Origin: a virus
Taxonomy: Duplodnaviria; Heunggongvirae; Uroviricota; Caudoviricetes
DNA: 64,000 nt
Virus record (IMG/VR): IMGVR_UViG_2654587728_000014
Location: 1 to 64,000 of that record
Reading direction: 5' to 3' (one strand)
Part shown: one piece after another, positions 1 through 64,000 of the stretch
Position numbering within the stretch: the stretch's first letter is position 1
How the letters are laid out: each line of letters starts with the position of its first letter
Notes under the pieces: model-generated
Database searches by the model: none
What the model was told of the DNA's origin: nothing
Seen by the model: only the letters and a program-made list of their open reading frames with translations
Program-made: the position numbers and the translations under genes

Positions 1-1110
1 TCACGCTGTTTCTGCTATCCATTCCGGGATTTTTGCCTCAAGCTCAAGCTGCGTGGTAAAGCCGCTGTTATCAATGGTGTGCTCGGCTTTTGCAATAATC
101 CAGTCCTGATTATCAATCTCGCTTTTAAATCCTGTTACCGTGCCATGCATTTCGGGGTAGAGTTCTGCACGTCCACGCGCCAGCGTGATGGAAAATGATG
201 CGGCTCCGCGTTGTAGCTGCTGCCACTTTGCCGCCGCTGCGCGTCTTGCTGCCTGCTCGTTCTGATAAGTCTTGCGTAACACAAACACATTGCCTTCCGC
301 GCCTTCCATATAATCACCTTCACGGCTGCTGCTTTTCTCCTTTTTGGGTTTTGGCGGTTTGCGGCGTTTCACGCTGACTTTTTTCTTTTTCCCGTAATTA
401 AGATCAAGCCAGTAAGCGCGTACCCCCGTATACGCCTCGCGGTCAGCAATGCGGAACTGATGGCGATCGCCGCTGCTGCGTGTGATGGCGAACGATGGCA
501 ACGGCTGGCCCTGTGCGTTCACGCCACCACCTGGCATGATGAATAACAGATTGCCGCTTTTTACCGTGGTGATTGCGCCCAGCATTTCCGCCATGCGCGT
601 AAGGAAGGACATATCGCTTTCTTCGGTCTGGTCGGCGTGGTCGATTTCGATATCCATCAGCATTTCGCTGATTTGCGGTTTCAGACCATACCGATGAGCG
701 ATGGCGGATACCACACGCTCAACGGTCACATCATGCCAGGACACCTCACGTTTAACGTTAAATTCATCCCGAAAATCTGCGCTTCTGGCTGAAACAGTCA
801 GCCTGTCCGGCGGTCCTTCGTGAGCGATTTCATCAACAATGTAAGTGCCTTTTTCTGTCAGCGGTTCTCCTTTCCAGCCAATGAGAACCGTCAGGCGCGC
901 GCCCCGTGGCGGTAGCTGCAACTGACCATCCGCATCATCCAGCGTGATGGTGAGCTGGTCCGCGTCAAATCCCCGGTTGTCGGTCAGTGACAGGCTCATC
1001 AGGCGCTCTGCCACGCCTGACAGCGTTTTACCCTCCGCGAGAATATCAAAATCCGGCATTTTCACGGGGTCTGTGCCCTGACTGAGCAATTGCATGGTGG
1101 TATCGGTCAT
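1..1110 (-). CDS. D: P2-like tail protein gpD (late control D family)
   Basis: ORF track 1..1242; likely start ATG 1108-1110 after GGAGGG RBS; MTDTTMQLLSQG... resembles gpD; window starts at its stop codon. Confidence 0.88.
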   Translation of the reverse strand: MTDTTMQLLSQGTDPVKMPDFDILAEGKTLSGVAERLMSLSLTDNRGFDADQLTITLDDADGQLQLPPRGARLTVLIGWKGEPLTEKGTYIVDEIAHEGPPDRLTVSARSADFRDEFNVKREVSWHDVTVERVVSAIAHRYGLKPQISEMLMDIEIDHADQTEESDMSFLTRMAEMLGAITTVKSGNLLFIMPGGGVNAQGQPLPSFAITRSSGDRHQFRIADREAYTGVRAYWLDLNYGKKKKVSVKRRKPPKPKKEKSSSREGDYMEGAEGNVFVLRKTYQNEQAARRAAAAKWQQLQRGAASFSITLARGRAELYPEMHGTVTGFKSEIDNQDWIIAKAEHTIDNSGFTTQLELEAKIPEWIAETA

Positions 1111-1267
1111 CTGTTCCCTCCCTGTGCGGCATGGTCGCATGTGCGTGCGGAGGGGGTTACTGCTTTTTGTTGTCGCCGGATCGGGAGAACGGCACAGGGG
1201 TGAGATTACGCGCGTGGTGGGTGATGATTGTTGCCGAATCATTTAACGGATACAAGGGGCTAAAGCT

Positions 1268-2452
1268 ATGAGTGAAACTCGTTTTCATGGTGCCCGTGTT
1301 ACGGAAAATACCGACCTGGTAACAGCGATTAACGATGTTGATTCCAGCGTTATCGGTATCGTGGCAACGGCGGATGATGCGGACGCGAAGCTGTTCCCGC
1401 TGAACAAGCCCACACTGCTGACCCGCGTCAATGACGTGCTGGGAAAATGCGGGACAACGGGGACGCTTTATCGTGCGCTTAAGGCCATCGCAGACCAGGT
1501 GAGCACAAAGGTGATCGTCGTTCGCGTGGCTGAACACAAAGAAGAAGACGGAAAGACGCAGGATCAACTGGTTATCGGTGGTTCTGAATCTGACGGCAGC
1601 TATACGGGGATGTATGCGCTGCTTGTTGCAGAGCAGGATGAAAGCATCGGATACCGTCCGCGTATTCTGGCCGCGCCGGAGCTGGACACGGAGGCGGTGA
1701 CAAAATCCCTGTGCGTGATTGCGGGTAAACTGCGCGCGTTTGTGTATGCCTCATGTCACGGCTGTAACACGATGGCTGAGGTGATTACCTACCGCCAGAA
1801 ATTCAACGAACGTGAGGTGATGCTCTTATGGCCGGACTTCATCGCCTACAACCCGAAAAGTGGCAAAAACGAAACGTTCCCCGCGCCTGCCTATGCGTGC
1901 GGCCTTCGTGCGTACATTGACCATGAGCAGGGATGGCACAAATCACTGTCCAACGTTCCGGTTAAAAATGTGCTGGGGATGTCCAGGCATGTGTTCTGGT
2001 CGTTGCAGGCCGAAGACAGCGATGCCAACAGCCTCAACAACAAAGAAATCACGACCATTATTCGTCGCAACGGGTTCCGCTTCTGGGGCAACCGCACACC
2101 GGAAACGAACGCCTACATCTTTGAGGTGTATACCCGAACCGCACAGGTGCTGGCTGATTCAATTGCGGAAGCGCAGTTTGAAACCATCGACAGTCCACTG
2201 ACGCCTGCGAACGTGAAAGATGTTATCAGTGCCATCAGGGCAAAACTGGATTCACTGGTTACTGCCGGGAAACTGATTGGGGCGTCGTGCTGGTATGACG
2301 TGGTGGATAACGGCACCACGAATTTACGTCAGGGGCGTGTGCGTATTCGCTACAAATATACGCCTGTTCCCCCGCTGGAAGACATGGAGCTTTACCAGTC
2401 GTTTACTGATGAATTCTTTGGTCCCGCATTTGCGGTGCTGGGAGGTGCCTGA
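1268..2452 (+). CDS. FI: P2-like contractile tail sheath protein
   Basis: 394 aa; conserved sheath blocks (FPLNKP, LRAF.Y, WPDF, GWHK.LSNV, RRNGFRFWGNRT, YTPVPPLE) as in P2 FI. Confidence 0.92.
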   Translation: MSETRFHGARVTENTDLVTAINDVDSSVIGIVATADDADAKLFPLNKPTLLTRVNDVLGKCGTTGTLYRALKAIADQVSTKVIVVRVAEHKEEDGKTQDQLVIGGSESDGSYTGMYALLVAEQDESIGYRPRILAAPELDTEAVTKSLCVIAGKLRAFVYASCHGCNTMAEVITYRQKFNEREVMLLWPDFIAYNPKSGKNETFPAPAYACGLRAYIDHEQGWHKSLSNVPVKNVLGMSRHVFWSLQAEDSDANSLNNKEITTIIRRNGFRFWGNRTPETNAYIFEVYTRTAQVLADSIAEAQFETIDSPLTPANVKDVISAIRAKLDSLVTAGKLIGASCWYDVVDNGTTNLRQGRVRIRYKYTPVPPLEDMELYQSFTDEFFGPAFAVLGGA

Positions 2453-2964
2453 TGGCTGTACCAAAACATCTTCGCTTTTTTACGCTGTTTGTGGATGGTG
2501 AAAACGAAGTGGGTAAGGTGACGTCCGTCACTCTGCCTAAGCTGACGCGCAAAACCGACAGCTACCGGGGTGGTGGCATGATGGGTGCGGTAAGTATTGA
2601 TCTCGGTCTGGACGACTCCGCGCTTGATGCGAGCTTTGTCATGGGGGGCGCAGTTCGTGAGCTGTTCCTTAAGTATGGCGGCACGATTGACGGCACGCTG
2701 CTGCGTTTTGCGGGTGAATACTACACCGATGCAGAAAGCGATCTGTATGAAATCGAGATGCGCGGACGTGTGACGGAAATTGATATGGGGGAAGCCAAAC
2801 AGGGCGAAGCCACATCACACACTTACGCCATTAAAAACACCTACTACAAGCTGAGTGTTAACGATCGCCCGTTGTGGGAGATTGACCTGCTGAACTTCAT
2901 TTACCGGAAGGACGGCAAGGACATTGTGCCCGATCGCATCCGTTCCGCGCTTGGGCTTGGCTGA
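2452..2964 (+). CDS. FII: P2-like tail tube protein
   Basis: 170 aa directly after sheath gene with ATGA overlap; tube-like sequence. Confidence 0.88.
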   Translation: MAVPKHLRFFTLFVDGENEVGKVTSVTLPKLTRKTDSYRGGGMMGAVSIDLGLDDSALDASFVMGGAVRELFLKYGGTIDGTLLRFAGEYYTDAESDLYEIEMRGRVTEIDMGEAKQGEATSHTYAIKNTYYKLSVNDRPLWEIDLLNFIYRKDGKDIVPDRIRSALGLG

Positions 2965-3018
2965 TAAGTAATATGCAGGCGGCGCAGTGCGCCGCCTCTG
3001 ACTGAAAGGAGTTTCCTG

Positions 3019-3384
3019 ATGAAAGAGACGAAAAACATCGATACCGAAAACACGGTAGTTGCTGACACTGTGAAAGAAACCAGTGAGCGTGGCGTAAAAC
3101 TTACCCAACCAATTGAGCGAGGCGGCGAAAAAATCACGTATGTGGAGATCACCGGGGCTATTGAGCAGGCTGGATCTCTGCGAGATTTGTCGCTGTCTGA
3201 TGTGCTGAATCTGAAAGCGGAATCCATGTTTACGCTGCTGTCACGCGTGACATCACCGCGACTGGATGAAGTGACGATCAAAAAAATGGCATCCCGTGAC
3301 TTTATTCAGTTATGTGTGGTTGCCGTAAATTTTTTGAGCGGTGCGGACTCTGGCGGGAAGAACGAACAGGCGACGGAAGCCTGA
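3019..3384 (+). CDS. E: tail assembly chaperone gpE
   Basis: 121 aa ORF between tube and tape-measure genes; ends ...NFLSGADSGGKNEQATEA. Confidence 0.8.
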   Translation: MKETKNIDTENTVVADTVKETSERGVKLTQPIERGGEKITYVEITGAIEQAGSLRDLSLSDVLNLKAESMFTLLSRVTSPRLDEVTIKKMASRDFIQLCVVAVNFLSGADSGGKNEQATEA

Positions 3385-3548
3385 TCACGGTTGTGTGCTT
3401 TGAGCACATAGAAGACTTTGTGGCAGATATTGCCGTTATTTTTAACTGGTCGCCCGCCGAAATCTTCATGATGACGCCCGGCGAAGTGGTTAGCTGGCGT
3501 GAGCGGGCGGCACTTCGCAGCGGGAATGCAGACAATGAAGACTCTTGA
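3019..3548 (+). CDS. E': gpE+E' extended chaperone made by programmed -1 frameshift at TTTTTTG (3330-3336)
   Basis: slippery heptamer TTTTTTG inside E; the -1 frame continues as ORF 3312..3548 (FFERCGLWREER...NEDS). Confidence 0.65.
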
Positions 3549-4905
3549 TATCCGGGTCGCTTTCAGCGCCGTTGACAGGCTGACCCGACCTGCAGAAAAC
3601 GCACGCCGCCTGATGGGGCAGTTTGGTGACTCCATCCAGCGAACGCAGGGGGCGATCAAAAATCTCGAGCGTCAGGCGCGTTCATTTGAGCGCGCCCGCG
3701 ACGCTGTCAGTAAAGCGGATGCGGGTATCGTGAAAGCACGACGCCAGCTTAACGCCCTTAATCAGTTACAACGCACGGGTACAGTGCTCAGCGAAAAACA
3801 ACAAAAGCTGATGCAGCAGTTAAGCACCCGGCTTGAACGCCTGAATGAATCGCGCACACGGGAGATTCAGAAAATGCGGGAGCTTGGCGGAGAGCTGAAA
3901 CGCCACGGCATTTCCCTGACAGGCAGCGATAACACCATCCAGCAGGCCATCAGACGCACCGAACAGTACAACAACCAGCTTGAACGCGAACGGCAGGCGC
4001 TTGCGCGTGTAACGCGGGCGCGTGAGCGGTATTCGCGCGCGCAGGAAACCGCGGGAAAACTGAAAACAGGTGGTGCACTGGCAACAGGTGCGGCAGCGGC
4101 GGGCGGCTATGCTGCCGGGCGTTTTTTGCAGCCCGCGATTGGGTTCGGGAAAGAGATGTCCCGCGTTCAGGCACTGACGCGAATCGACAAAAACAGCCCA
4201 CAGTTTAAGGCGCTGCGTGAGCAGGCGTTAAAACTTGGCTCTGAAACGCAGTTCACCGCTGGAGATGCCGCCAGTGGACAGGCATTTCTTGCAATGGCTG
4301 GTTTTACTCCGCAGGCCATTCAGGCTGCGTTTCCCGGCGTGCTGAGCATGGCAACGGCTGGCGGTATGGATCTCGGCGAGACGGCGGATATTGGCTCAAA
4401 TATCCTGACGCAGTTCGGCCTCTCTGCTGACCAGATGGACCGGGTTGGCGACACGCTTACAGCGGCGTTTACCCGTACCAACACTGACCTTCGCGCGCTG
4501 GGCGAAACCATGAAATATGCAGGTCCGGTGGCGGGTAAGCTGGGAATATCGCTGGAGCAGGCCGCTGCGATGGCGGGCGTGCTGGCGAATATGGGCATCA
4601 GAGGGAGTGATGCCGGGACGGCAATGCGTGCCAGCCTGGCTCGTCTGGCATCACCGCCAAAGGCGGCAGCAGAGGCGCTGAAAGAGCTGGGTGTGGCTGT
4701 CTCTGACGCGAACGGCAAAATGCGCCCGATGGAGGATGTACTGGCCGACCTTTATAAAGCCACCCGCAAATACGGGGAAGTTGACCGGGTATCGTTCTTT
4801 AAGGACATTGCCGGAGAAGAGGCTTTCACATCGTTTATGGCGCTCGTTGATGCAGCGGGTGACGTGATGCGCCGCGCGATAAATGCACTCTATCTTGTGC
4901 GATAA
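3526..4905 (+). pseudogene. T: P2-like tape measure protein gpT, N-terminal part; native sequence ends about 4864 where a Mu-like end begins
   Basis: ORF 3499..4905 with coiled-coil tape-measure character; last 13 codons (VMRRAINALYLVR) are read from the inserted element. Confidence 0.8.
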
Positions 4906-4940
4906 ATGGCATCCACGCGGCGTTTCATTATTTGAAAAAG
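4865..4940 (+). repeat. Mu-like right-end terminal repeat region (putative transposase-binding sites)
   Basis: TGAT-N9-GATAAATG terminal motif, repeated GCGATAAATG(C/G)CA, then GTTTCATTATTTGAAAAAG; same motif at 10682. Confidence 0.55.
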
Positions 4941-4942
4941 AA

Positions 4943-5515
4943 TTACATTTCAGGTTGCGTTATGACAGTCCCAACAGGGTGATAGCGGTAGATCGTTGAC
5001 AGTCCAATATCATAGATAATTGCCAGCCGCTTTCTGTCATACCCTTTCTGGAGCAATCTTGCGATCTGCTCATGCTGCTCCTTCGTCAGTTTCGGGCGAC
5101 GTCCTCCAACTCTTCCTTGTGCTCGCGCAGCAGCCAGTCCAGCCAGCGTGCGCTCAACTATCAGTTCACGCTCCATTTCTGCCAGTGCACCCATCATATG
5201 AAAAAAGAACCTTCCCATCGGAGTGCTGGTATCGATTGAATCCGTCAGACTGCGAAAATTGACACCTTTTGCGCGTAGCTCTTCTGTGAGAGCAATGAGG
5301 TGTTTCATTCTTCTACCCAACCGATCCAGCTTCCAGACCACCAATGTATCCCCTCTTTTAAGGCACTTTAAAGCGCGTTTCAGGCCTGGTCGTTCCGACT
5401 TGGTTCCGCTCATTTTGTCCTCAAAAATCTGTTCACATCCTGCGCACATTAATGCATTGCGTTGCAAATCTGTGTTTTGGTCATTTGTTGACACACGTAT
5501 GTAGCCAATCAGCAT
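4943..5515 (-). CDS. gin: Gin/Hin/Pin-family serine DNA invertase (invertase 1)
   Basis: 190 aa MLIGYIRVSTNDQNTDLQRNAL...; catalytic Ser motif and C-terminal HTH; AAGGGAG RBS; ORF track 4943..5644 has an upstream non-native extension. Confidence 0.93.
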   Translation of the reverse strand: MLIGYIRVSTNDQNTDLQRNALMCAGCEQIFEDKMSGTKSERPGLKRALKCLKRGDTLVVWKLDRLGRRMKHLIALTEELRAKGVNFRSLTDSIDTSTPMGRFFFHMMGALAEMERELIVERTLAGLAAARAQGRVGGRRPKLTKEQHEQIARLLQKGYDRKRLAIIYDIGLSTIYRYHPVGTVITQPEM

Positions 5516-5569
5516 TAAAAATACTCCCTTTTGAGTGGTTAAAGTACTGAGATAATGTGGGGAGGATTT

Positions 5570-5597
5570 GAGAGATAAACGTTGGTTTGGGAGAAGG
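5570..5597. other. gix-like crossover site A (GAGATAAACGTTGGTTTGGGAGAAGG)
   Basis: matches gix/hix/cix consensus core AAACC-NN-GGTTT; inverted relative to site B at 7984-8011. Confidence 0.6.
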
Positions 5598-6048
5598 TTC
5601 GGCATTACCCGTTGGTGTGCCTGTTCCGTGGCCTTCAGCCACACCGCCTACTGGCTGGCTGAAATGCAACGGTGCGGCTTTTTCTGCTGAAGAATACCCG
5701 GAACTGGCAAAGGTTTATCCGACAAATAAATTGCCGGATTTACGCGGTGAATTTATTCGTGGCTGGGATGACGGACGTGGTGTGGATGCCGGGCGACAAT
5801 TATTATCTTCACAGGGGGATGCAATAAGAAATATTGAGGGATTCGCAGATGGCGGGATCGGTATGTCTTTTGATGCAATCAGAGGGGCTTTTTATGATGC
5901 AGGAACACGATCTGCGAGAATGCCGAATAACACAACTGATATAGGCAAAACCGATGACCTTGGATTCGACGCCTCTCGTGTCGTGCCAACAGCTAATGAA
6001 AACCGTCCACGTAACATCGCCTTTAATTATATTGTGAGGGCTGCATAA
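5587..6048 (+). CDS. tail-fibre variable C-terminal cassette (Sv type), no constant N-terminal part attached in this isomer
   Basis: starts at crossover site with GEGSALPVGVPVPWPSATPPTGWLKCNG, ends ...AFNYIVRAA; homologous to C-termini of S (43887..45341) and H (45962..47611). Confidence 0.75.
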   Translation: MGEGSALPVGVPVPWPSATPPTGWLKCNGAAFSAEEYPELAKVYPTNKLPDLRGEFIRGWDDGRGVDAGRQLLSSQGDAIRNIEGFADGGIGMSFDAIRGAFYDAGTRSARMPNNTTDIGKTDDLGFDASRVVPTANENRPRNIAFNYIVRAA

Positions 6049-6641
6049 TGAAACCTGTTTTTGATGAAAATGGGCTGGCTACAGTGCCGGGTGATATGCG
6101 TTGTTATTATTATGATGCAGTAACGTCTGAATATACGGGCTGGTCTGATGAATATATTAATACTGGCGTAAGTATGCCCGTTTGTTCCACTGGTATTGAC
6201 CCGGGCGAATACATTCCGGGAAGAGTGGCAGTATTTACGGGTAAGGGATGGAGCCATGAAGAAGACCATCGCAATGAGACCGTTTACTCAACTGAAAATG
6301 GCGCAGCTGTTACAGTGGATTATATCGGTGCCATCAAAGACGGTTATGTCACGCTTTCACCGTTAACGCCATACGATAAATGGGATGGTGAGAAATGGGT
6401 GACGGATACCGAGGCACAGCATAGCGCCGCAGTAGAAGCTGCAGAAGCACAGCGCCAGTCGCTGATTGATGCTGCAATGGCTTCCATCAGTCTGATTCAA
6501 CTGAAATTACAGGCCGGGCGGAAGCTGACGCAGCCAGAAAACACCCGACTTAACGCTGTGCTGGATTATATTGACGCGGTGACGGCAACAGATACCAGCA
6601 CAGCGCCGGACGTCATCTGGCCTGAACTGCCGGAGGCGTAG
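6048..6641 (+). CDS. tail fibre assembly protein (Mu U / P2 G family)
   Basis: 197 aa directly after Sv cassette; same family as 45348..45962. Confidence 0.85.
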   Translation: MKPVFDENGLATVPGDMRCYYYDAVTSEYTGWSDEYINTGVSMPVCSTGIDPGEYIPGRVAVFTGKGWSHEEDHRNETVYSTENGAAVTVDYIGAIKDGYVTLSPLTPYDKWDGEKWVTDTEAQHSAAVEAAEAQRQSLIDAAMASISLIQLKLQAGRKLTQPENTRLNAVLDYIDAVTATDTSTAPDVIWPELPEA

Positions 6642-7056
6642 GCCATTCAATATCTGGCGCACCGGAAGTATCGACCAGTTCCAGTGCGTCCAGATAATCC
6701 AGCCACAAATTATATTGCGCCAGTTCCTCACCTTTCAGGCGACCAATCGCCGCTTTACCAGGCCATTGCTTACTGTATATGTATTCGTTGACCTGATTAA
6801 TCAATTGCTGCTTTTCCAGTTCGGCTGCAGCAATTTGTTCCTCATGAGTTGGCGGTGGAATTTCCCCCCAGGTGGGAAGGCCATCATCACCCGCGATGCG
6901 TACTTTCCCTTGCAACGTTCTGTCTTCAATAAATTCCAGGTAAGTGTCATATGTCACTTCGACAACATCAGCAAGTTCCCATCCGGCCTGTTCATATTTC
7001 GCCACATCATTTTTAGCGAAAAAACTATTTTTTGAGGCGCTATAAACCATTTCCAT
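6613..7056 (-). CDS. tail fibre assembly protein (U' type, opposite arm of cassette)
   Basis: 147 aa; conserved ...WPTPPAVQAR end typical of U/G chaperones. Confidence 0.8.
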   Translation of the reverse strand: MEMVYSASKNSFFAKNDVAKYEQAGWELADVVEVTYDTYLEFIEDRTLQGKVRIAGDDGLPTWGEIPPPTHEEQIAAAELEKQQLINQVNEYIYSKQWPGKAAIGRLKGEELAQYNLWLDYLDALELVDTSGAPDIEWPTPPAVQAR

Positions 7057-7057
7057 A

Positions 7058-7531
7058 TTAATACCCTACTGCAATATAAAAAACTGATTCACCAGCGTCC
7101 TGAGAACCTACCCCCGGAACGCCAGACCAGGTTTTGTTAATGAATGCAAAACTGGTATTACTCAGATCAGATGCTCTGTACATCGGGCTGAACATCCAGT
7201 AGTTGGCTCCATATGTTTGTCCGAAAACAATGCCATAGCACTGATTTGTAAATGGCGTAGAAAATAATTTTCCACCAGTACCAGCGATAGTCCCGAATCG
7301 CATCTGGAACCCATTCGGGAAATTAATTCCGCCTGCCGGTGAAGACCAGTAAGACATATCAGGTATTTGCCCAGCACTATTTCCCACGTTTTTTGTTGCA
7401 ACGGTTCCTAACCCAAGATTAGCTCTTGCGTCAGATTTATTTGTTAACTCATAAAGATTATTTGCCTTTTGAAGTGCTCCTATTATGCGTAAATCATCAC
7501 CAGCGGCAACGGTTCCGACTGTCGTGCCCAC
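7058..7531 (-). CDS. tail-fibre-associated protein (extra ORF in cassette)
   Basis: 157 aa, Gly/Asn/Ser-rich with NLGLG motif like fibre distal tips; sits between Sv' and U'. Confidence 0.5.
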   Translation of the reverse strand: MGTTVGTVAAGDDLRIIGALQKANNLYELTNKSDARANLGLGTVATKNVGNSAGQIPDMSYWSSPAGGINFPNGFQMRFGTIAGTGGKLFSTPFTNQCYGIVFGQTYGANYWMFSPMYRASDLSNTSFAFINKTWSGVPGVGSQDAGESVFYIAVGY

Positions 7532-7565
7532 ATCCCTTTTCGCCGCTTCTCCTAAACCAACGTTT

Positions 7566-8072
7566 CTATGCCGCCCTTACGATGTAATTAAACGCAATGT
7601 TACGGGGACGAATGGTCACATAATTAACCCCATCGCCTCGCGAAGGACCTGCAAATGAAAAACGGGAGAATCCAGGTTGGTTGTCAAGGATTTGGTCATA
7701 GTTATTGATTGAATGACCAGACCCAATGTCAAAATTACCTGCGTAATGAGAAAAACTTGTACCATCCTGCCGTGAAAGCAGATCGCGCCCTGTATCCACT
7801 TTTCGCCCGTCGTCCCATCCACGGATAAACTCACCGCGCAAATCGGGAAGACGGAGGGTCGGGTAGACTCTGGCCAGAACAGGATATTGTTCTTTTGTAA
7901 AGGCGCGCCCGTCGCACTTTAACCAGCCTGCTGGCGGTGTGGCAGTGGGCCACGGAACAGGTACACCAACGGGCAGCGCCGAGCCTTCCCCCAAACCAAC
8001 GTTTTCGTTTTTATCCCTACCTATACCAACTCTGTATTTTTCACGAAACAAAGAGGATGTTTTTTTATGCAA
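7566..8072 (-). CDS. tail-fibre variable C-terminal cassette (Sv' type), promoterless in this isomer
   Basis: LGEGSALPVGVPVPWPTATPPAGWLKCDGRAFTKEQYPVLARVYPTLRLPDLRGEFIRGWDDGRKVDTGR nearly identical to the H segment at 46275-46465. Confidence 0.8.
   Translation of the reverse strand: MHKKTSSLFREKYRVGIGRDKNENVGLGEGSALPVGVPVPWPTATPPAGWLKCDGRAFTKEQYPVLARVYPTLRLPDLRGEFIRGWDDGRKVDTGRDLLSRQDGTSFSHYAGNFDIGSGHSINNYDQILDNQPGFSRFSFAGPSRGDGVNYVTIRPRNIAFNYIVRAA
7984..8011. other. gix-like crossover site B (CCTTCCCCCAAACCAACGTTTTCGTT)
   Basis: about 21/26 identical to reverse complement of site A; lies just upstream of invertase 2. Confidence 0.6.
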
Positions 8073-8666
8073 ATTGGCTATATTCGTGTGTCAACAAATG
8101 ACCAGAACACGGATTTACAACGCAATGCACTGAACTGCGCAGGATGTGAACTGATTTTTGAAGATAAAATCAGCGGAACGAAATCAGCCAGACCGGGATT
8201 GAAAAAACTGCTCAGAACGCTATCAGAAGGAGATACGCTGGTTGTCTGGAAGCTGGACAGACTGGGCAGAAGTATGAAACACCTGATCACGCTTATTGAG
8301 GAATTGCGGGAAAAAGGTGTTAATTTCCGTAGTCTGACGGACAGCATTGACACATCAACACCCATGGGGCGTTTCTTTTTTCACGTCATGGGGGCTTTAG
8401 CCGAAATGGAACGTGAATTAATTGTAGAGCGTACACTGGCCGGGCTGGCAGCAGCACGCGCACAAGGACGCATTGGCGGACGTCGCCCGAAGTTGACAAA
8501 AGAACAACACGAGCAAATAGCGAGGCTGATTAAAAACGGTCATGACAGGAAACAACTGGCGATCATTTACGACATCGGCATATCGACGATTTATCGTTAT
8601 CACCCTGTAGGCGATATACAGGCTGAAGAAACAACCAGGCAGACTCAGGAAAATAAAAACCGCTAA
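8067..8666 (+). CDS. Gin/Hin/Pin-family serine DNA invertase (invertase 2)
   Basis: 199 aa MQIGYIRVSTNDQNTDLQRNAL...; paralog of invertase 1 in inverted orientation. Confidence 0.93.
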   Translation: MQIGYIRVSTNDQNTDLQRNALNCAGCELIFEDKISGTKSARPGLKKLLRTLSEGDTLVVWKLDRLGRSMKHLITLIEELREKGVNFRSLTDSIDTSTPMGRFFFHVMGALAEMERELIVERTLAGLAAARAQGRIGGRRPKLTKEQHEQIARLIKNGHDRKQLAIIYDIGISTIYRYHPVGDIQAEETTRQTQENKNR

Positions 8667-8686
8667 TCTGACCATTAGCGGTTTTG
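8659..8686 (+). terminator. rho-independent terminator of invertase 2
   Basis: hairpin ACCGCTAAT-CTGACC-ATTAGCGGT followed by TTTTG. Confidence 0.6.
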
Positions 8687-8692
8687 CGTTAA

Positions 8693-9187
8693 TCAAAACA
8701 GCCCTTTAACGGAGCTGGCCGCGCTGTTAAGGGATGATGTGACCTTATCTTTGAAGCCGGACAGCATATCACTGAACGATGAGGATTGCAGGCGCTCCCG
8801 CAAATCCTCATCACAGCGTTCAAGAGTCAGTGAAAATTCTATCTTTTTCGCCTTACCGTAGCGATCAAACTCGGAACGGGTCGTATTCGTTTCAGTCAGT
8901 ACATACATGCCGTAAATCTGCCCGACACCATCAATCAGAGGCCAGGGGCGTCCTGTATATGCCTGCGTGGTCAGCAACGAAAGCGACACTTCGCCACCTG
9001 TAATTTCAGGATAAAGCACGCCGGAAAGCACGATGCGATCATCACCTGCGCCGATATACTGCCAGCTTGCTGAACGGTTAACGCGTTCATTTTTCACATG
9101 CCGCCAGCTTTTGTTTTGCTGTAACTGCTGATGCGGCAATGTGCGCAGCTCAAAAACAAACATGCCGTAGATCATCATCATGGCCAT
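8693..9187 (-). CDS. U: P2-like tail protein gpU
   Basis: 164 aa MAMMMIYGMFVFELRTLP...; gpU family; D is not downstream as it would be in P2. Confidence 0.88.
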   Translation of the reverse strand: MAMMMIYGMFVFELRTLPHQQLQQNKSWRHVKNERVNRSASWQYIGAGDDRIVLSGVLYPEITGGEVSLSLLTTQAYTGRPWPLIDGVGQIYGMYVLTETNTTRSEFDRYGKAKKIEFSLTLERCDEDLRERLQSSSFSDMLSGFKDKVTSSLNSAASSVKGLF

Positions 9188-9193
9188 GACTCC

Positions 9194-10681
9194 TCAATCT
9201 TTATCGTAAAAACTGCCACGCCCGGCACGGGCGCGCCGTTCCATTTCTGCCCTGACCATTTCGCCAATCAGTTTCGCCAGTTCGCGGGGATTCTGTGTAA
9301 CAACGTTATGCAGATGAACATGAATTTCACCGCCAAATCCGGAGGCAACAGGCTCCCGGTTACGGGAAGTTGCAGGAACTGATGCCACTGGCGATCGTAT
9401 AGCCTCCGCCACCGGGCGGGAGCTGGCCGCAACAACAGGGACCAGCGCCGGAGGCAGCGGAGCCGGAACCACGGGTGTGATAGTAATTGCGGGGGCAGGC
9501 TTACTGACCTGCGCAATCTTCCGCTCCTGCCACTCCCCACGAACAGCAAGTGCGCGGGGCAGGTTCTTAAAGACAATATCGCCGGGGCCAATGCGTTTTT
9601 TCGTCTCATCAACCAGCTTACCTGTGTTATCAGCAATTTTGCTGAGTCTGCGTAGCGTACCGGTATTGTTGTCTGTGAGCGGTTTGTTGTCTCTGGGTTT
9701 ATCGCCTTTTTTGTCGTCGACCTTATCTGACGGGGCCGGGCCGGGAGTCCATGGTTTCTGAACCATTTTCTTGAGAACCGGATCCCATTCCCACATTACA
9801 GGAGCCTTTGAAGCGTTCTCTATTTTCTTTCTCGCCCGTTCCGCTTCATCCGGAAGCACTCCGAGCTTTTCAAGTATCCACGCCAGTGAATCCATCAATG
9901 CTTTTGTTGGCGTCAGGACAAGCTCTATCGCTCCACCGAGTACCCTGCCGAATACCTCGCCAGCACTGGTACATTTATCCAGCGTTTCCTTGCTGGACTC
10001 CATCGGTGACAGCAGCGATTTAAACCAGTTAAAGACCTGAATAATCCCATCGCGCACGACATCAAAAACTGGACCGAACCGTTCAAAGGTTTCGCGCAAC
10101 GGAGCCAGCCGTTCCATAATCCCACTGAACACCCCTGCATAAAACGCCTTGATGGGTTCCCAGTATTTCCAGATGAGAACCGCCGCAGCCACAAACGCAG
10201 CAGCAATCAATCCGACCGGGCTGAACAGCGCCCCGATAGCGCCCCCCAGTAACGAAACGGAACCCGTCACCATTCCCCATAGTGCTGGCAGGAGCCTGAC
10301 AGCATTCATTGATCCGGTCAGGAGGGAAAAGCCAAGACGCAGTTTTGCCAGCGGGCCAGCAAGCACACCAATAGCCAACGACAACGAGCCGACCGTTGCA
10401 GTCATCGCCAGCAATGCCCCACCTGCAATCAGTAGCTGGCGCGTCAGTGCCGGATGGGCCTGCGCCAGCGCCGTCACCTTTGATACCACCCGCGTGAGCC
10501 ACTGCGTGACAGAACGCAGCGGACCGTCAATCAGATCTGCAATGCGGATGCGCAACCCTTCCCATGCACTGCCGAGTGATTTCAGATCGCCGTCAAGGTT
10601 GTTGGCCATAACCTTTGCTGTGCGTTCAGCCTCACCGCGCGCGCCTTCAAGTTCTTTTCTCAGTTTGGGTAAGGAGCCGTC
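9194..10681 (-). pseudogene. T: P2-like tape measure protein gpT, C-terminal part (upstream boundary is the Mu-like end at about 10681)
   Basis: ORF 9194..10609 (471 aa) with Gly/Ala-rich hydrophobic tape-measure segment; frame open only to an in-frame stop at 10658-10660. Confidence 0.78.
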
Positions 10682-10845
<164 letters not shown>

Positions 10846-11235
10846 TTACTCTTTTTTCTCCGTATCTGCATCGGGTTCATCAGCAAATAGCTTGCCCTGC
10901 ATCCGATCCAGTTCTTCTTTTCTTACCCGCTTAACCACGCTGTAGACCCACTGAAGCGAAACACCAAATTTGCGGGCCAGTTCGTGGTGGTTGCGTCCGT
11001 TAAACTCCCTGAAGATTTCCCGGTCGCGCTGACTGACCTTCCATACCATGCCCATCGGGAAATAAACGTTTTGCCCGCCCCAGACCTGCATCATTCGGTT
11101 CGCGACGGCCTGACCAATCTGGTCGGCAACTTCGGGCTCAATATCAATAATCTCGCGAACGGTCTCAGAGGTATGCTGTGCCAGTTCCACCAGGAGTTCC
11201 GGCCCCTTACTTCGAAACTGATTCAGGTCGCTCAT
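10846..11235 (-). CDS. mor: Mor/C-family transcriptional activator
   Basis: 129 aa; C-terminal HTH ...ELARKFGVSLQWVYSVVKRVRK typical of Mor/C; directly downstream of gemA-like gene. Confidence 0.78.
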   Translation of the reverse strand: MSDLNQFRSKGPELLVELAQHTSETVREIIDIEPEVADQIGQAVANRMMQVWGGQNVYFPMGMVWKVSQRDREIFREFNGRNHHELARKFGVSLQWVYSVVKRVRKEELDRMQGKLFADEPDADTEKKE

Positions 11236-11656
11236 GTTTGACTCCCGCAGCTCTGCGCTGCCACTTCTTCAGTTTCTCAATAACACTGCTTGCCTGTTCA
11301 GTACTGAGCCAGCGCAGGGCGCTGATGCCCGTTTCCCGCTTGATCCACCTCGCTAATGCATTTTCTGAACGGTCACGAACAATGCCGGCAGCAGCCATTT
11401 CAAGCCATAGCGCACGAATTTTCCTGGACTGCGGATGGTTATCCAGCGGTAAACCGGAGCTGGCTTTTCTGGCTGGTTTAACGCGAAAGCCTTTCTTTTT
11501 CATGGATTCCAGCACGCAGTTTAGTTGTGTGGTATCCATTCCTTTGGTTGAGGCTTTACCGGTCAGCCCCTGTAACATCTGGCGGTAGGTGTCTTCATCC
11601 ATACCCAGTTCATTACGGGCAATATGGATAAGCTGTATCAGGCGTTTTTTCTGCAT
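11207..11656 (-). CDS. gemA: GemA-like protein (Mu gp16 family)
   Basis: 149 aa; synteny with mor; family call from memory. Confidence 0.65.
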   Translation of the reverse strand: MQKKRLIQLIHIARNELGMDEDTYRQMLQGLTGKASTKGMDTTQLNCVLESMKKKGFRVKPARKASSGLPLDNHPQSRKIRALWLEMAAAGIVRDRSENALARWIKRETGISALRWLSTEQASSVIEKLKKWQRRAAGVKHERPESVSK

Positions 11657-11657
11657 A

Positions 11658-11864
11658 TCATCTCCTTTTTTTCAGTCTGTCGGCAACAATGTCGGTTGCA
11701 GCTGGCAGGGTGACTGGCCAGAACAACATGACGGCGGTCATGTACAGGATGTAATGCGCGGTGTCGTAGTGCCTGCCATAGCCCAGGGAACGATGAAGTC
11801 TTGCGCTGCATGATCCTGCGTACATATACCAGAAAAGAAAACAGACAATGGTTTCAGTAGTCAT
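11658..11864 (-). CDS. small membrane protein
   Basis: 68 aa from ATG after GGGGAGG RBS; hydrophobic (FLFWYMYAG..., LYMTAVMLFWPVTL). Confidence 0.45.
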   Translation of the reverse strand: MTTETIVCFLFWYMYAGSCSARLHRSLGYGRHYDTAHYILYMTAVMLFWPVTLPAATDIVADRLKKRR

Positions 11865-12084
11865 TCTGAATACCTCCCCATTCGATATGAATATTACGGG
11901 CAGCAATGACAGGGTCGTTATTCCACCATGCACCTGACATGTATTTTTCAACCTGTTCGCGTCCGGCAATAACACCAATTGTGATCCCCGGCCTGACGTT
12001 CTTAAAAAAGGCGCGGGCAAAAAGGTATCTGGCAGATATTCGGCAGGCTTTTAATTTCCGGCTTTTACCTGATAGCGTAATCAT
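11854..12084 (-). CDS. hypothetical protein
   Basis: 76 aa; GGAGG RBS; start overlaps upstream stop (ATGA coupling). Confidence 0.5.
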   Translation of the reverse strand: MITLSGKSRKLKACRISARYLFARAFFKNVRPGITIGVIAGREQVEKYMSGAWWNNDPVIAARNIHIEWGGIQNDY

Positions 12085-12764
12085 CTGGCCTCCAGTTTCT
12101 GTTGTTCCTGCCCACTGACCGGGCGGTGCAGTCTGACGTTCTGCCCTTCACGAAACCCCGCATAGCGCGAGGCGTCGCCATTGCGGCTTCTTCCCGGTTT
12201 ACGCGCCCTGGTGGTTTGCGTCTGCGGGTATTTATGTTCCAGCCACTGCTGCATCAGTTCACGCTCATCATCGGTCAGGGCAAAGGACTGTATTTCACTG
12301 ATAACGGCCAGCACCCAGCCTTCGGCAAACTGGTCTCCACGGCTGGTGCGGGTGGCGGTTTTTATTCTTTTGTTCTGTGCACTGATATACTGCTGACGCG
12401 CCTTTTTCAGCTGACGGGCCAGCACTTCCCAGGTGTATGCAGCCAGTGCCGCACGTTCCCGGTTGCCGTAGAACCCCACAGACGGATGCGTGCCGGGGTG
12501 AATGATGGAGTTAACACCAAATACCTCGCGGATGATGTTCATCAGGCCCAGCATGTAGCGCGGTGGACGGAGACTGCCTGTCGGCCAGTAGTGACTGATG
12601 GTTTCATCAATATCACTCATAGCAATGTCGGAATGTGTGATGCCGTGAACATCCATCAGTTTACGGGCTCGGCACAGTGCCAGAGCGGCCTCGTGCGGGT
12701 TGCCGGATGCGGCCAGCGCCAGCAACTTTTTCAGTTTCTCAATGTGTTTATTCTGGTCTGTCAT
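12081..12764 (-). CDS. hypothetical phage protein (DUF2786-like N-terminus)
   Basis: about 227 aa from MTDQNKHIEKLKKLLALAASGNPHEAALAL...; domain call from memory. Confidence 0.5.
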   Translation of the reverse strand: MTDQNKHIEKLKKLLALAASGNPHEAALALCRARKLMDVHGITHSDIAMSDIDETISHYWPTGSLRPPRYMLGLMNIIREVFGVNSIIHPGTHPSVGFYGNRERAALAAYTWEVLARQLKKARQQYISAQNKRIKTATRTSRGDQFAEGWVLAVISEIQSFALTDDERELMQQWLEHKYPQTQTTRARKPGRSRNGDASRYAGFREGQNVRLHRPVSGQEQQKLEAR

Positions 12765-12976
12765 TGTTCTGTATCTCCGGTATTTTTCTGCCGTTTCCAT
12801 GCCCGGACAGCGTCGGACAGCTCTTTCAGGCTGTATGCTGCTTTAAGCTTTTCCCATAACCACTGTGTTGTTATGTGCATCAGCAGGGCAGCCAGGGCTG
12901 CCCCCGCACTGAGGCATGTCGCCAGGCCAGTAAGAATCAGTATCCATGCGGTGATTTCCCTGAGTATGTCAGCCAT
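12761..12976 (-). CDS. small membrane protein
   Basis: 71 aa with one hydrophobic helix (ITAWILILTGLATCLSAGAALAALLM). Confidence 0.45.
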   Translation of the reverse strand: MADILREITAWILILTGLATCLSAGAALAALLMHITTQWLWEKLKAAYSLKELSDAVRAWKRQKNTGDTEQ

Positions 12977-12990
12977 TGAATGCCTCCCGG

Positions 12991-13287
12991 TTACTCGTTC
13001 GTGTAAATCACGCCCAGTCGTGCAGCCAGACGTTCCAGTTTTTTCTGTTTGTGGAAGTCAATCAGCCGGTCCATCCCCTGAAGGCGCAATTGCTCTGTCA
13101 TGATTTCCACGTCTGCCAGCTCTGCCGCGAGGTCGCTTTCGCTGCCCTGTCCGTTCAGATTGCGGGCAGCACTGGCCGCCAGTTCAGCGGCCTCTTCTGT
13201 CAGTTTCAGGGCCTGTGCGTCCGGCCCGAAACGCTGCAGGGCCAGACGGTAGAGGGCGGTGCGGGTGAGTATGGTGTTCCGTGTCAT
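12991..13287 (-). CDS. MazG-like nucleoside triphosphate pyrophosphohydrolase (putative)
   Basis: 98 aa with EEAAELAASA...AAELADV acidic helical motifs typical of small MazG/all-alpha NTP-PPases. Confidence 0.5.
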   Translation of the reverse strand: MTRNTILTRTALYRLALQRFGPDAQALKLTEEAAELAASAARNLNGQGSESDLAAELADVEIMTEQLRLQGMDRLIDFHKQKKLERLAARLGVIYTNE

Positions 13288-13296
13288 GCCGCGCCC

Positions 13297-13569
13297 TCAG
13301 TGCTTCCGGCTGACGGTGATGTGCAGGCCGCCTTCTGCAGTGGTTTCCATCCGGTACGGCACCTCATGCGCTGCCGTGTGGGTTAGTGTGTTCACCAGTA
13401 CCTGCAGGGCAGCCGCCTTTCCGTTGGTCGCCACAATGGCTTGAGCGGTCATGCTGATTAGCGCCGTCAGGACGTGCTTCACATCGGTGAGGTCGCGGCA
13501 TTCACACTCGTTGACATAGTGTTCAACAAGGGTTCGGGTGCGCTGTCGTGCTTCCTGTGGGGTAATCAT
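13297..13569 (-). CDS. hypothetical protein
   Basis: 90 aa ORF in early operon, coupled to neighbours. Confidence 0.45.
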   Translation of the reverse strand: MITPQEARQRTRTLVEHYVNECECRDLTDVKHVLTALISMTAQAIVATNGKAAALQVLVNTLTHTAAHEVPYRMETTAEGGLHITVSRKH

Positions 13570-13760
13570 TGCGAGTCCTCCCTGTCAGGGCGGGAGAATT
13601 CCATGACGGGCACGTCTGCCGAAAAATGCTGGCTGCAGTACGGGCAGACCAGGGTGACGCGTACCGCAGGGATGTGGTATTTACCGGACATCACGGCGAT
13701 GGCGCTGTGAAAACGCAGGGCTGTTATATCCCTCTCGCACTGAATACATTTAAATATCAT
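13566..13760 (-). CDS. zinc-ribbon protein (Com-like CxxC...CxxC)
   Basis: 64 aa MIFKCIQCERDI...VCPYCSQHF resembling Mu Com zinc finger. Confidence 0.5.
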   Translation of the reverse strand: MIFKCIQCERDITALRFHSAIAVMSGKYHIPAVRVTLVCPYCSQHFSADVPVMEFSRPDREDSQ

Positions 13761-13857
13761 GATTTAATTCTCCTCTGTTTCCGGCGTGCAGAAGCCCGCG
13801 GCGCTGACGTCGGAATAAAAAAGAAAATGTTTTTATTAAATAATTAACGTGGTGTGT

Positions 13858-14388
13858 TTACTGCACATCCTGCTCAAAAGGAATTATTGAAAAATCCTCA
13901 ATGTCGCTTTTAATGGAAATACCGGGAATATTTTTCACGGCCTCTTTTTCATTCAGGATAGCGTCTTTATTTATTTCCTCTTTTACACGAATAAAGCGCT
14001 CAAGCCCCAGACGTCTCAGCAGTTCAATGACATTATCCGCCCCGCGAATGCTGACTGACGGCGGACGGTTTCGCCACTGCACCTCGCCGGTGGTGAGGTT
14101 AGCGAACTTCACCTTCCCGTTGCCGGTCAGTTCATCACGGTGCGCCTCACACCATGTCTGGATACCGGACTGCAGTTCGGCCATGCGTTTTTTCAGGCTC
14201 TCGGTGAGCGGGGCATAACGTGCAGTGATGTCGCCAATGGTGTCATTCATTTCTGTTTCAGCCCTGACCAGTTCACGTTGCGCGTCACCAAGCAGTCTGA
14301 TTCCCTCAATGACCTCTTCGCGTGTCCCCGGCACCCAGAGTGCTGCTGCGGCTTTGATACGTTTTGCCCCTTTTGTACTTTTTGCCAT
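13858..14388 (-). CDS. gam: Gam-like host-nuclease inhibitor
   Basis: 176 aa; Mu Gam family by sequence and position downstream of B. Confidence 0.82.
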   Translation of the reverse strand: MAKSTKGAKRIKAAAALWVPGTREEVIEGIRLLGDAQRELVRAETEMNDTIGDITARYAPLTESLKKRMAELQSGIQTWCEAHRDELTGNGKVKFANLTTGEVQWRNRPPSVSIRGADNVIELLRRLGLERFIRVKEEINKDAILNEKEAVKNIPGISIKSDIEDFSIIPFEQDVQ

Positions 14389-14415
14389 ATTTTATGACTC
14401 CTCCTGTTGTGCTGA

Positions 14416-14685
14416 TTACCACAAAGATTCCGGCCACACGACGCGACAGCCGTGCAGTTCGAAAACGCCCTGACGGAAATGTCCCCTGTGGTCATGACCG
14501 GTATACAGATAACAGGCCTTTCCCTGCTCAAGCATGCGCATGCAATGCGCACTCCGGGAAACGCGGATGACAGGTTTGTTACCCCTGATGGTGATGCTTT
14601 GTACATCCGTGTTCGTCGCCTTAAGCGCCATAATGGCTGACTGCACTTTGCTGATTTGCTGGTTGATACCTGTGGTGGATTTCAT
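14416..14685 (-). CDS. hypothetical protein (occupies Mu kil position)
   Basis: 89 aa ORF between B and gam. Confidence 0.4.
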   Translation of the reverse strand: MKSTTGINQQISKVQSAIMALKATNTDVQSITIRGNKPVIRVSRSAHCMRMLEQGKACYLYTGHDHRGHFRQGVFELHGCRVVWPESLW

Positions 14686-14687
14686 TA

Positions 14688-15854
14688 TTAAACCCCTTTG
14701 ACAACGTCAGCGTTGACCTGTGGAACCCCGATTTCAGCGGCCAGATTCATGGCGGCTATTACCAGGTTACTGACGGCCAGCGGATACAGCAGGCTGACCA
14801 TATTTTTACGATGACTTCCCGGATTGCTCAGGCGGGCACGTATGGCATCCACTGCGCTGGCGTCCATAATGTCCGTCAGTTGTTTACCGGCCCGTTGCAG
14901 TTTGAACGTCAGAAACTCTTCAAGGTTATTGTCCAGAGGCAGAAGTTCGACCACCTCACAGCGCTGAACGACTTCACGGACTTCCATATTGCGTTCAGAC
15001 AGTTTTGTCGCCAGTTCCGGCTGGCCAATCAGCACGATGGACAGCAGTTTTTTGAAACCGGACTCCAGCTCAAAAAAGCGTTTGAGGTGTTTCAGTGTCG
15101 GAATGGGCAGACTGTGGGCCTCCTCAATCACCAGAACGTGGCTGAACCCCGCCTGGCTGCTGTCTTTCAGGACGCGATGCAACTGGCGAAAGCGGGCGTC
15201 CTGACTGCGTCTGATGCTTTCCAGTGGTGCGATGGTACTGATAATGGCTTCGGCAATCGCTGCTGCCTTCAGGGTTTTCCCTTTCACATCGTTGTCTTCC
15301 ATAGCGATGATGTATGGCTCGATAACAATTACCGGCGCATTCTCGCGGTTGATACGTTCAGTCAGGTCGCGGCGCAGCGTGGATTTACCCGCACCGGACT
15401 CACCGATGACGGCCATAAACCCACCATGACGGGCTGTCTGGTACAACGCCTCACGCACGTAGCGAATATCCGGGGTGGTGAACACATCATCAGAACCCTG
15501 CATGGCTTCGTCGGCGAACGGGTCACGGAAAAGACCAAACGCTTTTTTGGTTGCTGGAAATAACACCTGTTTTTTGAGTAACATATTCTCTTCCTCACTG
15601 AGGCTCGTTTTATCTGTGGTACCCGCTGTACGGGGCGTGGCCGCGCCCTGTACAGCATCAAAACTCTTCGTTGTATCAATCCCCTGACTTTCCAGCCAGG
15701 ACGCAAGACGCCGGCGCACTTCTCCGGGGCTGGTGCGGGGCCACGCGTTATGATTCACAATCTGGGCCAGCGTGGCCTCAGAAACATCGACAGCTCTCGC
15801 CACCACCGCCTGTGGAATACGGGCCTCTTTCAGTTGCTGCTTCAGTACCAGCAT
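14688..15854 (-). CDS. Mu B-like transposition ATPase
   Basis: Walker A AVIGESGAGKST, N-terminal HTH; probable start MLVLKQ after GGAGGG RBS; ORF track 14688..15893. Confidence 0.8.
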   Translation of the reverse strand: MLVLKQQLKEARIPQAVVARAVDVSEATLAQIVNHNAWPRTSPGEVRRRLASWLESQGIDTTKSFDAVQGAATPRTAGTTDKTSLSEEENMLLKKQVLFPATKKAFGLFRDPFADEAMQGSDDVFTTPDIRYVREALYQTARHGGFMAVIGESGAGKSTLRRDLTERINRENAPVIVIEPYIIAMEDNDVKGKTLKAAAIAEAIISTIAPLESIRRSQDARFRQLHRVLKDSSQAGFSHVLVIEEAHSLPIPTLKHLKRFFELESGFKKLLSIVLIGQPELATKLSERNMEVREVVQRCEVVELLPLDNNLEEFLTFKLQRAGKQLTDIMDASAVDAIRARLSNPGSHRKNMVSLLYPLAVSNLVIAAMNLAAEIGVPQVNADVVKGV

Positions 15855-15864
15855 GTTTCCCTCC

Positions 15865-17634
15865 TCAGTTGCCGTTAACAATGCTGATAACACTGCTGCG
15901 GGCCGGTGTGGTCAGCGTGGCCATGACTTCATCCAGTGCGGCTTCCGGTACGCCGTCCGGGTACTGTGCCGTTAACTGGCGGTAATGTTCCGGCGTCCAG
16001 GTAAGGCCGTCGGCGCTGAACTTATCGCGCAGGGCTTTCGCGGCCTCCACATGAGTCATGGGACGTTGTTCAGTGCGCGGCCCGCGTACGTCAGAGGCCT
16101 GACCACGCTTCGGCATATAGGCCGGAAGTGTGGTGTCGTCGATATGTTTATACGGGTCAAGCCGCCCGCCGAACGGCAGCGCCTTCGCCTTGCGTGCGGC
16201 GGCTGCATCTGCGGCGTTGTCTGTACCGGTAACCAGCGCTTCGGTTTCTTTTGCCGCCATCTGTGCCGGGGTTTCCGGCAGGGCTTTGTAACTTTCGCCA
16301 AATACCGCCGCGCCTTCAGCAAAGCCAAACTCGTTCTTTCTGACCTCTTCGACCAGGAAGAACGTCTCGTGGCCGTCCTCACCGGTCAGAACCACCTGTG
16401 CCACATCGCTGCGCCATGGGTTACGGGTAATCATCAGTTTTTCACCAACCAGTACGCCCGGTACCGTTGATACGTCAAATTCAGTGCCCCGGAACGAGAC
16501 ACGAAGTTTTGGCGTGACTTTGCGGAGTTCTGGTGCCGCCACAGCCAGTTCACGACATACCTCAACGGAAGGCGCTTTTTTCAGCTGCTCAGCAGTAATC
16601 TTCAGCCAGATATCCGTGCGGGTTTTACCGTGGCGGCTGTGAACAGCCGTGGCGTTAAAGTGGCTGCGCCATTTCGCGGCCAGCGCGTTGAGTTCTTCCA
16701 GACTGTGAACCGGCCGGAACTTCAGACCCGGCTCCAGCTTGCGTTCGATAATGTCACGCGCCTTTTCCACCTGTCCGGTGGCGCGGGCGTTATGCGGCTT
16801 GTGCGCTATCAGGTCGATGCCCAGTGAGCGGCACATGTTTTTCGTCATACCCGCGGTGTTTGCCGAGCCGGGGTCGAGATAGAGTATTTTCGGCACGCCG
16901 TGCAGCACGTCTGCGCCGCCACGCTCCTGCATGGCGTTGATAAGCACAGAACACAGGTTCTCACCTGATTCCGCGCCCGTCACATACTCAACGTAAATCC
17001 AGCCGCTGGCATGGTCGGTAATCTCGTAACTCCACACGCGGTCACTGGCGATACGGGCAAGGTTAGCGGGCTTGTTCTTGTAGAACTTCGCGCTGTCCAT
17101 CACCTGCAGCCCTTTATGTCCATTGCTCAGGTAGTAAAGCGTGCAGAGTGAGGCGTCAATCTGCCAGACATGATTGGGATGCAGACTGGCCACTTCGGTA
17201 TGTGGTGCAGGGGCATCCAGTTGTTCCGGGTGCAGGCCATAGTTACGCAGAGCACGGCTGATGGCATCTTCAGACAACGGGAAAAACTCACTGGTGGTTT
17301 CATCTGTTCTGCCTGCGGTGATAAAGCCGTTAGCCCGCAGGGTTTCCACTGCATCTGCGATGGAATAGAGACGCTTACCGTTCTTGCGGGTGGCCTCACG
17401 CAGTGTGGCAGATATCAGCGCGGCTTCGTCGCGGGTCAGGGCGCTGCGCCCGGCATCGGCGCGTTTTTTGCGTTTATCAGTCACAGATACCTCCTTCAGC
17501 CTGCGCAGCAGAGTGGCGCGGGACATGCCAAGTTCAGCACAGGCAGCGTCGTATATTGCACCGCGTTTACCATGCCCCGCGTCACGTGCCGCGCGGGCTG
17601 TTTCAACCAGTTTTTCAGTCAGTGCCGGGGTCAT
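15865..17634 (-). CDS. Mu-like DDE transposase (MuA family)
   Basis: 589 aa; large transposase immediately upstream of B-like ATPase; MuA-like N-terminal DNA-binding and core regions. Confidence 0.88.
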   Translation of the reverse strand: MTPALTEKLVETARAARDAGHGKRGAIYDAACAELGMSRATLLRRLKEVSVTDKRKKRADAGRSALTRDEAALISATLREATRKNGKRLYSIADAVETLRANGFITAGRTDETTSEFFPLSEDAISRALRNYGLHPEQLDAPAPHTEVASLHPNHVWQIDASLCTLYYLSNGHKGLQVMDSAKFYKNKPANLARIASDRVWSYEITDHASGWIYVEYVTGAESGENLCSVLINAMQERGGADVLHGVPKILYLDPGSANTAGMTKNMCRSLGIDLIAHKPHNARATGQVEKARDIIERKLEPGLKFRPVHSLEELNALAAKWRSHFNATAVHSRHGKTRTDIWLKITAEQLKKAPSVEVCRELAVAAPELRKVTPKLRVSFRGTEFDVSTVPGVLVGEKLMITRNPWRSDVAQVVLTGEDGHETFFLVEEVRKNEFGFAEGAAVFGESYKALPETPAQMAAKETEALVTGTDNAADAAAARKAKALPFGGRLDPYKHIDDTTLPAYMPKRGQASDVRGPRTEQRPMTHVEAAKALRDKFSADGLTWTPEHYRQLTAQYPDGVPEAALDEVMATLTTPARSSVISIVNGN

Positions 17635-17649
17635 AGCTTGTCTTCCCTG

Positions 17650-17967
17650 TTATCCGATTCTGGCGGCAATTTTTCTGGCGAGGTCGCACAGTGTTTCGCC
17701 ATCGCAGGTTTTCACCACGGTATTTACCGGTTGCGGTGCAACTACCGGGCGTAATGCTGACTGATTCTGCAGACGTCTTATCTGCTGCATCAGCATCACC
17801 TCCATCGTCAGTACAAACGGGTGCGTCTCCTGTGCGGGTACGCAGATTTCACCGGAAGGGGTCACCACGCGGAAACCCTGCACCATCTCCGGCAGCAGAT
17901 TACACAGTGCGTGCCCCAGTGCCTCCGGGCTGTCCATCAGGGTATTTTGTGTGTTATTCGTATTCAT
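17650..17967 (-). CDS. hypothetical protein
   Basis: 105 aa ORF in early operon. Confidence 0.45.
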   Translation of the reverse strand: MNTNNTQNTLMDSPEALGHALCNLLPEMVQGFRVVTPSGEICVPAQETHPFVLTMEVMLMQQIRRLQNQSALRPVVAPQPVNTVVKTCDGETLCDLARKIAARIG

Positions 17968-18887
17968 TACTGCATATCCTCCGGTCGGTTGATTTCAGGT
18001 TCCGGTTCGGTCAGCCAGGCGGGGGCATCGTTACCCGATGGAGCGGCCTCAAGGTCAAACGTCTCACGTAATGCATGAACACTGCGTTCAATCTGGCAGA
18101 CCAGACCGGCCATGAAATCTCTGGGGGTATCGATCATGTTTTTGGTGCAGTATTCACACAGGGTCTCAAAAACACTGGACAGCCGGACGGCGATAGCCGA
18201 TTCGGCCTCAACCGCTAATGCCGTCACTTCCGCCCGCAATTTTTTCAGTTCTTCGTCTGGCGGCGGAGGTTGCAGGCGCGATTTCTTCTCCAGTTTTGTG
18301 GCCAGTTCGTTGATTTTTTCGTCCTTTCCGGCAAGCACCTGTTGCTGAGCTGCGTTGGTTTCGCGCGCTTCACGCAGGGCGGCCTTCAGTTCGCGGCTGG
18401 TCATGCGATCAATATCATCAAGCGTTGCACCGGCGACGGTTCCACCATCAGCTAATGCGTCGAGTTCTTCGTCATCCAGAACCATCAGTTCATATAACTT
18501 GGTTTTTCCCAAAACGCTCAGCGCTGAGCGTTTTGGCTGTTCATCTCCATTGCCGAGAAATTTCACGCTGGCCTGCATCATGCGACGAGCTACCTGTGGT
18601 GCTAATCCGAGGTCGTTTTCCAGAATATTTGTGAAATCACCATGCGGTTCATTTTCTTTTAAGATGATCAGCCGCTTACCCGCTTCCAACATAGATTCAG
18701 CACTCTGCGCCATATAAAAACGTGCTTCGTGAACGATGCGTTCACGTTCATAAGGCAGTCCATCACCAAACTGCTGCATGATCTCCATGCGATGCTGTGT
18801 CATGGCATTCAGGCTGACGTTGAGATCATCCGACAGCGGTACATCGGCGTTCAGTTCAGTGTTAATCGGTGATTTGGTACGTCCCAT
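17967..18887 (-). CDS. hypothetical protein (DUF3102-like)
   Basis: 306 aa, acidic and coiled-coil rich; domain call from memory. Confidence 0.45.
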   Translation of the reverse strand: MGRTKSPINTELNADVPLSDDLNVSLNAMTQHRMEIMQQFGDGLPYERERIVHEARFYMAQSAESMLEAGKRLIILKENEPHGDFTNILENDLGLAPQVARRMMQASVKFLGNGDEQPKRSALSVLGKTKLYELMVLDDEELDALADGGTVAGATLDDIDRMTSRELKAALREARETNAAQQQVLAGKDEKINELATKLEKKSRLQPPPPDEELKKLRAEVTALAVEAESAIAVRLSSVFETLCEYCTKNMIDTPRDFMAGLVCQIERSVHALRETFDLEAAPSGNDAPAWLTEPEPEINRPEDMQ

Positions 18888-18897
18888 TGATTACTCC

Positions 18898-19212
18898 TTA
18901 CAAACGACTACCTGAAATGACACGTTGGTTAATTTCGTTAATACGATCCTGTGCACGTGCCATCTCGTTACTGTGGGCCATGGCGATCTGCAGTAACTGG
19001 ATGCCCGGTGCAAAACGTCCGTTCTCCAGTTTCAGAGCCAGCCCTTCTTCAATGAGGGTGTTGAGTGCCCGGTTGATGTTTGCCGGTGACTCGTGCAGTG
19101 CTGTCGCCAGTTCACCGTTAGAAATACCGTTCAGGGCATGACCGCGCAGCGCTTTGAGTACCCGGAGGATGCGACTGCCGGAGCTTGAAACATTCGTCTT
19201 ACTCATCTGCAT
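18898..19212 (-). CDS. HTH DNA-binding protein
   Basis: 104 aa with winged-helix-like segment ISNGELATALHESPANINRALNTLIEEGLA. Confidence 0.5.
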   Translation of the reverse strand: MQMSKTNVSSSGSRILRVLKALRGHALNGISNGELATALHESPANINRALNTLIEEGLALKLENGRFAPGIQLLQIAMAHSNEMARAQDRINEINQRVISGSRL

Positions 19213-19258
19213 ACCTCTTTTGCGATATGTGATAACCTTTTACAAAGACTCAAAATAT

Positions 19259-19447
19259 TTAGGCCGCCTGAGCTGTTGATTTCAGTCCCAACTTCACGGC
19301 GATTTCATGGGATTTACCGTAACGGGCTTTGGTCTGCCCGTTGAGAACGCGGTATACCTCATTGCGGTTGTAGCCGTTTTCTTCTGCCCAGCGGGTGAAA
19401 GTGATCCCGCGCTGGCGGAAGAGAGCTTTGACTTGTTCTGCAGTCAT
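19259..19447 (-). CDS. ner: Ner-like DNA-binding regulator
   Basis: 62 aa; pattern FRQRGITFTRWAEENGYN...GKSHEIAVKLGL parallels the Ner/Nlp family; divergent from repressor gene. Confidence 0.65.
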   Translation of the reverse strand: MTAEQVKALFRQRGITFTRWAEENGYNRNEVYRVLNGQTKARYGKSHEIAVKLGLKSTAQAA

Positions 19448-19499
19448 CGTTGTCTCCTTTGTTGATGCAATGATGTTTGCCTTATATGTGTTAGATTAT

Positions 19500-19547
19500 T
19501 GCTCATAATTATGAGCATATCAAGATAGAGATTCACTTTTATGAGCA
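19500..19547. promoter_or_regulatory. operator region: perfect palindrome TGCTCATAATTATGAGCA plus extra TTATGAGCA half-site over the repressor start codon
   Basis: seen directly in the ner/repressor divergent intergenic region. Confidence 0.5.
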
Positions 19548-19897
19548 AAGATATAGGAGAGCGCGTTATTTCTGTGAGGAAGAAAGCAGGGTTGAACCAG
19601 AGAGAATTTGCAGCTCGTTTAGGTATTTCTAATGGTGGTATCAGTCAGATTGAAAATGGAAAGGCGATGCCTGGAGGGGAGTTTCTGTTAAAGATGCATC
19701 AAGAGTTTAATGTTGATGTAAATTGGTTGCTCACTGGAATGAGCACAGATGGTATGACTAGAAACCAGAATCAAATTTCCCCAGAAAAACAAAAACTAAT
19801 AGATACTTTTGACGACATGACACCAGACCAACAACGCTCATTTCTTGAGATTGGGCGATTCTATACTCAGCCAAAACCAGGAAAAATCGCAGGCTGA
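19541..19897 (+). CDS. XRE-family HTH repressor (Mu c-like)
   Basis: 118 aa; HTH QREFAARLGISNGGISQIENGK; divergent from ner-transposase operon. Confidence 0.8.
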   Translation: MSKDIGERVISVRKKAGLNQREFAARLGISNGGISQIENGKAMPGGEFLLKMHQEFNVDVNWLLTGMSTDGMTRNQNQISPEKQKLIDTFDDMTPDQQRSFLEIGRFYTQPKPGKIAG

Positions 19898-19983
19898 TAC
19901 TGACCCGGACACAAAGGACAGGTGGTTGATCTGGATGCTTTCAGAAAACATCGCCAGTGACATAGTGGAAGTTGTTTGGTTTA

Positions 19984-20014
19984 CCGGAAAGCATTGTGCT
20001 TTCCGGTTTTGTTT
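19984..20014 (+). terminator. rho-independent terminator after repressor gene
   Basis: hairpin CCGGAAAGCA-TTGT-GCTTTCCGG followed by TTTTGTTT. Confidence 0.6.
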
Positions 20015-20778
20015 CAGAAGTTGCAGATTAGCAGTTCACGGCGCGGCGTGGGTTTACCCGCCAGACTGTAGTTGATATTCACTGTCTGTATGTTCAGTCC
20101 AGTGAACACCTCGCGCATCTGCGGGATGTCGTTCACCGAAATTATCATTTTTCCTCTGATGCACCGGGCCAGCTCTGCCAGCCGCGAGTAGTTCCCTTCA
20201 GGAAAATCCACACCATAGCCTTCCGTACCCAGGTACGGTGGGTCGCAGTAGAACAGCGTGTGCGGACGATCATAACGCTCAATGCACTGTTGCCAGTCCA
20301 TGTGTTCTATGACTGTTCTGGAAAGCCGCAGGTGTGCCGCTGACAGTTCTTCTTCAATACGTAGCAGGTTGAAGCGTGGCGGGGATGTGGTGGAGGTACC
20401 GAAGCTGTGCTCTGCCACCTTGCCGCCAAACGCCTGCTTCTGAAGGTAGTAGAACCGTGCCGCACGCTGGATATCCGTCAGTGTTTCTTCCGGGGTGATC
20501 TGCAGCCATTTGTAGATCTGACGGCTGACCAGCGCCCATTTGAACTGGCGGACAAATTCTTCCAGGTGATGCTTTACCACCCGGTACAGATTCACCAGTT
20601 CACCGTTGATATCATTGATGACTTCGATCTTGCCGGGTGTCTTAAGAAAATAGAGCGCTGCTGCCCCACAAAACGGCTCCACATAACATTCATGCGCCGG
20701 AAACAGCGGCAGAATGTGTTTTGCAAGGCGGCGTTTGCCACCAATCCACGGCACGATGGGTAATGTCTGCATTTTCAT
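20014..20778 (-). CDS. dam: DNA adenine methyltransferase (Dam-like, orphan)
   Basis: about 254 aa; IVPWIGGKRRLAKHILPLFP... and DPPY motif (FYCDPPYLGTEGYG). Confidence 0.85.
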   Translation of the reverse strand: MKMQTLPIVPWIGGKRRLAKHILPLFPAHECYVEPFCGAAALYFLKTPGKIEVINDINGELVNLYRVVKHHLEEFVRQFKWALVSRQIYKWLQITPEETLTDIQRAARFYYLQKQAFGGKVAEHSFGTSTTSPPRFNLLRIEEELSAAHLRLSRTVIEHMDWQQCIERYDRPHTLFYCDPPYLGTEGYGVDFPEGNYSRLAELARCIRGKMIISVNDIPQMREVFTGLNIQTVNINYSLAGKPTPRRELLICNF

Positions 20779-20968
20779 AATCTGCAAGCCTTTTACAATT
20801 ATTAAAAAATATGGCAGTCTGGTCAGGTCTCGCGAGACTGACTGAACCTTGGTCGGCTCACAGCGCATTCCTGTGGGGCGATGACCAGCCCGGCTTTCGG
20901 GTGCCGGGCTGGTCGTTCTTTCATGATGCGGCAGGGATGGCGGGATTTCTGTTAATGTGGTTTAGGGA

Positions 20969-21184
20969 TTATCCGGGGCGATTTTCTGACCTTATCCGGT
21001 CCAGGGCATAAGTAATACCTTCTGCAAAAACAGAAGTATCAAACTGCTTTTGTATTCCCTGAAAATGAAAAGCGGCACGACAGACACTCAGTTCTCCGCG
21101 GTATAACCGGATAATATCTTCCAGAACATTGTTCACTGCTTCAGCACGGCGCTGATGTTCTGTTAACGTTAATCGGGGATTCAT
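20969..21184 (-). CDS. hypothetical protein
   Basis: 71 aa with strong AAGGAG RBS 6 nt upstream of ATG. Confidence 0.45.
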   Translation of the reverse strand: MNPRLTLTEHQRRAEAVNNVLEDIIRLYRGELSVCRAAFHFQGIQKQFDTSVFAEGITYALDRIRSENRPG

Positions 21185-21587
21185 GATGCACTCCTTAAAT
21201 GATGATTTTTATGTACTCACCGGCAAAATATTCTGCCGATTACTGAACACGCATCCGGCACCTCAGGTTTTGATTTATTCTGGTTTTTTCGATATCCCGG
21301 ACCAGGTTGATCACGACCAGAAAAAGTGCCGGTGTTTTATTGATACGCTGATATGGCTTCGGGATAACAGCTATATTCGTTACTCTCAGTTGCTGGCTGT
21401 GGGAGCGGCTGATGTCGTCCTCACGGAAAAAACGCTCTGTCTGCTCAATGCCATGCCGACCTTTCTGCAGCCCCGGCCCGTACCATTTAAAGAGTCACTT
21501 CTGGATGCAGTAAAAACCGGTGAAAATGCAGTCATCGCTGAATGCGTATCCCGGATTATGCGTTACGTGTTTAATGAACGTAAGTGA
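21183..21587 (+). CDS. hypothetical protein
   Basis: 134 aa; start codon overlaps the divergent 71-aa ORF start; weak GGGGA RBS. Confidence 0.35.
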   Translation: MMHSLNDDFYVLTGKIFCRLLNTHPAPQVLIYSGFFDIPDQVDHDQKKCRCFIDTLIWLRDNSYIRYSQLLAVGAADVVLTEKTLCLLNAMPTFLQPRPVPFKESLLDAVKTGENAVIAECVSRIMRYVFNERK

Positions 21588-22291
21588 GGTTTATCCGCTG
21601 TCTGCATAATCCCGATAGCCAGTGCGAGGGGAAGTAATTCCGGGGAAACTCTTTCAAACAGCGATGCCCATTCTCCTCTCGCCATCACTCTGTCCAGCCC
21701 GCCCTCCAGTTGCATTTCAGCAATCTTCCTGATTTCCCGGAACAACGCCGCTTTGATCTCTTCATGCTCAGCTTTATTTTCCGGTGTCAGAAGGTATTCG
21801 TCGAAGAACCGGGGAGGCTGGTTAATCGGGATGTGTTCCTGTTTGCCGTACTTCGGGGACGAACAACATTCTGTTGACTGACCAGTGAGTTTACGTAACT
21901 CCTTCATGAGCAGCTCCTGATCGTAAACTGTCATCAGTGCCGCAATGGTGGCATGCAGTGCATCGGGCAGTATCCAGGGTTGCCGGCCCGTGGGGCATAT
22001 AACATCCAGCAGCTCATTCGTCCGACAGATACGCTCCTCGCCGTATGACAACAGGCCCTGTCCCGTGTATTCCTCCAGCCTGATCACTGTGCCAGCCCGT
22101 GGTTTCTGCCATGTGCTCAGATCATCCCCACTCATACGGCGCTCACCGTCCACGTCTGCGGCGTCGACAATGACGCTGTTTCCGAATTCCTGTTTCACCA
22201 CTTCCTCTATTCGCGCCAGTACGTAACTTTTACCGCTGCCCACAGGACCGGACACGGTGACAGTGATGACCGGATTCAGTGTCTGCGTCAT
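21563..22291 (-). CDS. P-loop NTPase of unknown function
   Basis: 242 aa; N-terminal Walker A VSGPVGSGKSYVL; no recognisable second domain. Confidence 0.55.
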   Translation of the reverse strand: MTQTLNPVITVTVSGPVGSGKSYVLARIEEVVKQEFGNSVIVDAADVDGERRMSGDDLSTWQKPRAGTVIRLEEYTGQGLLSYGEERICRTNELLDVICPTGRQPWILPDALHATIAALMTVYDQELLMKELRKLTGQSTECCSSPKYGKQEHIPINQPPRFFDEYLLTPENKAEHEEIKAALFREIRKIAEMQLEGGLDRVMARGEWASLFERVSPELLPLALAIGIMQTADKPHLRSLNT

Positions 22292-22421
22292 ATCGTATTC
22301 TCCTCTGTGAATAATTCATCGTTTATCCTGCACATCCCGTATCCCCGGCTCTCTTAACGCGCTTTAAAATCCTTCGCGCCCTGTATTTGTGATGCTGTCT
22401 CCACCAGATAAGGAGACACAC

Positions 22422-22772
22422 ATGAAAAAACTGAAAAAATTCATTCCCCCTGTTAAAAAACCTCGCCTCAGCGGCTGGCTGCTGACCTCAGTGCTGTTGC
22501 TGGGCACCATCGCTCTGGTCTCACCACAGCAGCTGCCTGTTGTGATCTACAAGCTGGCACTCATCACGCTGGCAGCAGTGCTGGGTTACTGGCTTGACCG
22601 TTCGCTCTTCCCCAAAGCCCGTCCCGGTCAGTACCTGAAACATGACGACAGGCTGATGGCTGAAGGGCGTTTCCCGGTACAGACCGGCCTTCACCTGGTG
22701 TTTTCTGCTGCGTTAATCCGCCGTGCACTGATTGTTGCAGCGGTCTGCCTGGCTGTTGCGATGGGGCTTTAA
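22422..22772 (+). CDS. membrane protein at head of lysis cassette (possible holin)
   Basis: 116 aa from MKKLKKF after AAGGAG RBS; two hydrophobic segments. Confidence 0.45.
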   Translation: MKKLKKFIPPVKKPRLSGWLLTSVLLLGTIALVSPQQLPVVIYKLALITLAAVLGYWLDRSLFPKARPGQYLKHDDRLMAEGRFPVQTGLHLVFSAALIRRALIVAAVCLAVAMGL

Positions 22773-22774
22773 TC

Positions 22775-23515
22775 ATGAACTGGCCGCAGATCACCTGGAT
22801 TGTATGCATGTCCCTGAAACTGGCTTTCGAAGCCTTTCGGGTCTTCATCAGAACCGAACGCCTGTCAGTCCGCGCCGGGACCTTTCTGGTTCATATGGCA
22901 TGGGTATTCTTTGTCGCAATGTTGCTCTGGTGTGGCGGCTTTTTCAGCCAGGCATGCGCAGCACAACCTCCGCAGGCTGCGCTGCAGTATCGCGATGATG
23001 TGATCCGTAATGCCCGGCTTGAATGGGGACTGTCTGCGCCGGTGGCCGATTTCGCCGCGCAACTGCATCAGGAAAGCGGCTGGCGACCTGATGCGATCTC
23101 GCCGGCTGGCGCTCAGGGACTGGCGCAGTTCATGCCTGCCACTGCCGACTGGATAAGCCAGTTGATACCGATGCTGAGCAGTCGTGAGCCGTTTAATCCG
23201 GCATGGGCTATCCGGGCGCTGGTCAGCTATGACCGCTGGCTGTGGCAGCGTGTCAGCGCCGCCAGTGACTGCGAGCGTATGGCCATGACACTGTCGGGCT
23301 ATAACGGTGGTCTGGGCTGGGTACAACGGGACAGGCGGCTTGCATCACAGAAAGGTCTGGACAGCACCCGCTGGTTCGGACATGTCGCCACGGTGAATGC
23401 CGGACGCAATGCGGCCAGCTGGCGGGAGAACCGCCATTATCCGCAGCGCATCCTGCGCGAACTGGCACCGCGATATCTCACATGGGGAGGCAGCAGTTGT
23501 GTGGCATCTGGTTAA
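22775..23515 (+). CDS. lytic transglycosylase endolysin with N-terminal signal-anchor
   Basis: 246 aa; SLT motif ESGWRP...GAQGLAQFMP; hydrophobic N-terminus. Confidence 0.8.
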   Translation: MNWPQITWIVCMSLKLAFEAFRVFIRTERLSVRAGTFLVHMAWVFFVAMLLWCGGFFSQACAAQPPQAALQYRDDVIRNARLEWGLSAPVADFAAQLHQESGWRPDAISPAGAQGLAQFMPATADWISQLIPMLSSREPFNPAWAIRALVSYDRWLWQRVSAASDCERMAMTLSGYNGGLGWVQRDRRLASQKGLDSTRWFGHVATVNAGRNAASWRENRHYPQRILRELAPRYLTWGGSSCVASG

Positions 23516-24149
23516 AAAGCTGCCGTGGCGCGGCATTCTGCTGGCCATTCTTATCAATGCCTTTCTGGTCGGCCTGTATGCCATGGGATACAGAAGTGGT
23601 CATGACTCTGCAAAGCGTGACGGTGATACCGCGCTAAGTCAGTTGCAGTCAGCATTTGACGCGTACAAAACGGAGCAGGCAACGCTTGAGAATGCTGCGC
23701 TGCGGGCCTGGGCCAGACGGTATCAGGAGCAGGTGGCCGCCGGGCAGCGGGCTGAAGCCGGTTATCTTGAGCAGATTGCTCAACTGGAGAGCCGGAACAA
23801 ACAACTACAGGGGCAAATTAACGATGTCACACAGCGCTGGATTGATGAAAAAGGTAAGAGTCATCCCATTGAGTGCGTGTTTACTCGCGGTTTCGTGCGC
23901 CAGTACAACGCCGCACTCGGATATGACAACGCATCCGTCGACACCGGTCATTCAGACTCAGTTGCCGCCACTGGCACCCGCTCTGGCACAGCGACCGGGC
24001 AACCTGAAACCACTGACACCCGGTTACGCGATTCGGGTGTCTCCCAGCGTGACGTTCTCGCCAACATCATCGACAACGCATGGCAATGTCGTCGCTGGCG
24101 GAACCAGATAAACGCGCTGCTGGATGAACGGGAAGGATTACAGAAATGA
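23499..24149 (+). CDS. i-spanin (Rz-like)
   Basis: GTG start after GGAGG; N-terminal TM helix then coiled coil; ORF track 23397..24149. Confidence 0.6.
   Translation: MWHLVKKLPWRGILLAILINAFLVGLYAMGYRSGHDSAKRDGDTALSQLQSAFDAYKTEQATLENAALRAWARRYQEQVAAGQRAEAGYLEQIAQLESRNKQLQGQINDVTQRWIDEKGKSHPIECVFTRGFVRQYNAALGYDNASVDTGHSDSVAATGTRSGTATGQPETTDTRLRDSGVSQRDVLANIIDNAWQCRRWRNQINALLDEREGLQK
23845..24111 (+). CDS. o-spanin (Rz1-like lipoprotein) embedded in +1 frame of Rz
   Basis: MKKVRVIPLSACLLAVSC lipobox-like signal then proline-rich tail; ORF track 23656..24111. Confidence 0.55.
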   Translation: MKKVRVIPLSACLLAVSCASTTPHSDMTTHPSTPVIQTQLPPLAPALAQRPGNLKPLTPGYAIRVSPSVTFSPTSSTTHGNVVAGGTR

Positions 24150-24472
24150 CACTGCAGGTTGAATTCTGGACGGTGGTGAGTTTTCTGCTCACCTTCATGG
24201 GGTTTGTGGGAGGGCTCGCCAAATGGTTGTTCAGTAAAACAGAAGAACGCCAGGCGGCACGATTCGCCTCCCTTGAACAGGCCCTGCAACAATCCGCCTC
24301 CAACTGGGGCGAGCTGGAAAAAGAATTTATGCGATTTAAAGCGGATTTACCGCTGAATTATGTCCGTCGAGAGGATTATATCCGTGGCCAGACAGTCATT
24401 GAGGCCAAACTGGACGCGCTTTATAACAAACTGGAAGTGGTACAGCAGTACCGCAATACCGGAGGTCAATAA
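24146..24472 (+). CDS. small membrane protein (Mu gp25-like position)
   Basis: 108 aa with one TM helix, ATGA-coupled after spanin. Confidence 0.5.
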   Translation: MTLQVEFWTVVSFLLTFMGFVGGLAKWLFSKTEERQAARFASLEQALQQSASNWGELEKEFMRFKADLPLNYVRREDYIRGQTVIEAKLDALYNKLEVVQQYRNTGGQ

Positions 24473-24783
24473 TGGTCGATATTACCCGGGTACGCCGCGA
24501 ATCCCTGCGCTGGAGTCTGCTGGTTGCCCTGAACAAGACCCGCCCTTACACCGCCAGCGAGACGCTGCTGCTGGATGTGTCCCGTGCCATCTACCCGGAC
24601 ACCACACCGCTGGAACTGCGCCGCGAACTGGATTATCTGGCTGACCGTAAAATGGTTGAGCTGGAGAAAAAACCTTCTGGCGACTGGTTTGCTGACCTGA
24701 CCCGCCTCGGCGTAGACCTGGTGGAATACACCGTGGAATGTGGTCCGGGTATTGCCCGCCCGGAAAAGTACTGGAGTGAATAA
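24472..24783 (+). CDS. hypothetical protein (Mu gp26-like position)
   Basis: 103 aa ORF coupled between lysis and packaging genes. Confidence 0.45.
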   Translation: MVDITRVRRESLRWSLLVALNKTRPYTASETLLLDVSRAIYPDTTPLELRRELDYLADRKMVELEKKPSGDWFADLTRLGVDLVEYTVECGPGIARPEKYWSE

Positions 24784-25328
24784 TGGCCAGACGCAGCACA
24801 ATAGAAAAGCTGCCGGAAGACGTGCGCCGCTGGCTTGAACGGGCGCTGACTGAATCCGGCTTCAGCGGGTATAACGAGCTGGAGTCACTGTTGCGTGAGC
24901 GGGGGTACGTCATCAGCAAATCCGCTATCCATCGCTATGGACAGAAGATTGAGCGCCGCTATGGTGCTATCCGTGCGGCAACAGAAGCGGCCCGCATGCT
25001 GACCGAAGGCGCAGCAGACGATCAGGATGCGCGTTCGGAGGCTGTGATAGCCCTTATTCAGACCGAGCTGTTCGAGAGTATTGTCCAGTTGCAGGAGGCG
25101 GAAGAAGGCGAAGTCGATCCTAAAGAACGCGTGGCCCTGCTGTCGAAGGTGGCGAAGAATGTGGCTACGCTGTCCCGCGCGTCCGTCAACCTCAAAAAGT
25201 TCCAGTCTGAAGTACGGGCCAGAGCGCAGCAGGCAGCCAGCAACGCCGAGAAAATTGCCCGTAAGGGGGGACTGTCAAGCGACGCAGTACAGGCGCTTCG
25301 TCGCGAGATTCTGGGGATTGCCACATGA
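24783..25328 (+). CDS. Mu gp27-like protein (putative small terminase subunit)
   Basis: 181 aa immediately upstream of large terminase. Confidence 0.65.
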   Translation: MARRSTIEKLPEDVRRWLERALTESGFSGYNELESLLRERGYVISKSAIHRYGQKIERRYGAIRAATEAARMLTEGAADDQDARSEAVIALIQTELFESIVQLQEAEEGEVDPKERVALLSKVAKNVATLSRASVNLKKFQSEVRARAQQAASNAEKIARKGGLSSDAVQALRREILGIAT

Positions 25329-26920
25329 CAAAATCATCCGGAGTGATTTTAAACGCCGCTGGCGGCGGCCCCGAAGGGATGAGTCCCATGGACGGGAGGA
25401 ATAACCTTGCTCCCGTTTTGCCTGATACCTCGGCGCTGGATGCCCCTCCCGTTCTGTTGCCTTACCAGCAGCGCTGGGTGGCAGACACCTCTCCGCTTAA
25501 GGTGATAGAAAAGAGCCGTCGTACCGGTATTACATGGGCTGAGGCATCCGATAACGTACTGACCGCCGCCTCTTCTGCGCCAGCAGGCGGGATGAATGTG
25601 TATTACATCGCTTATAACCAGGACATGACCGTCGAATACATTCAGGCGTGTGCGATGTGGGCACGGGCATTCAACTATGCGGCCAGTGAAATTGAAGAAG
25701 GATTCTGGGAAGAGGACGACGACGACAAACACATCAGGACTTACACCATCAAATTTCCTGACTCCGGCTTTCGTATTGTTGCGCTCTCCAGCCGCCCGTC
25801 TAACCTGCGTGGCCGTCAGGGTATTATTGTTATCGACGAAGCGGCGTTCCATGAGCAACTGGACGAACTGCTGAAAGCGGCGCTGGCGATGCTTATCTGG
25901 GGGGGAAAGGTACGCGTTATCTCCACCCATGACGGTGACGACAATCCGTTCAATACGCTTATCGGGGATATCCGTGCCGGACGTCAGGGAGGCAGCATAC
26001 ATCGCATCACTTTCCGGGAAGCCGTATCTGAGGGGCTGTTCCGGCGCGTCTGTCTGCGCACCGGGAAGGAATGGTCGGAGGCATCCGAGCAGGCCTGGAT
26101 GGCATCGGTGTACAAATTCTACGGTGCCGGCGCATCCGAAGAGCTTGACTGTATTCCGGCCAACGGTGGCGGTGCCTGGCTGTCCCGTGCCCTGATAGAG
26201 TCCCGCATGTCCGCTGATACGCCGGTATTGCGTCTGACCTGCAAGGAAGGTTATGAACTGCTGTCTGATGAGGTTCGCTTCCGCGAGACGCAGGACTGGC
26301 TTGATGAGTATCTGAAACCATTGCTGGAGGCACTCCCCACTGATGCCCGCTCTTTCCTGGGGCGCGACTTTGGCCGTAGCGGTGATTTGTCGGTGGACTA
26401 TCCCCTGCTGCAGGAGAAGAACCTGGTACGACGCGTGCCATTCGTACTGGAGCTGCGTAACGTGCCGTTCAGACAGCAGGAGCAAATCACCTGGTATCTG
26501 ATGGATGGCCTGCCCGGTCTGCTGGGTGCAGCGTTTGATGCCCGTGGTAATGGTGCCTATCTGGCTGAATACGCCATGCAGCGCTACGGCTCCGGCCGGG
26601 TTCAGCAGGTGATGCCAACCGAAGGCTGGTACCGGGAGCATATGCCTCCGGTCAAAGCTGCACTGGAAGACGGCAACCTGGTGGACTTACCAAAGGATGA
26701 AGACACACTGGATGACCTGCGGGCCGTTCAGGTGGTGAACGGTGTCCCCCGCGTACCGGAGCAACGCTCAAAAGCAAAGGCTGACGGTGGTAAACGCCAC
26801 GGGGATTCAGCCATCGCACTGGCGCTGGCGTATTTCGCCAGCCGTGAAATTAACAAAGGGCCGGTGAAGGCAAGCTCACGCCGTCGTCGTCAGGCGGCCC
26901 GTATGCTGGAGGGATTCTGA
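25325..26920 (+). CDS. terminase large subunit (Mu gp28-like)
   Basis: 531 aa; position and size; acidic nuclease-type motifs. Confidence 0.82.
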   Translation: MTKSSGVILNAAGGGPEGMSPMDGRNNLAPVLPDTSALDAPPVLLPYQQRWVADTSPLKVIEKSRRTGITWAEASDNVLTAASSAPAGGMNVYYIAYNQDMTVEYIQACAMWARAFNYAASEIEEGFWEEDDDDKHIRTYTIKFPDSGFRIVALSSRPSNLRGRQGIIVIDEAAFHEQLDELLKAALAMLIWGGKVRVISTHDGDDNPFNTLIGDIRAGRQGGSIHRITFREAVSEGLFRRVCLRTGKEWSEASEQAWMASVYKFYGAGASEELDCIPANGGGAWLSRALIESRMSADTPVLRLTCKEGYELLSDEVRFRETQDWLDEYLKPLLEALPTDARSFLGRDFGRSGDLSVDYPLLQEKNLVRRVPFVLELRNVPFRQQEQITWYLMDGLPGLLGAAFDARGNGAYLAEYAMQRYGSGRVQQVMPTEGWYREHMPPVKAALEDGNLVDLPKDEDTLDDLRAVQVVNGVPRVPEQRSKAKADGGKRHGDSAIALALAYFASREINKGPVKASSRRRRQAARMLEGF

Positions 26921-28416
26921 TGGCGAGGGGTATCTGGGTTTCACCCGATGAATTTGTTGCTTTTTCTGAGCCTCAGAAATCACTGACCGCGCAGATTGCC
27001 TCCCGCAGCCGCGCGATCGACTTTTACGGACTGGGCATGTATCTGCCCAATCCTGATCCCATTCTCAAGGCTCAGGGACGGGATATCCGTATCTACCGCG
27101 AACTGCGCACCGACCCGCTGGTCGGGGGCTGTATCCGCAGACGTAAAGCAGCGCTTAAATCGCTGGAGCGTGGACTGGAGCGTGGTCACGCCTCTGCCCG
27201 GGTCTTCCGTTTCATCCGCGACATGCTCGACGATCTGGATCTGTCCCGCATCATCGGTGAAATGAGCGATGCCGTGCTCTACGGGTATCAGCCCTGTGAA
27301 ATCATGTGGGGCCGTTCGGTCAGGTCGTGGGCGGTGACGGATATTGTCGGCAAACCGCCTGAGTGGTTTCAGTTTGATACGGACAACTGCCTGCGCTTCC
27401 GGGCGCGTGATGCGGGTGTGGAGGGTGAGCTGCTGTCACCGTCAAAATTCGTGGTGCCGGCACAGGATGCCTCGTATGACAATCCTTACGGTTTCCCGGA
27501 CCTGTCCATGTGCTTCTGGCCGGTCGCCTTCAAGAAAGGCGGGATGAAATTCTGGCTCCGCTTTGCCGAAAAGTTTGGCTCCCCGTGGGTGATCGGTAAG
27601 CACCCGAGGGGTGCAAATGATGCAGAGATTGAAAAACTGCTGGACTCCATGGAGCAGATGGTGGAGGACGCGGTGGCCGCCATCCCCGATGACAGCAGCA
27701 TCGAACTCAAAGCCGCGGATGGTAAGGCGGACAGCAGCGAGGTATTCCGCGAGCTGATCACACTGTCACGCAGTGAGATCTCCATTGCATTACTCGGTCA
27801 GAATCAGACCACGGAAGCGAACAGTAACAAGGCCTCTGCACAGGCCGGGCTGGAGGTAACGGCTGATATCCGCGATGCGGATGCGGACATCATTCAGGCG
27901 GCAGTGAATCAGGTCATCAGAACGGTGGTCACCCTGAACTTCGGCGATGTGCCGTGTCCGGTCTGGGCCATGTGGGAACAGGAGGCCATTGATGACACCC
28001 GTGCCACCCGCGACGAAAAACTCACCCGGGCGGGTCTGCGTCTGACCCCGCAGTACTTCAAGCGTGAGTACCAACTGCAGGACGGCGATATTGACGAGAC
28101 ACCACCGTCGGAACGACAGAATAACATGCTGCCGCTGTCATTTGCCGAGGCGATTGATGCTGATATTCAGGCTCAGCAGCAGCTTGACGACGCGCTGGAC
28201 ATTCTGATGAACGGAGGCGCGTTAAATGGCACGCTGGAACCCGTCCTGGCACCTCTGTTCAGGCGGGTCGAAAATGGGGTTAACCCGTCTGAGCTGCTGG
28301 GCGAACTGGCGGAGCTCTACCCTCAGATGAACACGGACGATCTGCAGGAGCGGCTGGCCCGCATTCTCTTTGTGACAAATATCCGGGGGCGTCTGCATGA
28401 GCGTGACAACGGCTGA
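26920..28416 (+). CDS. portal protein (Mu gp29-like)
   Basis: 498 aa following terminase. Confidence 0.82.
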   Translation: MARGIWVSPDEFVAFSEPQKSLTAQIASRSRAIDFYGLGMYLPNPDPILKAQGRDIRIYRELRTDPLVGGCIRRRKAALKSLERGLERGHASARVFRFIRDMLDDLDLSRIIGEMSDAVLYGYQPCEIMWGRSVRSWAVTDIVGKPPEWFQFDTDNCLRFRARDAGVEGELLSPSKFVVPAQDASYDNPYGFPDLSMCFWPVAFKKGGMKFWLRFAEKFGSPWVIGKHPRGANDAEIEKLLDSMEQMVEDAVAAIPDDSSIELKAADGKADSSEVFRELITLSRSEISIALLGQNQTTEANSNKASAQAGLEVTADIRDADADIIQAAVNQVIRTVVTLNFGDVPCPVWAMWEQEAIDDTRATRDEKLTRAGLRLTPQYFKREYQLQDGDIDETPPSERQNNMLPLSFAEAIDADIQAQQQLDDALDILMNGGALNGTLEPVLAPLFRRVENGVNPSELLGELAELYPQMNTDDLQERLARILFVTNIRGRLHERDNG

Positions 28417-29218
28417 ACTGGCGTACTGCATGACGCTTCCCCCGAAGCGGGCAATCAACTACCTGAAGTCCAAAGGGTATCAGATTACCTGGGACTGGGA
28501 AGAAATGTGGCAGGAGGCCCATGCCCGCGCCTTTACCGTTGCTAAAGTGACCCGCCTGGATATCCTGGAAGATATTCGCGGGGCACTGCAGCAGGCTGTC
28601 GATGAAGGAAAAACCGATCGCTGGTTCCGGCAGGAGCTGGAGCCGGTGCTGAAGCGTAAGGGATGGTGGGGACCACGTGACACGACTGACCCGGTAACGG
28701 GTGAGCCAGTCACCATTCAGCAGGGCAGTCCGTGGCGGCTCGATACCATCTTTCGCACCAATATGTCCGTACTCTACAGCGCCGGTCGTTGGGCGGAACA
28801 GATGGAAAACGTCGACGACAGGCCGTACTGGATGTATACCGGCATCAACGACAGCCATACCCGCAGGAGCCATCTGGCGCTGCATGGTCTGGTGCTGCGC
28901 TGGGATGACCCGTTCTGGCAGGCATTTTACCCGCCGAACGGCTGGCGCTGCCGCTGTAGTGTGATTGCCCTGAGTGCGGCGGATGTACGTGCCCGTGGCC
29001 TGAAGGTTATCAGCTCCGGCTCTGCCATGGGCCAGGAACTGAAACTGGTCTCAGAGAAAACCGGCGAAATGCGGAACGTGGCCACCTTTAATACCGGCAC
29101 CACGAAGGTGATCACCGACGTCGGCTGGTCTTATGCACCGGGGGCAGCATACCGTCCCGACCTGGCCCGCTATCAGGGTACGCTTCAGCCACTGGCACAA
29201 CAGGAACTGAGAGGATAA
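28397..29218 (+). CDS. head morphogenesis protein (Mu F-like)
   Basis: 273 aa; Mu F family by position after portal. Confidence 0.75.
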   Translation: MSVTTAELAYCMTLPPKRAINYLKSKGYQITWDWEEMWQEAHARAFTVAKVTRLDILEDIRGALQQAVDEGKTDRWFRQELEPVLKRKGWWGPRDTTDPVTGEPVTIQQGSPWRLDTIFRTNMSVLYSAGRWAEQMENVDDRPYWMYTGINDSHTRRSHLALHGLVLRWDDPFWQAFYPPNGWRCRCSVIALSAADVRARGLKVISSGSAMGQELKLVSEKTGEMRNVATFNTGTTKVITDVGWSYAPGAAYRPDLARYQGTLQPLAQQELRG

Positions 29219-29220
29219 CA

Positions 29221-29679
29221 ATGGCTTCCGATAACCTGGTCAGTATCACCATTAACGATAAATCCCTGCGCCGGAGCCTCCGTGCGCTGGATCTTGCTGC
29301 CACAGACCTGGAGCCCGCGATGCGCAAAATTGCCGGAACCCTGCTGGCGGAAACACAGTTTAACTTTCTTGATGAGGGGCGTCCGGGGTGGATGCCCTCG
29401 CTGGCAGCGGAAGAGCGTGACGGGCAGACACTGCAGGATACCGGGCGTCTGATGGGGTCAGTATCAACCGACCATGACGACCGGCAGGCTGTTGTGGGGA
29501 CCAACGTTGTTTACGGTGCCATTCACCAGTTCGGGGGTAAAACGGGGCGTAATGAGTCTGTTGAACTTCCGGCCCGCCCGTTCCTGCCGGTGACGGGGGA
29601 TGGAGAACTACAGCCTGAAGTGGTAATCCCCATCCTCGATACCATTGTCCGCCATCTTGAATCAGCGGCCCGTCGCTGA
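29221..29679 (+). CDS. virion morphogenesis protein (Mu G-like)
   Basis: 152 aa after F-like gene. Confidence 0.65.
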   Translation: MASDNLVSITINDKSLRRSLRALDLAATDLEPAMRKIAGTLLAETQFNFLDEGRPGWMPSLAAEERDGQTLQDTGRLMGSVSTDHDDRQAVVGTNVVYGAIHQFGGKTGRNESVELPARPFLPVTGDGELQPEVVIPILDTIVRHLESAARR

Positions 29680-29724
29680 GTTTTCTCTCTTCAGGCGGGT
29701 GATTTATCATTGCCAGCGAATGAG

Positions 29725-29770
29725 GGGCTGTATTACCTTTATAAAGGCTTTACAGCCTCTGTTTTATAAC
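29725..29770 (+). terminator. hairpin/terminator before a 215-bp promoter gap upstream of protease gene
   Basis: GGCTGTA...TACAGCC dyad followed by TCTGTTTTAT; Mu has a late promoter before gene I. Confidence 0.4.
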
Positions 29771-29893
29771 CGCCTCCGGTTCACCGTATTGCTTTCCCTG
29801 TCCTTCTCCCCTGATGTTTTCTAAAGCAGATTAAAATCGCCGGGCCTGCATTTCTCACAAACTGTCTCCGACAACATAACGCGGGACAGCAAA

Positions 29894-31009
29894 ATGTCAG
29901 CCATTCACATTTTTAAAGCCGGTACTCATACCGATATGCACGGCAAAAAACTGCCGTTCACGCCAGACGATCTTGCCGCCTGCGTGAAAGCCTATGACCC
30001 GTCCGTCCATGAAGCACCACTCGTGATTGGTCATCCCAGAACGGAAGACCCGGCGTGGGGCTGGGTGAAAGCCCTGTCGCTCAGCGGCGTCGATCTGATG
30101 GCAGAGCCTGCCCAGCTGGACCCGCAGTTTGCTGAGATGGTCACCGACGGACGATTCAAAAAAGTGTCCGCCTCTTTCTACCTCCCGGATTCACCGTCCA
30201 ATCCGAAGCCCGGCGTGCTCTACCTGCGCCATGTGGGCTTTCTCGGGGCACAGCCACCTTCCGTCAAGGGGCTGAAACAGGTGTCCTTCAGTGAGCAGGA
30301 AGAAGGTGTGGTGGAGTTCGCCGACTGGCAGGCCATCACGAATGCCTCCCTGTGGGGAAAGCTGCGCGATTTTCTGATCGCCCGCTTCAGTCTGGACGAA
30401 GCAGAAAAAGTCCTGCCGGAATGGCAGCTCAACAATCTGCGCGAAGAGGCGTACCGCGACACACCGTCGCAGGATGCAGCAGGTGCGCAATTCAGTGAGA
30501 CAGGCCAGGTGCCGTCTTCCGCAAGTAACGAGGAATCATCGATGACAAAAGAAGAGATTGAAGCCCTTCAGGAGGAGAACCGCCGCCTGAAGCAGCAGGC
30601 TGCTGATCGCGATGCGCGTGATGCACAGGTCAGACAGGAGCAACTGCATAAGGACAATGTGGCCTTTGCAGAAAAACTGGTCGCAGAGGGCCGTCTGGCT
30701 CCCCGCGCCTCCTCCGTGGTGGTTGCCCTGCTGGATGCCGTCGCCGGTGGCGACAAGCCGGTGGAGTTTGCTGAGGGGGAAAGCCGCACACCGCTGGCCA
30801 CCGCCTTTCGTTCATTGCTCTCCGACGGGGAGCCGGTGATGAATTTCGCCGAACAGGCCACAAAAGAGCGTGTCGGCGACACGGTGAAGGTGGATGTGGC
30901 AGAGTTTGCGGAAGCCGATCCTGAGCGTCTGGCCCTGCATCAGAAAGCAGTGGCCCTGTCCAAAAAAGAAGGCATCAGCTATGAGGCTGCTGTCGCACGC
31001 TGCCTGTAA
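29894..31009 (+). CDS. prohead protease/scaffold (Mu I-like)
   Basis: 371 aa; MSAIHIFKAGTHTDMHGK... Mu I family. Confidence 0.8.
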   Translation: MSAIHIFKAGTHTDMHGKKLPFTPDDLAACVKAYDPSVHEAPLVIGHPRTEDPAWGWVKALSLSGVDLMAEPAQLDPQFAEMVTDGRFKKVSASFYLPDSPSNPKPGVLYLRHVGFLGAQPPSVKGLKQVSFSEQEEGVVEFADWQAITNASLWGKLRDFLIARFSLDEAEKVLPEWQLNNLREEAYRDTPSQDAAGAQFSETGQVPSSASNEESSMTKEEIEALQEENRRLKQQAADRDARDAQVRQEQLHKDNVAFAEKLVAEGRLAPRASSVVVALLDAVAGGDKPVEFAEGESRTPLATAFRSLLSDGEPVMNFAEQATKERVGDTVKVDVAEFAEADPERLALHQKAVALSKKEGISYEAAVARCL

Positions 31010-31023
31010 TTTAAGGAGAGAGC

Positions 31024-31977
31024 ATGTCTGATTACTTAAAAGGTAAACGTGTCGTTGATCCGGTACTGACCAGTATCGCCCGTGGCTATAAAAATGCCGC
31101 ATTCATCGGCGAACGTATTTTCCCCGTCGTGCTGACGGACAAGGAAGGCGTGCGTGTACCGACCTTCGGGAAAACCGCCTTTGTGGAATATGACACCGAG
31201 CGTGCCGTCGGGGCGGACAGCAATGTTCTGGTTCGTGAAAAAACAGGCACGCTGGACCTGGTGCTGGGTGAACACGATCTGGCTGCGCCGGTGGACTATC
31301 GCGAGCAGGCGGAGTCCATGTTTAACGAAGAGAGCAAGGCCATCCGTCGCGCCACGAATGGCGTGAACCTGCGCCGTGAACTTATCGCTGCCCGTCTGGC
31401 TCAGGATGAAAAGGTCTACCGTACCGGGCACGTCAAAAAACTGACAGCCAGTGATCGCTGGGTCGGTGGTAAGGGGGACCCCATCGGGGTGATTGAAGCC
31501 GGTATGGAAGCGGTCCGTACGGCCACGGGGCTGCGTCCTAACCTGATGACCATGGGGGCCGGCGTGATGGCGCTGCTGAAGTTCCACCCGGCGATTCAGG
31601 CCGCCATCGGAGCCAACGAACGCAAGCGCATCACCACAGAAATCCTGCAGGACCTCTTTCAGATCGAAGAGATCGTCATCGGTGCCCCAGTCTCCCTGCC
31701 GTCCATGAAAGCGGCAATGGATAAGAACAGCGTGCCGGCGGATATCTGGGGAGACAATCTGATGCTGCACTATGTCGGCAAACCGCAGCCGGGGGCGGAC
31801 AGCGCGGACGAGAACGAGCCGTCCTTCGGCTACACCCTGCGTCGTAAGGGGATGCCTGTTGCCGACAAATACGACGGAGCCGGTGGCAAGGTGAAGTACT
31901 GCCGTTATACCGATATCTACAAAGTCGCCGTGGTTGGTGGCGATGCCGGGTATCTCATTACCGGTATCAGTAAATAA
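31024..31977 (+). CDS. major capsid protein (Mu T-like)
   Basis: 317 aa after protease/scaffold. Confidence 0.82.
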   Translation: MSDYLKGKRVVDPVLTSIARGYKNAAFIGERIFPVVLTDKEGVRVPTFGKTAFVEYDTERAVGADSNVLVREKTGTLDLVLGEHDLAAPVDYREQAESMFNEESKAIRRATNGVNLRRELIAARLAQDEKVYRTGHVKKLTASDRWVGGKGDPIGVIEAGMEAVRTATGLRPNLMTMGAGVMALLKFHPAIQAAIGANERKRITTEILQDLFQIEEIVIGAPVSLPSMKAAMDKNSVPADIWGDNLMLHYVGKPQPGADSADENEPSFGYTLRRKGMPVADKYDGAGGKVKYCRYTDIYKVAVVGGDAGYLITGISK

Positions 31978-31986
31978 GGAGGCGTT

Positions 31987-32325
31987 ATGGGAACCACTCA
32001 GCAGGTCATTCTGATCACAACCGTAACGGCAGGGGCAGCACTGGCACAGCAGCGTTTTGTCGGGGCAGATAATACCCCCTGTAAAGCCGGTGCCGCAGCG
32101 CTCGGGGTTGCCGAAGTGGATGCTGTTACCGGCGACAGCACGCCGGTGAGCGTTCTGGGCATTATTGCTGTCGAGGCCGGGGCCGCTGTCAGCCGTGGTG
32201 TGGCTGTTCAGTCAGATGCTCAGGCCAGAGCCGTGCCGCAGTCCGGCGACGGTAAATCCTGTGGTATTGCACTTGATGAAGCCGGGGGTGAAGGCGACGT
32301 CATTCGTATCCTGCGCGGGGTGTGA
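31987..32325 (+). CDS. hypothetical head protein
   Basis: 112 aa Ala/Gly/Val-rich ORF after capsid gene. Confidence 0.45.
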   Translation: MGTTQQVILITTVTAGAALAQQRFVGADNTPCKAGAAALGVAEVDAVTGDSTPVSVLGIIAVEAGAAVSRGVAVQSDAQARAVPQSGDGKSCGIALDEAGGEGDVIRILRGV

Positions 32326-32326
32326 C

Positions 32327-32773
32327 ATGTACTGCACCCTGGAGGATTTGCTTGCGCAGGTGCCGGAGCGGACGCTTATCGAGCTCACCAGTGAAGAGAT
32401 GGACTTCGACTCGCCTGCAACAGTGAATACCCGTGTGGTGGACAGCTGTATCCGCTATGCCGACGAGCTGATTGATGCCCATCTGCGCGGACGCTATATC
32501 CTGCCACTGGCAGAGATACCGACTGTTCTGCGGGACATTGCCATCACGCTGGTCCGTTACCGGCTCTACGCCCGCCGCCCGGAAGGTGACCTCCCGGATA
32601 CGGTGAAGGATGACCACAAAGAAGCGCTGCGGCAACTCAGGGAGTTACGTGATAACAGGCTCACGCTGGGGCTGCCGTCCACTCAGAAAGATGTGCCTGA
32701 GCCTGGCGAGTTTCGTGTACGCAGTCGCCCGGCCACTTTCGGCGGTCGTGACGGTTTACTGGAGAAATACTGA
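32327..32773 (+). CDS. head-tail joining protein (Mu gp36-like)
   Basis: about 149 aa from MYCTLEDLL; ORF track 32165..32773. Confidence 0.55.
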   Translation: MYCTLEDLLAQVPERTLIELTSEEMDFDSPATVNTRVVDSCIRYADELIDAHLRGRYILPLAEIPTVLRDIAITLVRYRLYARRPEGDLPDTVKDDHKEALRQLRELRDNRLTLGLPSTQKDVPEPGEFRVRSRPATFGGRDGLLEKY

Positions 32774-33237
32774 TGAACGTTCTGCCCGTCCTTGATGCGG
32801 TACTGGCCCGGTTACGCGAGAAGCTGCCGCAACTGCAGGTGGAGTACTTCCCGGAGAAACCGGCTGAATATCGCCTGAACCATCCGGTTGGCGCGTTGCT
32901 GCTGAGCTATGCCGGTTCGCGCTTTGACAGGCCGGATGATACCGGTGCGGTGATCCAGTCTCAGACTATCCAGCTCTGCGTCACGGTGGTCTTCCGCCAG
33001 CTCAACGGTAAAAAAGGGGCGATTAATGTCCTGGATGCTGTCCGCCGCATTCTCGGTGGCCACACCCCGCCCGGCTGCCGCCGCCGTATCTGGCTGACCC
33101 GCGAGGTGTTTATCGGTGAAGTCAGGGGGCTGTGGCAATACGCCCTCGACTTCGCGACTGAAAGCATCTTTATCGAAGACAGCGATTTACCGTCCGGCCC
33201 GCTGTTAACCGAAGTGAACTATGAGGAAAGCGAGTGA
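32773..33237 (+). CDS. Mu gp37-like protein
   Basis: 154 aa, ATGA-coupled. Confidence 0.55.
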   Translation: MNVLPVLDAVLARLREKLPQLQVEYFPEKPAEYRLNHPVGALLLSYAGSRFDRPDDTGAVIQSQTIQLCVTVVFRQLNGKKGAINVLDAVRRILGGHTPPGCRRRIWLTREVFIGEVRGLWQYALDFATESIFIEDSDLPSGPLLTEVNYEESE

Positions 33238-33488
33238 TGAAAGCATACCGCTATTCCGGCCCGGCCAGCGGCGTCACGCTGTCGGACGGAACCGAAATCC
33301 TGCTCTGGCCGGGGAAGGCGGTTTCCCTGCCGGAGGAGCATGACTACGTGAAGGTACTGGTGGCGCTGAAGCATCTGACGCCGGTACCAGAAGATACTAA
33401 ACCCGCCGTCACACCGGCTGTGCAGTCACCAAAGCGCAGAAGCAGCAGTGACAGCGAAGTGAAAACGGAGGACGCCCATGGCAGCTAA
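33234..33488 (+). CDS. Mu gp38-like protein
   Basis: 84 aa, coupled upstream of sheath. Confidence 0.45.
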   Translation: MMKAYRYSGPASGVTLSDGTEILLWPGKAVSLPEEHDYVKVLVALKHLTPVPEDTKPAVTPAVQSPKRRSSSDSEVKTEDAHGS

Positions 33489-34905
33489 CTATCTGCATGG
33501 TCCCGAAACCATTGAGGTGGAAAACGGAGCCCGCCCGGTTAAAACGGTGAAATCTGCCGTTATTGGCCTGATTGGTACCGCCCCGATGGGGGATGTCAAT
33601 ACGCTGGTACAGTGCCTGTCTGAGAAAGACGCAGCGGCATTTGGCAGCCAGTTCACCGGCTTTACCATTCCGCAGGCGCTGGATGCGATTTATGACCATG
33701 GTGCAGGCACCGTTCTGGTCATTAACGTCCTCGACCCGGCGAAACATAAAACGGCGATCGAGGATGAGGTGGTTACCTTTGACAAATCGACAGGGCAGGC
33801 CAGACTGGCGCATCCGGTTGTCGCTAATGTGGTGGTGAAAAACAGTGAAGGCAGCACCACCCACACGGCGAACACGGACTACCGTGTTGATGCGCAGGCG
33901 GGTGTGCTCACGAACCTGGGCAAGGCTATTGAGGCCGGTGGCAGCGTGAAGGTGAGCTATGAGTACGCGGACCCGTCGAAGGTGACTGCGGCGGACATCA
34001 TCGGCGGGGTGAACAGCGCCGGAAACCGAACCGGCATGAAGCTGCTTAACGACAGCTTCAACCTGTACGGCTATTTCGCCAAAATTCTGATTGCGCCGGT
34101 GTTCTGCACCCAGAAGAGTGTCGCAGTTGAGCTTATCGCCATGGCAGAGAAGCTGGGCGCGGTAACCTACATTGATGCGCCTGTCGGTACCACCTTTGCA
34201 CAGGCTCTGGCAGGTCGTGGCCCGGAAGGCACCATCAACTTCAATACCAGCTCCGACCGCGTCCGTCTGTGCTATCCGCATGTGAAGGTATATGACCCGG
34301 TGACAAACACAGAGCGTCTGGAGCCGCTCAGCCAGCGTGCAGCAGGTCTGCGTGCCAGAGTCGATCTGGACAAGGGCTACTGGTGGTCATCCTCCAATCA
34401 GGAGATTCTGGGGATCACCGGCGTGGAGCGCCAGCTGTCCGCGATGATTGATGACCCGCAGAGTGAGGTAAACCTGCTTAACGAACAGGGGATCACCACG
34501 GTATTCAGCAGTTACGGCAGCGGCCTTCGTCTGTGGGGTAACCGGACGGCAGCATGGCCAACGGTCACCCATATGCGTAACTTTGAGAACGTTCGCCGCA
34601 CCGGTGATGTGATCAACGAGTCCATTCGTTATTTCAGCCAGCAGTACATCGACATGCCGATTACTCAGGCGCTGATTGATGCACTGACGGAGTCGGTCAA
34701 CGCCTACGGTCGCAAAATGACTGGTGATGGTGCGGTACTGGGCTTCCGTTGCTGGTTTGATCCGGCCCGCAATCCGGAGACGGAGCTGGCCGCCGGGCAC
34801 CTGTTGCTGAGCTACAAATATACGCCACCACCGCCGCTGGAGCGACTGACGTTTGAGACTGAGATCACCTCGGAATACCTGTTAACCCTGAAAGGGGGCA
34901 ACTGA
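33478..34905 (+). CDS. contractile tail sheath protein (Mu L-like)
   Basis: 475 aa; sheath family; ends ...YKYTPPPPLE like the FI-type terminus. Confidence 0.9.
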   Translation: MAANYLHGPETIEVENGARPVKTVKSAVIGLIGTAPMGDVNTLVQCLSEKDAAAFGSQFTGFTIPQALDAIYDHGAGTVLVINVLDPAKHKTAIEDEVVTFDKSTGQARLAHPVVANVVVKNSEGSTTHTANTDYRVDAQAGVLTNLGKAIEAGGSVKVSYEYADPSKVTAADIIGGVNSAGNRTGMKLLNDSFNLYGYFAKILIAPVFCTQKSVAVELIAMAEKLGAVTYIDAPVGTTFAQALAGRGPEGTINFNTSSDRVRLCYPHVKVYDPVTNTERLEPLSQRAAGLRARVDLDKGYWWSSSNQEILGITGVERQLSAMIDDPQSEVNLLNEQGITTVFSSYGSGLRLWGNRTAAWPTVTHMRNFENVRRTGDVINESIRYFSQQYIDMPITQALIDALTESVNAYGRKMTGDGAVLGFRCWFDPARNPETELAAGHLLLSYKYTPPPPLERLTFETEITSEYLLTLKGGN

Positions 34906-35426
34906 TGTCAAAGATTGAGATAAACCGCATCACGAATGCCAACATCTATCTGGATGGTACTAACCTGCTGGGACGGGCTGAGGAAGTTAAACTCCCCGAT
35001 GTCTCCATGATTATGCAGGAACACAAGGCGCTGGGGATGGTGGGTAAGGTGGAACTCCCGGCTGGTTTTGACAAACTGGAAGGCGAAATCAAATGGAACA
35101 GCTTTTACCGCGATGCGATGCTGTCTGCCGCTAACCCGTACAGGTCGCTGGCACTGCAGTGTCGTTCCAGCGTCCAGCGCTACAGCTCGCAGGGGCTGAT
35201 TGACGAAATCCCGCTGGTCACCTTCCTGACGATTATGTTCAAGAAGAACCCTCTGGGGACGTTCAAACAGCACGAGAACGCCGAGTTCTCCAGTAGCTTC
35301 ACCTGCACGTATATCAGACAGGTACTGGATGGTGAAGAGCTGCTGCAACTGGACTATCTGGCCAACATCTTCCGGGTCGGCGGTGTTGATCAACTGACTG
35401 ACTACCGTATCAATATCGGGGGCTGA
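34905..35426 (+). CDS. tail tube protein (Mu M-like)
   Basis: 173 aa immediately after sheath. Confidence 0.85.
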   Translation: MSKIEINRITNANIYLDGTNLLGRAEEVKLPDVSMIMQEHKALGMVGKVELPAGFDKLEGEIKWNSFYRDAMLSAANPYRSLALQCRSSVQRYSSQGLIDEIPLVTFLTIMFKKNPLGTFKQHENAEFSSSFTCTYIRQVLDGEELLQLDYLANIFRVGGVDQLTDYRINIGG

Positions 35427-35717
35427 CGATGAGTGTTGAACTGACGGATAAAGGAAGACGATGTGCGGCACTGGGCATGTCAAATGGTACGTGGTTAACC
35501 CTCCTTGATATTCCGGGGGGTGGAAACCCTTTTTAATACCCGTAAAACCAATGACCCGATTGACTGCACACGTTCAAAGGCCCGCAAACTGGCGGATTTG
35601 ATTGAAGCATGGGAGCCTCCCGACCACTGGTTCTCCGGCACCGGCAAATCTGAGGGAAAGACGCTTCTCATCGCTTTCCTGCGTAACTGCAAGGGGTTTC
35701 GCACTTGCTGACATCAC

Positions 35718-35745
35718 AGGGGCTCCGGCCCCTTCTTCTTAATCT
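35718..35745 (+). terminator. hairpin terminator GGGGCTCCGGCCCC plus T-rich tail
   Basis: seen between tube gene and chaperone gene. Confidence 0.4.
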
Positions 35746-35808
35746 CCTTTAATATCCGTCACGCGCTTCTCCCGACATACTGCCCTGAACTTACACAGGA
35801 GCACAATC

Positions 35809-36081
35809 ATGTCACAGACCCCATCCGATACTTTTAAATTGTCTTATCCCTTCACCACTGCTGCAGGCACCAGAATTGAGCAGGTTGAACTGAAACGCCT
35901 GACGGTAAAAGACCTGAAGCAGGTGCGCAAAATCAGCAAAAACCCGGCAGACTGGGACGAACCGCTGATTGCCCGCAGTACTGGTCTTCTCCCGGAAGAT
36001 CTCGACAATATGGATCTGGCTGATTACCTGCAGTTACAGAAACGATTTCAGCTCATCACGGGGATGGGTGAGAGCAACTAG
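35809..36081 (+). CDS. tail assembly chaperone (Mu gp41-like)
   Basis: 90 aa before tape-measure gene; overlapping +1-frame ORF 35969..36226 suggests a frameshift extension. Confidence 0.55.
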   Translation: MSQTPSDTFKLSYPFTTAAGTRIEQVELKRLTVKDLKQVRKISKNPADWDEPLIARSTGLLPEDLDNMDLADYLQLQKRFQLITGMGESN

Positions 36082-36301
36082 GGCGCTGACGCAGGCGCAG
36101 GGGCTGCTGGCGAGATGGTTCCGGTTTCAGCCGGGGGAGATTGATGCCCTCGATACTGACGATCTGGAGATGTGGCTGGAGCAGGCTGAAGAGCAAATAA
36201 AAAGCGAGTACGGCGACAAATCATAGTACAGACAGCCGCCAGTAGCGGCTGTTCTGCGTTATCCCCTCACGTCTTCTCACCTTCCCCGGAGGTTAACCAC
36301 T

Positions 36302-38992
36302 ATGTCGGGACAGTTTTCAGTCGGCGTTGTTATCGGCGGGATGATTGGTAGCACATTCCGTTCTGCAATGAGCGGTACCCGCCGTGCGCTTGATTCCCTG
36401 AGCGATACCTCACGCCGCCTGCAGGAACGTCAGAACGCTTTAACCCGTGCAACAGAACGTTATGGTCAACTGGGTTCTTCCCGGATGCAGCATCTCAACA
36501 GCGAGCTGCTGCGGGTAAGCCGCACCATGGAGCAAATTGAGCGCCAGCAGCGCCGTCTGTCAGCGGCATCCGCTACCAGTGATGCGCTGAAAGCTAACCG
36601 CATGGCGCTGTATGGTCAGGGGATTGAAGCGTATGGCATGGCACAGACTGTTTATCATACGGTTTCCCCTGCCGTTCAGCAGTCCATGTCTTTTCAGGAC
36701 AAAATGATTGATATGTCGATCACCGCAAAATATGACAATAAAACGCGGGATGGACTTGCCGGACAGATAAAAGGCTGGGCGCTTAAATACAATCAGTATC
36801 AGGATGAGCTGCAGGAGGCGGTGGGTTCACTCATCAGCGACAATATTGATAATGTGTCAGATATCGGTTTTCTGATGCCGGATATTGCCCGCGCGGCAAC
36901 GGCAACACGCACGTCTGCTCAGGACTGGGCAAAAGTGGCCGCAGTCTGGCAAAACTCCCTGAAAGGTGCGGCCAGAGATTTTGGTGCCGTTCAGAATATT
37001 ATGGCTTATGCCGGTGACCAGGGGTCATTTGAAATCCCGGATCAGGTCAAGTGGATGCAGTCCCTGGCCCCAATGATGGCGGGTATTGCCAGTGGAAAAG
37101 AGGCTGTTGCTGAAATCGGGGCCAGTCTCCAGATAGCAAAAATCGGTGCAGGTTCCACCGACGAAGCAGCCAATAATTTTAAAAACTTTCTTACCAAAAT
37201 TTTTGCCCGCGATACTCAGAAACAGTTTGCTGATCTGGGTATTGATTTGCAGGGATCTATTGCGAGTTATAAAGCTGCGGGGATCTCTCCGATTGAAGGG
37301 ATGTTGAGTGTTATAGAACGTTACCTCAATGCCAAAAGCCCCGAAGCGCTGGCCGGCTTCAAATCAGCCATGAAAATAAAGAATGATACGGCAAGAGATG
37401 AGGCACTTCAGGCTCTGGCGAAAAACTTTGGTCTGGGCGATATGTTCGCGGATATGCAGGTCATGGCATTTATCCGCCCGATGCTGGCCAACATGGACAG
37501 ATATCGAGAGATCCGTGCCGGTGCTCTCAGGGCTGCGGATAACGATTTGCTTGCCAGTGCTTATGATCAGCGGCTGAAATCTCCCCTTGAAGCCACTAAA
37601 ACACTTATGGTCAGCAGTCGCGATCTGGCAATTACGCTGGGCGATCAATTAGCTCCATCTTTTATTTCTTTGACTCAGGAACTGCTTCCACTCATTCAGG
37701 GGGCAAAACACTGGGTAGCGACTCACCCGCAATTTGTCAGTGGGGCTTTTAAGCTCATCAGTGCGCTCCTTGCGATTAAGATAGCGACTGTTGGTCTCAA
37801 ACTGGGGCTGAATCTCCTTATTTCCCCCTTTGTAAGTGTCTGGAAAAATGCTGTTTTACTTCGGGCCAACTGGCTTCGTCTGTCGCTCGCACTGGGGCAA
37901 GGCGGTAAGCTCCGCTGGCTGGTGACCGGATTTAGCGCCGTCGCCAGAGGAGCCAGAACACTGAGTGGCGTGCTCTCCGGGGGGCTGGTTCGCGGAATTA
38001 TGCTCGCCGGACGTGCTGTTCTCTGGATTGGACGTGCGCTGATGATGAATCCCATCGGTCTCGTTATCACCGCTGTCGCGGCAGCAGCTTACCTTATCTA
38101 CCGCAACTGGGGGGCAGTCAGTGGCTGGTTTAAACAGCGCTGGGCAGACATTCAGGAAGCCTTTAACGGCGGCATTGTGGGAATTGGTAAGTTACTGATT
38201 AACTGGTCGCCGGCAGGCCTGCTCTATAAAGCCTTTGCAGCTGCGCTGAAATATCTTGGTGTTGATCTGCCGGCAAAGTTTACCGACTTCGGTGGCCATC
38301 TTGTCGATGGTCTGATTAACGGTATCAAAAACAAATGGGAGTCGCTCAAATCCAGTGTAACCGGAATGGGTGACAGCATCAGTGGCTGGTTCAGCGAAAA
38401 GCTGGGCATTCATTCGCCGAGCCGCGTGTTTATGGGCTTTGGTGACAATATCGCGCAGGGGGCCGCCATTGGCCTGCAGCGGACCACTCCGCTTGCAGCT
38501 CTGGCCGGGCAGCGAATGGCCAGTGAACTGCTCCCCAGAATGCCCGTGAGCATCCAGGGGCCAGAAATACGGGATAACACTTCAGGTGTTCGCTTCAGTA
38601 TGCCGTTGCCCGATATCAATGGGTTTATGTCGTCTGCTAAAAATGCGATCGGAGCCGTAATCAATAGTTTGTCTTCCATGCCCGCTATTCCGCTCTCCAC
38701 CCGGGCATCGATTTTACCAGGGCAACGTCTGGCAAATGAGATGACACCGGATGTTCCCCGTATCCCCTCGCCTGAAATCCTGGCTGCCGGATATTCAGGC
38801 CGTGGTGCAGCTGCAACCGGCGGTGGAACGTCTGGTGGTATCCAGGTCAGCTTTAATCCTCAGTTTTTCCTCAATGGCAGGGAAACCACAGCGCCTGCAG
38901 GACTGACTGGTGCCCTGAATATGAGTCTGCATGAGCTGGAAAAAATGCTGGAGCGTCTGCTGGCTCAGAAACAACGTAAGGAGTACCGCTGA
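36302..38992 (+). CDS. tape measure protein (Mu-like element)
   Basis: 896 aa, coiled-coil N-terminus and Gly/Ala-rich hydrophobic centre. Confidence 0.85.
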   Translation: MSGQFSVGVVIGGMIGSTFRSAMSGTRRALDSLSDTSRRLQERQNALTRATERYGQLGSSRMQHLNSELLRVSRTMEQIERQQRRLSAASATSDALKANRMALYGQGIEAYGMAQTVYHTVSPAVQQSMSFQDKMIDMSITAKYDNKTRDGLAGQIKGWALKYNQYQDELQEAVGSLISDNIDNVSDIGFLMPDIARAATATRTSAQDWAKVAAVWQNSLKGAARDFGAVQNIMAYAGDQGSFEIPDQVKWMQSLAPMMAGIASGKEAVAEIGASLQIAKIGAGSTDEAANNFKNFLTKIFARDTQKQFADLGIDLQGSIASYKAAGISPIEGMLSVIERYLNAKSPEALAGFKSAMKIKNDTARDEALQALAKNFGLGDMFADMQVMAFIRPMLANMDRYREIRAGALRAADNDLLASAYDQRLKSPLEATKTLMVSSRDLAITLGDQLAPSFISLTQELLPLIQGAKHWVATHPQFVSGAFKLISALLAIKIATVGLKLGLNLLISPFVSVWKNAVLLRANWLRLSLALGQGGKLRWLVTGFSAVARGARTLSGVLSGGLVRGIMLAGRAVLWIGRALMMNPIGLVITAVAAAAYLIYRNWGAVSGWFKQRWADIQEAFNGGIVGIGKLLINWSPAGLLYKAFAAALKYLGVDLPAKFTDFGGHLVDGLINGIKNKWESLKSSVTGMGDSISGWFSEKLGIHSPSRVFMGFGDNIAQGAAIGLQRTTPLAALAGQRMASELLPRMPVSIQGPEIRDNTSGVRFSMPLPDINGFMSSAKNAIGAVINSLSSMPAIPLSTRASILPGQRLANEMTPDVPRIPSPEILAAGYSGRGAAATGGGTSGGIQVSFNPQFFLNGRETTAPAGLTGALNMSLHELEKMLERLLAQKQRKEYR

Positions 38993-39876
38993 TGTTTGCC
39001 GTACTGGGTGATATTGAGTTTGAGCTGATTACCTACTGGGACGGCTTCGAGGCCACGTTCGGCGTCGATTATGCGGAGCATGCCCGCATCGGGGGTAAGC
39101 CTGGCCTGCAGTTCGTCGGCGACAGGCTGGACGAAATCCAGATAACTCTGGTTTTCCATCAGCATTATTGTGTACCCGATGTGGAGCTGGCGAGACTGCG
39201 AACAGCCATGAAAGCCCATCAGGCACTGGCGCTGGTCTTCGGCAACGGTGACTATCGCGGCTGGTTCGTGATTACCGATGTGACTGCAACCAGCGAGCAG
39301 ACTGACAGTACCGGCAACGTGCTGGCTGTCAGTGCCACCGTGTCTCTCCGGGAATACACCGGTGACCCGAAAAATCCTCTGCAACCACCGGCAATACGCA
39401 CGAAGCTCCCGGGTGTCGGGGCGGTCTCCGGTGCCATACCTTCACCTTCAGGGGTGGCGCAGTTCATCCGCAACGGCGTCAACTATGCGAAACAGGCGCA
39501 GTCTGTACTCCAGACCACTATCAGCGCCGTTCGGGTGACACAGAAAATGAAGGATAACCCCGTTGTCGCACTGACCCGTGTGCCGGGGCTGATGAGCGGA
39601 CTGGGTAATATCTCCGGGGCTCTGGGGAAAAGTGTTCCGGCGTTTAACGCACTCTCTGAATCCATGCCCGATGCCATCAGTCTGGCCAGAACAGCCAGCG
39701 AAGCAGCCACGTATGTACAGCAGGCACAGTCTGCGCTGAGTGGTGTGGACAAAAGAAATATTGCAGGTGCTCTGGATACCGTTTCCGGGCAGCTTAACGC
39801 CGCCGGCACAGCATTCAACCGCATGTCTCCGGAATTAAGTGCAATGGCCGCCAGAATACTGACGAGGAGTGTGTGA
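38992..39876 (+). CDS. DNA circularisation protein N-like tail protein (gpU-related N-terminus)
   Basis: 294 aa after tape measure. Confidence 0.65.
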   Translation: MFAVLGDIEFELITYWDGFEATFGVDYAEHARIGGKPGLQFVGDRLDEIQITLVFHQHYCVPDVELARLRTAMKAHQALALVFGNGDYRGWFVITDVTATSEQTDSTGNVLAVSATVSLREYTGDPKNPLQPPAIRTKLPGVGAVSGAIPSPSGVAQFIRNGVNYAKQAQSVLQTTISAVRVTQKMKDNPVVALTRVPGLMSGLGNISGALGKSVPAFNALSESMPDAISLARTASEAATYVQQAQSALSGVDKRNIAGALDTVSGQLNAAGTAFNRMSPELSAMAARILTRSV

Positions 39877-40088
39877 TGTTTCTTGAACATGTTACCCGTG
39901 ACGGAGAGCGCTGGGATTCGCTGGCATGGCAGTACTACGGTGACCCGCTGGGCTATCCCCGGATTATTGCCGCCAATCCGCACGTGGCCATCACGCCGGT
40001 GCTGCCCTCCGGGCTGTTGTTACTGATCCCGGTGATTGAGGCTGAAGAAGCCCGTACAGAAGAGGATATTGCCCCATGGCTGAGATAA
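39873..40088 (+). CDS. tail protein X-like (LysM-like)
   Basis: 71 aa; ERWDSLAWQYYGDP...NP motif like P2 gpX and the X at 52386..52586. Confidence 0.65.
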   Translation: MMFLEHVTRDGERWDSLAWQYYGDPLGYPRIIAANPHVAITPVLPSGLLLLIPVIEAEEARTEEDIAPWLR

Positions 40089-41230
40089 ACAGCACTGCGC
40101 AAGTCACATCAGCGTTAACCGGCGTCAGCGATGTGCTGACACCGGTGTTCACTTTGTGGTATCTGCAGAAAAACATCACCTCTGATATCGCGCCTTATGT
40201 CACCCGTGTGACCTGGAGCGATAACATCAAAAATGAGTCCGATACCATTGAGGTGGAGCTGGACGACACCGATGGCCGCTGGCTGGATAAATGGTATCCG
40301 GGCAAGGGTGACACGCTGACGCTGAAAATGGGCTATCAGGGCGAGAAGCTGCTGTCCTGCGGTACGTTCTCTATAGACGAGATCGAAGTGAGTTCGCCCG
40401 CTTCCGTTGTTTCTATCCGTGGGGTGGCCACCTCGGTTAACAGTGCCCTGCGGACTAAAACCAGTCGTGGTTTTGAGAACACCACGCTGGCAGCTGTTGC
40501 GGGGCGGATTGCCAGAAAGCACCGACTGAAACTGGTGGGCAGCATTGAGTCCATCAGAATCGACCGGGTGACCCAGTATGCTGAAACCGACGTGGGTTTT
40601 CTGCGCCGGCTGGCCAGCGAGTATGGTTATGCAGTGAAAGTGGTCAGTGACCAGCTGATTTTTTCTCATCTGGCCACACTGCGCAGTCAGGAGCCGGTCA
40701 GGCAGTTAAAACCGCAGGATGTGGCCCGCTTTTCCCTGCGTGACACCATCAACCGGGTCTATAAATCTGCAAAGGTAAAACACCAGAAAAGCAGCAGTAA
40801 AAAACTGATCGTCTACGAAGCTGATGGTGGTACCCGTGAAAGCGACAAAAAGCTCAAAGGTGGTAAGGTTACCAGCGCTGACTCACTTAAAGTTAACAGC
40901 CGCGTCAGCGACCCGGACAGTGCCCGGATTAAAGCGGATTCAGCACTGGCCAGACATAACGAATACCAGCAGAACGGCTCCCTGACGCTGACGGGAACAC
41001 CTCAACTGACAGCAGGCAACAAAATTGAACTGGTGGGTTTTGGGCAGTTATCCGGGCCATGGCTCATAACCACTGCCCGCCATGCGTTTGACCGTAACAG
41101 CGGCTACACCACAGAGCTGGAAGTGGCACGGGGGCCAGTCACAAGAGGGAAAAAACAAAAAACTCAGAAACTCACGGTTTATCACCCGGATGGCAGTACA
41201 TCGACGGTGATTAAGGAGAAGAAAAAATGA
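40076..41230 (+). CDS. baseplate hub protein (gpD family, Mu P-like)
   Basis: 384 aa; distant paralog of P2 D at 1..1110. Confidence 0.82.
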   Translation: MAEINSTAQVTSALTGVSDVLTPVFTLWYLQKNITSDIAPYVTRVTWSDNIKNESDTIEVELDDTDGRWLDKWYPGKGDTLTLKMGYQGEKLLSCGTFSIDEIEVSSPASVVSIRGVATSVNSALRTKTSRGFENTTLAAVAGRIARKHRLKLVGSIESIRIDRVTQYAETDVGFLRRLASEYGYAVKVVSDQLIFSHLATLRSQEPVRQLKPQDVARFSLRDTINRVYKSAKVKHQKSSSKKLIVYEADGGTRESDKKLKGGKVTSADSLKVNSRVSDPDSARIKADSALARHNEYQQNGSLTLTGTPQLTAGNKIELVGFGQLSGPWLITTARHAFDRNSGYTTELEVARGPVTRGKKQKTQKLTVYHPDGSTSTVIKEKKK

Positions 41231-41823
41231 CTGGTGTCACTCGTCAGGTCGGTACGGTCAGTGCCGTTGATGCCGACAGGGTTCAGGCCCGCGTTCGTCT
41301 GCCTGAATGCGATAACCTGCGCACAAACTGGCTTAACGTGCTGCAGCGCAATACCCAGGATAACAAAGATTACTGGCTCCCTGACGTGGGGGAGCAGGTT
41401 GAGGTGCTGCTCGATGCCAACGGCGAGGATGGTGTTATTCTGGGCGCGGTGTATTCAGACGTCGATAAACCACCGTTCAGTGACAAAAATATCCGGGGAA
41501 CCCGGTTTGCTGATGGTGCAGAGTACAGCTACAACCGGAAGACGCACACTCTGACCATCCGGGGCGGCATTGAGCATATTGTCATTGAGTGTGGTGCTGA
41601 TGTGGTATTGAAAACACAGAAAGCCACGATTGACGCACCGGAAACCGAACTTACCGGAGATCTGCGTGTCAGGGGTAAGCTGATTTACGAAGGAGGCATG
41701 GCGGGTTCTGGTGGTGAAGGTGTTACCGCGACCATCCATGGCAATATCGAGATTAAAGGGAATGCCCATGCCACGGGCAGTATGTTGTCTGATGGCGAAA
41801 ACTCCAGCCACCACTCCCACTGA
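41227..41823 (+). CDS. baseplate spike protein (gpV family)
   Basis: 198 aa; paralog of P2 V at 49456..50037. Confidence 0.8.
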   Translation: MTGVTRQVGTVSAVDADRVQARVRLPECDNLRTNWLNVLQRNTQDNKDYWLPDVGEQVEVLLDANGEDGVILGAVYSDVDKPPFSDKNIRGTRFADGAEYSYNRKTHTLTIRGGIEHIVIECGADVVLKTQKATIDAPETELTGDLRVRGKLIYEGGMAGSGGEGVTATIHGNIEIKGNAHATGSMLSDGENSSHHSH

Positions 41824-41877
41824 GCTTTTTAAACGCCTTTAATATCAGCGTTCCCGCACGGGGGCAATACTGCCCCC

Positions 41878-42225
41878 ATGAAAACAACCTCAGTATTCTG
41901 GCAACCGACCCTGCAGGCTCCCGGCGAAATTGTCCGGGGGCTGGATGATATCCGGCAGGCGATTCAAATTATCCTGCGGACTCCCCGCGGCAGCGACCCG
42001 CATCGCCCGGAGTTCGGCAGCAATCTGCATCTTTATATCGACTGGCCTGTAGACCGGGCCATTCCGCATGTGGTGCGCGAATCCGTCGATGCCATCCGGC
42101 GCTGGGAGCCCCGCTGCCAGCTTATGTCAGTTAAACCCGCCGTCGACGGCGAACATCTTACGCTCCGGGTGAGCTGGAAAGGCTCAGACGGACAGACCCG
42201 GACTCAGGAGCTGCTATGGCGCTGA
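41878..42225 (+). CDS. baseplate wedge protein (gpW/GP25 family)
   Basis: 115 aa; paralog of P2 W at 49109..49459. Confidence 0.8.
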   Translation: MKTTSVFWQPTLQAPGEIVRGLDDIRQAIQIILRTPRGSDPHRPEFGSNLHLYIDWPVDRAIPHVVRESVDAIRRWEPRCQLMSVKPAVDGEHLTLRVSWKGSDGQTRTQELLWR

Positions 42226-43319
42226 CAGAACCCGATTTTATTGAACGCGATGCCGACAAAATCACGGCAGAAATGATTGCGAAGTATGAAGCGGATACCG
42301 GCAAAACGCTGTACCCGGCACAGGCAGAACGTCTGCTGATTGATCTGTGGGCCTATCGCGAAATGCTGGTCAGGGTTGCGGTACAGGAGGCAGCAAAGCA
42401 GAATCTGGTCGCCTTTGCCCGTGAGCCGATGATTGATTACCTCGGTGAACTGGTCGGTGTATACCGTCTTGCCGCGCAGCCTGCCACTACCACGCTCCAG
42501 TTCTCCGTAGATGAGGCACTGGCCATTGATGTGCTGATCCCGGCAGGCACCCGCGTCAGCGCTTCCGACAGCGTTATTTTTGCCACCGATACAGATGTGG
42601 TACTGAAGGCCGGATTGCTGCTGGTCAATGTCACGTCCACCTGTACCGAACCCGGTACCGCTGGTAACGGCTGGCAACCTGCGCAGGTCAGTCAGTTACT
42701 CGATGAGATTGATAACGTCGACCTGCTGGTGAGCAATCTGACGGCCAGTTCCGGCGGTTCAGAACAGGAAGACGATGACAGGCTCCGGGAGCGTATCAGG
42801 CTGGCCCCGGAGTCATTCACCAATGCCGGAAGCCGTGGCGCATACCGCTTTCATGCCATGCAGGCCCATCCCAACATTGTCGATGTTGCTGTGCTTTCCC
42901 CGGTTCCCGGGACCGTAGATCTGTATCCGCTGCTCAGTACCGGTCTGCCGGACGGCGGTGTTCTCACGCTGGTAGAGAGTTTCTGCTCTGATGAGAAAGT
43001 CAGGCCACTCACTGATACAGTGCGGGCTAAAACACCAGTGAAGGTGGATTACACCATTGAAGCCAAGATTACGATCTATCGTGATCAGGATGCCAGGTCT
43101 GTAAAAGATGCCGCTAACAGCGCCATACAGAACTGGGTGGCATCACGTGCCGCCACGCTGGGGCGCGATATTGTCCCCAGCCAGATTATCAGTGCATTGT
43201 CCGTTTCCGGGGTGTACCAGGTTGAACTGGTGACACCGGCACTGCGGGTGGTGGCAGAAAACGAATGGGCAAACTGTACGGCAATCACTCTTAACATGAC
43301 TGGAGTGTCTGATGACTGA
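42216..43319 (+). CDS. baseplate protein J family
   Basis: 367 aa after W-like gene. Confidence 0.85.
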   Translation: MALTEPDFIERDADKITAEMIAKYEADTGKTLYPAQAERLLIDLWAYREMLVRVAVQEAAKQNLVAFAREPMIDYLGELVGVYRLAAQPATTTLQFSVDEALAIDVLIPAGTRVSASDSVIFATDTDVVLKAGLLLVNVTSTCTEPGTAGNGWQPAQVSQLLDEIDNVDLLVSNLTASSGGSEQEDDDRLRERIRLAPESFTNAGSRGAYRFHAMQAHPNIVDVAVLSPVPGTVDLYPLLSTGLPDGGVLTLVESFCSDEKVRPLTDTVRAKTPVKVDYTIEAKITIYRDQDARSVKDAANSAIQNWVASRAATLGRDIVPSQIISALSVSGVYQVELVTPALRVVAENEWANCTAITLNMTGVSDD

Positions 43320-43890
43320 GCCATTACAACTCCCGCCACCGCTTGAGGGTGATATCAGTCTCAGGACGCTGGGAAGACTGGCAGGACGGCTGGATAACAT
43401 CGACCTGAGCGTACTGATGGTCTTTCTCGTCGATATCGTCGACAGTTCCGCGCTGCCATGGCTGGGCGAGCAGTTCTCACTGTCTGGCGATGGCTGGGAG
43501 CTGGCGGAATCGGACGATGTTCGCCGCATGCTTATAAAAGCAGCCATCGAACTGCACCGGTATAAAGGGACGCCGTGGTCAATCCGGGAAGTTATCCGCC
43601 GTTTTGGCTTTGGTGAAGTGGATCTGATTGAAGGCACAGGTCGTCTCAGTTACGACGGCAATCGCAGCTATAACGGACTGTTTGTTCATGGAGATGCAGC
43701 CGCCTGGGCAGTTTATCGCGTTATTCTGAAACAGCCCATTACTAACGATCAGGCCGCGATGCTGCGTCAGACGCTCGCTGCATTTGCACCGGCCCGCTGC
43801 CATCTGGCCAGCCTGGAGTATCAGTCTGTGGCCATTCGCTATAACAATACCGCCATCCATGATGGCAGTTATAACCACGGGAGCAGTTGA
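43312..43890 (+). CDS. tail protein I family
   Basis: 192 aa before tail-fibre gene. Confidence 0.78.
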   Translation: MTEPLQLPPPLEGDISLRTLGRLAGRLDNIDLSVLMVFLVDIVDSSALPWLGEQFSLSGDGWELAESDDVRRMLIKAAIELHRYKGTPWSIREVIRRFGFGEVDLIEGTGRLSYDGNRSYNGLFVHGDAAAWAVYRVILKQPITNDQAAMLRQTLAAFAPARCHLASLEYQSVAIRYNNTAIHDGSYNHGSS

Positions 43891-45341
43891 TTATGGGAAA
43901 CCTGAATGAAACAGAAAAGTGGGAAGAAAATATCTATCAACTGGAGACATCAGATCCGGTTCTGGGTGGTGCAGACGGGATATCAAATCGAGCCCCCCGG
44001 CAACTGGCAAACAGGACGAAATGGCTGAAGAAAAAAACGGAGGAAGCCGCACAGTCACTGGCTGAACACGTACGTTCCCGTAACCACCCGGACGCGACAC
44101 TGACAGCTAAGGGGTTCACCCAACTGAGCAGTGCCACCAACAGCACCTCTGAAACGCTGGCCGCCACACCAAAGGCCGTCAAGGCTGCATATGACCTGGC
44201 TGCCGGCAAGGCCCCCGTCAGCCATACTCACCCGTGGAGTCAGATAACGGGAGTGCCTGCTGCCTCGCTGACGGCAAAAGGCACCGTACAACTGAGCAGC
44301 GCCACGGACAGTCAATCAGAAACTGAGGCTGCCACGCCGAAGGCGGTCAAGGCTGCATACGACCTTGCAGCCGGCAAGGCGCCCGTCAGCCACACTCACC
44401 CGTGGAGTCAGATAACGGGAGTGCCTGCTGCCTCGCTGACGGCAAAAGGCACCGTACAACTGAGCAGCGCCACGGACAGTCAATCAGAAACTGAGGCTGC
44501 CACGCCGAAGGCGGTCAAGGCTGCATACGACCTTGCAGCCGGCAAGGCGCCCGTCAGCCACACTCACCCGTGGAGTCAGATAACGGGAGTGCCTGCTGCC
44601 TCGCTGACGGCAAAAGGCACCGTACAATTGAGCAGTGCCATCAACAGCACGTCTGAAATACTGGCCGCCACACCGAAAGCGGTCAAGGCTGCATACGATC
44701 TGGCAAACGGAAAACAACCGGCAGATGCCACGCTCACTGCTCTGGCAGGACTTGCCACTGCAGCAGATCGGTTGCCTTATTTTACCGGAGCAGACCGCGC
44801 AGAGCTGGCAACCCTTACAGCTATTGGTCGCGCTATTATCGCTAAGGGCAGTATAAAAGATGTCCTCAATTACCTTGGTTTGGGGGAAGGCTCTGCATTG
44901 CCTGTTGGTGTACCGGTTCCATGGCCCACCGCCACACCGCCAGCAGGCTGGTTACAGTGCAACGGAGCTACGTTCACCAAAGAACAATATCCTGTTCTGG
45001 CCAGAGTCTACCCGACCCTCCGTCTTCCCGATTTGCGCGGTGAGTTTATCCGTGGATGGGACGGTGGTCGCAAGGTTGATACCGGGCGTGCGCTACTTTC
45101 ATTTCAGGAAGGGACTATCGTATCCGGTTTTGATGATAATGATACCGGAGATATCAGTTCGCTCGGCTCTACACAATACGGATTTGGTGACGCTTTAACC
45201 TCTAATCAACTGGGGGTCTTAAATGGCAAAAAGTGGATATTTGATGCATCCTCTAAAGGTGCACAAAGATATGACTGGTGGGCTTATGTATCAGCTCGCC
45301 CCCGCAATATCGCATTTAACTATATCGTGAGGGCGGCGTGA
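43887..45341 (+). CDS. tail fibre protein S of Mu-like element (constant part up to site C, then variable part)
   Basis: 484 aa; tandem shaft repeats; C-terminus LGLGEGSALPVGVPVPWP...NYIVRAA shared with H and the cassette ORFs. Confidence 0.9.
   Translation: MIMGNLNETEKWEENIYQLETSDPVLGGADGISNRAPRQLANRTKWLKKKTEEAAQSLAEHVRSRNHPDATLTAKGFTQLSSATNSTSETLAATPKAVKAAYDLAAGKAPVSHTHPWSQITGVPAASLTAKGTVQLSSATDSQSETEAATPKAVKAAYDLAAGKAPVSHTHPWSQITGVPAASLTAKGTVQLSSATDSQSETEAATPKAVKAAYDLAAGKAPVSHTHPWSQITGVPAASLTAKGTVQLSSAINSTSEILAATPKAVKAAYDLANGKQPADATLTALAGLATAADRLPYFTGADRAELATLTAIGRAIIAKGSIKDVLNYLGLGEGSALPVGVPVPWPTATPPAGWLQCNGATFTKEQYPVLARVYPTLRLPDLRGEFIRGWDGGRKVDTGRALLSFQEGTIVSGFDDNDTGDISSLGSTQYGFGDALTSNQLGVLNGKKWIFDASSKGAQRYDWWAYVSARPRNIAFNYIVRAA
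44099..44700 (+). repeat. tandem 168-bp coding repeats (about 3.5 copies; two perfect copies at 44267-44434 and 44435-44602)
   Basis: exact 168-nt periodicity encoding LTAKGTVQLSSATDSQSETEAATPKAVKAAYDLAAGKAPVSHTHPWSQITGVPAAS. Confidence 0.85.
44865..44891. other. gix-like crossover site C (CTCAATTACCTTGGTTTGGGGGAAGG)
   Basis: consensus core; same orientation as site A; at the constant/variable junction of S. Confidence 0.6.
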
Positions 45342-45347
45342 TACCGT

Positions 45348-45962
45348 TCAGCCGGCAAGCGCCAGTGGCGCTTCCGGCCAGCTGATTTCAGGTGCCTTGC
45401 TGATATCCAGTGCGTTCAGCTCGTCGATATAATCCAGCACGGCGTTCAGTTTTGCCGTTTCTTCTGGTTTCAGACTGCGACCAGCACGCAGTTTGAGGTT
45501 GATAAGATCGACGGACGCCATCGCCTGTTTCACCCGTTGCTGGCGTTGCTGTCTGGCAACCTCCAGTTCTGCGGCTCGCTGCCGTTCAGTATCGGTTACC
45601 CACGCCTCACCGTTCCAGGTATCCCATGGCGTGGCTGGCTGTTTTGTGGTGGTGTCCGCCGGGTAATCACCCGGTTGGGTAATCAGAACGGGGTTACCGT
45701 TCTCCGTGCTGTATACCGTCTCGCCGCGGTGATCAGGCACATGCTCCCACCCGTTCAGCGTGGCAGTCCGGCAAACCACGTAACCCGAAATTGCTTCCGG
45801 CGGTGCATCGGCGCACGAATGTGCCGGAGTACCCACCCCAAGGGCGAGATACTCCACAGAGGATGAGGTGTATTCCCGGGTTTCCTCGTCATAGTGATAT
45901 ACAGTGATATCGCCCGCTACAGTGGCGATACCGTTTTCATCCAGAACTGCAGTGTTACTCAT
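45348..45962 (-). CDS. G: tail fibre assembly protein (P2 G / Mu U family)
   Basis: 204 aa directly downstream of H; stop is 6 bp from the stop of S on the other strand. Confidence 0.85.
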   Translation of the reverse strand: MSNTAVLDENGIATVAGDITVYHYDEETREYTSSSVEYLALGVGTPAHSCADAPPEAISGYVVCRTATLNGWEHVPDHRGETVYSTENGNPVLITQPGDYPADTTTKQPATPWDTWNGEAWVTDTERQRAAELEVARQQRQQRVKQAMASVDLINLKLRAGRSLKPEETAKLNAVLDYIDELNALDISKAPEISWPEAPLALAG

Positions 45963-47611
45963 TAAACTGCCCTCACAATGTAATTAAGTGCAATGCTACG
46001 GGGTCTGACAGTGATACCCTTCGCATACCCGCTTCTGATAGAGGTCAGAATAGTAGCCTGCATACCATTGTCTGACATTGCCACGACAGGATCGCTGAAT
46101 GTTGTCCCGTCCGGCATTTTAAAGCTGCCCTCACGAAGGTCTGTAATGGAATCTTCATTGTTGAATCCCATGCCGACTATCCCCGAGGTTCCCGTAGTGT
46201 CCTGGTTATAATAATCCAGCATTGCTGTTCTTAACAGCGTTGCCCCTTGTGCGGACAGCAACTTACGTCCTGTATCAACTTTGCGCCCGTCGTCCCATCC
46301 ACGGATAAACTCACCGCGTAAATCGGGAAGACGGAGGGTCGGGTAGACTCTGGCCAGAACAGGATATTGTTCTTTTGTAAAGGCGCGCCCGTCGCACTTT
46401 AACCAGCCTGCTGGCGGTGTGGCGGTGGGCCACGGAACAGGCACACCAACGGGTAGCGCCGAGCCTTCTCCTAAACCAAGGTAATCAAGAACTCCCTGAG
46501 TGCTGGTTTTACCAAGAATGGCACGTCCAACACTTGTCAACGCGGTTAACGCGGCACGATCTGCCCCTGTAAAATATGGGAGTTTATCTGCTGATGTAGC
46601 AAGCTCCGCCAGCGCCGTCAGGGTGGCATCCTTCGGTTGCTTACCCGCAAGCGCGTTAGTCATGGTGGTCGCAAAATTCGGGTCATTGCCCAGCGCTGCA
46701 GCCAGTTCGTTCAGCGTGTTCAGTGCATCAGGTGACGAATCTACAAGTGCGGCAATCGCAGCCATAACGAAAGCCGTGCTTGCGATCTGGGCACTATTAG
46801 TCCCCTGTGGCGCTGTTGGTGTTGTTGGCGTTCCGGTCAGTGCCGGGCTGTTTAATGGTGCTTTCTTGTTCGTTTCATCCATTACCGCCTTAACAGCTTT
46901 TGGTGTCGCTGCCAGCGTTTCAGACGTGCTGTTCGTGGCGCTACTGAGCTGAACAATCCCTTTTTGTGTAGTGGTGGCGTTCTGGGCGGTATATTTCCCG
47001 TTAGCCAGGTCATATGCAGCCTTAACCGCTTTCGGTGTTGCGGCCAGTGTTTCTGATTCACTGTTAATTGCACTGCTTAACTGAGTAAAACCTTTTACGG
47101 TCAGCGAGGCGTCCGGGTGACGTCGTGACTGTTCGTGCTCTGATATTTTATCATCCACATATTTGCGGGTTGCCAGAACCACAGACGGGTCGATTTTCAG
47201 CGTGATGGCTTCGGTGTTCGTGACAACCAGAATCATGCGGATAGTCTGGGTGCGTCCACTGCCTTCCTGCAACTGCGGTTTGTACGTTTCCGGGCAGTTT
47301 GCCACCGCAATGAGTGCACCTTCATCATCATAAAGACCAATCTCACGGATCCAGAATCCTCCCTCGTTTTCAGGGATGATTTGCTCCGCAATAATCTGGC
47401 TCTGATTGTTAGGGTCAACACTCAGAAGATTCAGCGGTGCAATGCGTTTCTGGTTAATCAGTTTTGTTTGTGCAGGGTCTGGTGTTGGTAACACACCATT
47501 TGCATCACCAACGGCCATTTGCGTCAGATTCAGCTTACTGCCGAGCATCGTCGCGTTAGCCAGTCGTGCTGCGCCCTGATTAGTCAGAATGGCGTAGTAT
47601 TTCACTGTCAT
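45962..47611 (-). CDS. H: P2-like tail fibre protein
   Basis: 549 aa; N-terminus MTVKYYAILTNQGAARLANA...IAVANCPETYKPQLQEGSGR matches P2 H; C-terminal part after site D matches Mu-type Sv. Confidence 0.9.
   Translation of the reverse strand: MTVKYYAILTNQGAARLANATMLGSKLNLTQMAVGDANGVLPTPDPAQTKLINQKRIAPLNLLSVDPNNQSQIIAEQIIPENEGGFWIREIGLYDDEGALIAVANCPETYKPQLQEGSGRTQTIRMILVVTNTEAITLKIDPSVVLATRKYVDDKISEHEQSRRHPDASLTVKGFTQLSSAINSESETLAATPKAVKAAYDLANGKYTAQNATTTQKGIVQLSSATNSTSETLAATPKAVKAVMDETNKKAPLNSPALTGTPTTPTAPQGTNSAQIASTAFVMAAIAALVDSSPDALNTLNELAAALGNDPNFATTMTNALAGKQPKDATLTALAELATSADKLPYFTGADRAALTALTSVGRAILGKTSTQGVLDYLGLGEGSALPVGVPVPWPTATPPAGWLKCDGRAFTKEQYPVLARVYPTLRLPDLRGEFIRGWDDGRKVDTGRKLLSAQGATLLRTAMLDYYNQDTTGTSGIVGMGFNNEDSITDLREGSFKMPDGTTFSDPVVAMSDNGMQATILTSIRSGYAKGITVRPRSIALNYIVRAV
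46464..46491. other. gix-like crossover site D (CCTTCTCCTAAACCAAGGTAATCAAGAA)
   Basis: very good match to hix/gix consensus; same orientation as site B. Confidence 0.6.
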
Positions 47612-48249
47612 GCGTTTACTCTCAGATTATCAATTAAATGAATGGCCGGGGCAGGGAAATAATCCCCTTCGACAATAATGGACTCCGGGGTGTAGGGATA
47701 AACCGTCAGGGCATCGCCGTGATAGCATCCCGTACCAACGAAAATCTTTCCGTTCACACTCAGGCTGATCGCCAGCCCCGTCAGATGGCGACTTACTGGT
47801 TTTGCATCCGCAATAAGGCGCTCAAGTTCCTGATACATTTCATCGGTGATGCCCTGATCAAGTACTCCGACAACAATGCGAAATGTTCCTGGCTCCTCGT
47901 TGAGTTGCCACCACTCCTTTACTTCAATCAGGTAGCCGAGAGGCTCCACGGCTCTTCGCAGTGCGCTGATGGTCCCTTTGTGTCGGTGTATCAGCCATGC
48001 ATCACGAATTACCTGTCGCTTTGTCTCTTCCGGCCAGTTGCGATCCCAGCGGTCAACGGAAAACGCCCAGGCGAGATAAGGCAGCAGATGCACCGGGCAG
48101 GTGTCCGGCGACCACAGCGTGTTGAGGTCTACCGGAATGTCTGTAATGCGTGTTCCGACGGCTTCGGCACAACGCATGAAATTGCTGGCTGATGGTGGTA
48201 ACAGTGAATTACTCATTGCGTCCACCTTCGCTGATGGTGAATGACTCAC
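47608..48249 (-). CDS. I: P2-like tail protein gpI
   Basis: 213 aa; LLPYLAWAFSVDRWD and ERLIADAKPVSRHL blocks as in P2 I. Confidence 0.88.
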   Translation of the reverse strand: MSHSPSAKVDAMSNSLLPPSASNFMRCAEAVGTRITDIPVDLNTLWSPDTCPVHLLPYLAWAFSVDRWDRNWPEETKRQVIRDAWLIHRHKGTISALRRAVEPLGYLIEVKEWWQLNEEPGTFRIVVGVLDQGITDEMYQELERLIADAKPVSRHLTGLAISLSVNGKIFVGTGCYHGDALTVYPYTPESIIVEGDYFPAPAIHLIDNLRVNA

Positions 48250-49105
48250 AGCGCGCCGCCTGTATGTCGCTGATGGTCATATTCTGTGTGGGTTCGATTA
48301 TCTCCACGCGTTGCACACCGTGCACATGCAGTGCGGCAGCAATGGCGGACAACGCCACGTCCTGACCGATAAGCCCCTGCTCAGCCAGCCACTTCCTGAA
48401 CGACGATTCAGCCGCGGCCAGAATAGGTTCGGATTCCGGGCCGGGGTAAAAGTACAGTTTTGCATTCAGCCGCCATGTCACGATTCTGGCGCTCTGTACG
48501 GTCAGGCGGTCGGCCACCGGGCGGGTATCCTCTGCATTCAGAACGGCGCGAACGGTATTAAGCAACGCCTCCGTTGCTGTGCCGTCGCCTTCAGTGGACA
48601 GGATGGAAACCGTCACATTTGCCGGAGACGGACTGATAGCCCGCGCATCACGCACCAGACCGCTGGCGCTGCGGGCAAAATACTCGTATGCACCTGACGG
48701 GCCAGCAACACTCAGGCCATCGTACGCCCGCTGTGCCCGCAGTCTCAGCGAGGTGTCACTTTCCATCACTGCGTCGGTGGTATCCGTTGCCGGAGTGATG
48801 GTCAGGCGCTTTGTGTTCATATTGCCCGCGAGGTTGTCCAGGTCTGTCCCGGCGCTGTGGCTTAACATGCAGGCGTGTGCCCCCTCATTGACCCGCTGGC
48901 GTAACAGCATTTCACGAAACGCTGTTGTCTGGGCGATAACGTTCAGGGGTTCCGATTCCAGCTCCAGCGCGGCGGAGACGGCTTCACGCTGTTCGGCGGG
49001 ATAAGCCGCAATCATCATGGCCTTTGTGTCAGCCAGAATTGCCTCAAAGTCAGGCTCCGCGATGATGGCGGGTTCCGGTAACTGGGAAAGGTCAACGGCG
49101 GGCAT
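48209..49105 (-). CDS. J: P2-like baseplate assembly protein gpJ
   Basis: 298 aa; synteny. Confidence 0.88.
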   Translation of the reverse strand: MPAVDLSQLPEPAIIAEPDFEAILADTKAMMIAAYPAEQREAVSAALELESEPLNVIAQTTAFREMLLRQRVNEGAHACMLSHSAGTDLDNLAGNMNTKRLTITPATDTTDAVMESDTSLRLRAQRAYDGLSVAGPSGAYEYFARSASGLVRDARAISPSPANVTVSILSTEGDGTATEALLNTVRAVLNAEDTRPVADRLTVQSARIVTWRLNAKLYFYPGPESEPILAAAESSFRKWLAEQGLIGQDVALSAIAAALHVHGVQRVEIIEPTQNMTISDIQAARCESFTISEGGRNE

Positions 49106-49108
49106 GAT

Positions 49109-49459
49109 TTACTCCTTCAGCGTGATGGTTAACTCAACATTCTGCATGGTCTGCATGACAGTGCCCGACAGCGTCACCCCGGCGCGGCCTCCCGCTTTCC
49201 AGACAACGTCGATGGCGTCCAGGGCAATGCGGGGTTCCCATCGTGTCAGCGCAATCACGGCAGCACTCATGCATTGCAGACGAGTTGTGTTATTCATGGG
49301 TTCGTCAATCAAATCAGGCACAAGGCTGCCATATTCCCGTCGCATAACCCGGCTTGCCAGCGGGGTGATCAGGATGTCCCTGACTGACTGTTTCAGGTGC
49401 TCCATATCGTTCAGGTTTCCCGTCCCGTCCGGATTCATTCCTGTGTAGCGGGTTGTCAC
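49109..49459 (-). CDS. W: P2-like baseplate protein gpW
   Basis: 116 aa; synteny. Confidence 0.85.
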   Translation of the reverse strand: MTTRYTGMNPDGTGNLNDMEHLKQSVRDILITPLASRVMRREYGSLVPDLIDEPMNNTTRLQCMSAAVIALTRWEPRIALDAIDVVWKAGGRAGVTLSGTVMQTMQNVELTITLKE

Positions 49460-50037
49460 TGCGGGCCTCCTGTCGAATCGCTGCCACCTTTAACGCCACC
49501 GTGCTTATGCGTATGCACTGTGATGCCGTTTGAGGTGAAATCGCCGCCGCTGTGCGTGATATTGCCGCTCATCTTTCCCCCTTTTGTGACGTCAAGCGTC
49601 GCTGTTCTCAGAAGGTCTGTGCATTCCACGACGGGCGTATCCAGTGTCACGCTGACGGATGCCTGCAGGGTGGCTGTTTTCATGCCGCTGGCGCTCAGTG
49701 CGCCTGCGTCCGTGTCGTAGCGGAACACCGCGCCATCCGGCGCGCTGATCACGATTTCTTTCAGGCTTTTGCCGGGGGCCGGACTGGCATCACTCCACAG
49801 GCTGCCAATTATCATGGCGGTTTCCGGGTTGCCGCCAATGCAGGCAATTACCACCTGTTCGCCTGGTGATGGCGGCAGCCACACATTGAAGGCTCCCGCG
49901 CGCGTGGTGTTCCAGCGCAGCCAGCCTGTTTCCAGTTCGCCGCTGCGAACGCGCACGCACCAGGATTCCTCATCAACTTCAGAGATGATCCCGGTACGGA
50001 TGATGTTGCTCAGCAGTCGCATGAGTTCTGCGCTCAC
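49456..50037 (-). CDS. V: P2-like baseplate spike gpV
   Basis: 193 aa; synteny. Confidence 0.85.
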   Translation of the reverse strand: MSAELMRLLSNIIRTGIISEVDEESWCVRVRSGELETGWLRWNTTRAGAFNVWLPPSPGEQVVIACIGGNPETAMIIGSLWSDASPAPGKSLKEIVISAPDGAVFRYDTDAGALSASGMKTATLQASVSVTLDTPVVECTDLLRTATLDVTKGGKMSGNITHSGGDFTSNGITVHTHKHGGVKGGSDSTGGPQ

Positions 50038-50678
50038 CGTACAGCCTCCGCAATCCGGCCCAGCACCGTGTTATAAATCAGGCGCTCATCTGCCTGGCTG
50101 ATACCCAGCAGCTCACGTACCGGGTAATCGGTGAAAATGCCCGGCGCAACCTGATCGCGCTCACCGAACTGATGAACGCGTGCAATACGTGCGGCCACGC
50201 CGCTGTAACCCACCGTCACACCGGAAGCATCTGCACGGGCTTTCAGGTAGCGGGCGGTGCGCAGTTTTACGAACATGGGGACGCGCTTTGTGCTGTCCTG
50301 GTTGATGCGCCGGGTGCGTATTTCCAGAAAACGGTCGATGTCATCCCGGTAAAACGTGCGGATATTGTTTTTATCCTCATCCCACCCGGTAATGGTTCGC
50401 CCGTATTTCCCCGTGTCGTGATGCCAGTTTTTCAGCGTGCGTGCTTCGTTATTCCAGATAAAGCGAATGCGCTCCTGTATCCGGGTTACGCGGCGTCTGC
50501 GTGGTGTCCATGCGGTCCCGTCCGGCGCTTTCTGTGACCGGATGCGCGCCTGCTGGGCGCGGCGTAAATCCTGTGCCAGCTTTCTGGCGATGTTATTGAT
50601 GGCCTGCTGATTCAGGCTGTCGCGGATGGCCTCAAAGGTTTCATCCACACGGGTGAATGCCTTATCCATCGCTTTCAC
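50034..50678 (-). CDS. S: P2-like tail completion protein gpS
   Basis: 214 aa; synteny. Confidence 0.8.
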   Translation of the reverse strand: MKAMDKAFTRVDETFEAIRDSLNQQAINNIARKLAQDLRRAQQARIRSQKAPDGTAWTPRRRRVTRIQERIRFIWNNEARTLKNWHHDTGKYGRTITGWDEDKNNIRTFYRDDIDRFLEIRTRRINQDSTKRVPMFVKLRTARYLKARADASGVTVGYSGVAARIARVHQFGERDQVAPGIFTDYPVRELLGISQADERLIYNTVLGRIAEAVR

Positions 50679-51129
50679 CCCACGTCACATCCTGGAATAT
50701 ATGCGACCAGTCGCCTTCGGAAGATGGCAGACGGGGTTTTGGCTCCGGCAGGTGCTCTGCCTGCGGTGTCCCCTGACTGCTGCGCGTAATGCGAACGCGT
50801 TCCCGCAGGGGGAGCGTAAACAGGAGATCGGCGCTGTCATCGTCATTGATAACGGCGGAGAATTTGATGTCCTGATTACGCTCCGGATTGAGCAACAACT
50901 GTGGCTGATTTTCGGATAACCACGCCAGTAGCGGCAGCGTGAGGTCGTCCAGCTCCCCGGCGTAATCCATGACAAACATCACCATCTGATAGCGGTAAAC
51001 AAACGAGGGCGTTTCTCCGGTCGTTTCAATGTTGCCGCTCTCCACGAAAATGGTGAATTTTTCCGGGTTGGCCTGACACCATCGGCATGAACGGGTCATG
51101 GCTTCACGCAGGGAATCAGTTTTCAGCAT
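50662..51129 (-). CDS. R: P2-like tail completion protein gpR
   Basis: 155 aa MLKTDSLREAM... resembles P2 R. Confidence 0.82.
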   Translation of the reverse strand: MLKTDSLREAMTRSCRWCQANPEKFTIFVESGNIETTGETPSFVYRYQMVMFVMDYAGELDDLTLPLLAWLSENQPQLLLNPERNQDIKFSAVINDDDSADLLFTLPLRERVRITRSSQGTPQAEHLPEPKPRLPSSEGDWSHIFQDVTWGESDG

Positions 51130-51436
51130 GGTTGTTGTCCTCGTTGTTCAGTCGTTGCAGTCTGCGCTGTTCCAGTAATTCAATGGCCCGTTTATCCGCG
51201 TTACAGGTTTCCAGTGCATCCAGAAGGCGGTCGCCCCATATACCGAGATTTCCCCATGTGGGAGTGTCAGGGAAGGGGGGAGGCGTTACCGGTATGGTCA
51301 GCGTCTGCGGTATAAGCCGGACTGACGGCGCTGGCCGTGGCGCGTTCTGCGTGCCTGCGCAACCTGTCAGTAAAACGAGCATCAGACAAAGCGTGGGCGC
51401 ATTCATCTTTTGCAATATCGTTGCGTAGCTGTTCAC
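51116..51436 (-). CDS. lysC: o-spanin lipoprotein (LysC/Rz1 type), overlapping lysB
   Basis: 106 aa; signal with LLTGC lipobox, proline-rich. Confidence 0.6.
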   Translation of the reverse strand: MNSYATILQKMNAPTLCLMLVLLTGCAGTQNAPRPAPSVRLIPQTLTIPVTPPPFPDTPTWGNLGIWGDRLLDALETCNADKRAIELLEQRRLQRLNNEDNNHAEN

Positions 51437-51674
51437 GTCTGGCTTCTCCGTCCTGATTGCGTTGCTGATTTTCCACGCGGAGTTGCGCCAGCACCTGCTG
51501 CATATCCTGTACCCCGGTGCTGATGATATTCAGGGTGTCGACGGTACTTTTCAGGGTGCTGGCCTGCGCTTCGTTTCTGGCGTTCTCCCGGCCCAGCGAC
51601 CACGACAGACGTATGGATGTTCCCCATGCGGCAATCAGAAGGAAAGCGACACCCAGCGTGGGCCAGAGCTTCAT
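51267..51674 (-). CDS. lysB: i-spanin (LysB/Rz type)
   Basis: about 136 aa from MKLWPTLGVAFLLIAAWG (TM) then coiled coil; ORF track 51267..51818. Confidence 0.65.
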   Translation of the reverse strand: MKLWPTLGVAFLLIAAWGTSIRLSWSLGRENARNEAQASTLKSTVDTLNIISTGVQDMQQVLAQLRVENQQRNQDGEARREQLRNDIAKDECAHALSDARFTDRLRRHAERATASAVSPAYTADADHTGNASPLP

Positions 51675-52063
51675 GCCGGATAGGCTCCGTGTGGTAACTG
51701 AAAATGCGGTCCGTCTTTCAGGGTCTTCCAGTCGCCGCCCCATTCCACCGGAATATTCAGTTCCCGGCTGGCCTGTCTGAATGCTGCTGCGATTTTTTCG
51801 TACAGCGACCATTCCCATGACACCTGGCTGCCGATATAAGCCACAACATCCACGGCATGCCCCGTAAGGTGGCGGCTGTTCATGGTCTGGCTCTTACCCG
51901 TGGCCACCAGTTGCTTCTGGCGGTAACGGCTGCGCAACCCTTCGGTGATACCAAAATCCACTTCCGAGATTTCCAGTGCCCGTCGGGTCACTTTCACCAG
52001 ATCAGGATTTACGCCCTGCAAATTCTTTTCGCTCCGGCTGCTGAATTTAAATGTGTTGCTCAT
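51671..52063 (-). CDS. endolysin, peptidase M15-like (putative L-Ala-D-Glu peptidase)
   Basis: 130 aa with SRHLTGHAVDV metal-binding-like motif; replaces the lysozyme K of P2. Confidence 0.65.
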   Translation of the reverse strand: MSNTFKFSSRSEKNLQGVNPDLVKVTRRALEISEVDFGITEGLRSRYRQKQLVATGKSQTMNSRHLTGHAVDVVAYIGSQVSWEWSLYEKIAAAFRQASRELNIPVEWGGDWKTLKDGPHFQLPHGAYPA

Positions 52064-52383
52064 TCGTCCTTCTCCTTCACCCTGCGATTAAAGGCCGCAA
52101 TAACCTTGTCGCGTGCTTTCTCTGCCCCCATAAAACCGATTGATGCGCCGATAAACGTCACGGCATCTTCAGGAAAACCGAAGAAGCGCAACGACCCGGC
52201 CACGGCCATGGCAAGAACGCCGCACGCCAGCGATCCCGTTACGGTCTGAACCAGTGTTCGTCCGTCATAAAGACTCATCAGCGCGGAAATGCTGACCGCC
52301 GCGCCTACTGCATACACCGTTGGCAGGTGGTCAAAGAGCCATGCAATAACCTGCTCTGTGATCCCTGTTTGAATGGTGCTCAC
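52060..52383 (-). CDS. holin (putative)
   Basis: about 107 aa from GTG after GGGGGGAG RBS; hydrophobic helices; ORF track 52060..52602 over-extended. Confidence 0.55.
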   Translation of the reverse strand: MSTIQTGITEQVIAWLFDHLPTVYAVGAAVSISALMSLYDGRTLVQTVTGSLACGVLAMAVAGSLRFFGFPEDAVTFIGASIGFMGAEKARDKVIAAFNRRVKEKDE

Positions 52384-52385
52384 TG

Positions 52386-52586
52386 CTACTCCCCCCACAA
52401 CGGAATCATTTCTCGTTTCTTCTTCTCCGGCTCCGGCATCTCCACTTCCTGCCCGGCGTCCAGAAATACCTGCTGACAGAGTCCGGGGTTGGCATCCAGC
52501 ACCTTTTCGGTGACGCCCTGCGTCGTGCCGTAGTACCGGAAACAGAGCGAATCCACGGTGTCGCCTTCCAGTGCCTTTACTTTCAT
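52386..52586 (-). CDS. X: P2-like tail protein gpX
   Basis: MKVKALEGDTVDSLCFRYYG... LysM-like, as P2 X. Confidence 0.8.
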   Translation of the reverse strand: MKVKALEGDTVDSLCFRYYGTTQGVTEKVLDANPGLCQQVFLDAGQEVEMPEPEKKKREMIPLWGE

Positions 52587-53089
52587 CAGCACAACTCCGC
52601 AAAGATTCGCGGACGGCACAGAATGTCAGAGATGGCCCAGCTCACATCACGCCACAAATCCGATGTCTGTATATCCAGTGCGTCCGCCCGGCGGTCGCCC
52701 TTGTCCGTTGTGTCCGCATCGCGGTAACGCTCCAGAATCAGGGCGCGTGTGGCGGTGTAAACCGCATTGCGCCAGTGCCAGAGATTGACACTTTCTCCGT
52801 TAATTACGGGTGCCGGAACATCGGCCAGCGTCTGATGGCCAGCCGCCTGCTGTTCCTGCTGCCATGCTTCCAGCTCGCGGGTAACATGTGCCACAGCCCC
52901 GGTGGCGGTATGCAGCAGACGGGAGGTGGTCACACGGCCCGGCAGTCGTACCGCCAGACGCAGCTCACGCAGCACAATATCCGGCCAGAATGCACCCGCT
53001 GAAATACGGGTATCACCATCATCGGTATCGGTGATGTCGTCCTCTGCGGGGCCGGGGTTGGTTCTGGCAACCATACTCATGGGGTTCAC
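52586..53089 (-). CDS. L: P2-like head completion protein gpL
   Basis: 167 aa; synteny. Confidence 0.78.
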   Translation of the reverse strand: MNPMSMVARTNPGPAEDDITDTDDGDTRISAGAFWPDIVLRELRLAVRLPGRVTTSRLLHTATGAVAHVTRELEAWQQEQQAAGHQTLADVPAPVINGESVNLWHWRNAVYTATRALILERYRDADTTDKGDRRADALDIQTSDLWRDVSWAISDILCRPRIFAELC

Positions 53090-53182
53090 TCCTGAAAAAA
53101 ATCGGGCGGTGGGTGCGCGGTGTAAACGGTCACGGAGTCAAACCGGAACACCGCGCACGCCGCCCGCTGACGGGGTCAGTCG

Positions 53183-53983
53183 TTAACCGCGCTTCGCCTT
53201 CTGCGTCGCGGTGGTTTTTCGTGTTGCAGGCTTCCGCGTTGTCTTTTTACTTTTGCTGCTTTCGTCCTGCGCCTGCTGTGCGCTGGCGTCTTCTGGTTCG
53301 GCTGCGGAATCGGCTTTTTTCAGGGCGCGGGAAAGGGTTGCAATCTCGCGTTTCACACCTGCATTCGGGTTCAGGTGCATTGCTTCGCGCAGCAGCTTCA
53401 GTGACAGGGCCATGCTGTCCGCATCACTCAGGCCACGACGGGCAAAGGCGCACGCCTTGCATAATTTGGCGCGCACTTCGTCCGGCATGTCCTGGTCGGT
53501 GACAATCTCCCGGAGGGTATCCAGTGGTTCGATAAAGGCGGACAAATCCGCGTCGGCATCCGTCCCGGCCTGCGTCAGTACCGGGTTGCAGATTTCTTCG
53601 GTCAGCACTGTGGCAGCAGTACGGCCAAAGTTATCCGGCATAATGAGGTTATGACGGACCACATACGCACCAATACGCAACGCCAGCGGAAGATCGCCGC
53701 AGTCAATCGCCCACACCATCAGCGTGGCAATCACTTCATCCTGCTGCCCGCCGTCAGCCTCCAGCGTTCCCTCAATCCAGCCGGAAAAGTCCGGCAACAA
53801 CTCTTTTTTGATGGCGGCTTTCGCGCTTCTGGCCTGTACGCCCTTAAGCCGGGCCTGTGCCAGACGCAGACGATACAGCACCTCTTCATGCGCGGTACGC
53901 GCGGCGTGGTCCACGCCTTCGTTCGCCCGGCCTGCGCGCTGTGCCATCACGTTCTGCCAGTGTTGCTGTGCAGGAGTAATCAT
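53183..53983 (-). CDS. M: P2-like terminase small (endonuclease) subunit gpM
   Basis: 266 aa; synteny between N and L. Confidence 0.78.
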   Translation of the reverse strand: MITPAQQHWQNVMAQRAGRANEGVDHAARTAHEEVLYRLRLAQARLKGVQARSAKAAIKKELLPDFSGWIEGTLEADGGQQDEVIATLMVWAIDCGDLPLALRIGAYVVRHNLIMPDNFGRTAATVLTEEICNPVLTQAGTDADADLSAFIEPLDTLREIVTDQDMPDEVRAKLCKACAFARRGLSDADSMALSLKLLREAMHLNPNAGVKREIATLSRALKKADSAAEPEDASAQQAQDESSKSKKTTRKPATRKTTATQKAKRG

Positions 53984-54028
53984 TTTTTCTCTCCGTTACA
54001 GGCGGGCATGATGCCCGCTGTGAGTTGA

Positions 54029-55081
54029 TTAGCTGTCGGCGAACTTCAGGCCAGTGACCATCGCGCACTTGCCATAGTCTTCAACGACATAAGCGTCATT
54101 GATGGACTGGTAGGTGGCGATGCGGTTGTATTCCGGTTCGTCTTTCATCAGACGACGCATTGAACCTTTCTGCCAGTAAATCGACAGGTTGTTGAACGAG
54201 GTGATCAGCATCGTTGCATCCGGGAAGAACGGCGCAAGGAACACACCCAGCCCGCCAATGGTGCGCGATGACAGGATGAGCTGTCCGGCGAGTAATTCCG
54301 CATTGGGATTCTGGCCGCTGATGCTGTTCAGCACGGGCAGACGCAGCGAGTTAAACAGGTTGCGCCCCATAATCACCACGAGGTCGTCAGCTTCCTTGTG
54401 CCATTCATCCAGCAGGGATGAGCGTGCGTCCTGAACCAGTGCATCAGCGTTCGCATACTCACCCGCGTGCGCCACGGTGTTGTCCATGTTGCGGGAGGTC
54501 AGCGTCACGTCATTCATTACGCGCGCGCTGGCATTGGTTCTGATGTGCTCCAGCCACCCCACGTTAACGTCCTGAAGCAGCTTGTTGGTGCTGAAGTTGG
54601 ATTTTTCCGCGTGTGACGTGCCGTTAAAGCCGATCATGATGCGGTCAAGCGCCACCTGTCGGGCAATCTGTGCGCTGATGCGGGTCTGGAAGTCATTGTG
54701 CGCCGCCCAGGCATCAAGCTGCGGATACGAAATAAACGTGTCGTAGTTCACCTGCTCACACTGGTACTGACGGGACTTCAGGTCGACAGCGTTAATCGGG
54801 TTGCGGCGATCTGTGCCGTCATAACTGGTATTTGTGCGCGCAATCGGCCCGGTGGTGTCCATGAGGACTTTTTCGCCTTTCTGGTCGGTCACACCGATCA
54901 CGTTAATTTTTTTTGTAAGTTCGGTGCTATCCTTTGAGGCGTTTTCAAAACGCTGCTGCACCGAGGGTTCCACGGTAAATCGCGATACCAGCCCAGAAAC
55001 CGGGATATTGTTAATCGACGCCTGTCGCGTCATGTAGCAGCCCAGCTTGTTACGGGCATTATCTGACATCACCAGATTCAT
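54029..55081 (-). CDS. N: P2-like major capsid protein gpN
   Basis: 350 aa; FTVEPSV and VVEDY blocks as in P2 N. Confidence 0.9.
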   Translation of the reverse strand: MNLVMSDNARNKLGCYMTRQASINNIPVSGLVSRFTVEPSVQQRFENASKDSTELTKKINVIGVTDQKGEKVLMDTTGPIARTNTSYDGTDRRNPINAVDLKSRQYQCEQVNYDTFISYPQLDAWAAHNDFQTRISAQIARQVALDRIMIGFNGTSHAEKSNFSTNKLLQDVNVGWLEHIRTNASARVMNDVTLTSRNMDNTVAHAGEYANADALVQDARSSLLDEWHKEADDLVVIMGRNLFNSLRLPVLNSISGQNPNAELLAGQLILSSRTIGGLGVFLAPFFPDATMLITSFNNLSIYWQKGSMRRLMKDEPEYNRIATYQSINDAYVVEDYGKCAMVTGLKFADS

Positions 55082-55104
55082 AAAAAATTTGCTCCTTTGT
55101 CTTA

Positions 55105-55974
55105 TCAGAAGTCAGCCAGCTGGTCGGAGGCTGCGCCCGTTGCGGTGAACCGGTTCTGCGGATCGCCGTCCTGCGTGCGCAGCTTTTCCTTCAGTGCTGT
55201 CAGCTCTGTGGTCAGCGAAGTGATTTTCTGGCTGTCCTGCTGATGGCGGGTTTCCAGTGCATTAAAGCGGTCGATAATATCGGCCTGTGACGTTGCGACA
55301 CCTTCCACCGCTTCCTGAATACGGGAGAAACTGGCGTCATCCGCTTTGCGGCCACGGCCAATAATCCCCATAACGCGGTTAAACCACTGGGTGCCTTCTT
55401 CCTGACGTTGTTCGGTGAGTTCGATAAGTTCTGACTCCATAGCGGCGGTGAACATCGCCACGTCTCCCTGCTGACAGTTGAATGTCATCAGTTGCATACG
55501 TTGTTGTGCCGCAAAGGCCAGACGTTCCGTGCCCAGGCTGGCGGGGGTGTCGGTCATTGCCAGCCCGCGCAGGTAAGGGCCTCCCGTGATGGTTGACTGT
55601 GGTTCCAGCTCAATACTGGAGTAAATTTTTTTACCATCGTTAAGCAGGGACATCATGCGAGCGGTCGGCTCAATTTCGGCATACAGTGCCGTGCGGCCTG
55701 CCAGCGGGCCATCGGTTATGTCTTCGGTGCTCAACCCCACAACATCGCCCATAGCGGAAAACTCGCTACCGGGGAGTGGTGACAGGATGTGCTCAATATT
55801 CACACGTGCACCATAAACGGACGGGTTATAACTGGTGGCGGCAGCTTTCAGCATGTCGCCGTTGATTTCGCGCCCGTCTGCCGTCACACCGGAGACAGCC
55901 ACGCGAAACTTTTTGCGGGATGTCTTTTTTTCATTAGTCATAGTTTTTGCCCCTCTGACTGGTTCTTCAGTCAT
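55105..55974 (-). CDS. O: P2-like capsid scaffold protein gpO
   Basis: 289 aa; divergent from P-Q. Confidence 0.85.
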   Translation of the reverse strand: MTEEPVRGAKTMTNEKKTSRKKFRVAVSGVTADGREINGDMLKAAATSYNPSVYGARVNIEHILSPLPGSEFSAMGDVVGLSTEDITDGPLAGRTALYAEIEPTARMMSLLNDGKKIYSSIELEPQSTITGGPYLRGLAMTDTPASLGTERLAFAAQQRMQLMTFNCQQGDVAMFTAAMESELIELTEQRQEEGTQWFNRVMGIIGRGRKADDASFSRIQEAVEGVATSQADIIDRFNALETRHQQDSQKITSLTTELTALKEKLRTQDGDPQNRFTATGAASDQLADF

Positions 55975-56095
55975 GATGGCAAAGCGTAACAGGCTGATAC
56001 AAAGGGCTTTTGTTGTAAGAAAACAGTCAGAACAGGGGGTTAAGGAGAACGGTTTCGCGCGCGGGTAATCTTCCTGTAATTACTCAGGGGGAGCA

Positions 56096-57847
56096 ATGAT
56101 TCAGGACGCTTTTGTGCGCCAGCGTGCGCGGCAACTTTACTGGCAGGGTTATCCGCCCGCAGAAATATCACGTCTGATGGGAATAAACCCGAACACGATT
56201 TATGCGTGGAAAAAACGCGACCAGTGGGATGAAACGCCACCCGTGCAGCGTGTCACGCAGTCCATCGATGCGCGCCTCATCCAGCTTACTGAAAAACAGA
56301 ATAAAACAGGTGGTGACTTCAAGGAAATAGACCTGCTGACCCGGCAGCTTAAAAAGCTGCATGATGGCCAGCCGGATGTGATGGCCGCAGGAAAGAAAGG
56401 CCGGGCGAAAAAACTCAAAAATCATTTCACGCCGGAACAGATTGCCGCACTGCGGGAAAAAATCATCAGCAGGCTGGAGTGGCATCAGCGGGGCTGGTTT
56501 GACTCCCTGACCCTTTGCAGGGAAGCCGGGATACGTAACAGGATGGTCCTGAAATCCCGACAGATTGGGGCGACCTGGTATTTTGCTCAGGAAGCACTGC
56601 TGATGGCGCTGCGTGACGATGTGGCGCAACCTTACCAGCGTAACCAGATTTTTTTGTCTGCGTCGCGTCGTCAGGCGTTCCAGTTTAAAAGCATTATTCA
56701 GGAGGCTGCATCTGAAGTTGATGTGGAGCTGAAAGGGGGCGATAAAATCATCCTCTCCAACGGCGCAGAGCTGCATTTTCTTGGTACTTCTGCTGCGACG
56801 GCACAGTCCTACACGGGCAATTTTTATTTTGATGAATTTTTCTGGGTCAGTCGCTTTGCTGAACTGCGCAAGGTGGCTGGCGCTATGGCAACCCTCAGCG
56901 GACTGCGGCGCACCTACTTCTCCACGCCATCCACCGAAACGCACGAGGCATACGCCTACTGGAACGGCGACCGCTGGAACGAGAAAAAGGCCTCGCATAA
57001 ACGCCAGCGTTTTTCTGTGGACTGGAAAACGCTGCATAACGGGCTTATCTGCCCTGACCGGACGTGGCGGCAAATTGTCACGCTGGAAGATGTGGTTAAT
57101 CACGGCTGGAAACACACCGATATTGATGAAATTCGTGATGAAAACACCGAAGACGAGTTCCTCAATCTCTATATGTGTGAGTTTGTCCGCGAAGGGGAAT
57201 CGGCATTTAACCTGAATATCCTGATTGGCTGTGGTGTTGACGGATACGACGACTGGAAAGACTGGAAACCTTTTGCTCCCCGCCCGATGGGGAATCGTCC
57301 GGTATGGATTGGGTATGACGCAAACGGCAGCAGTGGAAACGGCGACAGCGGCGCTGTGTCCGTGGTGGTTCCTCCGGCTGTTCCTGGCGGCCGTTTTCGA
57401 ACGGTGGAGACGCGACGCGTTCAGGGGCTGGAGTTTGAAGAACAGGCCAGAGTCATTGAAGAGTTCACGTGTCGCTACAACGTGGAACACATCGGCATTG
57501 ATGTGACAGGCGGGAACGGGGAGGCTGTTTATCAGATAGTGAAACGGTTTTTCCCTGCTGCTATTCCGTACACCTTCACGCTGTCATCAAAACGGTCGCT
57601 GGTACTGAAAATGCTGCAAATAATGCGTGCCGGGCGGTGGGAATACGATCGCGCCGAACGCGAGCTGGTCGCAGCCTTTAACGCCGTGCGTAAGGTGAAA
57701 ACACCGGGCGGCTTTATCACTTACGAAACGGACCGCGCGAGGGGGATCAGCCACGGCGACCTTGCGTGGGCAACCATGCTTGCTGTCATTAACGAACCAA
57801 TTGGCGGCGAAGGAGAAAACGAGCGTTTCACGGTTATGGAGTTCTGA
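56096..57847 (+). CDS. P: P2-like terminase large (ATPase) subunit gpP
   Basis: 583 aa; synteny. Confidence 0.9.
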   Translation: MIQDAFVRQRARQLYWQGYPPAEISRLMGINPNTIYAWKKRDQWDETPPVQRVTQSIDARLIQLTEKQNKTGGDFKEIDLLTRQLKKLHDGQPDVMAAGKKGRAKKLKNHFTPEQIAALREKIISRLEWHQRGWFDSLTLCREAGIRNRMVLKSRQIGATWYFAQEALLMALRDDVAQPYQRNQIFLSASRRQAFQFKSIIQEAASEVDVELKGGDKIILSNGAELHFLGTSAATAQSYTGNFYFDEFFWVSRFAELRKVAGAMATLSGLRRTYFSTPSTETHEAYAYWNGDRWNEKKASHKRQRFSVDWKTLHNGLICPDRTWRQIVTLEDVVNHGWKHTDIDEIRDENTEDEFLNLYMCEFVREGESAFNLNILIGCGVDGYDDWKDWKPFAPRPMGNRPVWIGYDANGSSGNGDSGAVSVVVPPAVPGGRFRTVETRRVQGLEFEEQARVIEEFTCRYNVEHIGIDVTGGNGEAVYQIVKRFFPAAIPYTFTLSSKRSLVLKMLQIMRAGRWEYDRAERELVAAFNAVRKVKTPGGFITYETDRARGISHGDLAWATMLAVINEPIGGEGENERFTVMEF

Positions 57848-58893
57848 TGAGCAGAAAAAATAAAAAAGTGCGCATGAGTTCACGCATTGATCTCGCTGAT
57901 GCGCTCAGGAAAGAATCATCGCTCAGTGCATTCACATTTGATGGTCCTTATCGCCTGACCGGGCATGACCTGCTGGACAATATGTACTGTGCTGATAACG
58001 GGCGGTGGTATGAAACCCCGGTGGACTGGTACGGTCTGGCAAGAGCAGCCCGGCAAACGTCCTGGCATCAGTCTGCGCTTTACTTTAAGCGCAATGTATT
58101 ACTCGGTTGCTACATCCCGCACCCGCTGCTTTCCCGGCAGGATTTCTCGGCGCTGGCGCTGGACTGGTTTGTGTTCGGTAACGCATTCCTTGAGCTTCGA
58201 AGCAATATGCTCGGCGAACCGCTTAAATTACGGCACGCCCTGGCGAAATACATGCGACGCGGAAGCGATCTTGAATCATGGTGGTATGTGCAGGATGGCA
58301 AGGACGCGTTTCAGTTTCGTCCTGGCAAAGTGTGCCACCTGATGAATCCGGATATTAACCAGGAAATCTACGGCATGCCGGAATATCTTGGCGCATTACT
58401 CTCGGCCAGCCTTTCTCATTCGGCGGACATGTTCAGAAAACTGTACTACGACAACGGATCCCACGCCGGGTGCATCATCTACATCGGTGCAGCGCAGGTA
58501 AACCGCGAAAGCATGGACTCCCTGAAAGAAACGCTACAGGGGGCACGTGGTGGTGGTGCGTTTAAAAACGTGCTCATTCATGCGCCCAACGGGGGCAAAG
58601 AGGGGGTGCAAATTTTGCCGTTCCAGCAGATCACCGCAAAAGATGAATTCATGAATGTTAAGGCGGCATCCCGTGATGATGTGCTGGCTGCGCACCGCGT
58701 TCCGCCGCAACTGATGGGGGCGATGCCGGGCGAAAAAAGTGCGTTTGGCGATGTGGAGAAGGCAGCGCGGGTTTACGCAATTAACGAGCTGATGCCCGTC
58801 ATGGAGGCTATGAAGCACATCAATGACTGGCTTGGCGAAGAGGTGATCCGTTTTAACTCTTATGCTCTTCTTGATGAAAAAACAGCCCCGTGA
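57847..58893 (+). CDS. Q: P2-like portal protein gpQ
   Basis: 348 aa; ATGA-coupled to P. Confidence 0.9.
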   Translation: MSRKNKKVRMSSRIDLADALRKESSLSAFTFDGPYRLTGHDLLDNMYCADNGRWYETPVDWYGLARAARQTSWHQSALYFKRNVLLGCYIPHPLLSRQDFSALALDWFVFGNAFLELRSNMLGEPLKLRHALAKYMRRGSDLESWWYVQDGKDAFQFRPGKVCHLMNPDINQEIYGMPEYLGALLSASLSHSADMFRKLYYDNGSHAGCIIYIGAAQVNRESMDSLKETLQGARGGGAFKNVLIHAPNGGKEGVQILPFQQITAKDEFMNVKAASRDDVLAAHRVPPQLMGAMPGEKSAFGDVEKAARVYAINELMPVMEAMKHINDWLGEEVIRFNSYALLDEKTAP

Positions 58894-58910
58894 TGGGGCT
58901 GTCCTTTTTA
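58883..58910. terminator. bidirectional hairpin terminator between Q and the first cargo gene
   Basis: CAGCCCCG-TGA-TGGGGCTG with T-runs on both strands. Confidence 0.6.
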
Positions 58911-59432
58911 CCAGAGTTGAACCATTTTCTGGGTGCCGTCAGGCTTGAGATTATCAATTTCAGAGAGAACGTAATATTGAATGGCTTCACAAACGGTGGT
59001 GTAGGGTGAATTACCTTCTTTAAGTGGCACGATATTATTATTAACGCGAACCTGTATTTCATCGTTATACATTGCGATCGAAACAGGCGTGTGCACGAAC
59101 GCGACTTCGCCAGGTGTGTCGTCAACCACCGTTTCAATACTAAAAGTCAGTTTTCGCTCATCATTGCTGCCCCGTGCTTTGGGGGTAGCGGCAGGGATCT
59201 GGGATAAAGGCATTCTGCGAAATCCTTCGGCTGCTTCCAGTCCGCATGAAACGTAATGCTGGCGATTACCGTCGCTATCTGTCCAGGTCTGTGATGGCAG
59301 CTCCAGCGAGATTTCATAAGCATCAACAATGCCCTGGGCAAGGCGTACAAGCGGGGTCAGATCTTCATTGCGGCGAAAGCTCTCCTTTACCTGCTCCCGT
59401 TTTTCTCTTAACTGCTTGTAATTAATGACCAT
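58908..59432 (-). CDS. hypothetical protein, hotspot cargo (174 aa)
   Basis: ATG after GGAGG RBS; no family recognised; ORF track 58908..59471. Confidence 0.5.
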   Translation of the reverse strand: MVINYKQLREKREQVKESFRRNEDLTPLVRLAQGIVDAYEISLELPSQTWTDSDGNRQHYVSCGLEAAEGFRRMPLSQIPAATPKARGSNDERKLTFSIETVVDDTPGEVAFVHTPVSIAMYNDEIQVRVNNNIVPLKEGNSPYTTVCEAIQYYVLSEIDNLKPDGTQKMVQLW

Positions 59433-59954
59433 AAGACAGCCTCCATTGATTTCTTTGCTCGTATTTTGCACTTATGAAGTATGGTCGGCAAGGTGCCGTA
59501 TCGCTGACGCGCTTCGCTTGTCTGCTGCTTCGCCGGGGCATAAAAAATTTATGCCCCGGCTCTCCAGCTCCTGTATCAATCAGATAATTTCACGACGCCT
59601 TCCAGTTTATCGCCACCATCGACGGTCAGACTCTTACGCAATTCCACCGCGTTGACTGTATGTTCTCGCTGCCTCAGTGCGATTTTGACGGCCTTACCTT
59701 TCACCCCATCAAATCAAAAGCCCTCACGCCTTTTTCATGCTCAGCGTGAGAAATATGGCCATTCTGTTGTGTCTCTGCGACATCGTTCAGGGAATGCTAT
59801 TTACCCCCTGAAACGCGGGCTGTTCCCCCGTCACCTGCGCGCAGAAAAAACGCGTTTTTTTGTGCACGTACGGATCCTTGACGGATCCAGCCACCACGCG
59901 GGCCGGAAGTACAAAAAGTCGTTCAAAAAAATTGTGCAAACTTGTGCACTATCG

Positions 59955-59986
59955 TGCAAACAAAAAAAGCGCCTTATCGGCGCTTC
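59955..59986 (-). terminator. rho-independent terminator of 89-aa cargo gene
   Basis: on minus strand AAGCGCCGATAAGGCGCTT followed by TTTTTTTGTTTG. Confidence 0.6.
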
Positions 59987-59993
59987 AAAAGTA

Positions 59994-60263
59994 TCAATTG
60001 TTGCTGTTTATTAATCGCCAACCACGAACATATGCTTCATAGGCATCTCTGTGCCTTACAGTTCCAGCCTGGCTAAACGGAATGTTAGCTAAAACTAAAT
60101 CATTCTGAGCCATAGCGCGTCCTTCAAGCGCATCTTTTATGCCTAGCTCAAAAGCACAGGCAGCGCATTTGTGCCGACCTTCTTGTCCTTGATATTCAGG
60201 GAGAGACAGAAATGTTGGATTATAACGATGAGGGTTCTTGCAAATACCTGTTTTAGCCCGCAC
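59994..60263 (-). CDS. hypothetical small protein, hotspot cargo (89 aa, Cys-containing)
   Basis: GTG start with GAGG RBS; own strong terminator; no family recognised. Confidence 0.45.
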   Translation of the reverse strand: MRAKTGICKNPHRYNPTFLSLPEYQGQEGRHKCAACAFELGIKDALEGRAMAQNDLVLANIPFSQAGTVRHRDAYEAYVRGWRLINSNN

Positions 60264-60393
60264 TTTATTTACCTCATAGGAAAAATATGCGTGCCTTTAC
60301 AGAGGTGCGTGTAAGCAATAAAATATACGACGCACATTTTGATTTACTTCGGAAGGCACGCATATCAGGTTAAGTGAGCCCGACCGAGTTTTA

Positions 60394-60427
60394 CGCCCCA
60401 ATAGTTGCTGCTATTGGGGCGTTTTGC
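60394..60427 (+). terminator. plus-strand hairpin terminator with no upstream plus-strand CDS (possible small RNA 3' end)
   Basis: CGCCCCAATAG-TTGCTG-CTATTGGGGCG followed by TTTTG; long-range inverted repeat TATGCGTGCCTT...AAGGCACGCATA upstream. Confidence 0.4.
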
Positions 60428-60627
60428 ATGGACAATGCCGCGCAATTATCTTGTCGCTCACAATGCGAACGATCTTACAAAAAGGCACATTACTGTCAAG
60501 ATAATTGATCGTTTTAATCGATAGATAATAGACAATCTATTTGTTTAACAGATCGATTATTGAAGTAAGTGTGCCAAATGGAATGATACTGTCTCTATAA
60601 ACGTGAGCATTTTTCGCGCAGATGCTT

Positions 60628-60939
60628 TTACTCAGGAAATAACGCCCGGATATTCCCAGCCATCTGGCTGGTTATCTTAGCCACTGGTGCAGACTGTGCT
60701 TCAAACTTTTTTGAGCTGATTTGTGTCACAGGTAACATCTCATCATCAGCCCATGCGGCCAGTCGGTAAGCCTCTGCCGGATTCGTCTTCAGAAGTGCCA
60801 GCCCGGCCAGAAAAGCCACGCGTTGGCCGCTTTTGCGGGCTTCTGGTGTAAGGCTGTCCAGCCAGGCGCATGCTTCTCCTTCGTTCTTGACGGCGGCGGG
60901 CTTCAGATAGAAACTTATCCGTCTGGTTGGTGTCGTCAT
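60628..60939 (-). CDS. parR: ParR-like centromere-binding protein
   Basis: 104 aa from MTTPTRRISFYLKP (compare R1 ParR RRTIAFKLNPD); AAGGAG RBS; 4 nt after parM stop. Confidence 0.6.
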   Translation of the reverse strand: MTTPTRRISFYLKPAAVKNEGEACAWLDSLTPEARKSGQRVAFLAGLALLKTNPAEAYRLAAWADDEMLPVTQISSKKFEAQSAPVAKITSQMAGNIRALFPE

Positions 60940-60943
60940 TGGT

Positions 60944-61903
60944 TTACTCCTTGTCCATTGCGTACAGCCCATTAACCAGAGCAAACTGTGGCACCCCGTC
61001 CGCGATGAAAGTCGCATTAACTCCGCAGGCTTCGCGGATAGCGGGTGCCACAATCTCCGCCCCGCCACCGACAACCATCACCCGCCCGTAACCCGAAAAA
61101 ACCGCCAGCGCGCGGATCACGCGTTGTTTCAGTGTTTCTTCCTTTTCACGAATAACCGCCATCAGGCTGGCGTAATGCGCGTCATTGTGGATGTGCTGGC
61201 GCAGCCAGGCTTCATTATGGCGATGTTCGATAATGGTATTGGCGATGTGGTGACTGGTGCGCATACCGTTAGTGGCCATCACCGACAGTACGGCATCGGC
61301 CATAAGAGAAACGCCTACGTGTGGATCGCAAAACACCTGGCTGATACCTGCCAGTTGCCCCTGAACCTTTGCCACATCCAGCGTGGTTCCGCCCAAATCC
61401 ACAATCAGCAGGGATTCAAACGGACTCATGTCAGCCAGTGCTTTAAAGCCAGCCGGAATGGATTCAGGCATAACCCGTACGTTACGGATAGTGAATGCTT
61501 CGCCGTTCTGGTACTCCACCGGGCGCATGACGTTCGCTTTTTTGCGGTTGATGTTGGCCATGTCCGGCTGTGCGTTTGTGTCGAAATATTCGCTCAGTGG
61601 CAGGGTAACAACCACATCCACTTCCTGTGGCGTGATGTCTGATTTGACCAGCGCGTGATGAATGGCAATGACATTCACATCGCTGTACTGGTATTGCGTG
61701 TCGGTCGTCTGGACAAAGCGATCGCTGACCGGATCAAAACCATAGCGCACGCCATCAAGCATGTAGTTAGCAGGCTGCGAGCCACCGAACGGCGCAGACC
61801 ATTCCGACTTGAAGCTGTTCGGGCTGATGGCGTTGCGGCGTTCGCCGTTCTCAGTCCATGCCAGCTTGATGTTGGTGGAGCCGTCGTCGATGTAAATTTT
61901 CAT
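60944..61903 (-). CDS. parM: ParM/StbA-like actin-family segregation ATPase
   Basis: 319 aa; blocks IDDGSTNIKL, SPNSFK, YSDVNVIAIHHAL, VMPESIPAG, LIVDLGGTTLDV, MVVGGGAE shared with R1 ParM. Confidence 0.85.
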   Translation of the reverse strand: MKIYIDDGSTNIKLAWTENGERRNAISPNSFKSEWSAPFGGSQPANYMLDGVRYGFDPVSDRFVQTTDTQYQYSDVNVIAIHHALVKSDITPQEVDVVVTLPLSEYFDTNAQPDMANINRKKANVMRPVEYQNGEAFTIRNVRVMPESIPAGFKALADMSPFESLLIVDLGGTTLDVAKVQGQLAGISQVFCDPHVGVSLMADAVLSVMATNGMRTSHHIANTIIEHRHNEAWLRQHIHNDAHYASLMAVIREKEETLKQRVIRALAVFSGYGRVMVVGGGAEIVAPAIREACGVNATFIADGVPQFALVNGLYAMDKE

Positions 61904-61932
61904 GTCGGTTTTCCTTATGTTGATTAATTAAT

Positions 61933-62046
61933 CGTTTACGGGATTCTGAAATCCCGTTTTTGCCTGTTTTGTGCGCGCCTCATATATCGCTGCGCGTTTT
62001 TTGCTCATTTACGGGATTCGTGAGTCCCGTTTCTGTCTGTTTTTTG
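61933..62046 (+). repeat. two 41-bp direct repeats, each containing a dyad (ACGGGATTC..GAATCCCGT) and T-rich tail
   Basis: 61933-61973 and 62006-62046, about 80% identical; one in the last codons of A, one between A and parM. Confidence 0.5.
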
Positions 62047-64000
62047 TTTCCACTGGTCAGGCCACCCCGCAGCAGGTCTGCTTTGCGGCTGGCGCGTTCA
62101 GTGGTTTCACTGATTCTCTGTGCGTGCTCTGCGTCGCGGATGGCGCGCAGCATGTCAGAAAGCACGGTAACGGGTGTTTTCATGGTGTTCTGGTCCTGCT
62201 GAAGTGTGGATGCCAGGCGTGCGGCGGCTTCAGGGTCTGATGCCCCCAGCTGTGCCAGATAGCTGGCGACCGGGTTATGGCGGATCTCCGTGCTGCTTAC
62301 GCCATGATTACGGCTCAGACGCTGCCAGAGCTGCGTGATTCGGCTGTCCGGGCGGGTATCCGGTTTGCGTACAATTTCAAATCCCTGCGGTGCAATGATG
62401 CTGCCGTCAACGTACAGACTGCCGCCCCGTAACAGGTGCTGCATCTGTTGTTCACCGATATGCAGGCCGAGAGATTCAGCAGACTCCCGCCATTCTTTAG
62501 CGAGTAACTCGTGGTTATCAGGCAAAGGCCGCTGCTGTTTGCGGCTCTGTGTCCAGTTCTGCATTTCATCGCTGCTGTTTTTTGCCTGTTTGTCACGAAG
62601 CGAACGCATCAGCGCCCGGCGTTCGTGCCGTTTCAGTGAGCGCATCCATTCATTTACTTCAACGCCGTCAGGAAGCTGCGGCCACGGTGCTGGCCGTTCT
62701 TCCGGCTGTTCTGTCCCGTTGTTGCCTGTTTCCTGTACACGGGGACAGTTATTGCCACGAGTCCAAGGGGCGGCAGGGCCGCCCTGAAGGTCAAAACCAT
62801 TTTCGCGGGCGCTGTCTTCCGCTTCCGGTTTGCGTCTTACCAGCTTCCAGTTATCCGGATGCGTGCATACGCGGGAAGACTCCCCAATGAGCGGCGACCA
62901 GATCCCGTAAATCTGTACGCTCTGTTCACCGTAATCGTTCAGCTCATCTGCGAGGTCGTAGGCGGTGCGAATCAGGTAGTCTTTGCGTGGAACAAGTACG
63001 CCACCCTGTTTCTCAATGTAGGTGGCAAAACATCCGGCATCAGCGGCAGCGAGTACCGCGTCCATTGCGTCATCCTTCAGCCGTTGCGGGCCTTCCGGAT
63101 TGCGTGCCATCTGGCTGGCAAGGCGGCGCAGTTCACGCCACACCTGACGGGAGGGGATGCCAAAGAACTGGAACTGACGGACCCGGTGAAGGCGCGCCCA
63201 GCCGATGGCGCGCTCCACGCTCTCGGCCATTGATTTACCTGTTTCGTGGTCAACGCGTGGCTTGCCCGTTTTCGGGTCGATGCCATCCACGGCGCGGCTG
63301 TCCAGGTTCTTTCCGATGTAGGTGGCGATGTAGCTGGTTGGCGTGCCTTTTGAGCCGTCGACGTACTCCGCCTTAAAACGCGGAGTTATGTCATCGCCCA
63401 GCTCGTGGCGGTCTTCCTGAATGGCAATATCGCAGACGTGGGACACGATGGTTTCAATCTCGTCCGGATGTGCAAAGACCATCATATGCCAGTGCACAGT
63501 GCCGTCATGGTGAGGCTCCACCGTGCGGATGCCATACCAGCGCAGGCCGTCGCGGTTCAGTTTTTTGCGGACCGCCGCAAAAAACGTGTTAACCAGGTAA
63601 TCGCTGGAGTCGCGCATTGTGGCCCCGTTCCATTTGGGATTCGGATGACCGTTCTCCGTTGTTGCGTGGTATTTTGACGGGCAGGTGACAGTCAGAAACA
63701 CCGCTCTGTCGCCACGGGCTTCGGCCAGAAGTTCCAGCCCCTTCATGGTGGCCATCATTTCTGCCTTACGGTGAACCGGGTTACTTACTCCCGCGTAATA
63801 CACCGTCTCGAGATCAATCGTGAACCCGTCTTCATTTTCCAGCATGAAACTTTTCAGGAAATCGCGTGTTTTCTCGCGCTGTGCGCGAAACTCGCTTAAC
63901 GCGTCCTGGCTCAGATAGGGTGATGTTTTTCTGGAAACCAGACAGGCGGCGCGGAGTTGTTCTTCCCGCCACTCGCAACGTAACAGCCACAGTTTGCGTT
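61980..64000 (-). CDS. A: P2-like replication initiation protein gpA, C-terminal part (gene continues beyond window end)
   Basis: ORF 61980..63845 open to window edge; rolling-circle initiator with histidine pair HWHMMVF. Confidence 0.85.
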   Translation of the reverse strand, partial: RKLWLLRCEWREEQLRAACLVSRKTSPYLSQDALSEFRAQREKTRDFLKSFMLENEDGFTIDLETVYYAGVSNPVHRKAEMMATMKGLELLAEARGDRAVFLTVTCPSKYHATTENGHPNPKWNGATMRDSSDYLVNTFFAAVRKKLNRDGLRWYGIRTVEPHHDGTVHWHMMVFAHPDEIETIVSHVCDIAIQEDRHELGDDITPRFKAEYVDGSKGTPTSYIATYIGKNLDSRAVDGIDPKTGKPRVDHETGKSMAESVERAIGWARLHRVRQFQFFGIPSRQVWRELRRLASQMARNPEGPQRLKDDAMDAVLAAADAGCFATYIEKQGGVLVPRKDYLIRTAYDLADELNDYGEQSVQIYGIWSPLIGESSRVCTHPDNWKLVRRKPEAEDSARENGFDLQGGPAAPWTRGNNCPRVQETGNNGTEQPEERPAPWPQLPDGVEVNEWMRSLKRHERRALMRSLRDKQAKNSSDEMQNWTQSRKQQRPLPDNHELLAKEWRESAESLGLHIGEQQMQHLLRGGSLYVDGSIIAPQGFEIVRKPDTRPDSRITQLWQRLSRNHGVSSTEIRHNPVASYLAQLGASDPEAAARLASTLQQDQNTMKTPVTVLSDMLRAIRDAEHAQRISETTERASRKADLLRGGLTSGNKKQTETGLTNPVNEQKTRSDI

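Follow-up and report, generated by a model that had tools for sequence, protein, structure and literature searches.

Genes preceding the transposase in the early operon of a BcepMu-like Escherichia coli prophage

Three minus-strand ORFs in the 64,000-nucleotide stretch of viral DNA analyzed here (the window) are BcepMu-like early-operon genes. In the preferred reading, with a probability of about 0.75, their products would be early DNA-binding or adaptor factors acting on or alongside the transposition-replication machinery, and the genes are not lineage-specific additions. The ORFs encode a 104-aa winged-helix protein, an acidic 306-aa protein of the DUF3102 family, and a 105-aa protein. From comparison of sequences, the first two genes are regarded as fixed core genes of the BcepMu-like module, and the third as an optional family gene that is a recurrent occupant of one slot, not a one-off insertion. 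The genes are already known, with annotations in hundreds of E. coli genomes and one deposited phage; their counterparts have figured as conserved hypotheticals ever since the annotation of BcepMu and B3, and the finding as stated is ordinary. It brings into view two proteins that invariably accompany a widespread phage transposase, in a prophage family that ∼12% of the complete E. coli genomes carry. Should these partners be transposition cofactors, they would represent a second way of organizing a Mu-like transpososome, unlike the single multidomain MuA.

The element was identified as a BcepMu-like (Bcepmuvirus, PhiKM-type) transposable E. coli prophage, not Mu. It showed 99.8% nucleotide identity to Escherichia phage PhiKM, which is classified as Bcepmuvirus, and the 2.1-kb stretch with the three genes had matches in 636 of 5,426 complete E. 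coli genomes. TG...CA termini are a feature of BcepMu-like transposable phages (PMC2628397), and such termini were found here together with a short target-site duplication. The left end begins TGATTAG at 10684, and the right end, reading inward, begins TGATGCG from 4865; the duplication (C)GTCAC occupies 10678-10683, and its reverse complement 4859-4864. The gene content also agreed with a BcepMu-like module: a gp16-family HTH gene comes first, and gp12-like and gp10-like genes lie immediately 5' of A. The latter encodes a BcepMu/B3-type DDE transposase of 589 aa (15865..17634, minus strand; Pfam rve, phrog_310), and is followed by the gene for an AAA_22 ATPase (Pfam) at the position of MuB (14688..15893, minus strand; 388 aa from the RefSeq start, 401 aa as the longest ORF).

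The earlier note had placed three same-strand ORFs of 104, 306, and 105 aa between ner and the transposase gene, and the ORF coordinates confirmed exactly this placement. The winged-helix gene (18898..19212), the DUF3102 gene (17967..18887), and the 105-aa gene (17650..17967) all lie on the minus strand between a gene for a 62-aa HTH protein (19259..19447, minus strand) and the transposase gene. Their packing is operon-like, with intergenic gaps of 46 nt between the 62-aa and 104-aa genes, 10 nt between the 104-aa and 306-aa genes, and 15 nt between the 105-aa gene and the transposase ATG. The stop of the 306-aa gene and the start of the 105-aa gene overlap in a shared TAATG, and a Shine-Dalgarno-like sequence was found at every start of the three genes. 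An early-promoter-like site of sigma-70-like form (TTGATA-17-AATAAT; 19495..19523, minus strand) lies 5' of the 62-aa gene, between it and the divergent gene for a 118-aa XRE/cI-type repressor (19541..19897, plus strand; Pfam HTH_3 and Phage_CI_repr). Its spacer contains a perfect 18-bp palindrome, TGCTCATAATTATGAGCA (19500-19517), which is a probable operator. In the homologous operon of the B3-like phage Fc02, the pE transcript begins at ner on induction and spans these genes, and most ORFs except A, B, gemA, and mor are unassigned (PMC9936078). Gene adjacency alone is no proof of functional coupling.

Two of the ORFs are small, and this is all that would speak for one or more of the three being a chance reading frame, a reading whose probability we consider negligible. 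All three gave full-length PHROG matches and are under purifying selection, with dN/dS values against diverged E. coli alleles ranging from 0.02 to 0.31 (0.02 to 0.04 for the 104-aa gene, 0.16 to 0.22 for the 306-aa gene, and 0.22 to 0.31 for the 105-aa gene). Their homologues span Beta- and Gammaproteobacteria, and RefSeq annotates them in hundreds of genomes.

The three genes had been called extra because Mu was used as the reference, which is the wrong yardstick for a BcepMu-like element. In Mu, A (1328-3319) does directly follow ner (1099-1326), as had been noted. The transposase of the element, however, showed no similarity to MuA by BLASTP (E 0.48), while being 67 to 68% identical to the transposases of BcepMu and phiE255. 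Only the generic rve domain was recognized by Pfam; the nearest NCBIfam models, IS481 and IS21, were below cut-off, and the alignment to the 696-position phrog_310 profile began only at position 130. Likewise, the 62-aa protein (phrog_925) matched TIGR04111 (BcepMu_gp16) with an E value of 3e-28 and 97 bits against a cut-off of 34, whereas its score against the Mu Ner family HTH_35 (PF13693) was 17.9 bits, below the cut-off of 25. It was therefore assigned to the BcepMu gp16 family at the ner position, not to the Mu Ner family, and its earlier designation as ner was not borne out. The likeness to the Mu early operon is by functional analogy only and consists of a divergent repressor, a small HTH first gene, and a transposase with an ATPase partner. 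A difference is that the winged helix is here a separate gene product, whereas MuA carries its own winged-helix domain.

To place the genes within their clade, 80 species-representative loci collected with a transposase alignment were surveyed. A DUF3102-like gene was found immediately 5' of A in 80/80 loci, usually with a gap of 1 to 17 nt and with a gap of ≤60 nt in at least 68, and the winged-helix gene preceded it in 75 of the 77 loci with enough upstream DNA. The clade order was a gp16-like HTH gene, variable small genes, a winged-helix gene of ∼100 aa, a DUF3102-type gene of ∼300 to 330 aa, optionally a phrog_5446 gene, A, and the AAA+ gene B. The same winged-helix/DUF3102/transposase order was seen in BcepMu, phiE255, B3, JBD25, phiSHP3, and KP12. 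In a phage collection, the transposase occurred in 69 records, the DUF3102 type of the upstream gene in 32, and its JBD25 gp15 type in a different 37; the matching counts and the coincidence of the listed names suggest that a DUF3102-like gene lies upstream of A in all 69.

Among the named relatives, BcepMu (gp12/gp10) and phiE255 (gp42/gp41) have both core genes in this order, immediately ahead of a transposase and a B protein of the same type. B3 has ORF14 and ORF13 at the same positions of its early (pE) operon, with 56% and 46 to 48% identity to the window proteins, respectively. The 306-aa protein showed 38.8% identity to BcepMu gp10 and 55.5% to phiE255 gp41 (tblastn), and BcepMu gp12 showed 33% identity to the 104-aa protein. 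Accordingly, the 104-aa protein is assigned as an orthologue of BcepMu gp12, B3 ORF14, and phiE255 gp42, and the 306-aa protein as an orthologue of BcepMu gp10, B3 ORF13, and phiE255 gp41. BcepMu differs in having a small gene, gp11, between gp12 and gp10 and in lacking the 105-aa slot gene. The JBD25/Fc02 group has gp16 and gp15 at the same positions of the pE operon. In this group, ner and the winged-helix gene are separated by more small genes, the slot gene is absent, and gp15 keeps only the C-terminal part (about 115 to 125 aa, 35 to 48% identity), joined to a different N-domain with a weak HTH_28 match. The closest relatives were Klebsiella phage KP12 and E. coli prophages, for example the one in strain AVS0744, with transposases 93% and 99 to 100% identical to that of the element, respectively. 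Their winged-helix proteins were 89 to 92% identical, and the DUF3102 protein about 74% identical overall in KP12. Their repressors were different (20 to 27% identity). In both, the 105-aa gene was absent and the DUF3102 stop was 3 nt from the transposase start.

If the three genes were lineage-specific additions to a Mu-type early operon, forming an extra layer of control, one could point to Mu with A directly after ner and to the presence or absence of the 105-aa gene among close relatives. However, the winged-helix and DUF3102 genes are universal within the clade, neither the transposase nor the ner-position protein is a Mu homologue, and the 105-aa family recurs at the same slot in divergent prophages. 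This reading is largely refuted by the synteny survey, and we consider it highly improbable. Of the three genes, only the 105-aa gene is facultative. The earlier note had also raised the prospect that all three might prove universal in the clade with a known routine function; universality was found for two, and a known routine function was not found.

The winged-helix gene product (phrog_1368, E 5e-45) bore out its earlier description as an HTH protein, with HTH_IclR (26 bits against a cut-off of 22) and HTH_24 both above Pfam cut-offs. RefSeq and PhiKM use its second ATG, at 19206, giving 102 aa. The protein could be aligned to its counterparts from six reference phages, and the family profile matched MarR/IclR winged-helix domains in the PDB (E 6e-6). 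The C-terminal effector-binding domain of IclR proteins, which are ∼250 aa long, was not found by Pfam in this protein of only 102 to 104 aa. It is therefore seen as a stand-alone winged helix with a C-terminal helix, and the "IclR family" label in PhiKM overstates the relationship. With a pI of 10.7, this basic protein would be expected to bind DNA as a small MarR-like regulator.

The DUF3102 gene product (phrog_1748, E 1e-143) passed the PF11300 gathering threshold marginally (27.0 bits against 24.4, residues 65 to 173). The assignment was backed by RefSeq naming and by structural matches in BFVD (E 1.6e-4), where only other uncharacterized DUF3102 proteins were found. It had been described as acidic and coiled-coil, in agreement with its pI of 4.74 and with long helices at residues 164 to 202 and 210 to 249 that form a coiled-coil-like pair in the AlphaFold2 model (AF2; pLDDT 71.9; domains at ∼90 to 96 in this and the 105-aa model, both of fair quality). 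Since searches for homologues with the window protein or a seven-phage profile returned only Enterobacterales sequences of at least 73% identity, the alignment depth for this model was obtained via BcepMu gp10 as the query. In domain order, a helical N-domain with an HTH-like motif (residues about 20 to 111) is followed by a variable linker, the helix pair, and a conserved C-terminal helix. The protein may thus be modular, consisting of an HTH-like domain, long helices that probably oligomerize, and a C-terminal domain. No match for it was found in the PDB by phmmer and profile searches, and Foldseek against the PDB gave nothing significant for either the DUF3102 or the 105-aa model (best E 0.88 and 0.4, respectively). 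NCBIfam was also uninformative. In the papers found to mention "DUF3102," no title or abstract addresses function, and for BcepMu gp10, Beetrevirus, and BcepMu-like prophages the literature search brought up nothing beyond annotation tables and the RNA-seq paper on Fc02.

The DUF3102 gene contains a hypervariable segment (18400..18663, minus strand; residues about 85 to 165), covering the HTH recognition helix and linker, which was only 50 to 67% identical between E. coli prophages whose flanks were 96 to 99% identical. The recognition-helix alleles thus vary among near-identical prophages. The variable positions may be read as DNA contacting, although an acidic N-domain (pI 5.1) is atypical for DNA binding. 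Exchange of this domain was also evident between phiE255 and BcepMu, which share 96% identity in A, 99% in B, 84% in the winged helix, and 89% in the DUF3102 C-domain but only 35% in the N-domain, BcepMu gp10 having a different N-domain allele (33 to 35% identity). The C-domain was common to the compared phages even where the N-domain was swapped.

Among the phages and prophages compared, the HTH allele showed no covariation with repressor, winged-helix protein, A, or the gene at the ner position. PhiKM and AVS0744 share 93% identity in the DUF3102 N-domain and 92% in the winged helix, against 27% in the repressor. The window and AVS0744 have one HTH allele and unrelated repressors, NRZ14408 and KP12 have another allele in common, and a third type is that of GF60. 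As no covariation partner was found, no target can be assigned to the allele.

The regulatory role proposed earlier, or one in DNA binding, is plausible, with a MarR/IclR-type winged helix and an HTH-like motif in two of the three proteins. In a rival reading, the winged-helix and DUF3102 proteins would be pure transcription regulators of lysis-lysogeny or of the early-to-middle switch with no direct role in transposition, their location before A reflecting merely the order of the early operon. Examples of such a regulator are a second repressor or an activator of the early, repressor, or Mor promoters. In addition to the HTH-type motifs of both proteins, this reading is favored by stand-alone DUF3102 proteins of phage-plasmids, encoded just 5' of a Mor-family activator. 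Further stand-alone DUF3102 proteins are encoded on Lactobacillus plasmids, beside a primase. Both kinds share the N-terminal domain (27 to 42 bits against PF11300), but their C-terminal parts differ and no transposase is nearby. The N-domain is therefore not transposition specific. The regulator reading is also favored by a cII-like activator in the same stretch of B3 and by D3112, in which ner is separated from A by an unrelated "transcriptional regulator." Against it stand the very tight link to the transposase start (80/80 loci, usually a 1- to 17-nt gap), the sharing of the C-domain between phages despite the N-domain swap, and the fact that the HTH allele does not follow the repressor or operator type. 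The link is also kept with a second transposase type in Burkholderia phage KS10, whose gp15 is DUF3102-like (hhalign probability 96%, E 3e-9, residues 45 to 239) and is flanked by a gp16-like small HTH gene on one side and A on the other. KS10 differs in having no winged-helix gene and a longer gp15 (350 aa), and its transposase is reported to have little homology to that of BcepMu and 30% identity to that of D3112 (PMC2628397). A purely transcriptional role therefore seems unlikely, though it is a possibility to be taken seriously.

Under the preferred reading, the two core proteins, joined by the slot protein in phages that encode it, would be early factors working on, or side by side with, the machinery of transposition-replication. 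They would either assist in assembling A/B on phage DNA or directing A/B to it, or tune early transcription. In MuA, an N-terminal winged-helix domain (I-alpha) binds the enhancer/operator, and this type of domain covaries with the repressor in Mu and D108. Homology to MuA was rejected for both the winged helix (MuA residues 1 to 251) and the DUF3102 protein, each with an hhalign probability of 0.3%. An analogy to domain I-alpha tied to immunity was rejected as well, since the DUF3102 HTH and winged-helix alleles do not track the repressor. A more specific proposal is that the two core proteins and the optional slot protein make up an accessory complex coupled to the transposase, which would supply in trans the site-specific DNA-binding, enhancer/end-organizing function that MuA has in cis. 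The exchangeable HTH recognition helix of the DUF3102 protein would then set the phage DNA on which A/B act, with the slot protein as a modulator; this is speculative, and we hold it to be distinctly improbable. For experiments, the HTH alleles and the recurring slot gene are concrete starting points.

The 105-aa slot gene product matched phrog_5446 with an E value of 1e-73 over 105/105 positions. It consists of a conserved N-terminal alpha-beta-beta-alpha domain (residues about 11 to 70) and a variable tail (AF2 pLDDT 78.2), and residues D12, S13, L17, A20, L21, G31, F32, F51, and L59 were invariant in 21 sequences of the family. Sequence and profile searches of the PDB gave no match, and no DNA-binding signature was found. 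Absent from KP12, the closest phage, the gene is probably also missing from roughly one in three related E. coli prophages. It was present in 9/80 surveyed loci, always between the DUF3102-like gene and A. Five distant metagenomic homologues of 87 to 254 aa, with roughly 35 to 55% identity over the N-terminal domain, occupied the same slot in 5/5 cases, overlapping the end of a DUF3102-like gene and abutting the transposase gene.

Its facultative presence, the C-terminal tail varying from 20 to 230 aa on a conserved N-domain, and the lack of a DNA-binding signature would fit a moron-type accessory (superinfection exclusion, anti-defense, or host takeover) using a permissive, well-expressed site and not acting as a partner of its neighbors. 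In Fc02, the neighboring early gene 10 has exclusion activity (PMC9936078). Such a role is nevertheless rather doubtful. PADLOC defense models gave no match to the 105-aa protein and only weak generic matches to the other two, although these models cover defense systems only, and an anti-defense role would be compatible with this result. The family was located only at this slot in every case checked (5/5 metagenomic and 9 genome loci). Moreover, the slot gene begins within or right next to the 3' end of the DUF3102 gene, suggesting translational coupling, and in several relatives the 3' end of the slot gene overlaps the start of A.

The three co-oriented genes that the earlier note had placed between a small HTH gene, its "ner," and the transposase were all found there. 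They belong to a minus-strand run comprising a 62-aa ORF (19259-19447), the 104-aa (18898-19212), 306-aa (17967-18887), and 105-aa (17650-17967) ORFs, the 589-aa transposase A (15865-17634), and B, a 401-aa ATPase ORF (14688-15893), from which a 118-aa XRE-type repressor gene (19541-19897) diverges. The description of the proteins as a 104-aa HTH protein and an acidic 306-aa coiled-coil protein was accurate by Pfam, a pI of 4.74, and the long helices of an AF2 model. The ORF spacing is that of an operon: gaps of 46 and 10 nt separate the 62-aa from the 104-aa gene and the 104-aa from the 306-aa gene, the 306-aa stop overlaps the 105-aa start as TAATG, the transposase ATG lies 15 nt from the 105-aa gene, and every start in the run has a Shine-Dalgarno-like sequence. 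In RefSeq and in the near-identical Escherichia phage PhiKM, the 104-aa gene is annotated from its second ATG (19206; 102 aa), and B, whose longest ORF shares 29 nt with the end of A, is started 13 codons later (388 aa).

The sole sigma-70-like site in the region (TTGATA-17-AATAAT, 19523-19495) lies upstream of the 62-aa gene, and the spacer of this early promoter contains a perfect 18-bp palindrome, TGCTCATAATTATGAGCA (19500-19517). Together with an extra TTATGAGCA half-site over the repressor start codon (19539-19547), the palindrome probably constitutes an operator; in related prophages whose repressors differ, another palindrome takes its place, e.g., ATACACAAATGTGTAT in E. coli NRZ14408. 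In the B3-like phage Fc02, RNA-seq showed that the pE operon turns on from ner after induction, and most of its ORFs besides A, B, gemA, and mor were stated to be unassigned (PMC9936078). The region from the repressor to the lysis genes (19541-22291) holds a DNA adenine methylase gene (20014-20868, minus strand) and three more uncharacterized ORFs (20969-21184, 21183-21587, and 21563-22291). It varies among related prophages, with other genes beside the repressors of KP12 and the E. coli AVS0744 prophage.

Window positions 14600 to 20000 were 99.8% identical to PhiKM, a Bcepmuvirus. The transposase, in which Pfam detected only a generic rve domain, was 67 to 68% identical to those of Burkholderia phages BcepMu and phiE255 and about 56% identical to that of Pseudomonas phage B3, whereas BLAST found no similarity to MuA (E value of 0.48). 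The 62-aa protein belongs to the BcepMu gp16 family (TIGR04111, 97 bits against a cutoff of 34) and scored below the Pfam threshold for the Ner family, HTH_35. Therefore, Mu is an analogue and the wrong reference, even though A (1328-3319) does directly follow ner (1099-1326) there, as the earlier note had said. Three unrelated ORFs lie between ner and A in D3112. In KS10, whose transposase has, according to its authors, little homology to that of BcepMu and 30% identity to that of D3112 (PMC2628397), a DUF3102-like gene lies between a gp16-like gene and the transposase (hhalign probability of 96%, E value of 3e-9). An empty ner-A junction is therefore absent from D3112, KS10, and the BcepMu/B3-type phages.

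A common order was observed in annotated phage genomes, namely, a small HTH gene, variable genes, a winged-helix gene of ∼100 aa, a gene for a protein of ∼300 to 325 aa, the transposase, and B. The winged-helix gene and the ∼300-aa gene are gp12 and gp10 in BcepMu, gp42 and gp41 in phiE255, ORF14 and ORF13 in B3, gp16 and gp15 in JBD25, 286 and 287 in KP12, and orf18 and orf17 in phiSHP3, and all seven versions of each protein aligned over their full length. Within the phage collection, 69 records carried this transposase type; the 306-aa protein was found in 32 of them and the JBD25 gp15 subtype, which shares with it only the C-terminal part (about 115 to 125 residues, 35 to 48% identity), in 37 others, the two sets summing to 69 with coinciding listed names. 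The survey was extended to 80 species-representative genome loci with this transposase (54 to 94% identity), drawn from Enterobacterales, Pseudomonadales, Burkholderiales, Neisseriales, and other taxa, whose upstream ORFs were searched. All 80 loci had a DUF3102-like gene immediately upstream of A, although two counted only when ambiguous bases were tolerated; the gap was ≤60 nt in at least 68, and a winged-helix gene preceded it in 75 of the 77 loci with enough upstream DNA. The winged-helix and DUF3102 genes are thus core members of the clade. The earlier note had called the three genes extra; the synteny comparison it proposed, run on the phage genomes and these 80 loci, showed that two occur throughout the clade and that the other, the 105-aa gene, is a recurrent optional member. 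All three were already known and annotated.

The phage records containing the 105-aa gene were limited to PhiKM, and the closest phage, KP12, lacks it. A 2.1-kb query, from the 5' end of the transposase gene to the 62-aa gene, was matched by 636 of 5,426 complete E. coli genomes, 410 of them at ≥80% query coverage (391 at ≥99% identity). About 226 genomes matched at 80 to 90% identity, and the sampled rows, with ∼78% coverage in two pieces, suggest that the 105-aa gene is missing there; in AVS0744, the one strain checked, 3 nt separate the DUF3102 stop from the transposase start. When 1.84 billion representative proteins were searched exhaustively with phmmer, just 27 relatives (87 to 290 aa) were recovered, with a common domain of ∼60 residues at or near the N terminus and tails of very unequal length. 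All five relatives with retrieved context (87, 100, 108, 249, and 254 aa) occupied the same slot, abutting or overlapping the transposase start; in four, the first 8 nt coincided with the end of a DUF3102-like gene, and for the fifth the upstream ORF ended 4 nt before its start. The family filled the slot in 9/80 survey loci. Given this recurrence in one slot, the 105-aa gene is a facultative, position-specific module member rather than a random insertion. One of the nine homologues, in Klebsiella sp. WOUb02 (3474-4211 of locus L088), apparently carries a frameshift at the 5' end. The DUF3102-like ORF upstream of it is shortened to 278 aa, and that prophage may have a decaying module. The N-terminal domain of the 105-aa protein was modeled by AF2 with a pLDDT of about 96 (helix 14-28, hairpin 32-43, helix 45-72); no significant match was found in the PDB and no family in Pfam, NCBIfam, or PADLOC.

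The basic 104-aa protein (pI 10.7) exceeded the Pfam cutoffs for HTH_IclR and HTH_24, and its family profile matched winged-helix domains of the MarR and IclR types in solved structures (E values of 6e-6 to 1e-3). With ∼100 residues there is no room for an IclR effector domain; the protein is a winged helix that stands alone, followed by a C-terminal helix. For the 306-aa protein, the domain search also proposed in the earlier note gave a marginal PF11300 (DUF3102) match, barely passing the threshold (27.0 versus 24.4 bits, residues 65-173). Its AF2 model (109 sequences, mean pLDDT of 71.9) was all-helical. The N-domain (20-111, pLDDT 82 to 91) ends in a pair of helices (84-92 and 97-111) that were interpreted as a helix-turn-helix. 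After a linker modeled with low confidence (112-160) come long helices at 164-202 and 210-249 and then one more at 256-276, the pLDDT being about 90 over residues 220 to 280. No solved structure resembled the model (best Foldseek E value of 0.88), sequence searches of solved structures were empty, and BFVD matches were limited to other uncharacterized DUF3102 proteins.

A module-by-module identity matrix revealed reassortment within the DUF3102 gene. Between phiE255 and BcepMu, identities were 96% for A, 99% for B, 84% for the winged helix, 89% for the DUF3102 C-domain, and 77% for the repressor but 35% for the N-domain, a clean exchange of domains within a single gene (gp41, 5001-5918 of locus L004, versus BcepMu gp10, 4992-5945 of locus L002). 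Between PhiKM and AVS0744, they were 97 to 100% for A, 92% for the winged helix, 76% for the C-domain, 93% for the N-domain, and 27% for the repressor. Among E. coli prophages bearing the slot gene, divergence centered on residues ∼85 to 165 (HTH recognition helix and linker), a segment 50 to 67% identical in nucleotides within flanking DNA of 96 to 99% identity. At least three recognition-helix alleles were present (APQVARRMMQAS, HVRAAQRMMKAS, and SKRTAQVMMQAS), with most differences in the first half of the helix and a common ...MM.AS motif. Such variation was taken to be what HTH proteins recognizing different DNA targets would show, with a putative split of helix positions into exposed and core. 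The alleles did not covary with the repressor, ner-position gene, winged-helix protein, or A in the prophages compared, and comparison with the early genes allowed no target to be assigned. An immunity-linked stand-in for the operator/enhancer-binding domain of MuA was rejected, as the HTH allele does not track the repressor and hhalign to MuA was negative; a stand-in not tied to the repressor is possible but unsupported.

When diverged alleles from E. coli strains GF60 and NRZ14408 served as the two references, dN/dS was 0.02 to 0.04 for the winged-helix gene, 0.16 to 0.22 for the DUF3102 gene, 0.22 to 0.31 for the 105-aa gene, and 0.05 to 0.18 for the 62-aa gene, which places all three intervening genes under purifying selection. 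No paper mentioning "DUF3102" addressed its function in the title or abstract, and no paper giving a function was found for the winged-helix, DUF3102, or 105-aa proteins. The DUF3102 N-domain also occurs without a transposase nearby, upstream of a Mor-family activator in SSU5-like phage-plasmids and beside a primase in Lactobacillus plasmids, and is therefore a general mobile-element module. Two IncFIB/IncFIC phage-plasmids (L010 and L012, both 4899-5630) encode a 243-aa DUF3102 protein, a small ORF, and a Mor-family activator, followed by tail genes; the site before this activator is a second recurrent context of the domain. The features specific to transposable phages are the invariant place relative to the transposase start and the C-terminal domain kept across N-domain swaps. 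The N-domain probably binds DNA, although it is itself acidic (pI 5.1), which is a caveat. On the favored reading, early DNA-binding or adaptor proteins are encoded by the winged-helix and DUF3102 genes and would act with the transposition-replication module, or on its expression, and the slot protein would be their optional partner. A purely transcriptional rather than transposition-linked mechanism could equally be proposed and is possible, if somewhat doubtful; a transposase-cofactor complex that acts in trans and whose specificity helix is exchangeable seems distinctly improbable. The interpretation in the earlier note is partly supported: regulatory or DNA-binding proteins are plausible, but additions to the operon are not.

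The BcepMu-like prophage interrupts a tail tape-measure gene that belongs to a second prophage (3499-4864 and 9194-10684). It has proper TG ends and a 5- to 6-bp duplication, with the left junction, (c)gtcac/TGATTAG, at 10683/10684, and the right junction at 4858-4865 in inverted orientation, carrying the reverse complement of the same duplication. The 10683/10684 junction was found in no complete E. coli genome of the collection. The two tape-measure gene halves face each other, implying that a block of ∼40 kb (about 5775-46485) has been inverted. The right end and the invertase gene lie about 40 kb away, inverted, which suggests that a large inversion joined the invertible tail-fiber regions of both prophages. 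Gin/Pin-type invertase regions, two in number and related (4943-5515, minus strand, and 7546-8608), matched the region of strain 4/1-1 at 95% and 84%. Relative to that strain, the segment 44872-46485 is flipped. Tail-fiber segments are repeated at 5579-5774, 7773-8004, 44872-45101, and 46266-46485, and these, with the invertase regions, are likely substrates of the large inversion.

Follow-up and report, generated by a model that had tools for sequence, protein, structure and literature searches.

Palindromic sites in the divergent control region of a transposable Escherichia coli prophage as probable operators of its repressor

The locus considered here raises the question of which protein occupies a palindrome that lies between two divergent prophage genes, and of why a further copy of half of that palindrome covers the start codon of one of them. 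Within the 64,000-nucleotide stretch of DNA that was analysed (the window), an open reading frame of 62 codons starts at 19447 and one of 118 codons, encoding a repressor, starts at 19541, leaving the 93 bp of divergent region (19448-19540) given in the original prediction; the perfect 18-bp palindrome TGCTCATAATTATGAGCA at 19500-19517 and the third TTATGAGCA half-site at 19539-19547, which spans the repressor ATG at 19541-19543, were likewise confirmed in the sequence. The most likely reading is that the palindrome and the start-codon half-site are binding sites of the repressor and that the region is an ordinary phage immunity switch, compactly built. A probability of roughly 0.72 is assigned to the fuller form of this reading, in which the region is the immunity switch of a BcepMu/B3-type prophage and the repressor, probably as a dimer, binds 18-bp dyad operators, O1 to O3, with the half-site TGCTCA(T).

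Escherichia phage PhiKM, a Bcepmuvirus that comes from uropathogenic E. coli, is 100% identical over this region. The element was found in 592 of 5,426 complete E. coli genomes, in about 390 of them at an identity of at least 99%, and many of the genomes that carry it are ST131; its ner-like gene is 70-76% identical at the DNA level to that of Pseudomonas B3-like phages. Judged from its sequence, the element is a Mu-like transposable prophage of the BcepMu/B3 type that is common in E. coli ST131. The early operon runs from 19447 on the minus strand and encodes, in order, the 62-aa helix-turn-helix (HTH) protein, a 104-aa winged-helix protein, a 306-aa DUF3102 protein, a 105-aa protein and a 589-aa DDE transposase, followed by an ATPase-like gene, gam and further genes. 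On the opposite side, the repressor gene (19541-19897, plus strand) is followed, 86 bp past its stop codon, by an intrinsic-terminator-like hairpin (19983-20007, plus strand; an 11-bp stem and then a T run) that stands directly before a convergent Dam methylase gene.

The palindrome, here termed O1 and proposed as the primary operator, is a perfect 9+9 dyad composed of the left half TGCTCATAA and the right half TTATGAGCA, and is exactly 18 bp long, the flanking bases 19499 and 19518 being unable to pair. A perfect palindrome of this length anywhere in 64 kb is not rare, arising in 27% of dinucleotide shuffles, but one within the 93-bp region arises in only 0.025%. Even with three mismatches allowed, the 18-mer is found nowhere else in the 64 kb (0.03 expected), and a search for extra operator copies, for example at the prophage ends, accordingly returned none. 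The TTATGAGCA 9-mer has exactly three exact copies in the window, all in O1 and the second site, O2, described below; with up to one mismatch it has 15 matches in 64 kb where 11.8 are expected, indicating no surplus of operators. O1 coincides with a predicted leftward promoter, Pe, which matches the consensus at 10 of 12 positions with a 17-bp spacer and is the sole sigma-70-like promoter found by a consensus scan of 17600-20050. The -35 element TTGATA (19518-19523, minus strand) is present as TTGnnn at the same offset in 39 of 53 unique relatives, and the -10 element AATAAT (19495-19500, minus strand) as nATAAT in 35 of the 53. O1 consists of the Pe spacer and the first base of the -10 element, that base being the outermost base of O1, a placement that the earlier reading had not noted, and its centre lies at about -20.5 from the predicted Pe start. 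This position within the promoter, together with the comparison across relatives, makes the palindrome look like a real operator site.

Transcription from Pe is predicted to start near 19488 and to proceed leftward, which gives the ner-like gene (19259-19447, minus strand) a leader of some 40 nt in which a good Shine-Dalgarno sequence precedes the ATG. This leader contains the most conserved non-coding stretch in the information profile of the region, a box with the sequence TGATGCAATGATGTTTG (19463-19479, in the ner-like 5' UTR, about +10 to +26 from the Pe start), which occurs once in the window and is kept in Pseudomonas phage B3 as TAATGCAAAGATGTT. It is on this candidate site that the 62-aa protein, a member of the BcepMu gp16 family, would most likely act. 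Inspection of the leader by eye for an IHF site gave no match to WATCAANNNNTTR.

The 118-aa repressor is predicted to comprise a five-helix HTH_3/XRE domain (residues 5-65), a linker and a two-helix C-terminal 'hook' (residues 81-108), with helices at 81-92 and 95-108. It scores 55.8 bits against Pfam HTH_3 (cutoff 23) and 25.4 against Phage_CI_repr (cutoff 22), its N-terminal domain matches 434 cI (E=3.4e-8) and P22 C2 (E=1.3e-5) in sequence, and the fold of that domain in the predicted model lies within an rmsd of 1.2-1.8 A of the 434 and P22 C2 domains. The model was built with AF2 from a single sequence (pLDDT 73.7), and in it the best full-length fold match is SinR (1b0n_A), at a TM of only 0.47-0.54; by BLASTP the repressor is 31% identical to SinR over 108 aa with the hook region aligned, and the PDB matches are independent of that alignment. 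A peptidase S24 domain was sought in the repressor and gave no match, the C-terminus being modelled as two helices, and two distant relatives (L072 and L075) have repressors with S24-like C-termini. No SinI-like antirepressor paralogue of the C-terminal hook was found in the window. By these comparisons the predicted overall architecture of the repressor resembles that of SinR, with an N-terminal part of the 434/P22 C2 type.

The case that the palindromes belong to this repressor comes from comparison of relatives. Control regions were collected from heteroimmune E. coli loci and from 80 IMG/VR loci identified through the ner-like protein; the 54 that were unique were aligned by anchoring on the conserved leader motif. 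In most unique relatives the best palindrome is centred 45-46.5 bp from this anchor. The 54 control regions fall into about 15 unrelated O1 types, each with its own perfect or near-perfect palindrome at the same place (for example GGTGCAGATTACCTCACC, ATGAGAACcattGTTCTCAT, TGTCTAAaaaaTTAGACA, ATACACaaacGTGTAT and TATCCCATAAATGGGATA) and, after it, a -35 hexamer in reverse complement. Alignment to the heteroimmune E. coli locus L002 marks the extent of what is exchanged: identity is at least 93% up to 19499, falls to some 33-67% between 19500 and about 19865 when taken in 30-nt windows, recovers to 80% for 19866-19895 and is at least 90% after 19896. Given this sharp drop at 19500, the exchanged cassette starts at the first base of O1, and it extends over 19500-19870 to take in O1, the Pe -35 element, O2 and most of the repressor gene, including a third site, O3. 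The ner-like gene and its leader lie outside the cassette and are conserved across types, and the operator type changes together with the repressor cassette and independently of the 62-aa protein. Since the cassette begins at O1 while the ner-like gene and leader stay constant, the operators are assigned to the repressor. Consistent with this assignment, related HTH subfamilies have related operators, as in a GGTnnn...nnnACC series; there is one exception, L080, which has type-A operators (the type of the window), including the start ATGAGC, yet a different recognition helix.

The third half-site noted in the original prediction proved to be the strong half of a full, weaker and asymmetric 18-bp site that had been missed in the earlier reading. 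This site, O2 (19530-19547), consists of the left half GATTCACTT, which retains only TCA, and an exact right half TTATGAGCA; it is identical to O1 at 12 of 18 positions, its centre is 30 bp from that of O1, and the repressor ATG falls inside it. The type-A relatives L034, L043 and L080 retain T[TA]ATGAGC[AG] at the ATG. The proposal that an operator covers the start codon is borne out as a conserved feature of the family rather than a coincidence, in that equivalent sites occur in relatives with other sequences: a search with the cognate O1 places a second site at a distance of 29-33 bp in 14 of 17 immunity types (29-34 bp when curated sites are used). In control tests, 24 of 272 trials with a non-cognate O1 reached or exceeded the cognate score, and only 70 of 272 had their best match at 29-34 bp. 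The types that depart from this pattern are L050, the one type of 17 in which O2 was not detectable (10/20 at a distance of 39), and L067 (weak, 11/20) and L072 (14/20), both with the best second match at 41 bp. In 17 of 19 sequences O2 overlaps the likely start codon, be it ATG, GTG or TTG; this count uses curated sites and start codons that were partly chosen by the authors, those of B3, BcepMu, L002 and L004 being database annotations. Across the approximately 15 heteroimmune relatives, B3 and BcepMu there is a common layout with differing sequences; B3 has O1 GGTGCCAAATATTGCACC, a -35 element TTGACA and O2 GGTGACAGAAAAATCACT with the ORF18 GTG inside it, and BcepMu has O1 GGTATGCGTTTGATTACC and O2 GGTAATCGTATGGATTCA with the gp17 ATG at its centre.

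A scan with the hexamer core identified a further site that was also missed in the first reading. This site, O3 (TGCTCActggaaTGAGCA, 19728-19745), has TGCTCA and TGAGCA separated by ctggaa, a 6+N6+6 geometry identical to that of O1, and lies over codons 63-69 (W-LLTGMS-T) of the repressor gene, 228 bp from the centre of O1 and 198 bp from that of O2. In the 1.5 kb around the switch there are five TGCTCA/TGAGCA hexamers where 0.7 are expected, and all of them are in O1, O2 or O3. The pattern TGCTCA-N6-TGAGCA occurs at the same codons in all three type-A genes (the window, L034 and L043), whose coding sequences are 68-75% identical, other types with the same WLLTG peptide use different codons, and the pattern arises in 2.0% of synonymous recodings of the window's protein. 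Cognate intragenic sites are also present in type B, as AGTGCAGTTATCTGCACT, which repeats the O1 left half as a perfect palindrome at 175-176 bp from O1, in type I (16/18 matches at 259 bp) and in type H (13/18 at 261 bp). In all, only about 4-6 of 17 types have an intragenic O3, and a search of about ten other types for a cognate intragenic site gave none. Given that such sites recur in several types and are absent from these others, O3 is considered, from the sequence comparison, a real but optional site. The distances from O3 to O1 and to O2 vary between types, and a helical phasing of O3 was rejected, the values in three types (228/198, 176/145 and 259/229 bp) having no consistent phase.

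Taken together, these sites suggest how the switch would operate. Repressor bound at O1 would exclude RNA polymerase from Pe, and the silencing of Pe would keep the ner-like, winged-helix, DUF3102 and transposase genes and those beyond them off, giving lysogeny and immunity. Repressor oligomers may fill O1 and O2 cooperatively, perhaps with looping to O3, which would sharpen the repression of Pe. Cooperativity through the C-terminal hook is plausible, since the model has such a hook and its best fold match, SinR, multimerises through one. O2 is three helical turns (30 bp) from O1 and overlies the ribosome-binding region and ATG of the repressor gene; transcripts of that gene have to cross O2 and O3, and O1 as well if they start upstream, and would be damped at high repressor levels, so that repressor synthesis would be self-limiting.

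The autoregulation and bistability proposed in the original prediction have the status of inferences, autoregulation from geometry alone, because the promoter of the repressor gene itself was not located: the consensus scan of 17600-20050 returned no rightward sigma-70 promoter. There is a weak extended -10 candidate, TGtTAGATT (19489-19497, plus strand), that overlaps the Pe -10 element; TGnTAnnnT is found in 36 of 53 unique relatives, all of them close and with a variable base at 'n', and is absent from distant relatives. A leaderless repressor transcript starting at 19541 was considered and rejected, there being no plausible -10 element for it. In the B3-like phage Fc02, RNA-seq has shown that pE and the ner-like operon become active when the repressor is inactivated (PMC9936078), and the lysogenic repressor transcript originates at a distal promoter and runs antisense through the ner-like gene (PMC9936078).

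A rival reading is that the sole role of O2 and O3 is to tighten the repression of Pe, through cooperativity or local concentration, with no meaningful autoregulation, and that the overlap with the ATG is forced by the shortness of the 93-bp region. In keeping with this, O2, at about -50 from Pe, occupies the place of a potential UP element or polymerase alpha-subunit contact, and the O1-O2 spacing is held tightly at 29-34 bp while the start codon wanders within O2 from -2 to +17; the failure to locate a rightward promoter points the same way. However, such a restricted role is judged unlikely for two reasons: first, every repressor transcript crosses O2 and O3, and bound repressor would be expected to impede it somewhat; second, the type-A ATGAGC is kept even where the remaining protein differs, as in L080. 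The reading in which the repressor binds O1 to O3 and would also limit its own synthesis is preferred.

An extension of that reading in the other direction can also be proposed, in which the cassette is a self-contained module of three operators, the coding sequence doubles as operator DNA and a SinR-like oligomer loops about 200-230 bp of its own gene. The arm formed by gp16 and the leader box would be common to heteroimmune relatives, so that a heteroimmune phage could shut off the repressor synthesis of a resident prophage in trans. This extension is regarded as doubtful; if it were true, superinfecting or co-resident heteroimmune phages could bring about cross-induction between immunity types.

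A different explanation of the repeated half-sites is that they act in RNA, the left half of O1, UUGCUCAUAA, pairing with UUAUGAGCAA at the start codon to hide the AUG if the mRNA starts upstream of 19499. The minimum-free-energy fold of 19498-19575 is this 10-bp pairing, at -15.9 kcal/mol, and a transcript with the distal start reported for the Fc02 lysogen (PMC9936078) would contain both sites. Nevertheless, this is very unlikely. The fold is no better than that of shuffled sequences (z = -1.05, with 30 of 200 folding as well), it is lost if transcription starts at about 19505, and an Rfam search of 17500-20100 gave no match at E<=1. Among the 105 positions, taken across types, at which O1 departs from a palindrome, O2 has the O1 base itself at 56 and the base that would pair with it at 29, a number close to chance, and the repeats are therefore taken to be direct copies of a protein site rather than partners in a helix.

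If the repeats are protein sites, the 62-aa protein is the other candidate to bind them, alone or sharing them with the repressor in the manner of Cro and CI, given that its HTH gene is divergent from the repressor gene and first in the lytic operon, like cro. The name 'Ner-like' used for it in the original prediction stands for its position and not for its family, since it scores 97.4 bits against the gp16 family model TIGR04111 (NCBIfam; cutoff 34), with PHROG 925 at E=4e-33, and falls below the threshold of the Mu Ner family, PF13693 HTH_35 (17.9 bits against 25, E=0.003); a search of the PDB for a relative at E<=1 found none, and some Pseudomonas phage records annotate the gp16-family protein as 'Ner-like antirepressor'. 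That it binds the palindromes is scarcely credible. Conservation of the protein ranges from 100% to about 85% among relatives with unrelated palindromes, its gene is placed outside the immunity cassette by the exchange boundary, and the invariant box in the leader of its own gene is a better candidate target. Being near-invariant across relatives with unrelated operators, the gp16 protein, as far as these comparisons indicate, cannot share the palindromic operators in Cro/CI fashion. Finally, that the third half-site is a functionless product of chance, of an AT-rich region and a Met-Ser N-terminus, is very improbable: ATGAGC does encode Met-Ser, so that part of the 9-mer is set by the protein, but another exact half-site within the 63 bp after O1 arises in 0.07% of shuffles and equivalent sites with other sequences are found in the 14 of 17 immunity types, B3 and BcepMu described above.

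A separate observation concerns the DUF3102 gene of the early operon, which contains a 28-bp perfect palindrome at 18511-18538, with the arms CCAAAACGCTCAGC and GCTGAGCGTTTTGG. The palindrome is near-perfect at the same place in 18 distinct relatives with differing inner sequences; both arms vary at 10 of the 14 pairs, and pairing is intact in 95.5% of cells, as against 30-47% with a slid partner. Because the central pairs, which are impossible in hairpins, also covary, it is interpreted as a dyad site for a dimeric protein and not as an RNA or DNA hairpin. The palindrome type covaries with a variable HTH-like segment that is encoded about 10 codons upstream, residues 85-111 of the DUF3102 protein itself, and does not covary with the adjacent winged-helix protein. 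It may represent a second specificity cassette, made up of a protein and its own site within its own gene. A single-sequence AF2 model of the DUF3102 protein had a pLDDT of 47, too low for use.

The switch described here belongs to a prophage that is carried by a large share of the genomes of pandemic ST131 E. coli and has been recovered as a live phage (PhiKM). The predicted operators, early promoter and cassette provide a basis for induction studies, for immunity typing from sequence, for work on clear or virulent mutants and for the correction of repressor genes that are missing or mis-started in database records. The approximately 15 repressor/operator pairs on one fixed scaffold are, in addition, a resource for the study of HTH specificity and for orthogonal switches.

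The nearest known systems are B3 and Fc02 (Beetrevirus) and BcepMu (Bcepmuvirus), in which, as here, a homologous gp16/Ner-like first gene is divergent from a small HTH repressor. As read from their sequences, the divergent region of these phages is about 85-130 bp, with a palindrome in the early-promoter spacer and a cognate site over the start codon. They are heteroimmune and differ from the present locus in operator sequence and in the repressor HTH; the two sites of Fc02, TGGGACatcaaaGTCCCA and AGGGACttttatGCCTCA, are spaced 24 bp apart rather than 30, and BcepMu has a different leader element. As far as could be found, the reports on these phages extend only to predicted overlapping promoters pC2/pE, as cited in PMC9936078. 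A literature search, which did not extend to the B3 genome paper, found no published operator mapping for BcepMu/B3-type phages, and on that basis what is new, within a known type of system, is taken to be the detail: the individual sites, the constant geometry of O1 and O2 and the position of the cassette boundary.

In Mu, repressor and early (ner, then transposase) transcription are also divergent, with operators that overlap Pe, another operator that gives negative autoregulation and a small lytic-arm regulator that acts between the promoters. The Mu repressor, however, has a MuA-like winged-helix domain and acts with IHF on many non-palindromic repeats over about 200 bp, whereas the present locus has an XRE/434-type HTH, 18-bp palindromes, a region of 93 bp and a lytic-arm protein that does not belong to the Mu Ner family. 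With 434 cI and P22 C2, the DNA-binding fold is held in common; their operators are dyads of 14-18 bp that overlap divergent promoters, their dimers fill several operators cooperatively, as is proposed here, and their immunity cassettes are exchanged among relatives, as is also the case here. In contrast to those repressors, the one described here has no S24 self-cleavage domain and its operator sits in the promoter spacer and not over the -10 or -35 element; the Cro analogue is outside the cassette, O2 is on the repressor start codon and O3 is within the gene.

SinR of Bacillus subtilis, with an HTH and a helical-hook multimerisation domain, binds paired sites as tetramers and provides a precedent for cooperativity between O1 and O2, although it is a cellular biofilm regulator antagonised by SinI, unlike the phage repressor considered here. 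Auxiliary intragenic operators are known from lac O2 in lacZ, gal OI in galE and the third operator of the lactococcal phage TP901-1 CI; these lie 100-400 bp from the main operator and act through looping to give tighter repression. Candidate O3 differs from them in lying within the repressor's own gene and in being present in only some immunity types. In summary, the switch resembles Mu in its layout and 434 and P22 in its type of protein and operator, and it groups with those of B3 and BcepMu.

The C-terminus of the 118-aa repressor, …SPEKQKLIDTFDDMTPDQQRSFLEIGRFYTQPKPGKIAG (approximately residues 73-118, encoded at 19757-19897 of the window), recurs in six or more of the heteroimmune types (A, B, F, G, H and I), and other types carry different short C-termini that share the motif LLxx[FY][RD]…[RK]xxxL. 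The repressors are thus modular, with a mosaic joint inside the gene. The region 19757-19897 aligns with the helical hook of SinR. The O1/O2 layout is also that of the distant relatives L072 and L075, but their repressors are 270-300 aa long and end in LexA-like S24 C-termini (GDSMEP), so that the family includes both SOS-cleavable and non-cleavable repressors on one scaffold.

In L080 (IMGVR_UViG_2576861014_000008), the operators in the control region that precedes the ner-like gene are type-A-like: TGCTCAATATTTTGAGCA and, covering the ATG, TCATTTTTATGAGCG. Despite these operators, the recognition helix of the L080 repressor (…ARNTIYNWMAKGN…) differs from that of the window and is similar to that of the type with operator TGTCTAAAAAATTAGACA; the Met-Ser codons (ATGAGC) are all that it has in common with the repressor of the window. 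L080 is thus a case of convergent specificity or else a recombinant whose parts do not match.

Within the DUF3102 gene (17967-18887, minus strand) lies a 28-bp perfect palindrome, CCAAAACGCTCAGC|GCTGAGCGTTTTGG (18511-18538), which encodes PKRSALSVLG; counted downstream from the ATG of the ner-like gene, its equivalent in relatives (L007-L075) comes after approximately 910 nt. A near-perfect palindrome is retained in this gene by 18 distinct relatives with differing inner sequences: both arms are altered at 10 of the 14 pairs, central pairs among them, and 95.5% of the cells in the comparison are paired. The palindrome type co-varies with an HTH-like variable segment of the same protein (residues 85-111; at least six groups), and no such co-variation was found when it was looked for with the adjoining 104-aa winged-helix protein. 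The palindrome is probably a binding site for the DUF3102 protein embedded in its own gene. A PDB search with the DUF3102 protein returned no relative and no literature on the function of DUF3102 was found.

The repressor gene is convergent with a gene for a D12-class Dam-like adenine methylase (20014-20868, minus strand), and the hairpin at 19983-20007, common to both genes, is a probable two-way terminator. Several relatives (L043, L044, L048, L050 and L059-L061) share a perfect palindrome of 22-24 bp, AGAATGGCCGA[TA/CG]TCGGCCATTCT, that is absent from the window; it lies beyond their repressor gene, approximately 990 nt from the ner-like gene in that direction.

Public records have problems in their annotation of the repressor gene. 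The PhiKM record (L001, PQ738613.1) has no CDS for the gene at 6342-6698, the sole annotation at this position being a 41-aa minus-strand ORF. For the type-D E. coli prophages (L005 and L006, 1779-2240), the annotated repressor start, ATG 1779, falls within O1 and the Pe promoter; the start is likely a GTG 36 nt downstream of this ATG, within O2.

In the gp16 leader of BcepMu (L089, AY539836.1), the TGATGCAA box is replaced by a perfect inverted repeat, GTCGGCACcgtggaaaGTGCCGAC, which would fit a gp16 protein (46% identical) with a different target.

Follow-up and report, generated by a model that had tools for sequence, protein, structure and literature searches.

A candidate two-layer block of dam, a structured RNA and cargo genes at the immunity/late junction of a BcepMu-like prophage

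Comparative analysis of the accessory block between the repressor and lysis genes of the window (the whole 64,000-nt stretch of DNA analysed) points to a two-layer organization at the immunity/late junction of a BcepMu-like transposable prophage, in which a conserved dam gene and its adjoining structured RNA are accompanied by a three-gene cassette carried as cargo; we give this reading a probability of roughly 0.5. In the proposed mechanism, the first, lineage-conserved layer would comprise dam and a divergent RNA of ~100 nt, whose predicted promoter overlies the dam leader and whose terminator faces the late genes. The dam product would be a lytic-phase modification function marking or protecting progeny DNA, in a role comparable to that of Mu mom, and the RNA would restrain dam in the lysogen. 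The core of the second layer would be a winged-helix DNA-binding protein, whose gene lies antisense inside a leftward unit, together with a small helical protein encoded immediately downstream on the leftward strand. A bolder proposal, made tentatively and at somewhat less than even odds, is that the RNA represents a new phage regulatory RNA family tied to an orphan Dam-family methylase (acting as a brake by antisense pairing or interference, or else as a cofactor for specificity or timing), and the 71-aa/134-aa pair an unrecognised, self-contained switch or exclusion cassette moving between the hotspots of unrelated temperate phages.

Gene layout and the cargo slot

The features of the region, with the four protein-coding genes of the block as called by PGAP, are the following.

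19541-19897, + strand: HTH_3 repressor gene, left neighbour of the block
19983-20007, + strand: intrinsic terminator (11-bp stem, T-run) downstream of the repressor gene; the block begins here
20014-20778, - strand: dam, 254 aa (WP_000783854)
20792-20820, + strand: predicted sigma-70-like promoter of the RNA, over dam leader DNA, conserved in relatives' alignments
20821-20923, + strand: structured RNA of ~100 nt, divergent from dam and ~45 nt from the dam start codon
20947-20970, unstranded: degenerate copy of the late-promoter dyad (repeat D1), left junction of the cassette
20969-21184, - strand: 71-aa gene (s), small helical protein
21183-21587, + strand: 134-aa gene (w; WP_000972294), winged-helix protein
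21563-22291, - strand: 242-aa gene (WP_000194951), mosaic protein
21587-21769, - strand: C module of the 242-aa protein (aa ~175-235), homologous to an 89-aa stand-alone Serratia protein
21884-21994, - strand: M module of the 242-aa protein (aa ~100-136)
22064-22291, - strand: N module of the 242-aa protein, mini P-loop (aa 1-76; GPVGSGKS; conserved W61 and E74)
22292-22421, unstranded: divergent control region (alignment A6, seven relatives including BcepMu), right edge of the block
From 22422, + strand: holin/SLT/spanin/terminase block, right neighbour

The four ORFs recognised in a sequence-only reading of this DNA stand at the same coordinates, and PGAP makes identical calls in 100%-identical prophages (ST131 EC958 Phi2 and phage PhiKM). 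They are more than chance ORFs, since each matches a full-length PHROG family, a Serratia prophage has the same gene order with proteins 31-83% identical, and comparison with diverged E. coli copies gave dN/dS values of 0.04-0.09 (dam), 0.2-0.3 (134-aa gene), 0.15-0.6 (segments of the 242-aa gene) and 0.35-0.6 (71-aa gene). A longer dam ORF reaching 20868 was rejected, as all relatives start at the position equivalent to 20778. The prophage was present in 635 of 5426 complete E. coli genomes (~12%), ST131 clade C (EC958 Phi2) included, and the three-gene cassette in ~470 of them; this is a widely carried prophage whose cargo is widespread yet uncharacterised, and literature searches on the protein accessions, locus tags and PhiKM gave nothing beyond ST131 papers.

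Mu had been taken as the reference map, but the phage is BcepMu-like (Bcepmuvirus), with early genes inverted relative to the late genes, and not Mu proper. The statement that these genes have no Mu counterpart at this position was borne out and extends to BcepMu; likewise, the genes do run mostly against the late genes (three of four). In BcepMu (NC_005882), the same interval, from the Cro/CI-type repressor gp17 to the holin gp21, holds gp18-gp20, which are unrelated and all on the late strand, and this phage has neither dam nor a match to the RNA model.

The interval between repressor and holin is, as had been supposed, a true hypervariable cargo slot of BcepMu-like phages. At least six distinct gene contents were found there among relatives, with differences among the window type, N21, C7, 8178, KP12, Serratia and BcepMu; another variant of the slot holds an NA37 protein and a protein weakly similar to KwaA. 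Cargo lies directly past the RNA terminator and before the late promoter, and here consists of the 1.4-kb three-gene cassette. The distance from RNA to holin is variable, from 176 to ~2500 nt, whereas that from dam to the RNA motif is constant (~70 nt). Moreover, dS is 0.26-0.46 for dam and 0.01-0.14 for the cassette, a contrast which indicates separate histories. The definition of the insertion site by the RNA terminator and the late promoter provides a handle for cargo mining in BcepMu-like phages, as for P2 and P4.

At the right border, the control region contains the 242-aa gene's conserved leader and Shine-Dalgarno (SD) sequence, the dyad TTAACGCGCTTTAAAA (22354-22369) and a -10-like GATGCT (22391-96); the holin ATG (22422) is preceded by a hairpin that sequesters the SD. 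The stretch 22292-22421 is a probable Mor/C-dependent late promoter, the activator being assigned because a Mor-family gene ends the early operon. At the left junction, D1 aligns with the true late-promoter region of cassette-less prophages. The direct repeats D1 and D7, which flank the 71-aa gene, were rejected as a feature since each is within chance expectation, and D1 is meaningful solely via its late-promoter alignment.

The methylase and its adjoining RNA

By its sequence, the dam product is an orphan Dam-family (D12 class) N6-adenine DNA methyltransferase. It is identical to M.EcoMIV of the EC958 prophage Phi2, passes PF02086 (E=8.7e-29; 101.4 bits, cutoff 22) and lies barely over the cutoff of TIGR00571 (116.6 bits, cutoff 114.85), and phrog_56 and PADLOC MTase_II both match it. 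The DPPY catalytic motif is present (FYCDPPYLG) and aligns with those of DpnM and EcoDam. Indeed, the D12 signature, the DPPY motif and the nuclease-free setting are shared with E. coli and phage Dam enzymes and DpnM (T4, P1, Stx-phage Dam; PDB 2g1p, 2dpm), although HMMER E-values against the solved Dam and DpnM structures are just 1e-14 to 1e-17. The earlier remark that there is no nuclease partner was correct: the neighbours encode the repressor and the 71-aa, 134-aa and 242-aa proteins, with zero nuclease domains by Pfam, PADLOC and NCBIfam.

The GATC specificity suggested for this enzyme is doubtful. The EcoDam equivalog model NF008152 fails (67 bits, cutoff 441), and the EcoDam residues which we take to be its GATC contacts (N120, L122 and R124; 2g1p) align to non-identical residues in the phage methylase; furthermore, REBASE and the literature report no recognition site for homologues >65% identical to it. 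Epigenetic control in the lysogen, another earlier suggestion, is a poor fit with the low transcription in EC958, where M.EcoMIV is transcribed far under the host dam and no methylation motif was assignable to it. Nor does dam behave as swappable cargo, being retained in most enterobacterial relatives together with the linked RNA.

This RNA, which the sequence-only reading had missed, is a conserved structured element within the 190-nt gap between dam and the 71-aa gene. It comprises a P0 hairpin, a P1 closing helix, a P2 hairpin and a P3 hairpin that is rich in GC and runs into a U-rich tail; the P2 core (GGUYGRCUCACAG-N7-CUGUG) is invariant, which is partly circular because the search pattern itself fixed this core. 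P3 and the tail form an intrinsic terminator, with a 12-bp stem (20883-20914) followed by GUUCUUUC on the + strand, and the opposite (-) strand of the stem carries no U-run. The alignment also has strand-specific G-U pairs, and RNAalifold gave -42.9 kcal/mol for the + strand versus -18.5 kcal/mol for the - strand. Compensatory changes were seen in 22 of 36 pairs, with 94.7% of cells paired; slid controls gave 34-56%, and none of 500 shuffles attained the observed value on any of five measures. The single-sequence fold had -54.7 kcal/mol (z=-4.3). The RNA is previously unannotated, with no Rfam 15 match at E<=1 (19000-23000, both strands, permissive filters), and its covariance model scored 98 bits in the window and 58-109 bits in the genomes of ~43 species.

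The predicted promoter of the RNA consists of a -35 TTTACA (20792-97), a 17-nt spacer and a -10 CAGTCT (20815-20), 14 nt from the dam start. Both elements are conserved in most relatives, with a spacer of 16-17 nt and TAGGCT as the usual -10; in the window the -10 is weak, and Photorhabdus copies have no A at its position 2.

For the spread of the RNA, a genome-wide pattern scan with 16 fixed bases covered 596 Gb and gave mostly chance matches, as expected at this size; true matches were separated by the covariance model. On viral contigs there were ~84 true matches, and where the contig extends far enough almost all have a divergent dam homologue (55-100% identity) ~70 nt off the motif. Besides Enterobacterales, the RNA and a divergent Dam N-terminus recur in Desulfuromonas, Ideonella and a Nitrospirae MAG, so that the pair ranges over Enterobacterales, Desulfuromonadales, Burkholderiales and a Nitrospirae MAG. 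The RNA can nevertheless outlast an intact dam, as L032 has no dam and L063 a remnant only. A pairing of P0 with the holin leader hairpin was considered and dropped, since the two do not covary in Serratia.

The reading we favour is that the RNA would hold down a methylase of the lytic phase, with the expression timing and the antisense control inferred from the arrangement. The dam transcript would start right of the RNA promoter and therefore be antisense to the RNA, a layout that allows both antisense pairing and promoter interference. If true, a conserved RNA partner of a phage methyltransferase would be a new control mode for epigenetic or anti-restriction enzymes, and such restraint could explain the motif-less M.EcoMIV-type enzymes in lysogen methylomes.

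In this context, Mu com-mom is a late DNA-modification module of a transposable phage, silent in the lysogen and under dedicated post-transcriptional or promoter-level control. The present block resembles it in the transposable phage, the modification gene that borders the late genes and is little transcribed in the lysogen, and the dedicated control (predicted here), but it carries a Dam-family methyltransferase instead of Mom, its candidate controller is a structured RNA and not the Com zinc-finger protein, and its place is between repressor and lysis genes, whereas com-mom is found at the genome's right end. A Com-like role of the 71-aa protein was rejected, as it has no Com-like Cys motifs (zinc-finger cysteines) and no modification gene follows its P2-like homologues. 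Known phage parallels for the RNA are the cis-antisense and small RNAs lambda OOP, P22 sar and P1/P7 c4. The likeness is to a short, predicted promoter-to-terminator RNA opposite or overlapping the leader of a gene kept off in the lysogen; unlike these, the RNA described here has no sequence or structure match in Rfam (C4 included), presents a four-helix architecture with a three-way junction, has a DNA methyltransferase as partner and is known from sequence alone.

A simpler role, which we consider possible but rather unlikely, is that of an insulating terminator blocking rightward, repressor-side transcription into the lysis genes, or of a late-operon leader and terminator that needs an antiterminator, in the style of lambda PR'-6S-tR'. 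The 3' helix and U-tract are a textbook + strand terminator aimed at the holin operon, in the minimal arrangement the RNA is just ~100 nt upstream of the holin ATG, and in the dam-less L032 the stop codon of a + strand repressor-operon gene comes directly before it. However, for a plain terminator the three extra conserved helices, the invariant P2 and the conserved promoter-like site are superfluous. The spacing of the RNA is fixed to dam and >10-fold variable to holin, and in the window 1.4 kb of mostly opposing genes separates it from the late promoter; in distant phyla, it still adjoins dam with no holin homologue detectable nearby.

The cassette proteins

The 71-aa and 134-aa genes constitute a portable head-to-head pair, a relationship missed earlier. 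Their start codons overlap (CATG), the strong SD of the 71-aa gene (AAGGAG) is located within the 134-aa gene, and the latter, the sole + strand gene of the block, is antisense amid - strand genes, with its 3' end overlapping the 242-aa gene by 25 nt. HMM and structure-based searches had been proposed for the 134-aa and 242-aa proteins. For the 134-aa protein these yielded a winged-helix fold; its family had no significant match among PDB sequence profiles, and a BFVD fold search with the model gave nothing under E=0.007. DUF2513, the UniRef name of the Serratia homologue, was discarded, since none of 40 family members matches the Pfam model at E<=1. The 71-aa protein matches phrog_4490 over its full length and has a Serratia orthologue (31% identity, E=5e-10). 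Word-indexed searches found close relatives only (those in E. coli and, for the 134-aa protein, one Serratia homologue), and with the 242-aa and 71-aa proteins as tblastn queries, PhiKM was the only phage record returned.

P2-like phages also have the pair (~30% identity), located between the portal gene and gpA. In all of these contexts a small ORF, 60-64 aa long, is placed and oriented like the 71-aa gene; the 71-aa-type proteins of BcepMu-like and P2-like phages are just ~20% identical, so their homology rests mainly on position. In every context examined, the 134-aa gene has its strand to itself and the small gene is encoded on the opposite one, immediately downstream. Where natural prophages have lost the 134-aa gene by precise deletion, the 242-aa and 71-aa genes are neighbours in one orientation. 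A type II toxin-antitoxin pair was rejected, as the genes are divergent with overlapping starts and the 134-aa gene is lost while the 71-aa and 242-aa genes stay. No LexA box was detected in or near the block, which leaves SOS control of the pair unsupported, and a consensus scan gave no convincing sigma-70 promoter for it (5 sites versus 3.9 expected in shuffled sequence).

The 242-aa protein, which matches phrog_3787, had been called a P-loop NTPase. The Walker A motif stands (GPVGSGKS, aa 15-22), but no NTPase family reaches threshold and the motif belongs to a 75-aa module only; HMM and sequence searches resolved a three-module mosaic in place of a complete NTPase domain. Pfam AAA_30 scored 16.5 bits (cutoff 27), and PDB profile matches extend over ~35 residues only (strand 1, P-loop and helix 1). 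Family members share the G and GK of Walker A, although some have GKN; E74, at the end of predicted strand 3, is invariant, and D43, after strand 2, is variable. In phmmer searches of 1.8 billion representatives, just aa 1-76 are widely shared, as stand-alone proteins of 72-100 aa or with differing C-termini, and the C module matches the Serratia protein Ser89 (E=1e-10). Shortened variants, internally deleted or truncated, are common (182, 158 and 141 aa). The AF2 model had a pLDDT of 44 (shallow alignment, 11 sequences) and for this reason was unused in the fold search. The protein probably binds phosphate or a nucleotide and is unlikely to be a conventional NTPase.

Possible roles of the cassette

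For the cassette we favour an autonomous unit of regulation or exclusion, with a proposed switch logic. The winged-helix gene would be on when leftward transcription is off, and leftward (lytic) read-through would silence it and allow expression of the small partner. The defence or anti-defence cargo proposed earlier found no counterpart in known families, and such a role stays guilt by association because no protein matches one. In PADLOC, Pfam and NCBIfam nothing was above threshold for the cassette proteins. With PADLOC-DB 2.0, the 71-aa and 134-aa proteins and the P2-type homologues were matchless, the 242-aa protein had only P-loop noise at E>0.002, and the methylase matched generic MTase models only.

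The P2 gpA-gpQ (tin/old) and P4 hotspots carry antiviral cargo (Rousset et al. 2022, PMC9122126). Like the slot in the window, they are fixed temperate-phage sites with conserved borders at which unrelated cassettes are swapped, and the P2 hotspot contains the homologues of the 71-aa/134-aa pair, beside retron (type VI), Tmn, SoFic-like Fic protein and NsnB/AriA-like ATPase systems. In contrast, the present phage is transposable and BcepMu-like, its anchors are the RNA terminator and the late promoter and not cos, gpA or gpQ, and the window has no validated defence system. The two-gene pair, shared between the hotspots of two phage families that are unrelated, is a clear candidate for experiment.

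One improbable alternative is an anti-phage exclusion system active in the lysogen, with the winged helix as sensor or repressor and the 242-aa or 71-aa protein as effector or self-immunity factor. The hypervariable slot, the P2 homologues adjoining validated kinds of defence system, the NA37 and KwaA-like proteins in the other slot variant and the frequency of the cassette in E. coli would agree with it; against it, the cassette proteins and their P2-type homologues have no PADLOC match, no nuclease, membrane, NADase or other effector-like domain was found in the former, two of three cassette genes run opposite to the repressor-type (lysogenic) direction with no promoters found, and natural variants are missing the winged-helix gene.

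Equally improbable, in our view, is an anti-defence or host-takeover function during lytic growth, in which the 242-aa protein would be a 'polyvalent' inhibitor fusion whose mini P-loop may bind or sequester a nucleotide signal. The leftward genes begin beside the putative late-promoter dyad with a conserved leader, the 242-aa modules are shuffled, with stand-alone versions in early or lysis-proximal regions of unrelated phages, and conservation of the Walker A loop is not accompanied by a full NTPase core. Nonetheless, no similarity to characterised anti-defence proteins was found, the 242-aa model is of low confidence, and the common shortened variants suggest weak constraint on the whole protein.

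Routine Mu-like regulation or morphogenesis by all four genes, the case against an accessory block foreseen in the sequence-only reading, is very improbable: dam and the RNA are indeed conserved in most enterobacterial BcepMu-like phages, but BcepMu and several E. coli relatives have none of the three cassette genes, and some no dam, while retaining the early and late modules, and the four proteins match no morphogenesis or Mu regulatory family. Finally, the mini P-loop module is a natural Walker-A domain of ~75 aa, of interest for minimal nucleotide-binding folds.

The prophage and its accessory slot

The prophage extends over about 10.7-46.5 kb of the window and is 99.3% identical to the prophage located between aroA and ycaL in EC958 (ST131); the two copies occupy different chromosomal sites, as expected of a transposable phage. 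Its early genes, leftward from ~19.5 kb, include those for a BcepMu gp16-like protein, an IclR-type HTH protein, a DUF3102 protein and the DDE transposase; rightward from 22.4 kb follow the late genes, among them those for holin, SLT endolysin, spanin and terminase. Region 19200-22800 shows 100% identity to Escherichia phage PhiKM (Bcepmuvirus); of 5426 complete E. coli genomes, 635 match it, and in 470 of these the match covers at least 80% of the region. Beyond the early end of the prophage, segments within 4865-8611 are 84-96% identical to the invertase/tail-fibre end of the EC958 prophage region, and may be part of a second phage-derived element or remnant.

The features discussed here are as follows:

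19983-20007, perfect 11-bp hairpin and T-run, candidate terminator
20014-20778, minus strand, dam-family methyltransferase gene (dam)
20821-20923, plus strand, predicted structured RNA of ~100 nt
20969-21184, minus strand, 71-aa gene
21183-21587, plus strand, 134-aa gene (winged-helix protein)
21563-22291, minus strand, 242-aa gene
22354-22421, probable late promoter upstream of the holin gene

PGAP calls exactly the four protein-coding genes that the sequence-only reading had listed, confirming them, and PHROG matches are full-length for all of them, to families of unknown function except for that of the methyltransferase. Purifying selection on the four genes is evident from their dN/dS values (dam, 0.04-0.09; 134-aa gene, 0.2-0.3; segments of the 242-aa gene, 0.15-0.6; 71-aa gene, 0.35-0.6). 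No known defence or anti-defence family could be assigned to any of the four proteins.

The sequence-only reading had taken these genes for an accessory block between repressor and lysis genes, and comparison with relatives bears this out: the repressor-to-holin interval is a genuine cargo hotspot with internal structure, and its gene content differs between related phages and prophages.

Table. Gene content of the repressor-to-holin slot in relatives
BcepMu: gp18-20
Klebsiella phage KP12: 177-aa protein, dam, DUF2441 protein
E. coli N21 (locus L061, 237-2452): NA37 (YejK-like) nucleoid-associated protein, 401-aa protein, dam
E. coli C7: two membrane proteins within the repressor operon, shortened 242-aa gene, no dam
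E. coli 8178: DUF2441 protein, dam remnant only
Serratia: dam, 73-aa gene, 139-aa gene, 89-aa gene

The N21 cargo of NA37 and 401-aa proteins may be a Kiwa-like variant, since the latter shows weak C-terminal similarity to PADLOC KwaA (E=8e-5). Among ~84 viral contigs carrying the RNA, 176 to ~2500 nt separate it from the holin gene, while dam and the RNA motif stay ~70 nt apart, which argues that new genes enter downstream of the RNA terminator and short of the late promoter. The stretch from the repressor to the dam 3' end forms a second variable interval. At the left junction of the cassette formed by the 71-aa, 134-aa and 242-aa genes, the late-promoter dyad region recurs at 20947-20970 in degenerate form. 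Furthermore, two loci (L021, at 7383-8052, and L150) carry a second winged-helix paralogue, 27% identical, between the 71-aa gene and dam, bordered by a duplicated dam 5' remnant, and a Photorhabdus locus (L166, around 2500) carries a further paralogue in the repressor-dam interval. The extra paralogues and the duplicated remnant suggest that cassettes are taken up through recombination at the conserved 5' part of dam.

Upstream of the holin gene, a functional-looking dyad, TTAACGCGCTTTAAAA (22354-22369; consensus TTAA(A/C)GCnCTTTAAAA, followed by GATGCT), is conserved out to BcepMu itself, and a predicted hairpin (GTCTCC, 22398-22403; GGAGAC, 22412-22417) would sequester the holin Shine-Dalgarno (SD) sequence. 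We take 22354-22421 as probably the late promoter, under Mor/C control and equipped with a translational lock. In Klebsiella phage KP12 (L010, ~4740-4790), a conserved leftward start codon and SD resembling those of the 242-aa gene lie beside this dyad; no leftward gene is annotated there.

The methyltransferase and the predicted RNA beside it

The methyltransferase is a D12/Dam-family protein with a DPPY motif, scoring above the PF02086 threshold and barely above that of TIGR00571, and it is an orphan, as had been proposed, since domain and PADLOC searches revealed no nuclease partner. The GATC specificity implied by its name is doubtful: the protein does not pass the EcoDam equivalog model (67 bits vs cutoff 441), and EcoDam residues N120, L122 and R124, which we take to be the GATC-contacting ones, are not conserved in the HMMER alignment, so that "Dam" is here a family name. 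An identical protein (WP_000783854) is the sole adenine methylase of the EC958 copy of the prophage and is thus equated with M.EcoMIV (EC958_1101, prophage Phi2), which had no assignable methylation motif, no recognition site known for homologues above 65% identity, and transcription in LB far under that of host dam (Forde et al., PMC4659465). Over the early operon, which includes the transposase, transposition ATPase and gam genes, a stretch of 6149 bp (11983-18132) has no GATC at all, against a window mean of 2.56 sites per kb and a second-largest gap of 2486 bp; GATC-free regions in EC958 mobile elements have been remarked previously (Forde et al., PMC4659465).

Across E. coli, Klebsiella, Serratia, and remoter relatives, the 190 nt that separate dam from the 71-aa gene are better conserved than the genes on either side. 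The plus strand of this gap, divergent from dam, is predicted to fold into four helices, namely the hairpins P0, P2 and P3, the last of them GC-rich, and a closing helix, P1, with a consensus folding energy of -42.9 kcal/mol vs -18.5 for the minus strand; the copy in the window folds at -54.7 kcal/mol (z=-4.3). P2 is near-invariant in sequence, its core having been fixed by the pattern with which sequences were collected, which left P0, P1 and P3 free, and compensatory double changes occur at 22 of 36 pairs among 48 distinct sequences. One-sided changes from G-U to G-C or A-U are numerous and tolerable only on the plus strand. Paired cells reached 94.7%, against 83.4% in shuffles and 34-56% in slid controls, and none of 500 shuffles equalled the observed value on any of five measures.

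Rfam 15 returned no match to the RNA at E<=1. A covariance model built from the alignment found the element in ~43 species genomes, mostly of Enterobacterales (Pantoea, Erwinia, Mixta, Brenneria, Serratia, Photorhabdus, Arsenophonus, Symbiopectobacterium, Citrobacter, and Salmonella diarizonae), and beyond this order in Desulfuromonas, Geobacteraceae, Ideonella, and a Nitrospirae MAG; in Desulfuromonas, Ideonella and the MAG a divergent Dam N-terminus directly adjoins it. Two exceptions were found: in L032 (6892-6997) the RNA lies directly 3' of a plus-strand lipoprotein gene of the repressor operon, with no dam, and in L063 (4056-4158) it lies beside a dam 5' stub only. With strong comparative support, wide distribution and no Rfam family, this predicted dam-linked RNA appears to be new.

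In most relatives, P0 is preceded by a putative promoter (-35 TTTNCA, 16-17-nt spacer, -10 TAGGCT, the latter CAGTCT in the window), whose -35 is just 14 nt from the dam start codon. Since this promoter overlies the dam leader, the dam mRNA must start further right and would be complementary to the RNA. We suggest that, in the lysogen, a constitutive small RNA would hold down leaky dam expression by pairing and promoter occlusion, consistent with the low M.EcoMIV transcription reported. In lytic growth, strong leftward transcription would override this brake: the leftward genes start next to the putative Mor/C-type dyad, and their SD and leader are conserved; on the minus strand, P3 has no U-run. 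The main rival is that the element, whose U-rich tail directly follows P3, chiefly protects the lysis genes as a terminator/insulator or as an antitermination leader; the additional conserved helices, and a spacing fixed to dam and loose to the holin gene, speak against a plain terminator, however.

At the other end of dam, the hairpin at 19983-20007, 3' of the repressor gene and abutting the dam 3' end, is predicted to be the terminator of rightward transcription. Its leftward strand has no T-run, so leftward dam transcripts could enter the repressor gene antisense.

The portable gene pair and the mosaic 242-aa protein

The 71-aa and 134-aa genes overlap head-to-head at their start codons (CATG, 21182-21185), each with its SD located within the partner. 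Homologues of the 134-aa protein (~30% identity, 142-145 aa) occur in P2-like phages and prophages of Salmonella, Klebsiella, Escherichia, Serratia, and other hosts, and in every P2-like context examined a 60-64-aa ORF lies head-to-head with them, between replication gene A and the portal gene. This interval is the P2 defence hotspot (Rousset et al., 2022; PMC9122126). There, PADLOC identified as neighbours of the pair a type VI retron (RT E=5e-104, HTH E=4e-31), Tmn (E=2e-147), a SoFic/PDC-S04 Fic protein, and an NsnB/AriA-like ATPase; the pair itself had no PADLOC match in these P2-type contexts. The recognition of these two small ORFs as a portable pair that also occurs in the P2 defence hotspot is new, and we infer a switch-like or exclusion cassette, in which the winged-helix gene would be on when leftward transcription is off, and vice versa.

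In some natural E. coli prophages the 134-aa gene is precisely deleted, leaving the 242-aa and 71-aa genes adjacent, which supports a leftward unit of these two genes, possibly with dam. An essential antitoxin role for the 134-aa gene is excluded by the same deletions.

The 242-aa protein had been described as a P-loop NTPase; its Walker A motif stands, but an NTPase assignment claims more than the data support, because likeness to real NTPases is confined to strand 1, the P-loop and helix 1, and no family model scores above threshold. Structure prediction gave no usable model. A phmmer search against 1.8 billion protein representatives found wide sharing of residues 1-76 only; these conserve G-x-GK[ST], W61 and E74, and their homologues either stand alone, as 72-100-aa proteins of unrelated phage contigs, or are fused to varied C-termini. 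The middle (~aa 100-136) and C (~aa 175-235) modules recur separately in other mosaics, the 89-aa Serratia gene being the C module alone, and alleles shortened by truncation or internal deletion (182, 158 and 141 aa) are common. The protein is thus best read, from its sequence, as three small phage modules joined together, the N-terminal one a mini-domain that carries the Walker A motif. Mini P-loop-only proteins (ITVTVSGPVGCGKSA...W...E) were observed in viral contigs L036, L038-L040, L042, L043, L047 and L048; the PHROG families matching them are all of unknown function, and their genes sit in early-gene arrays or near lysis genes.
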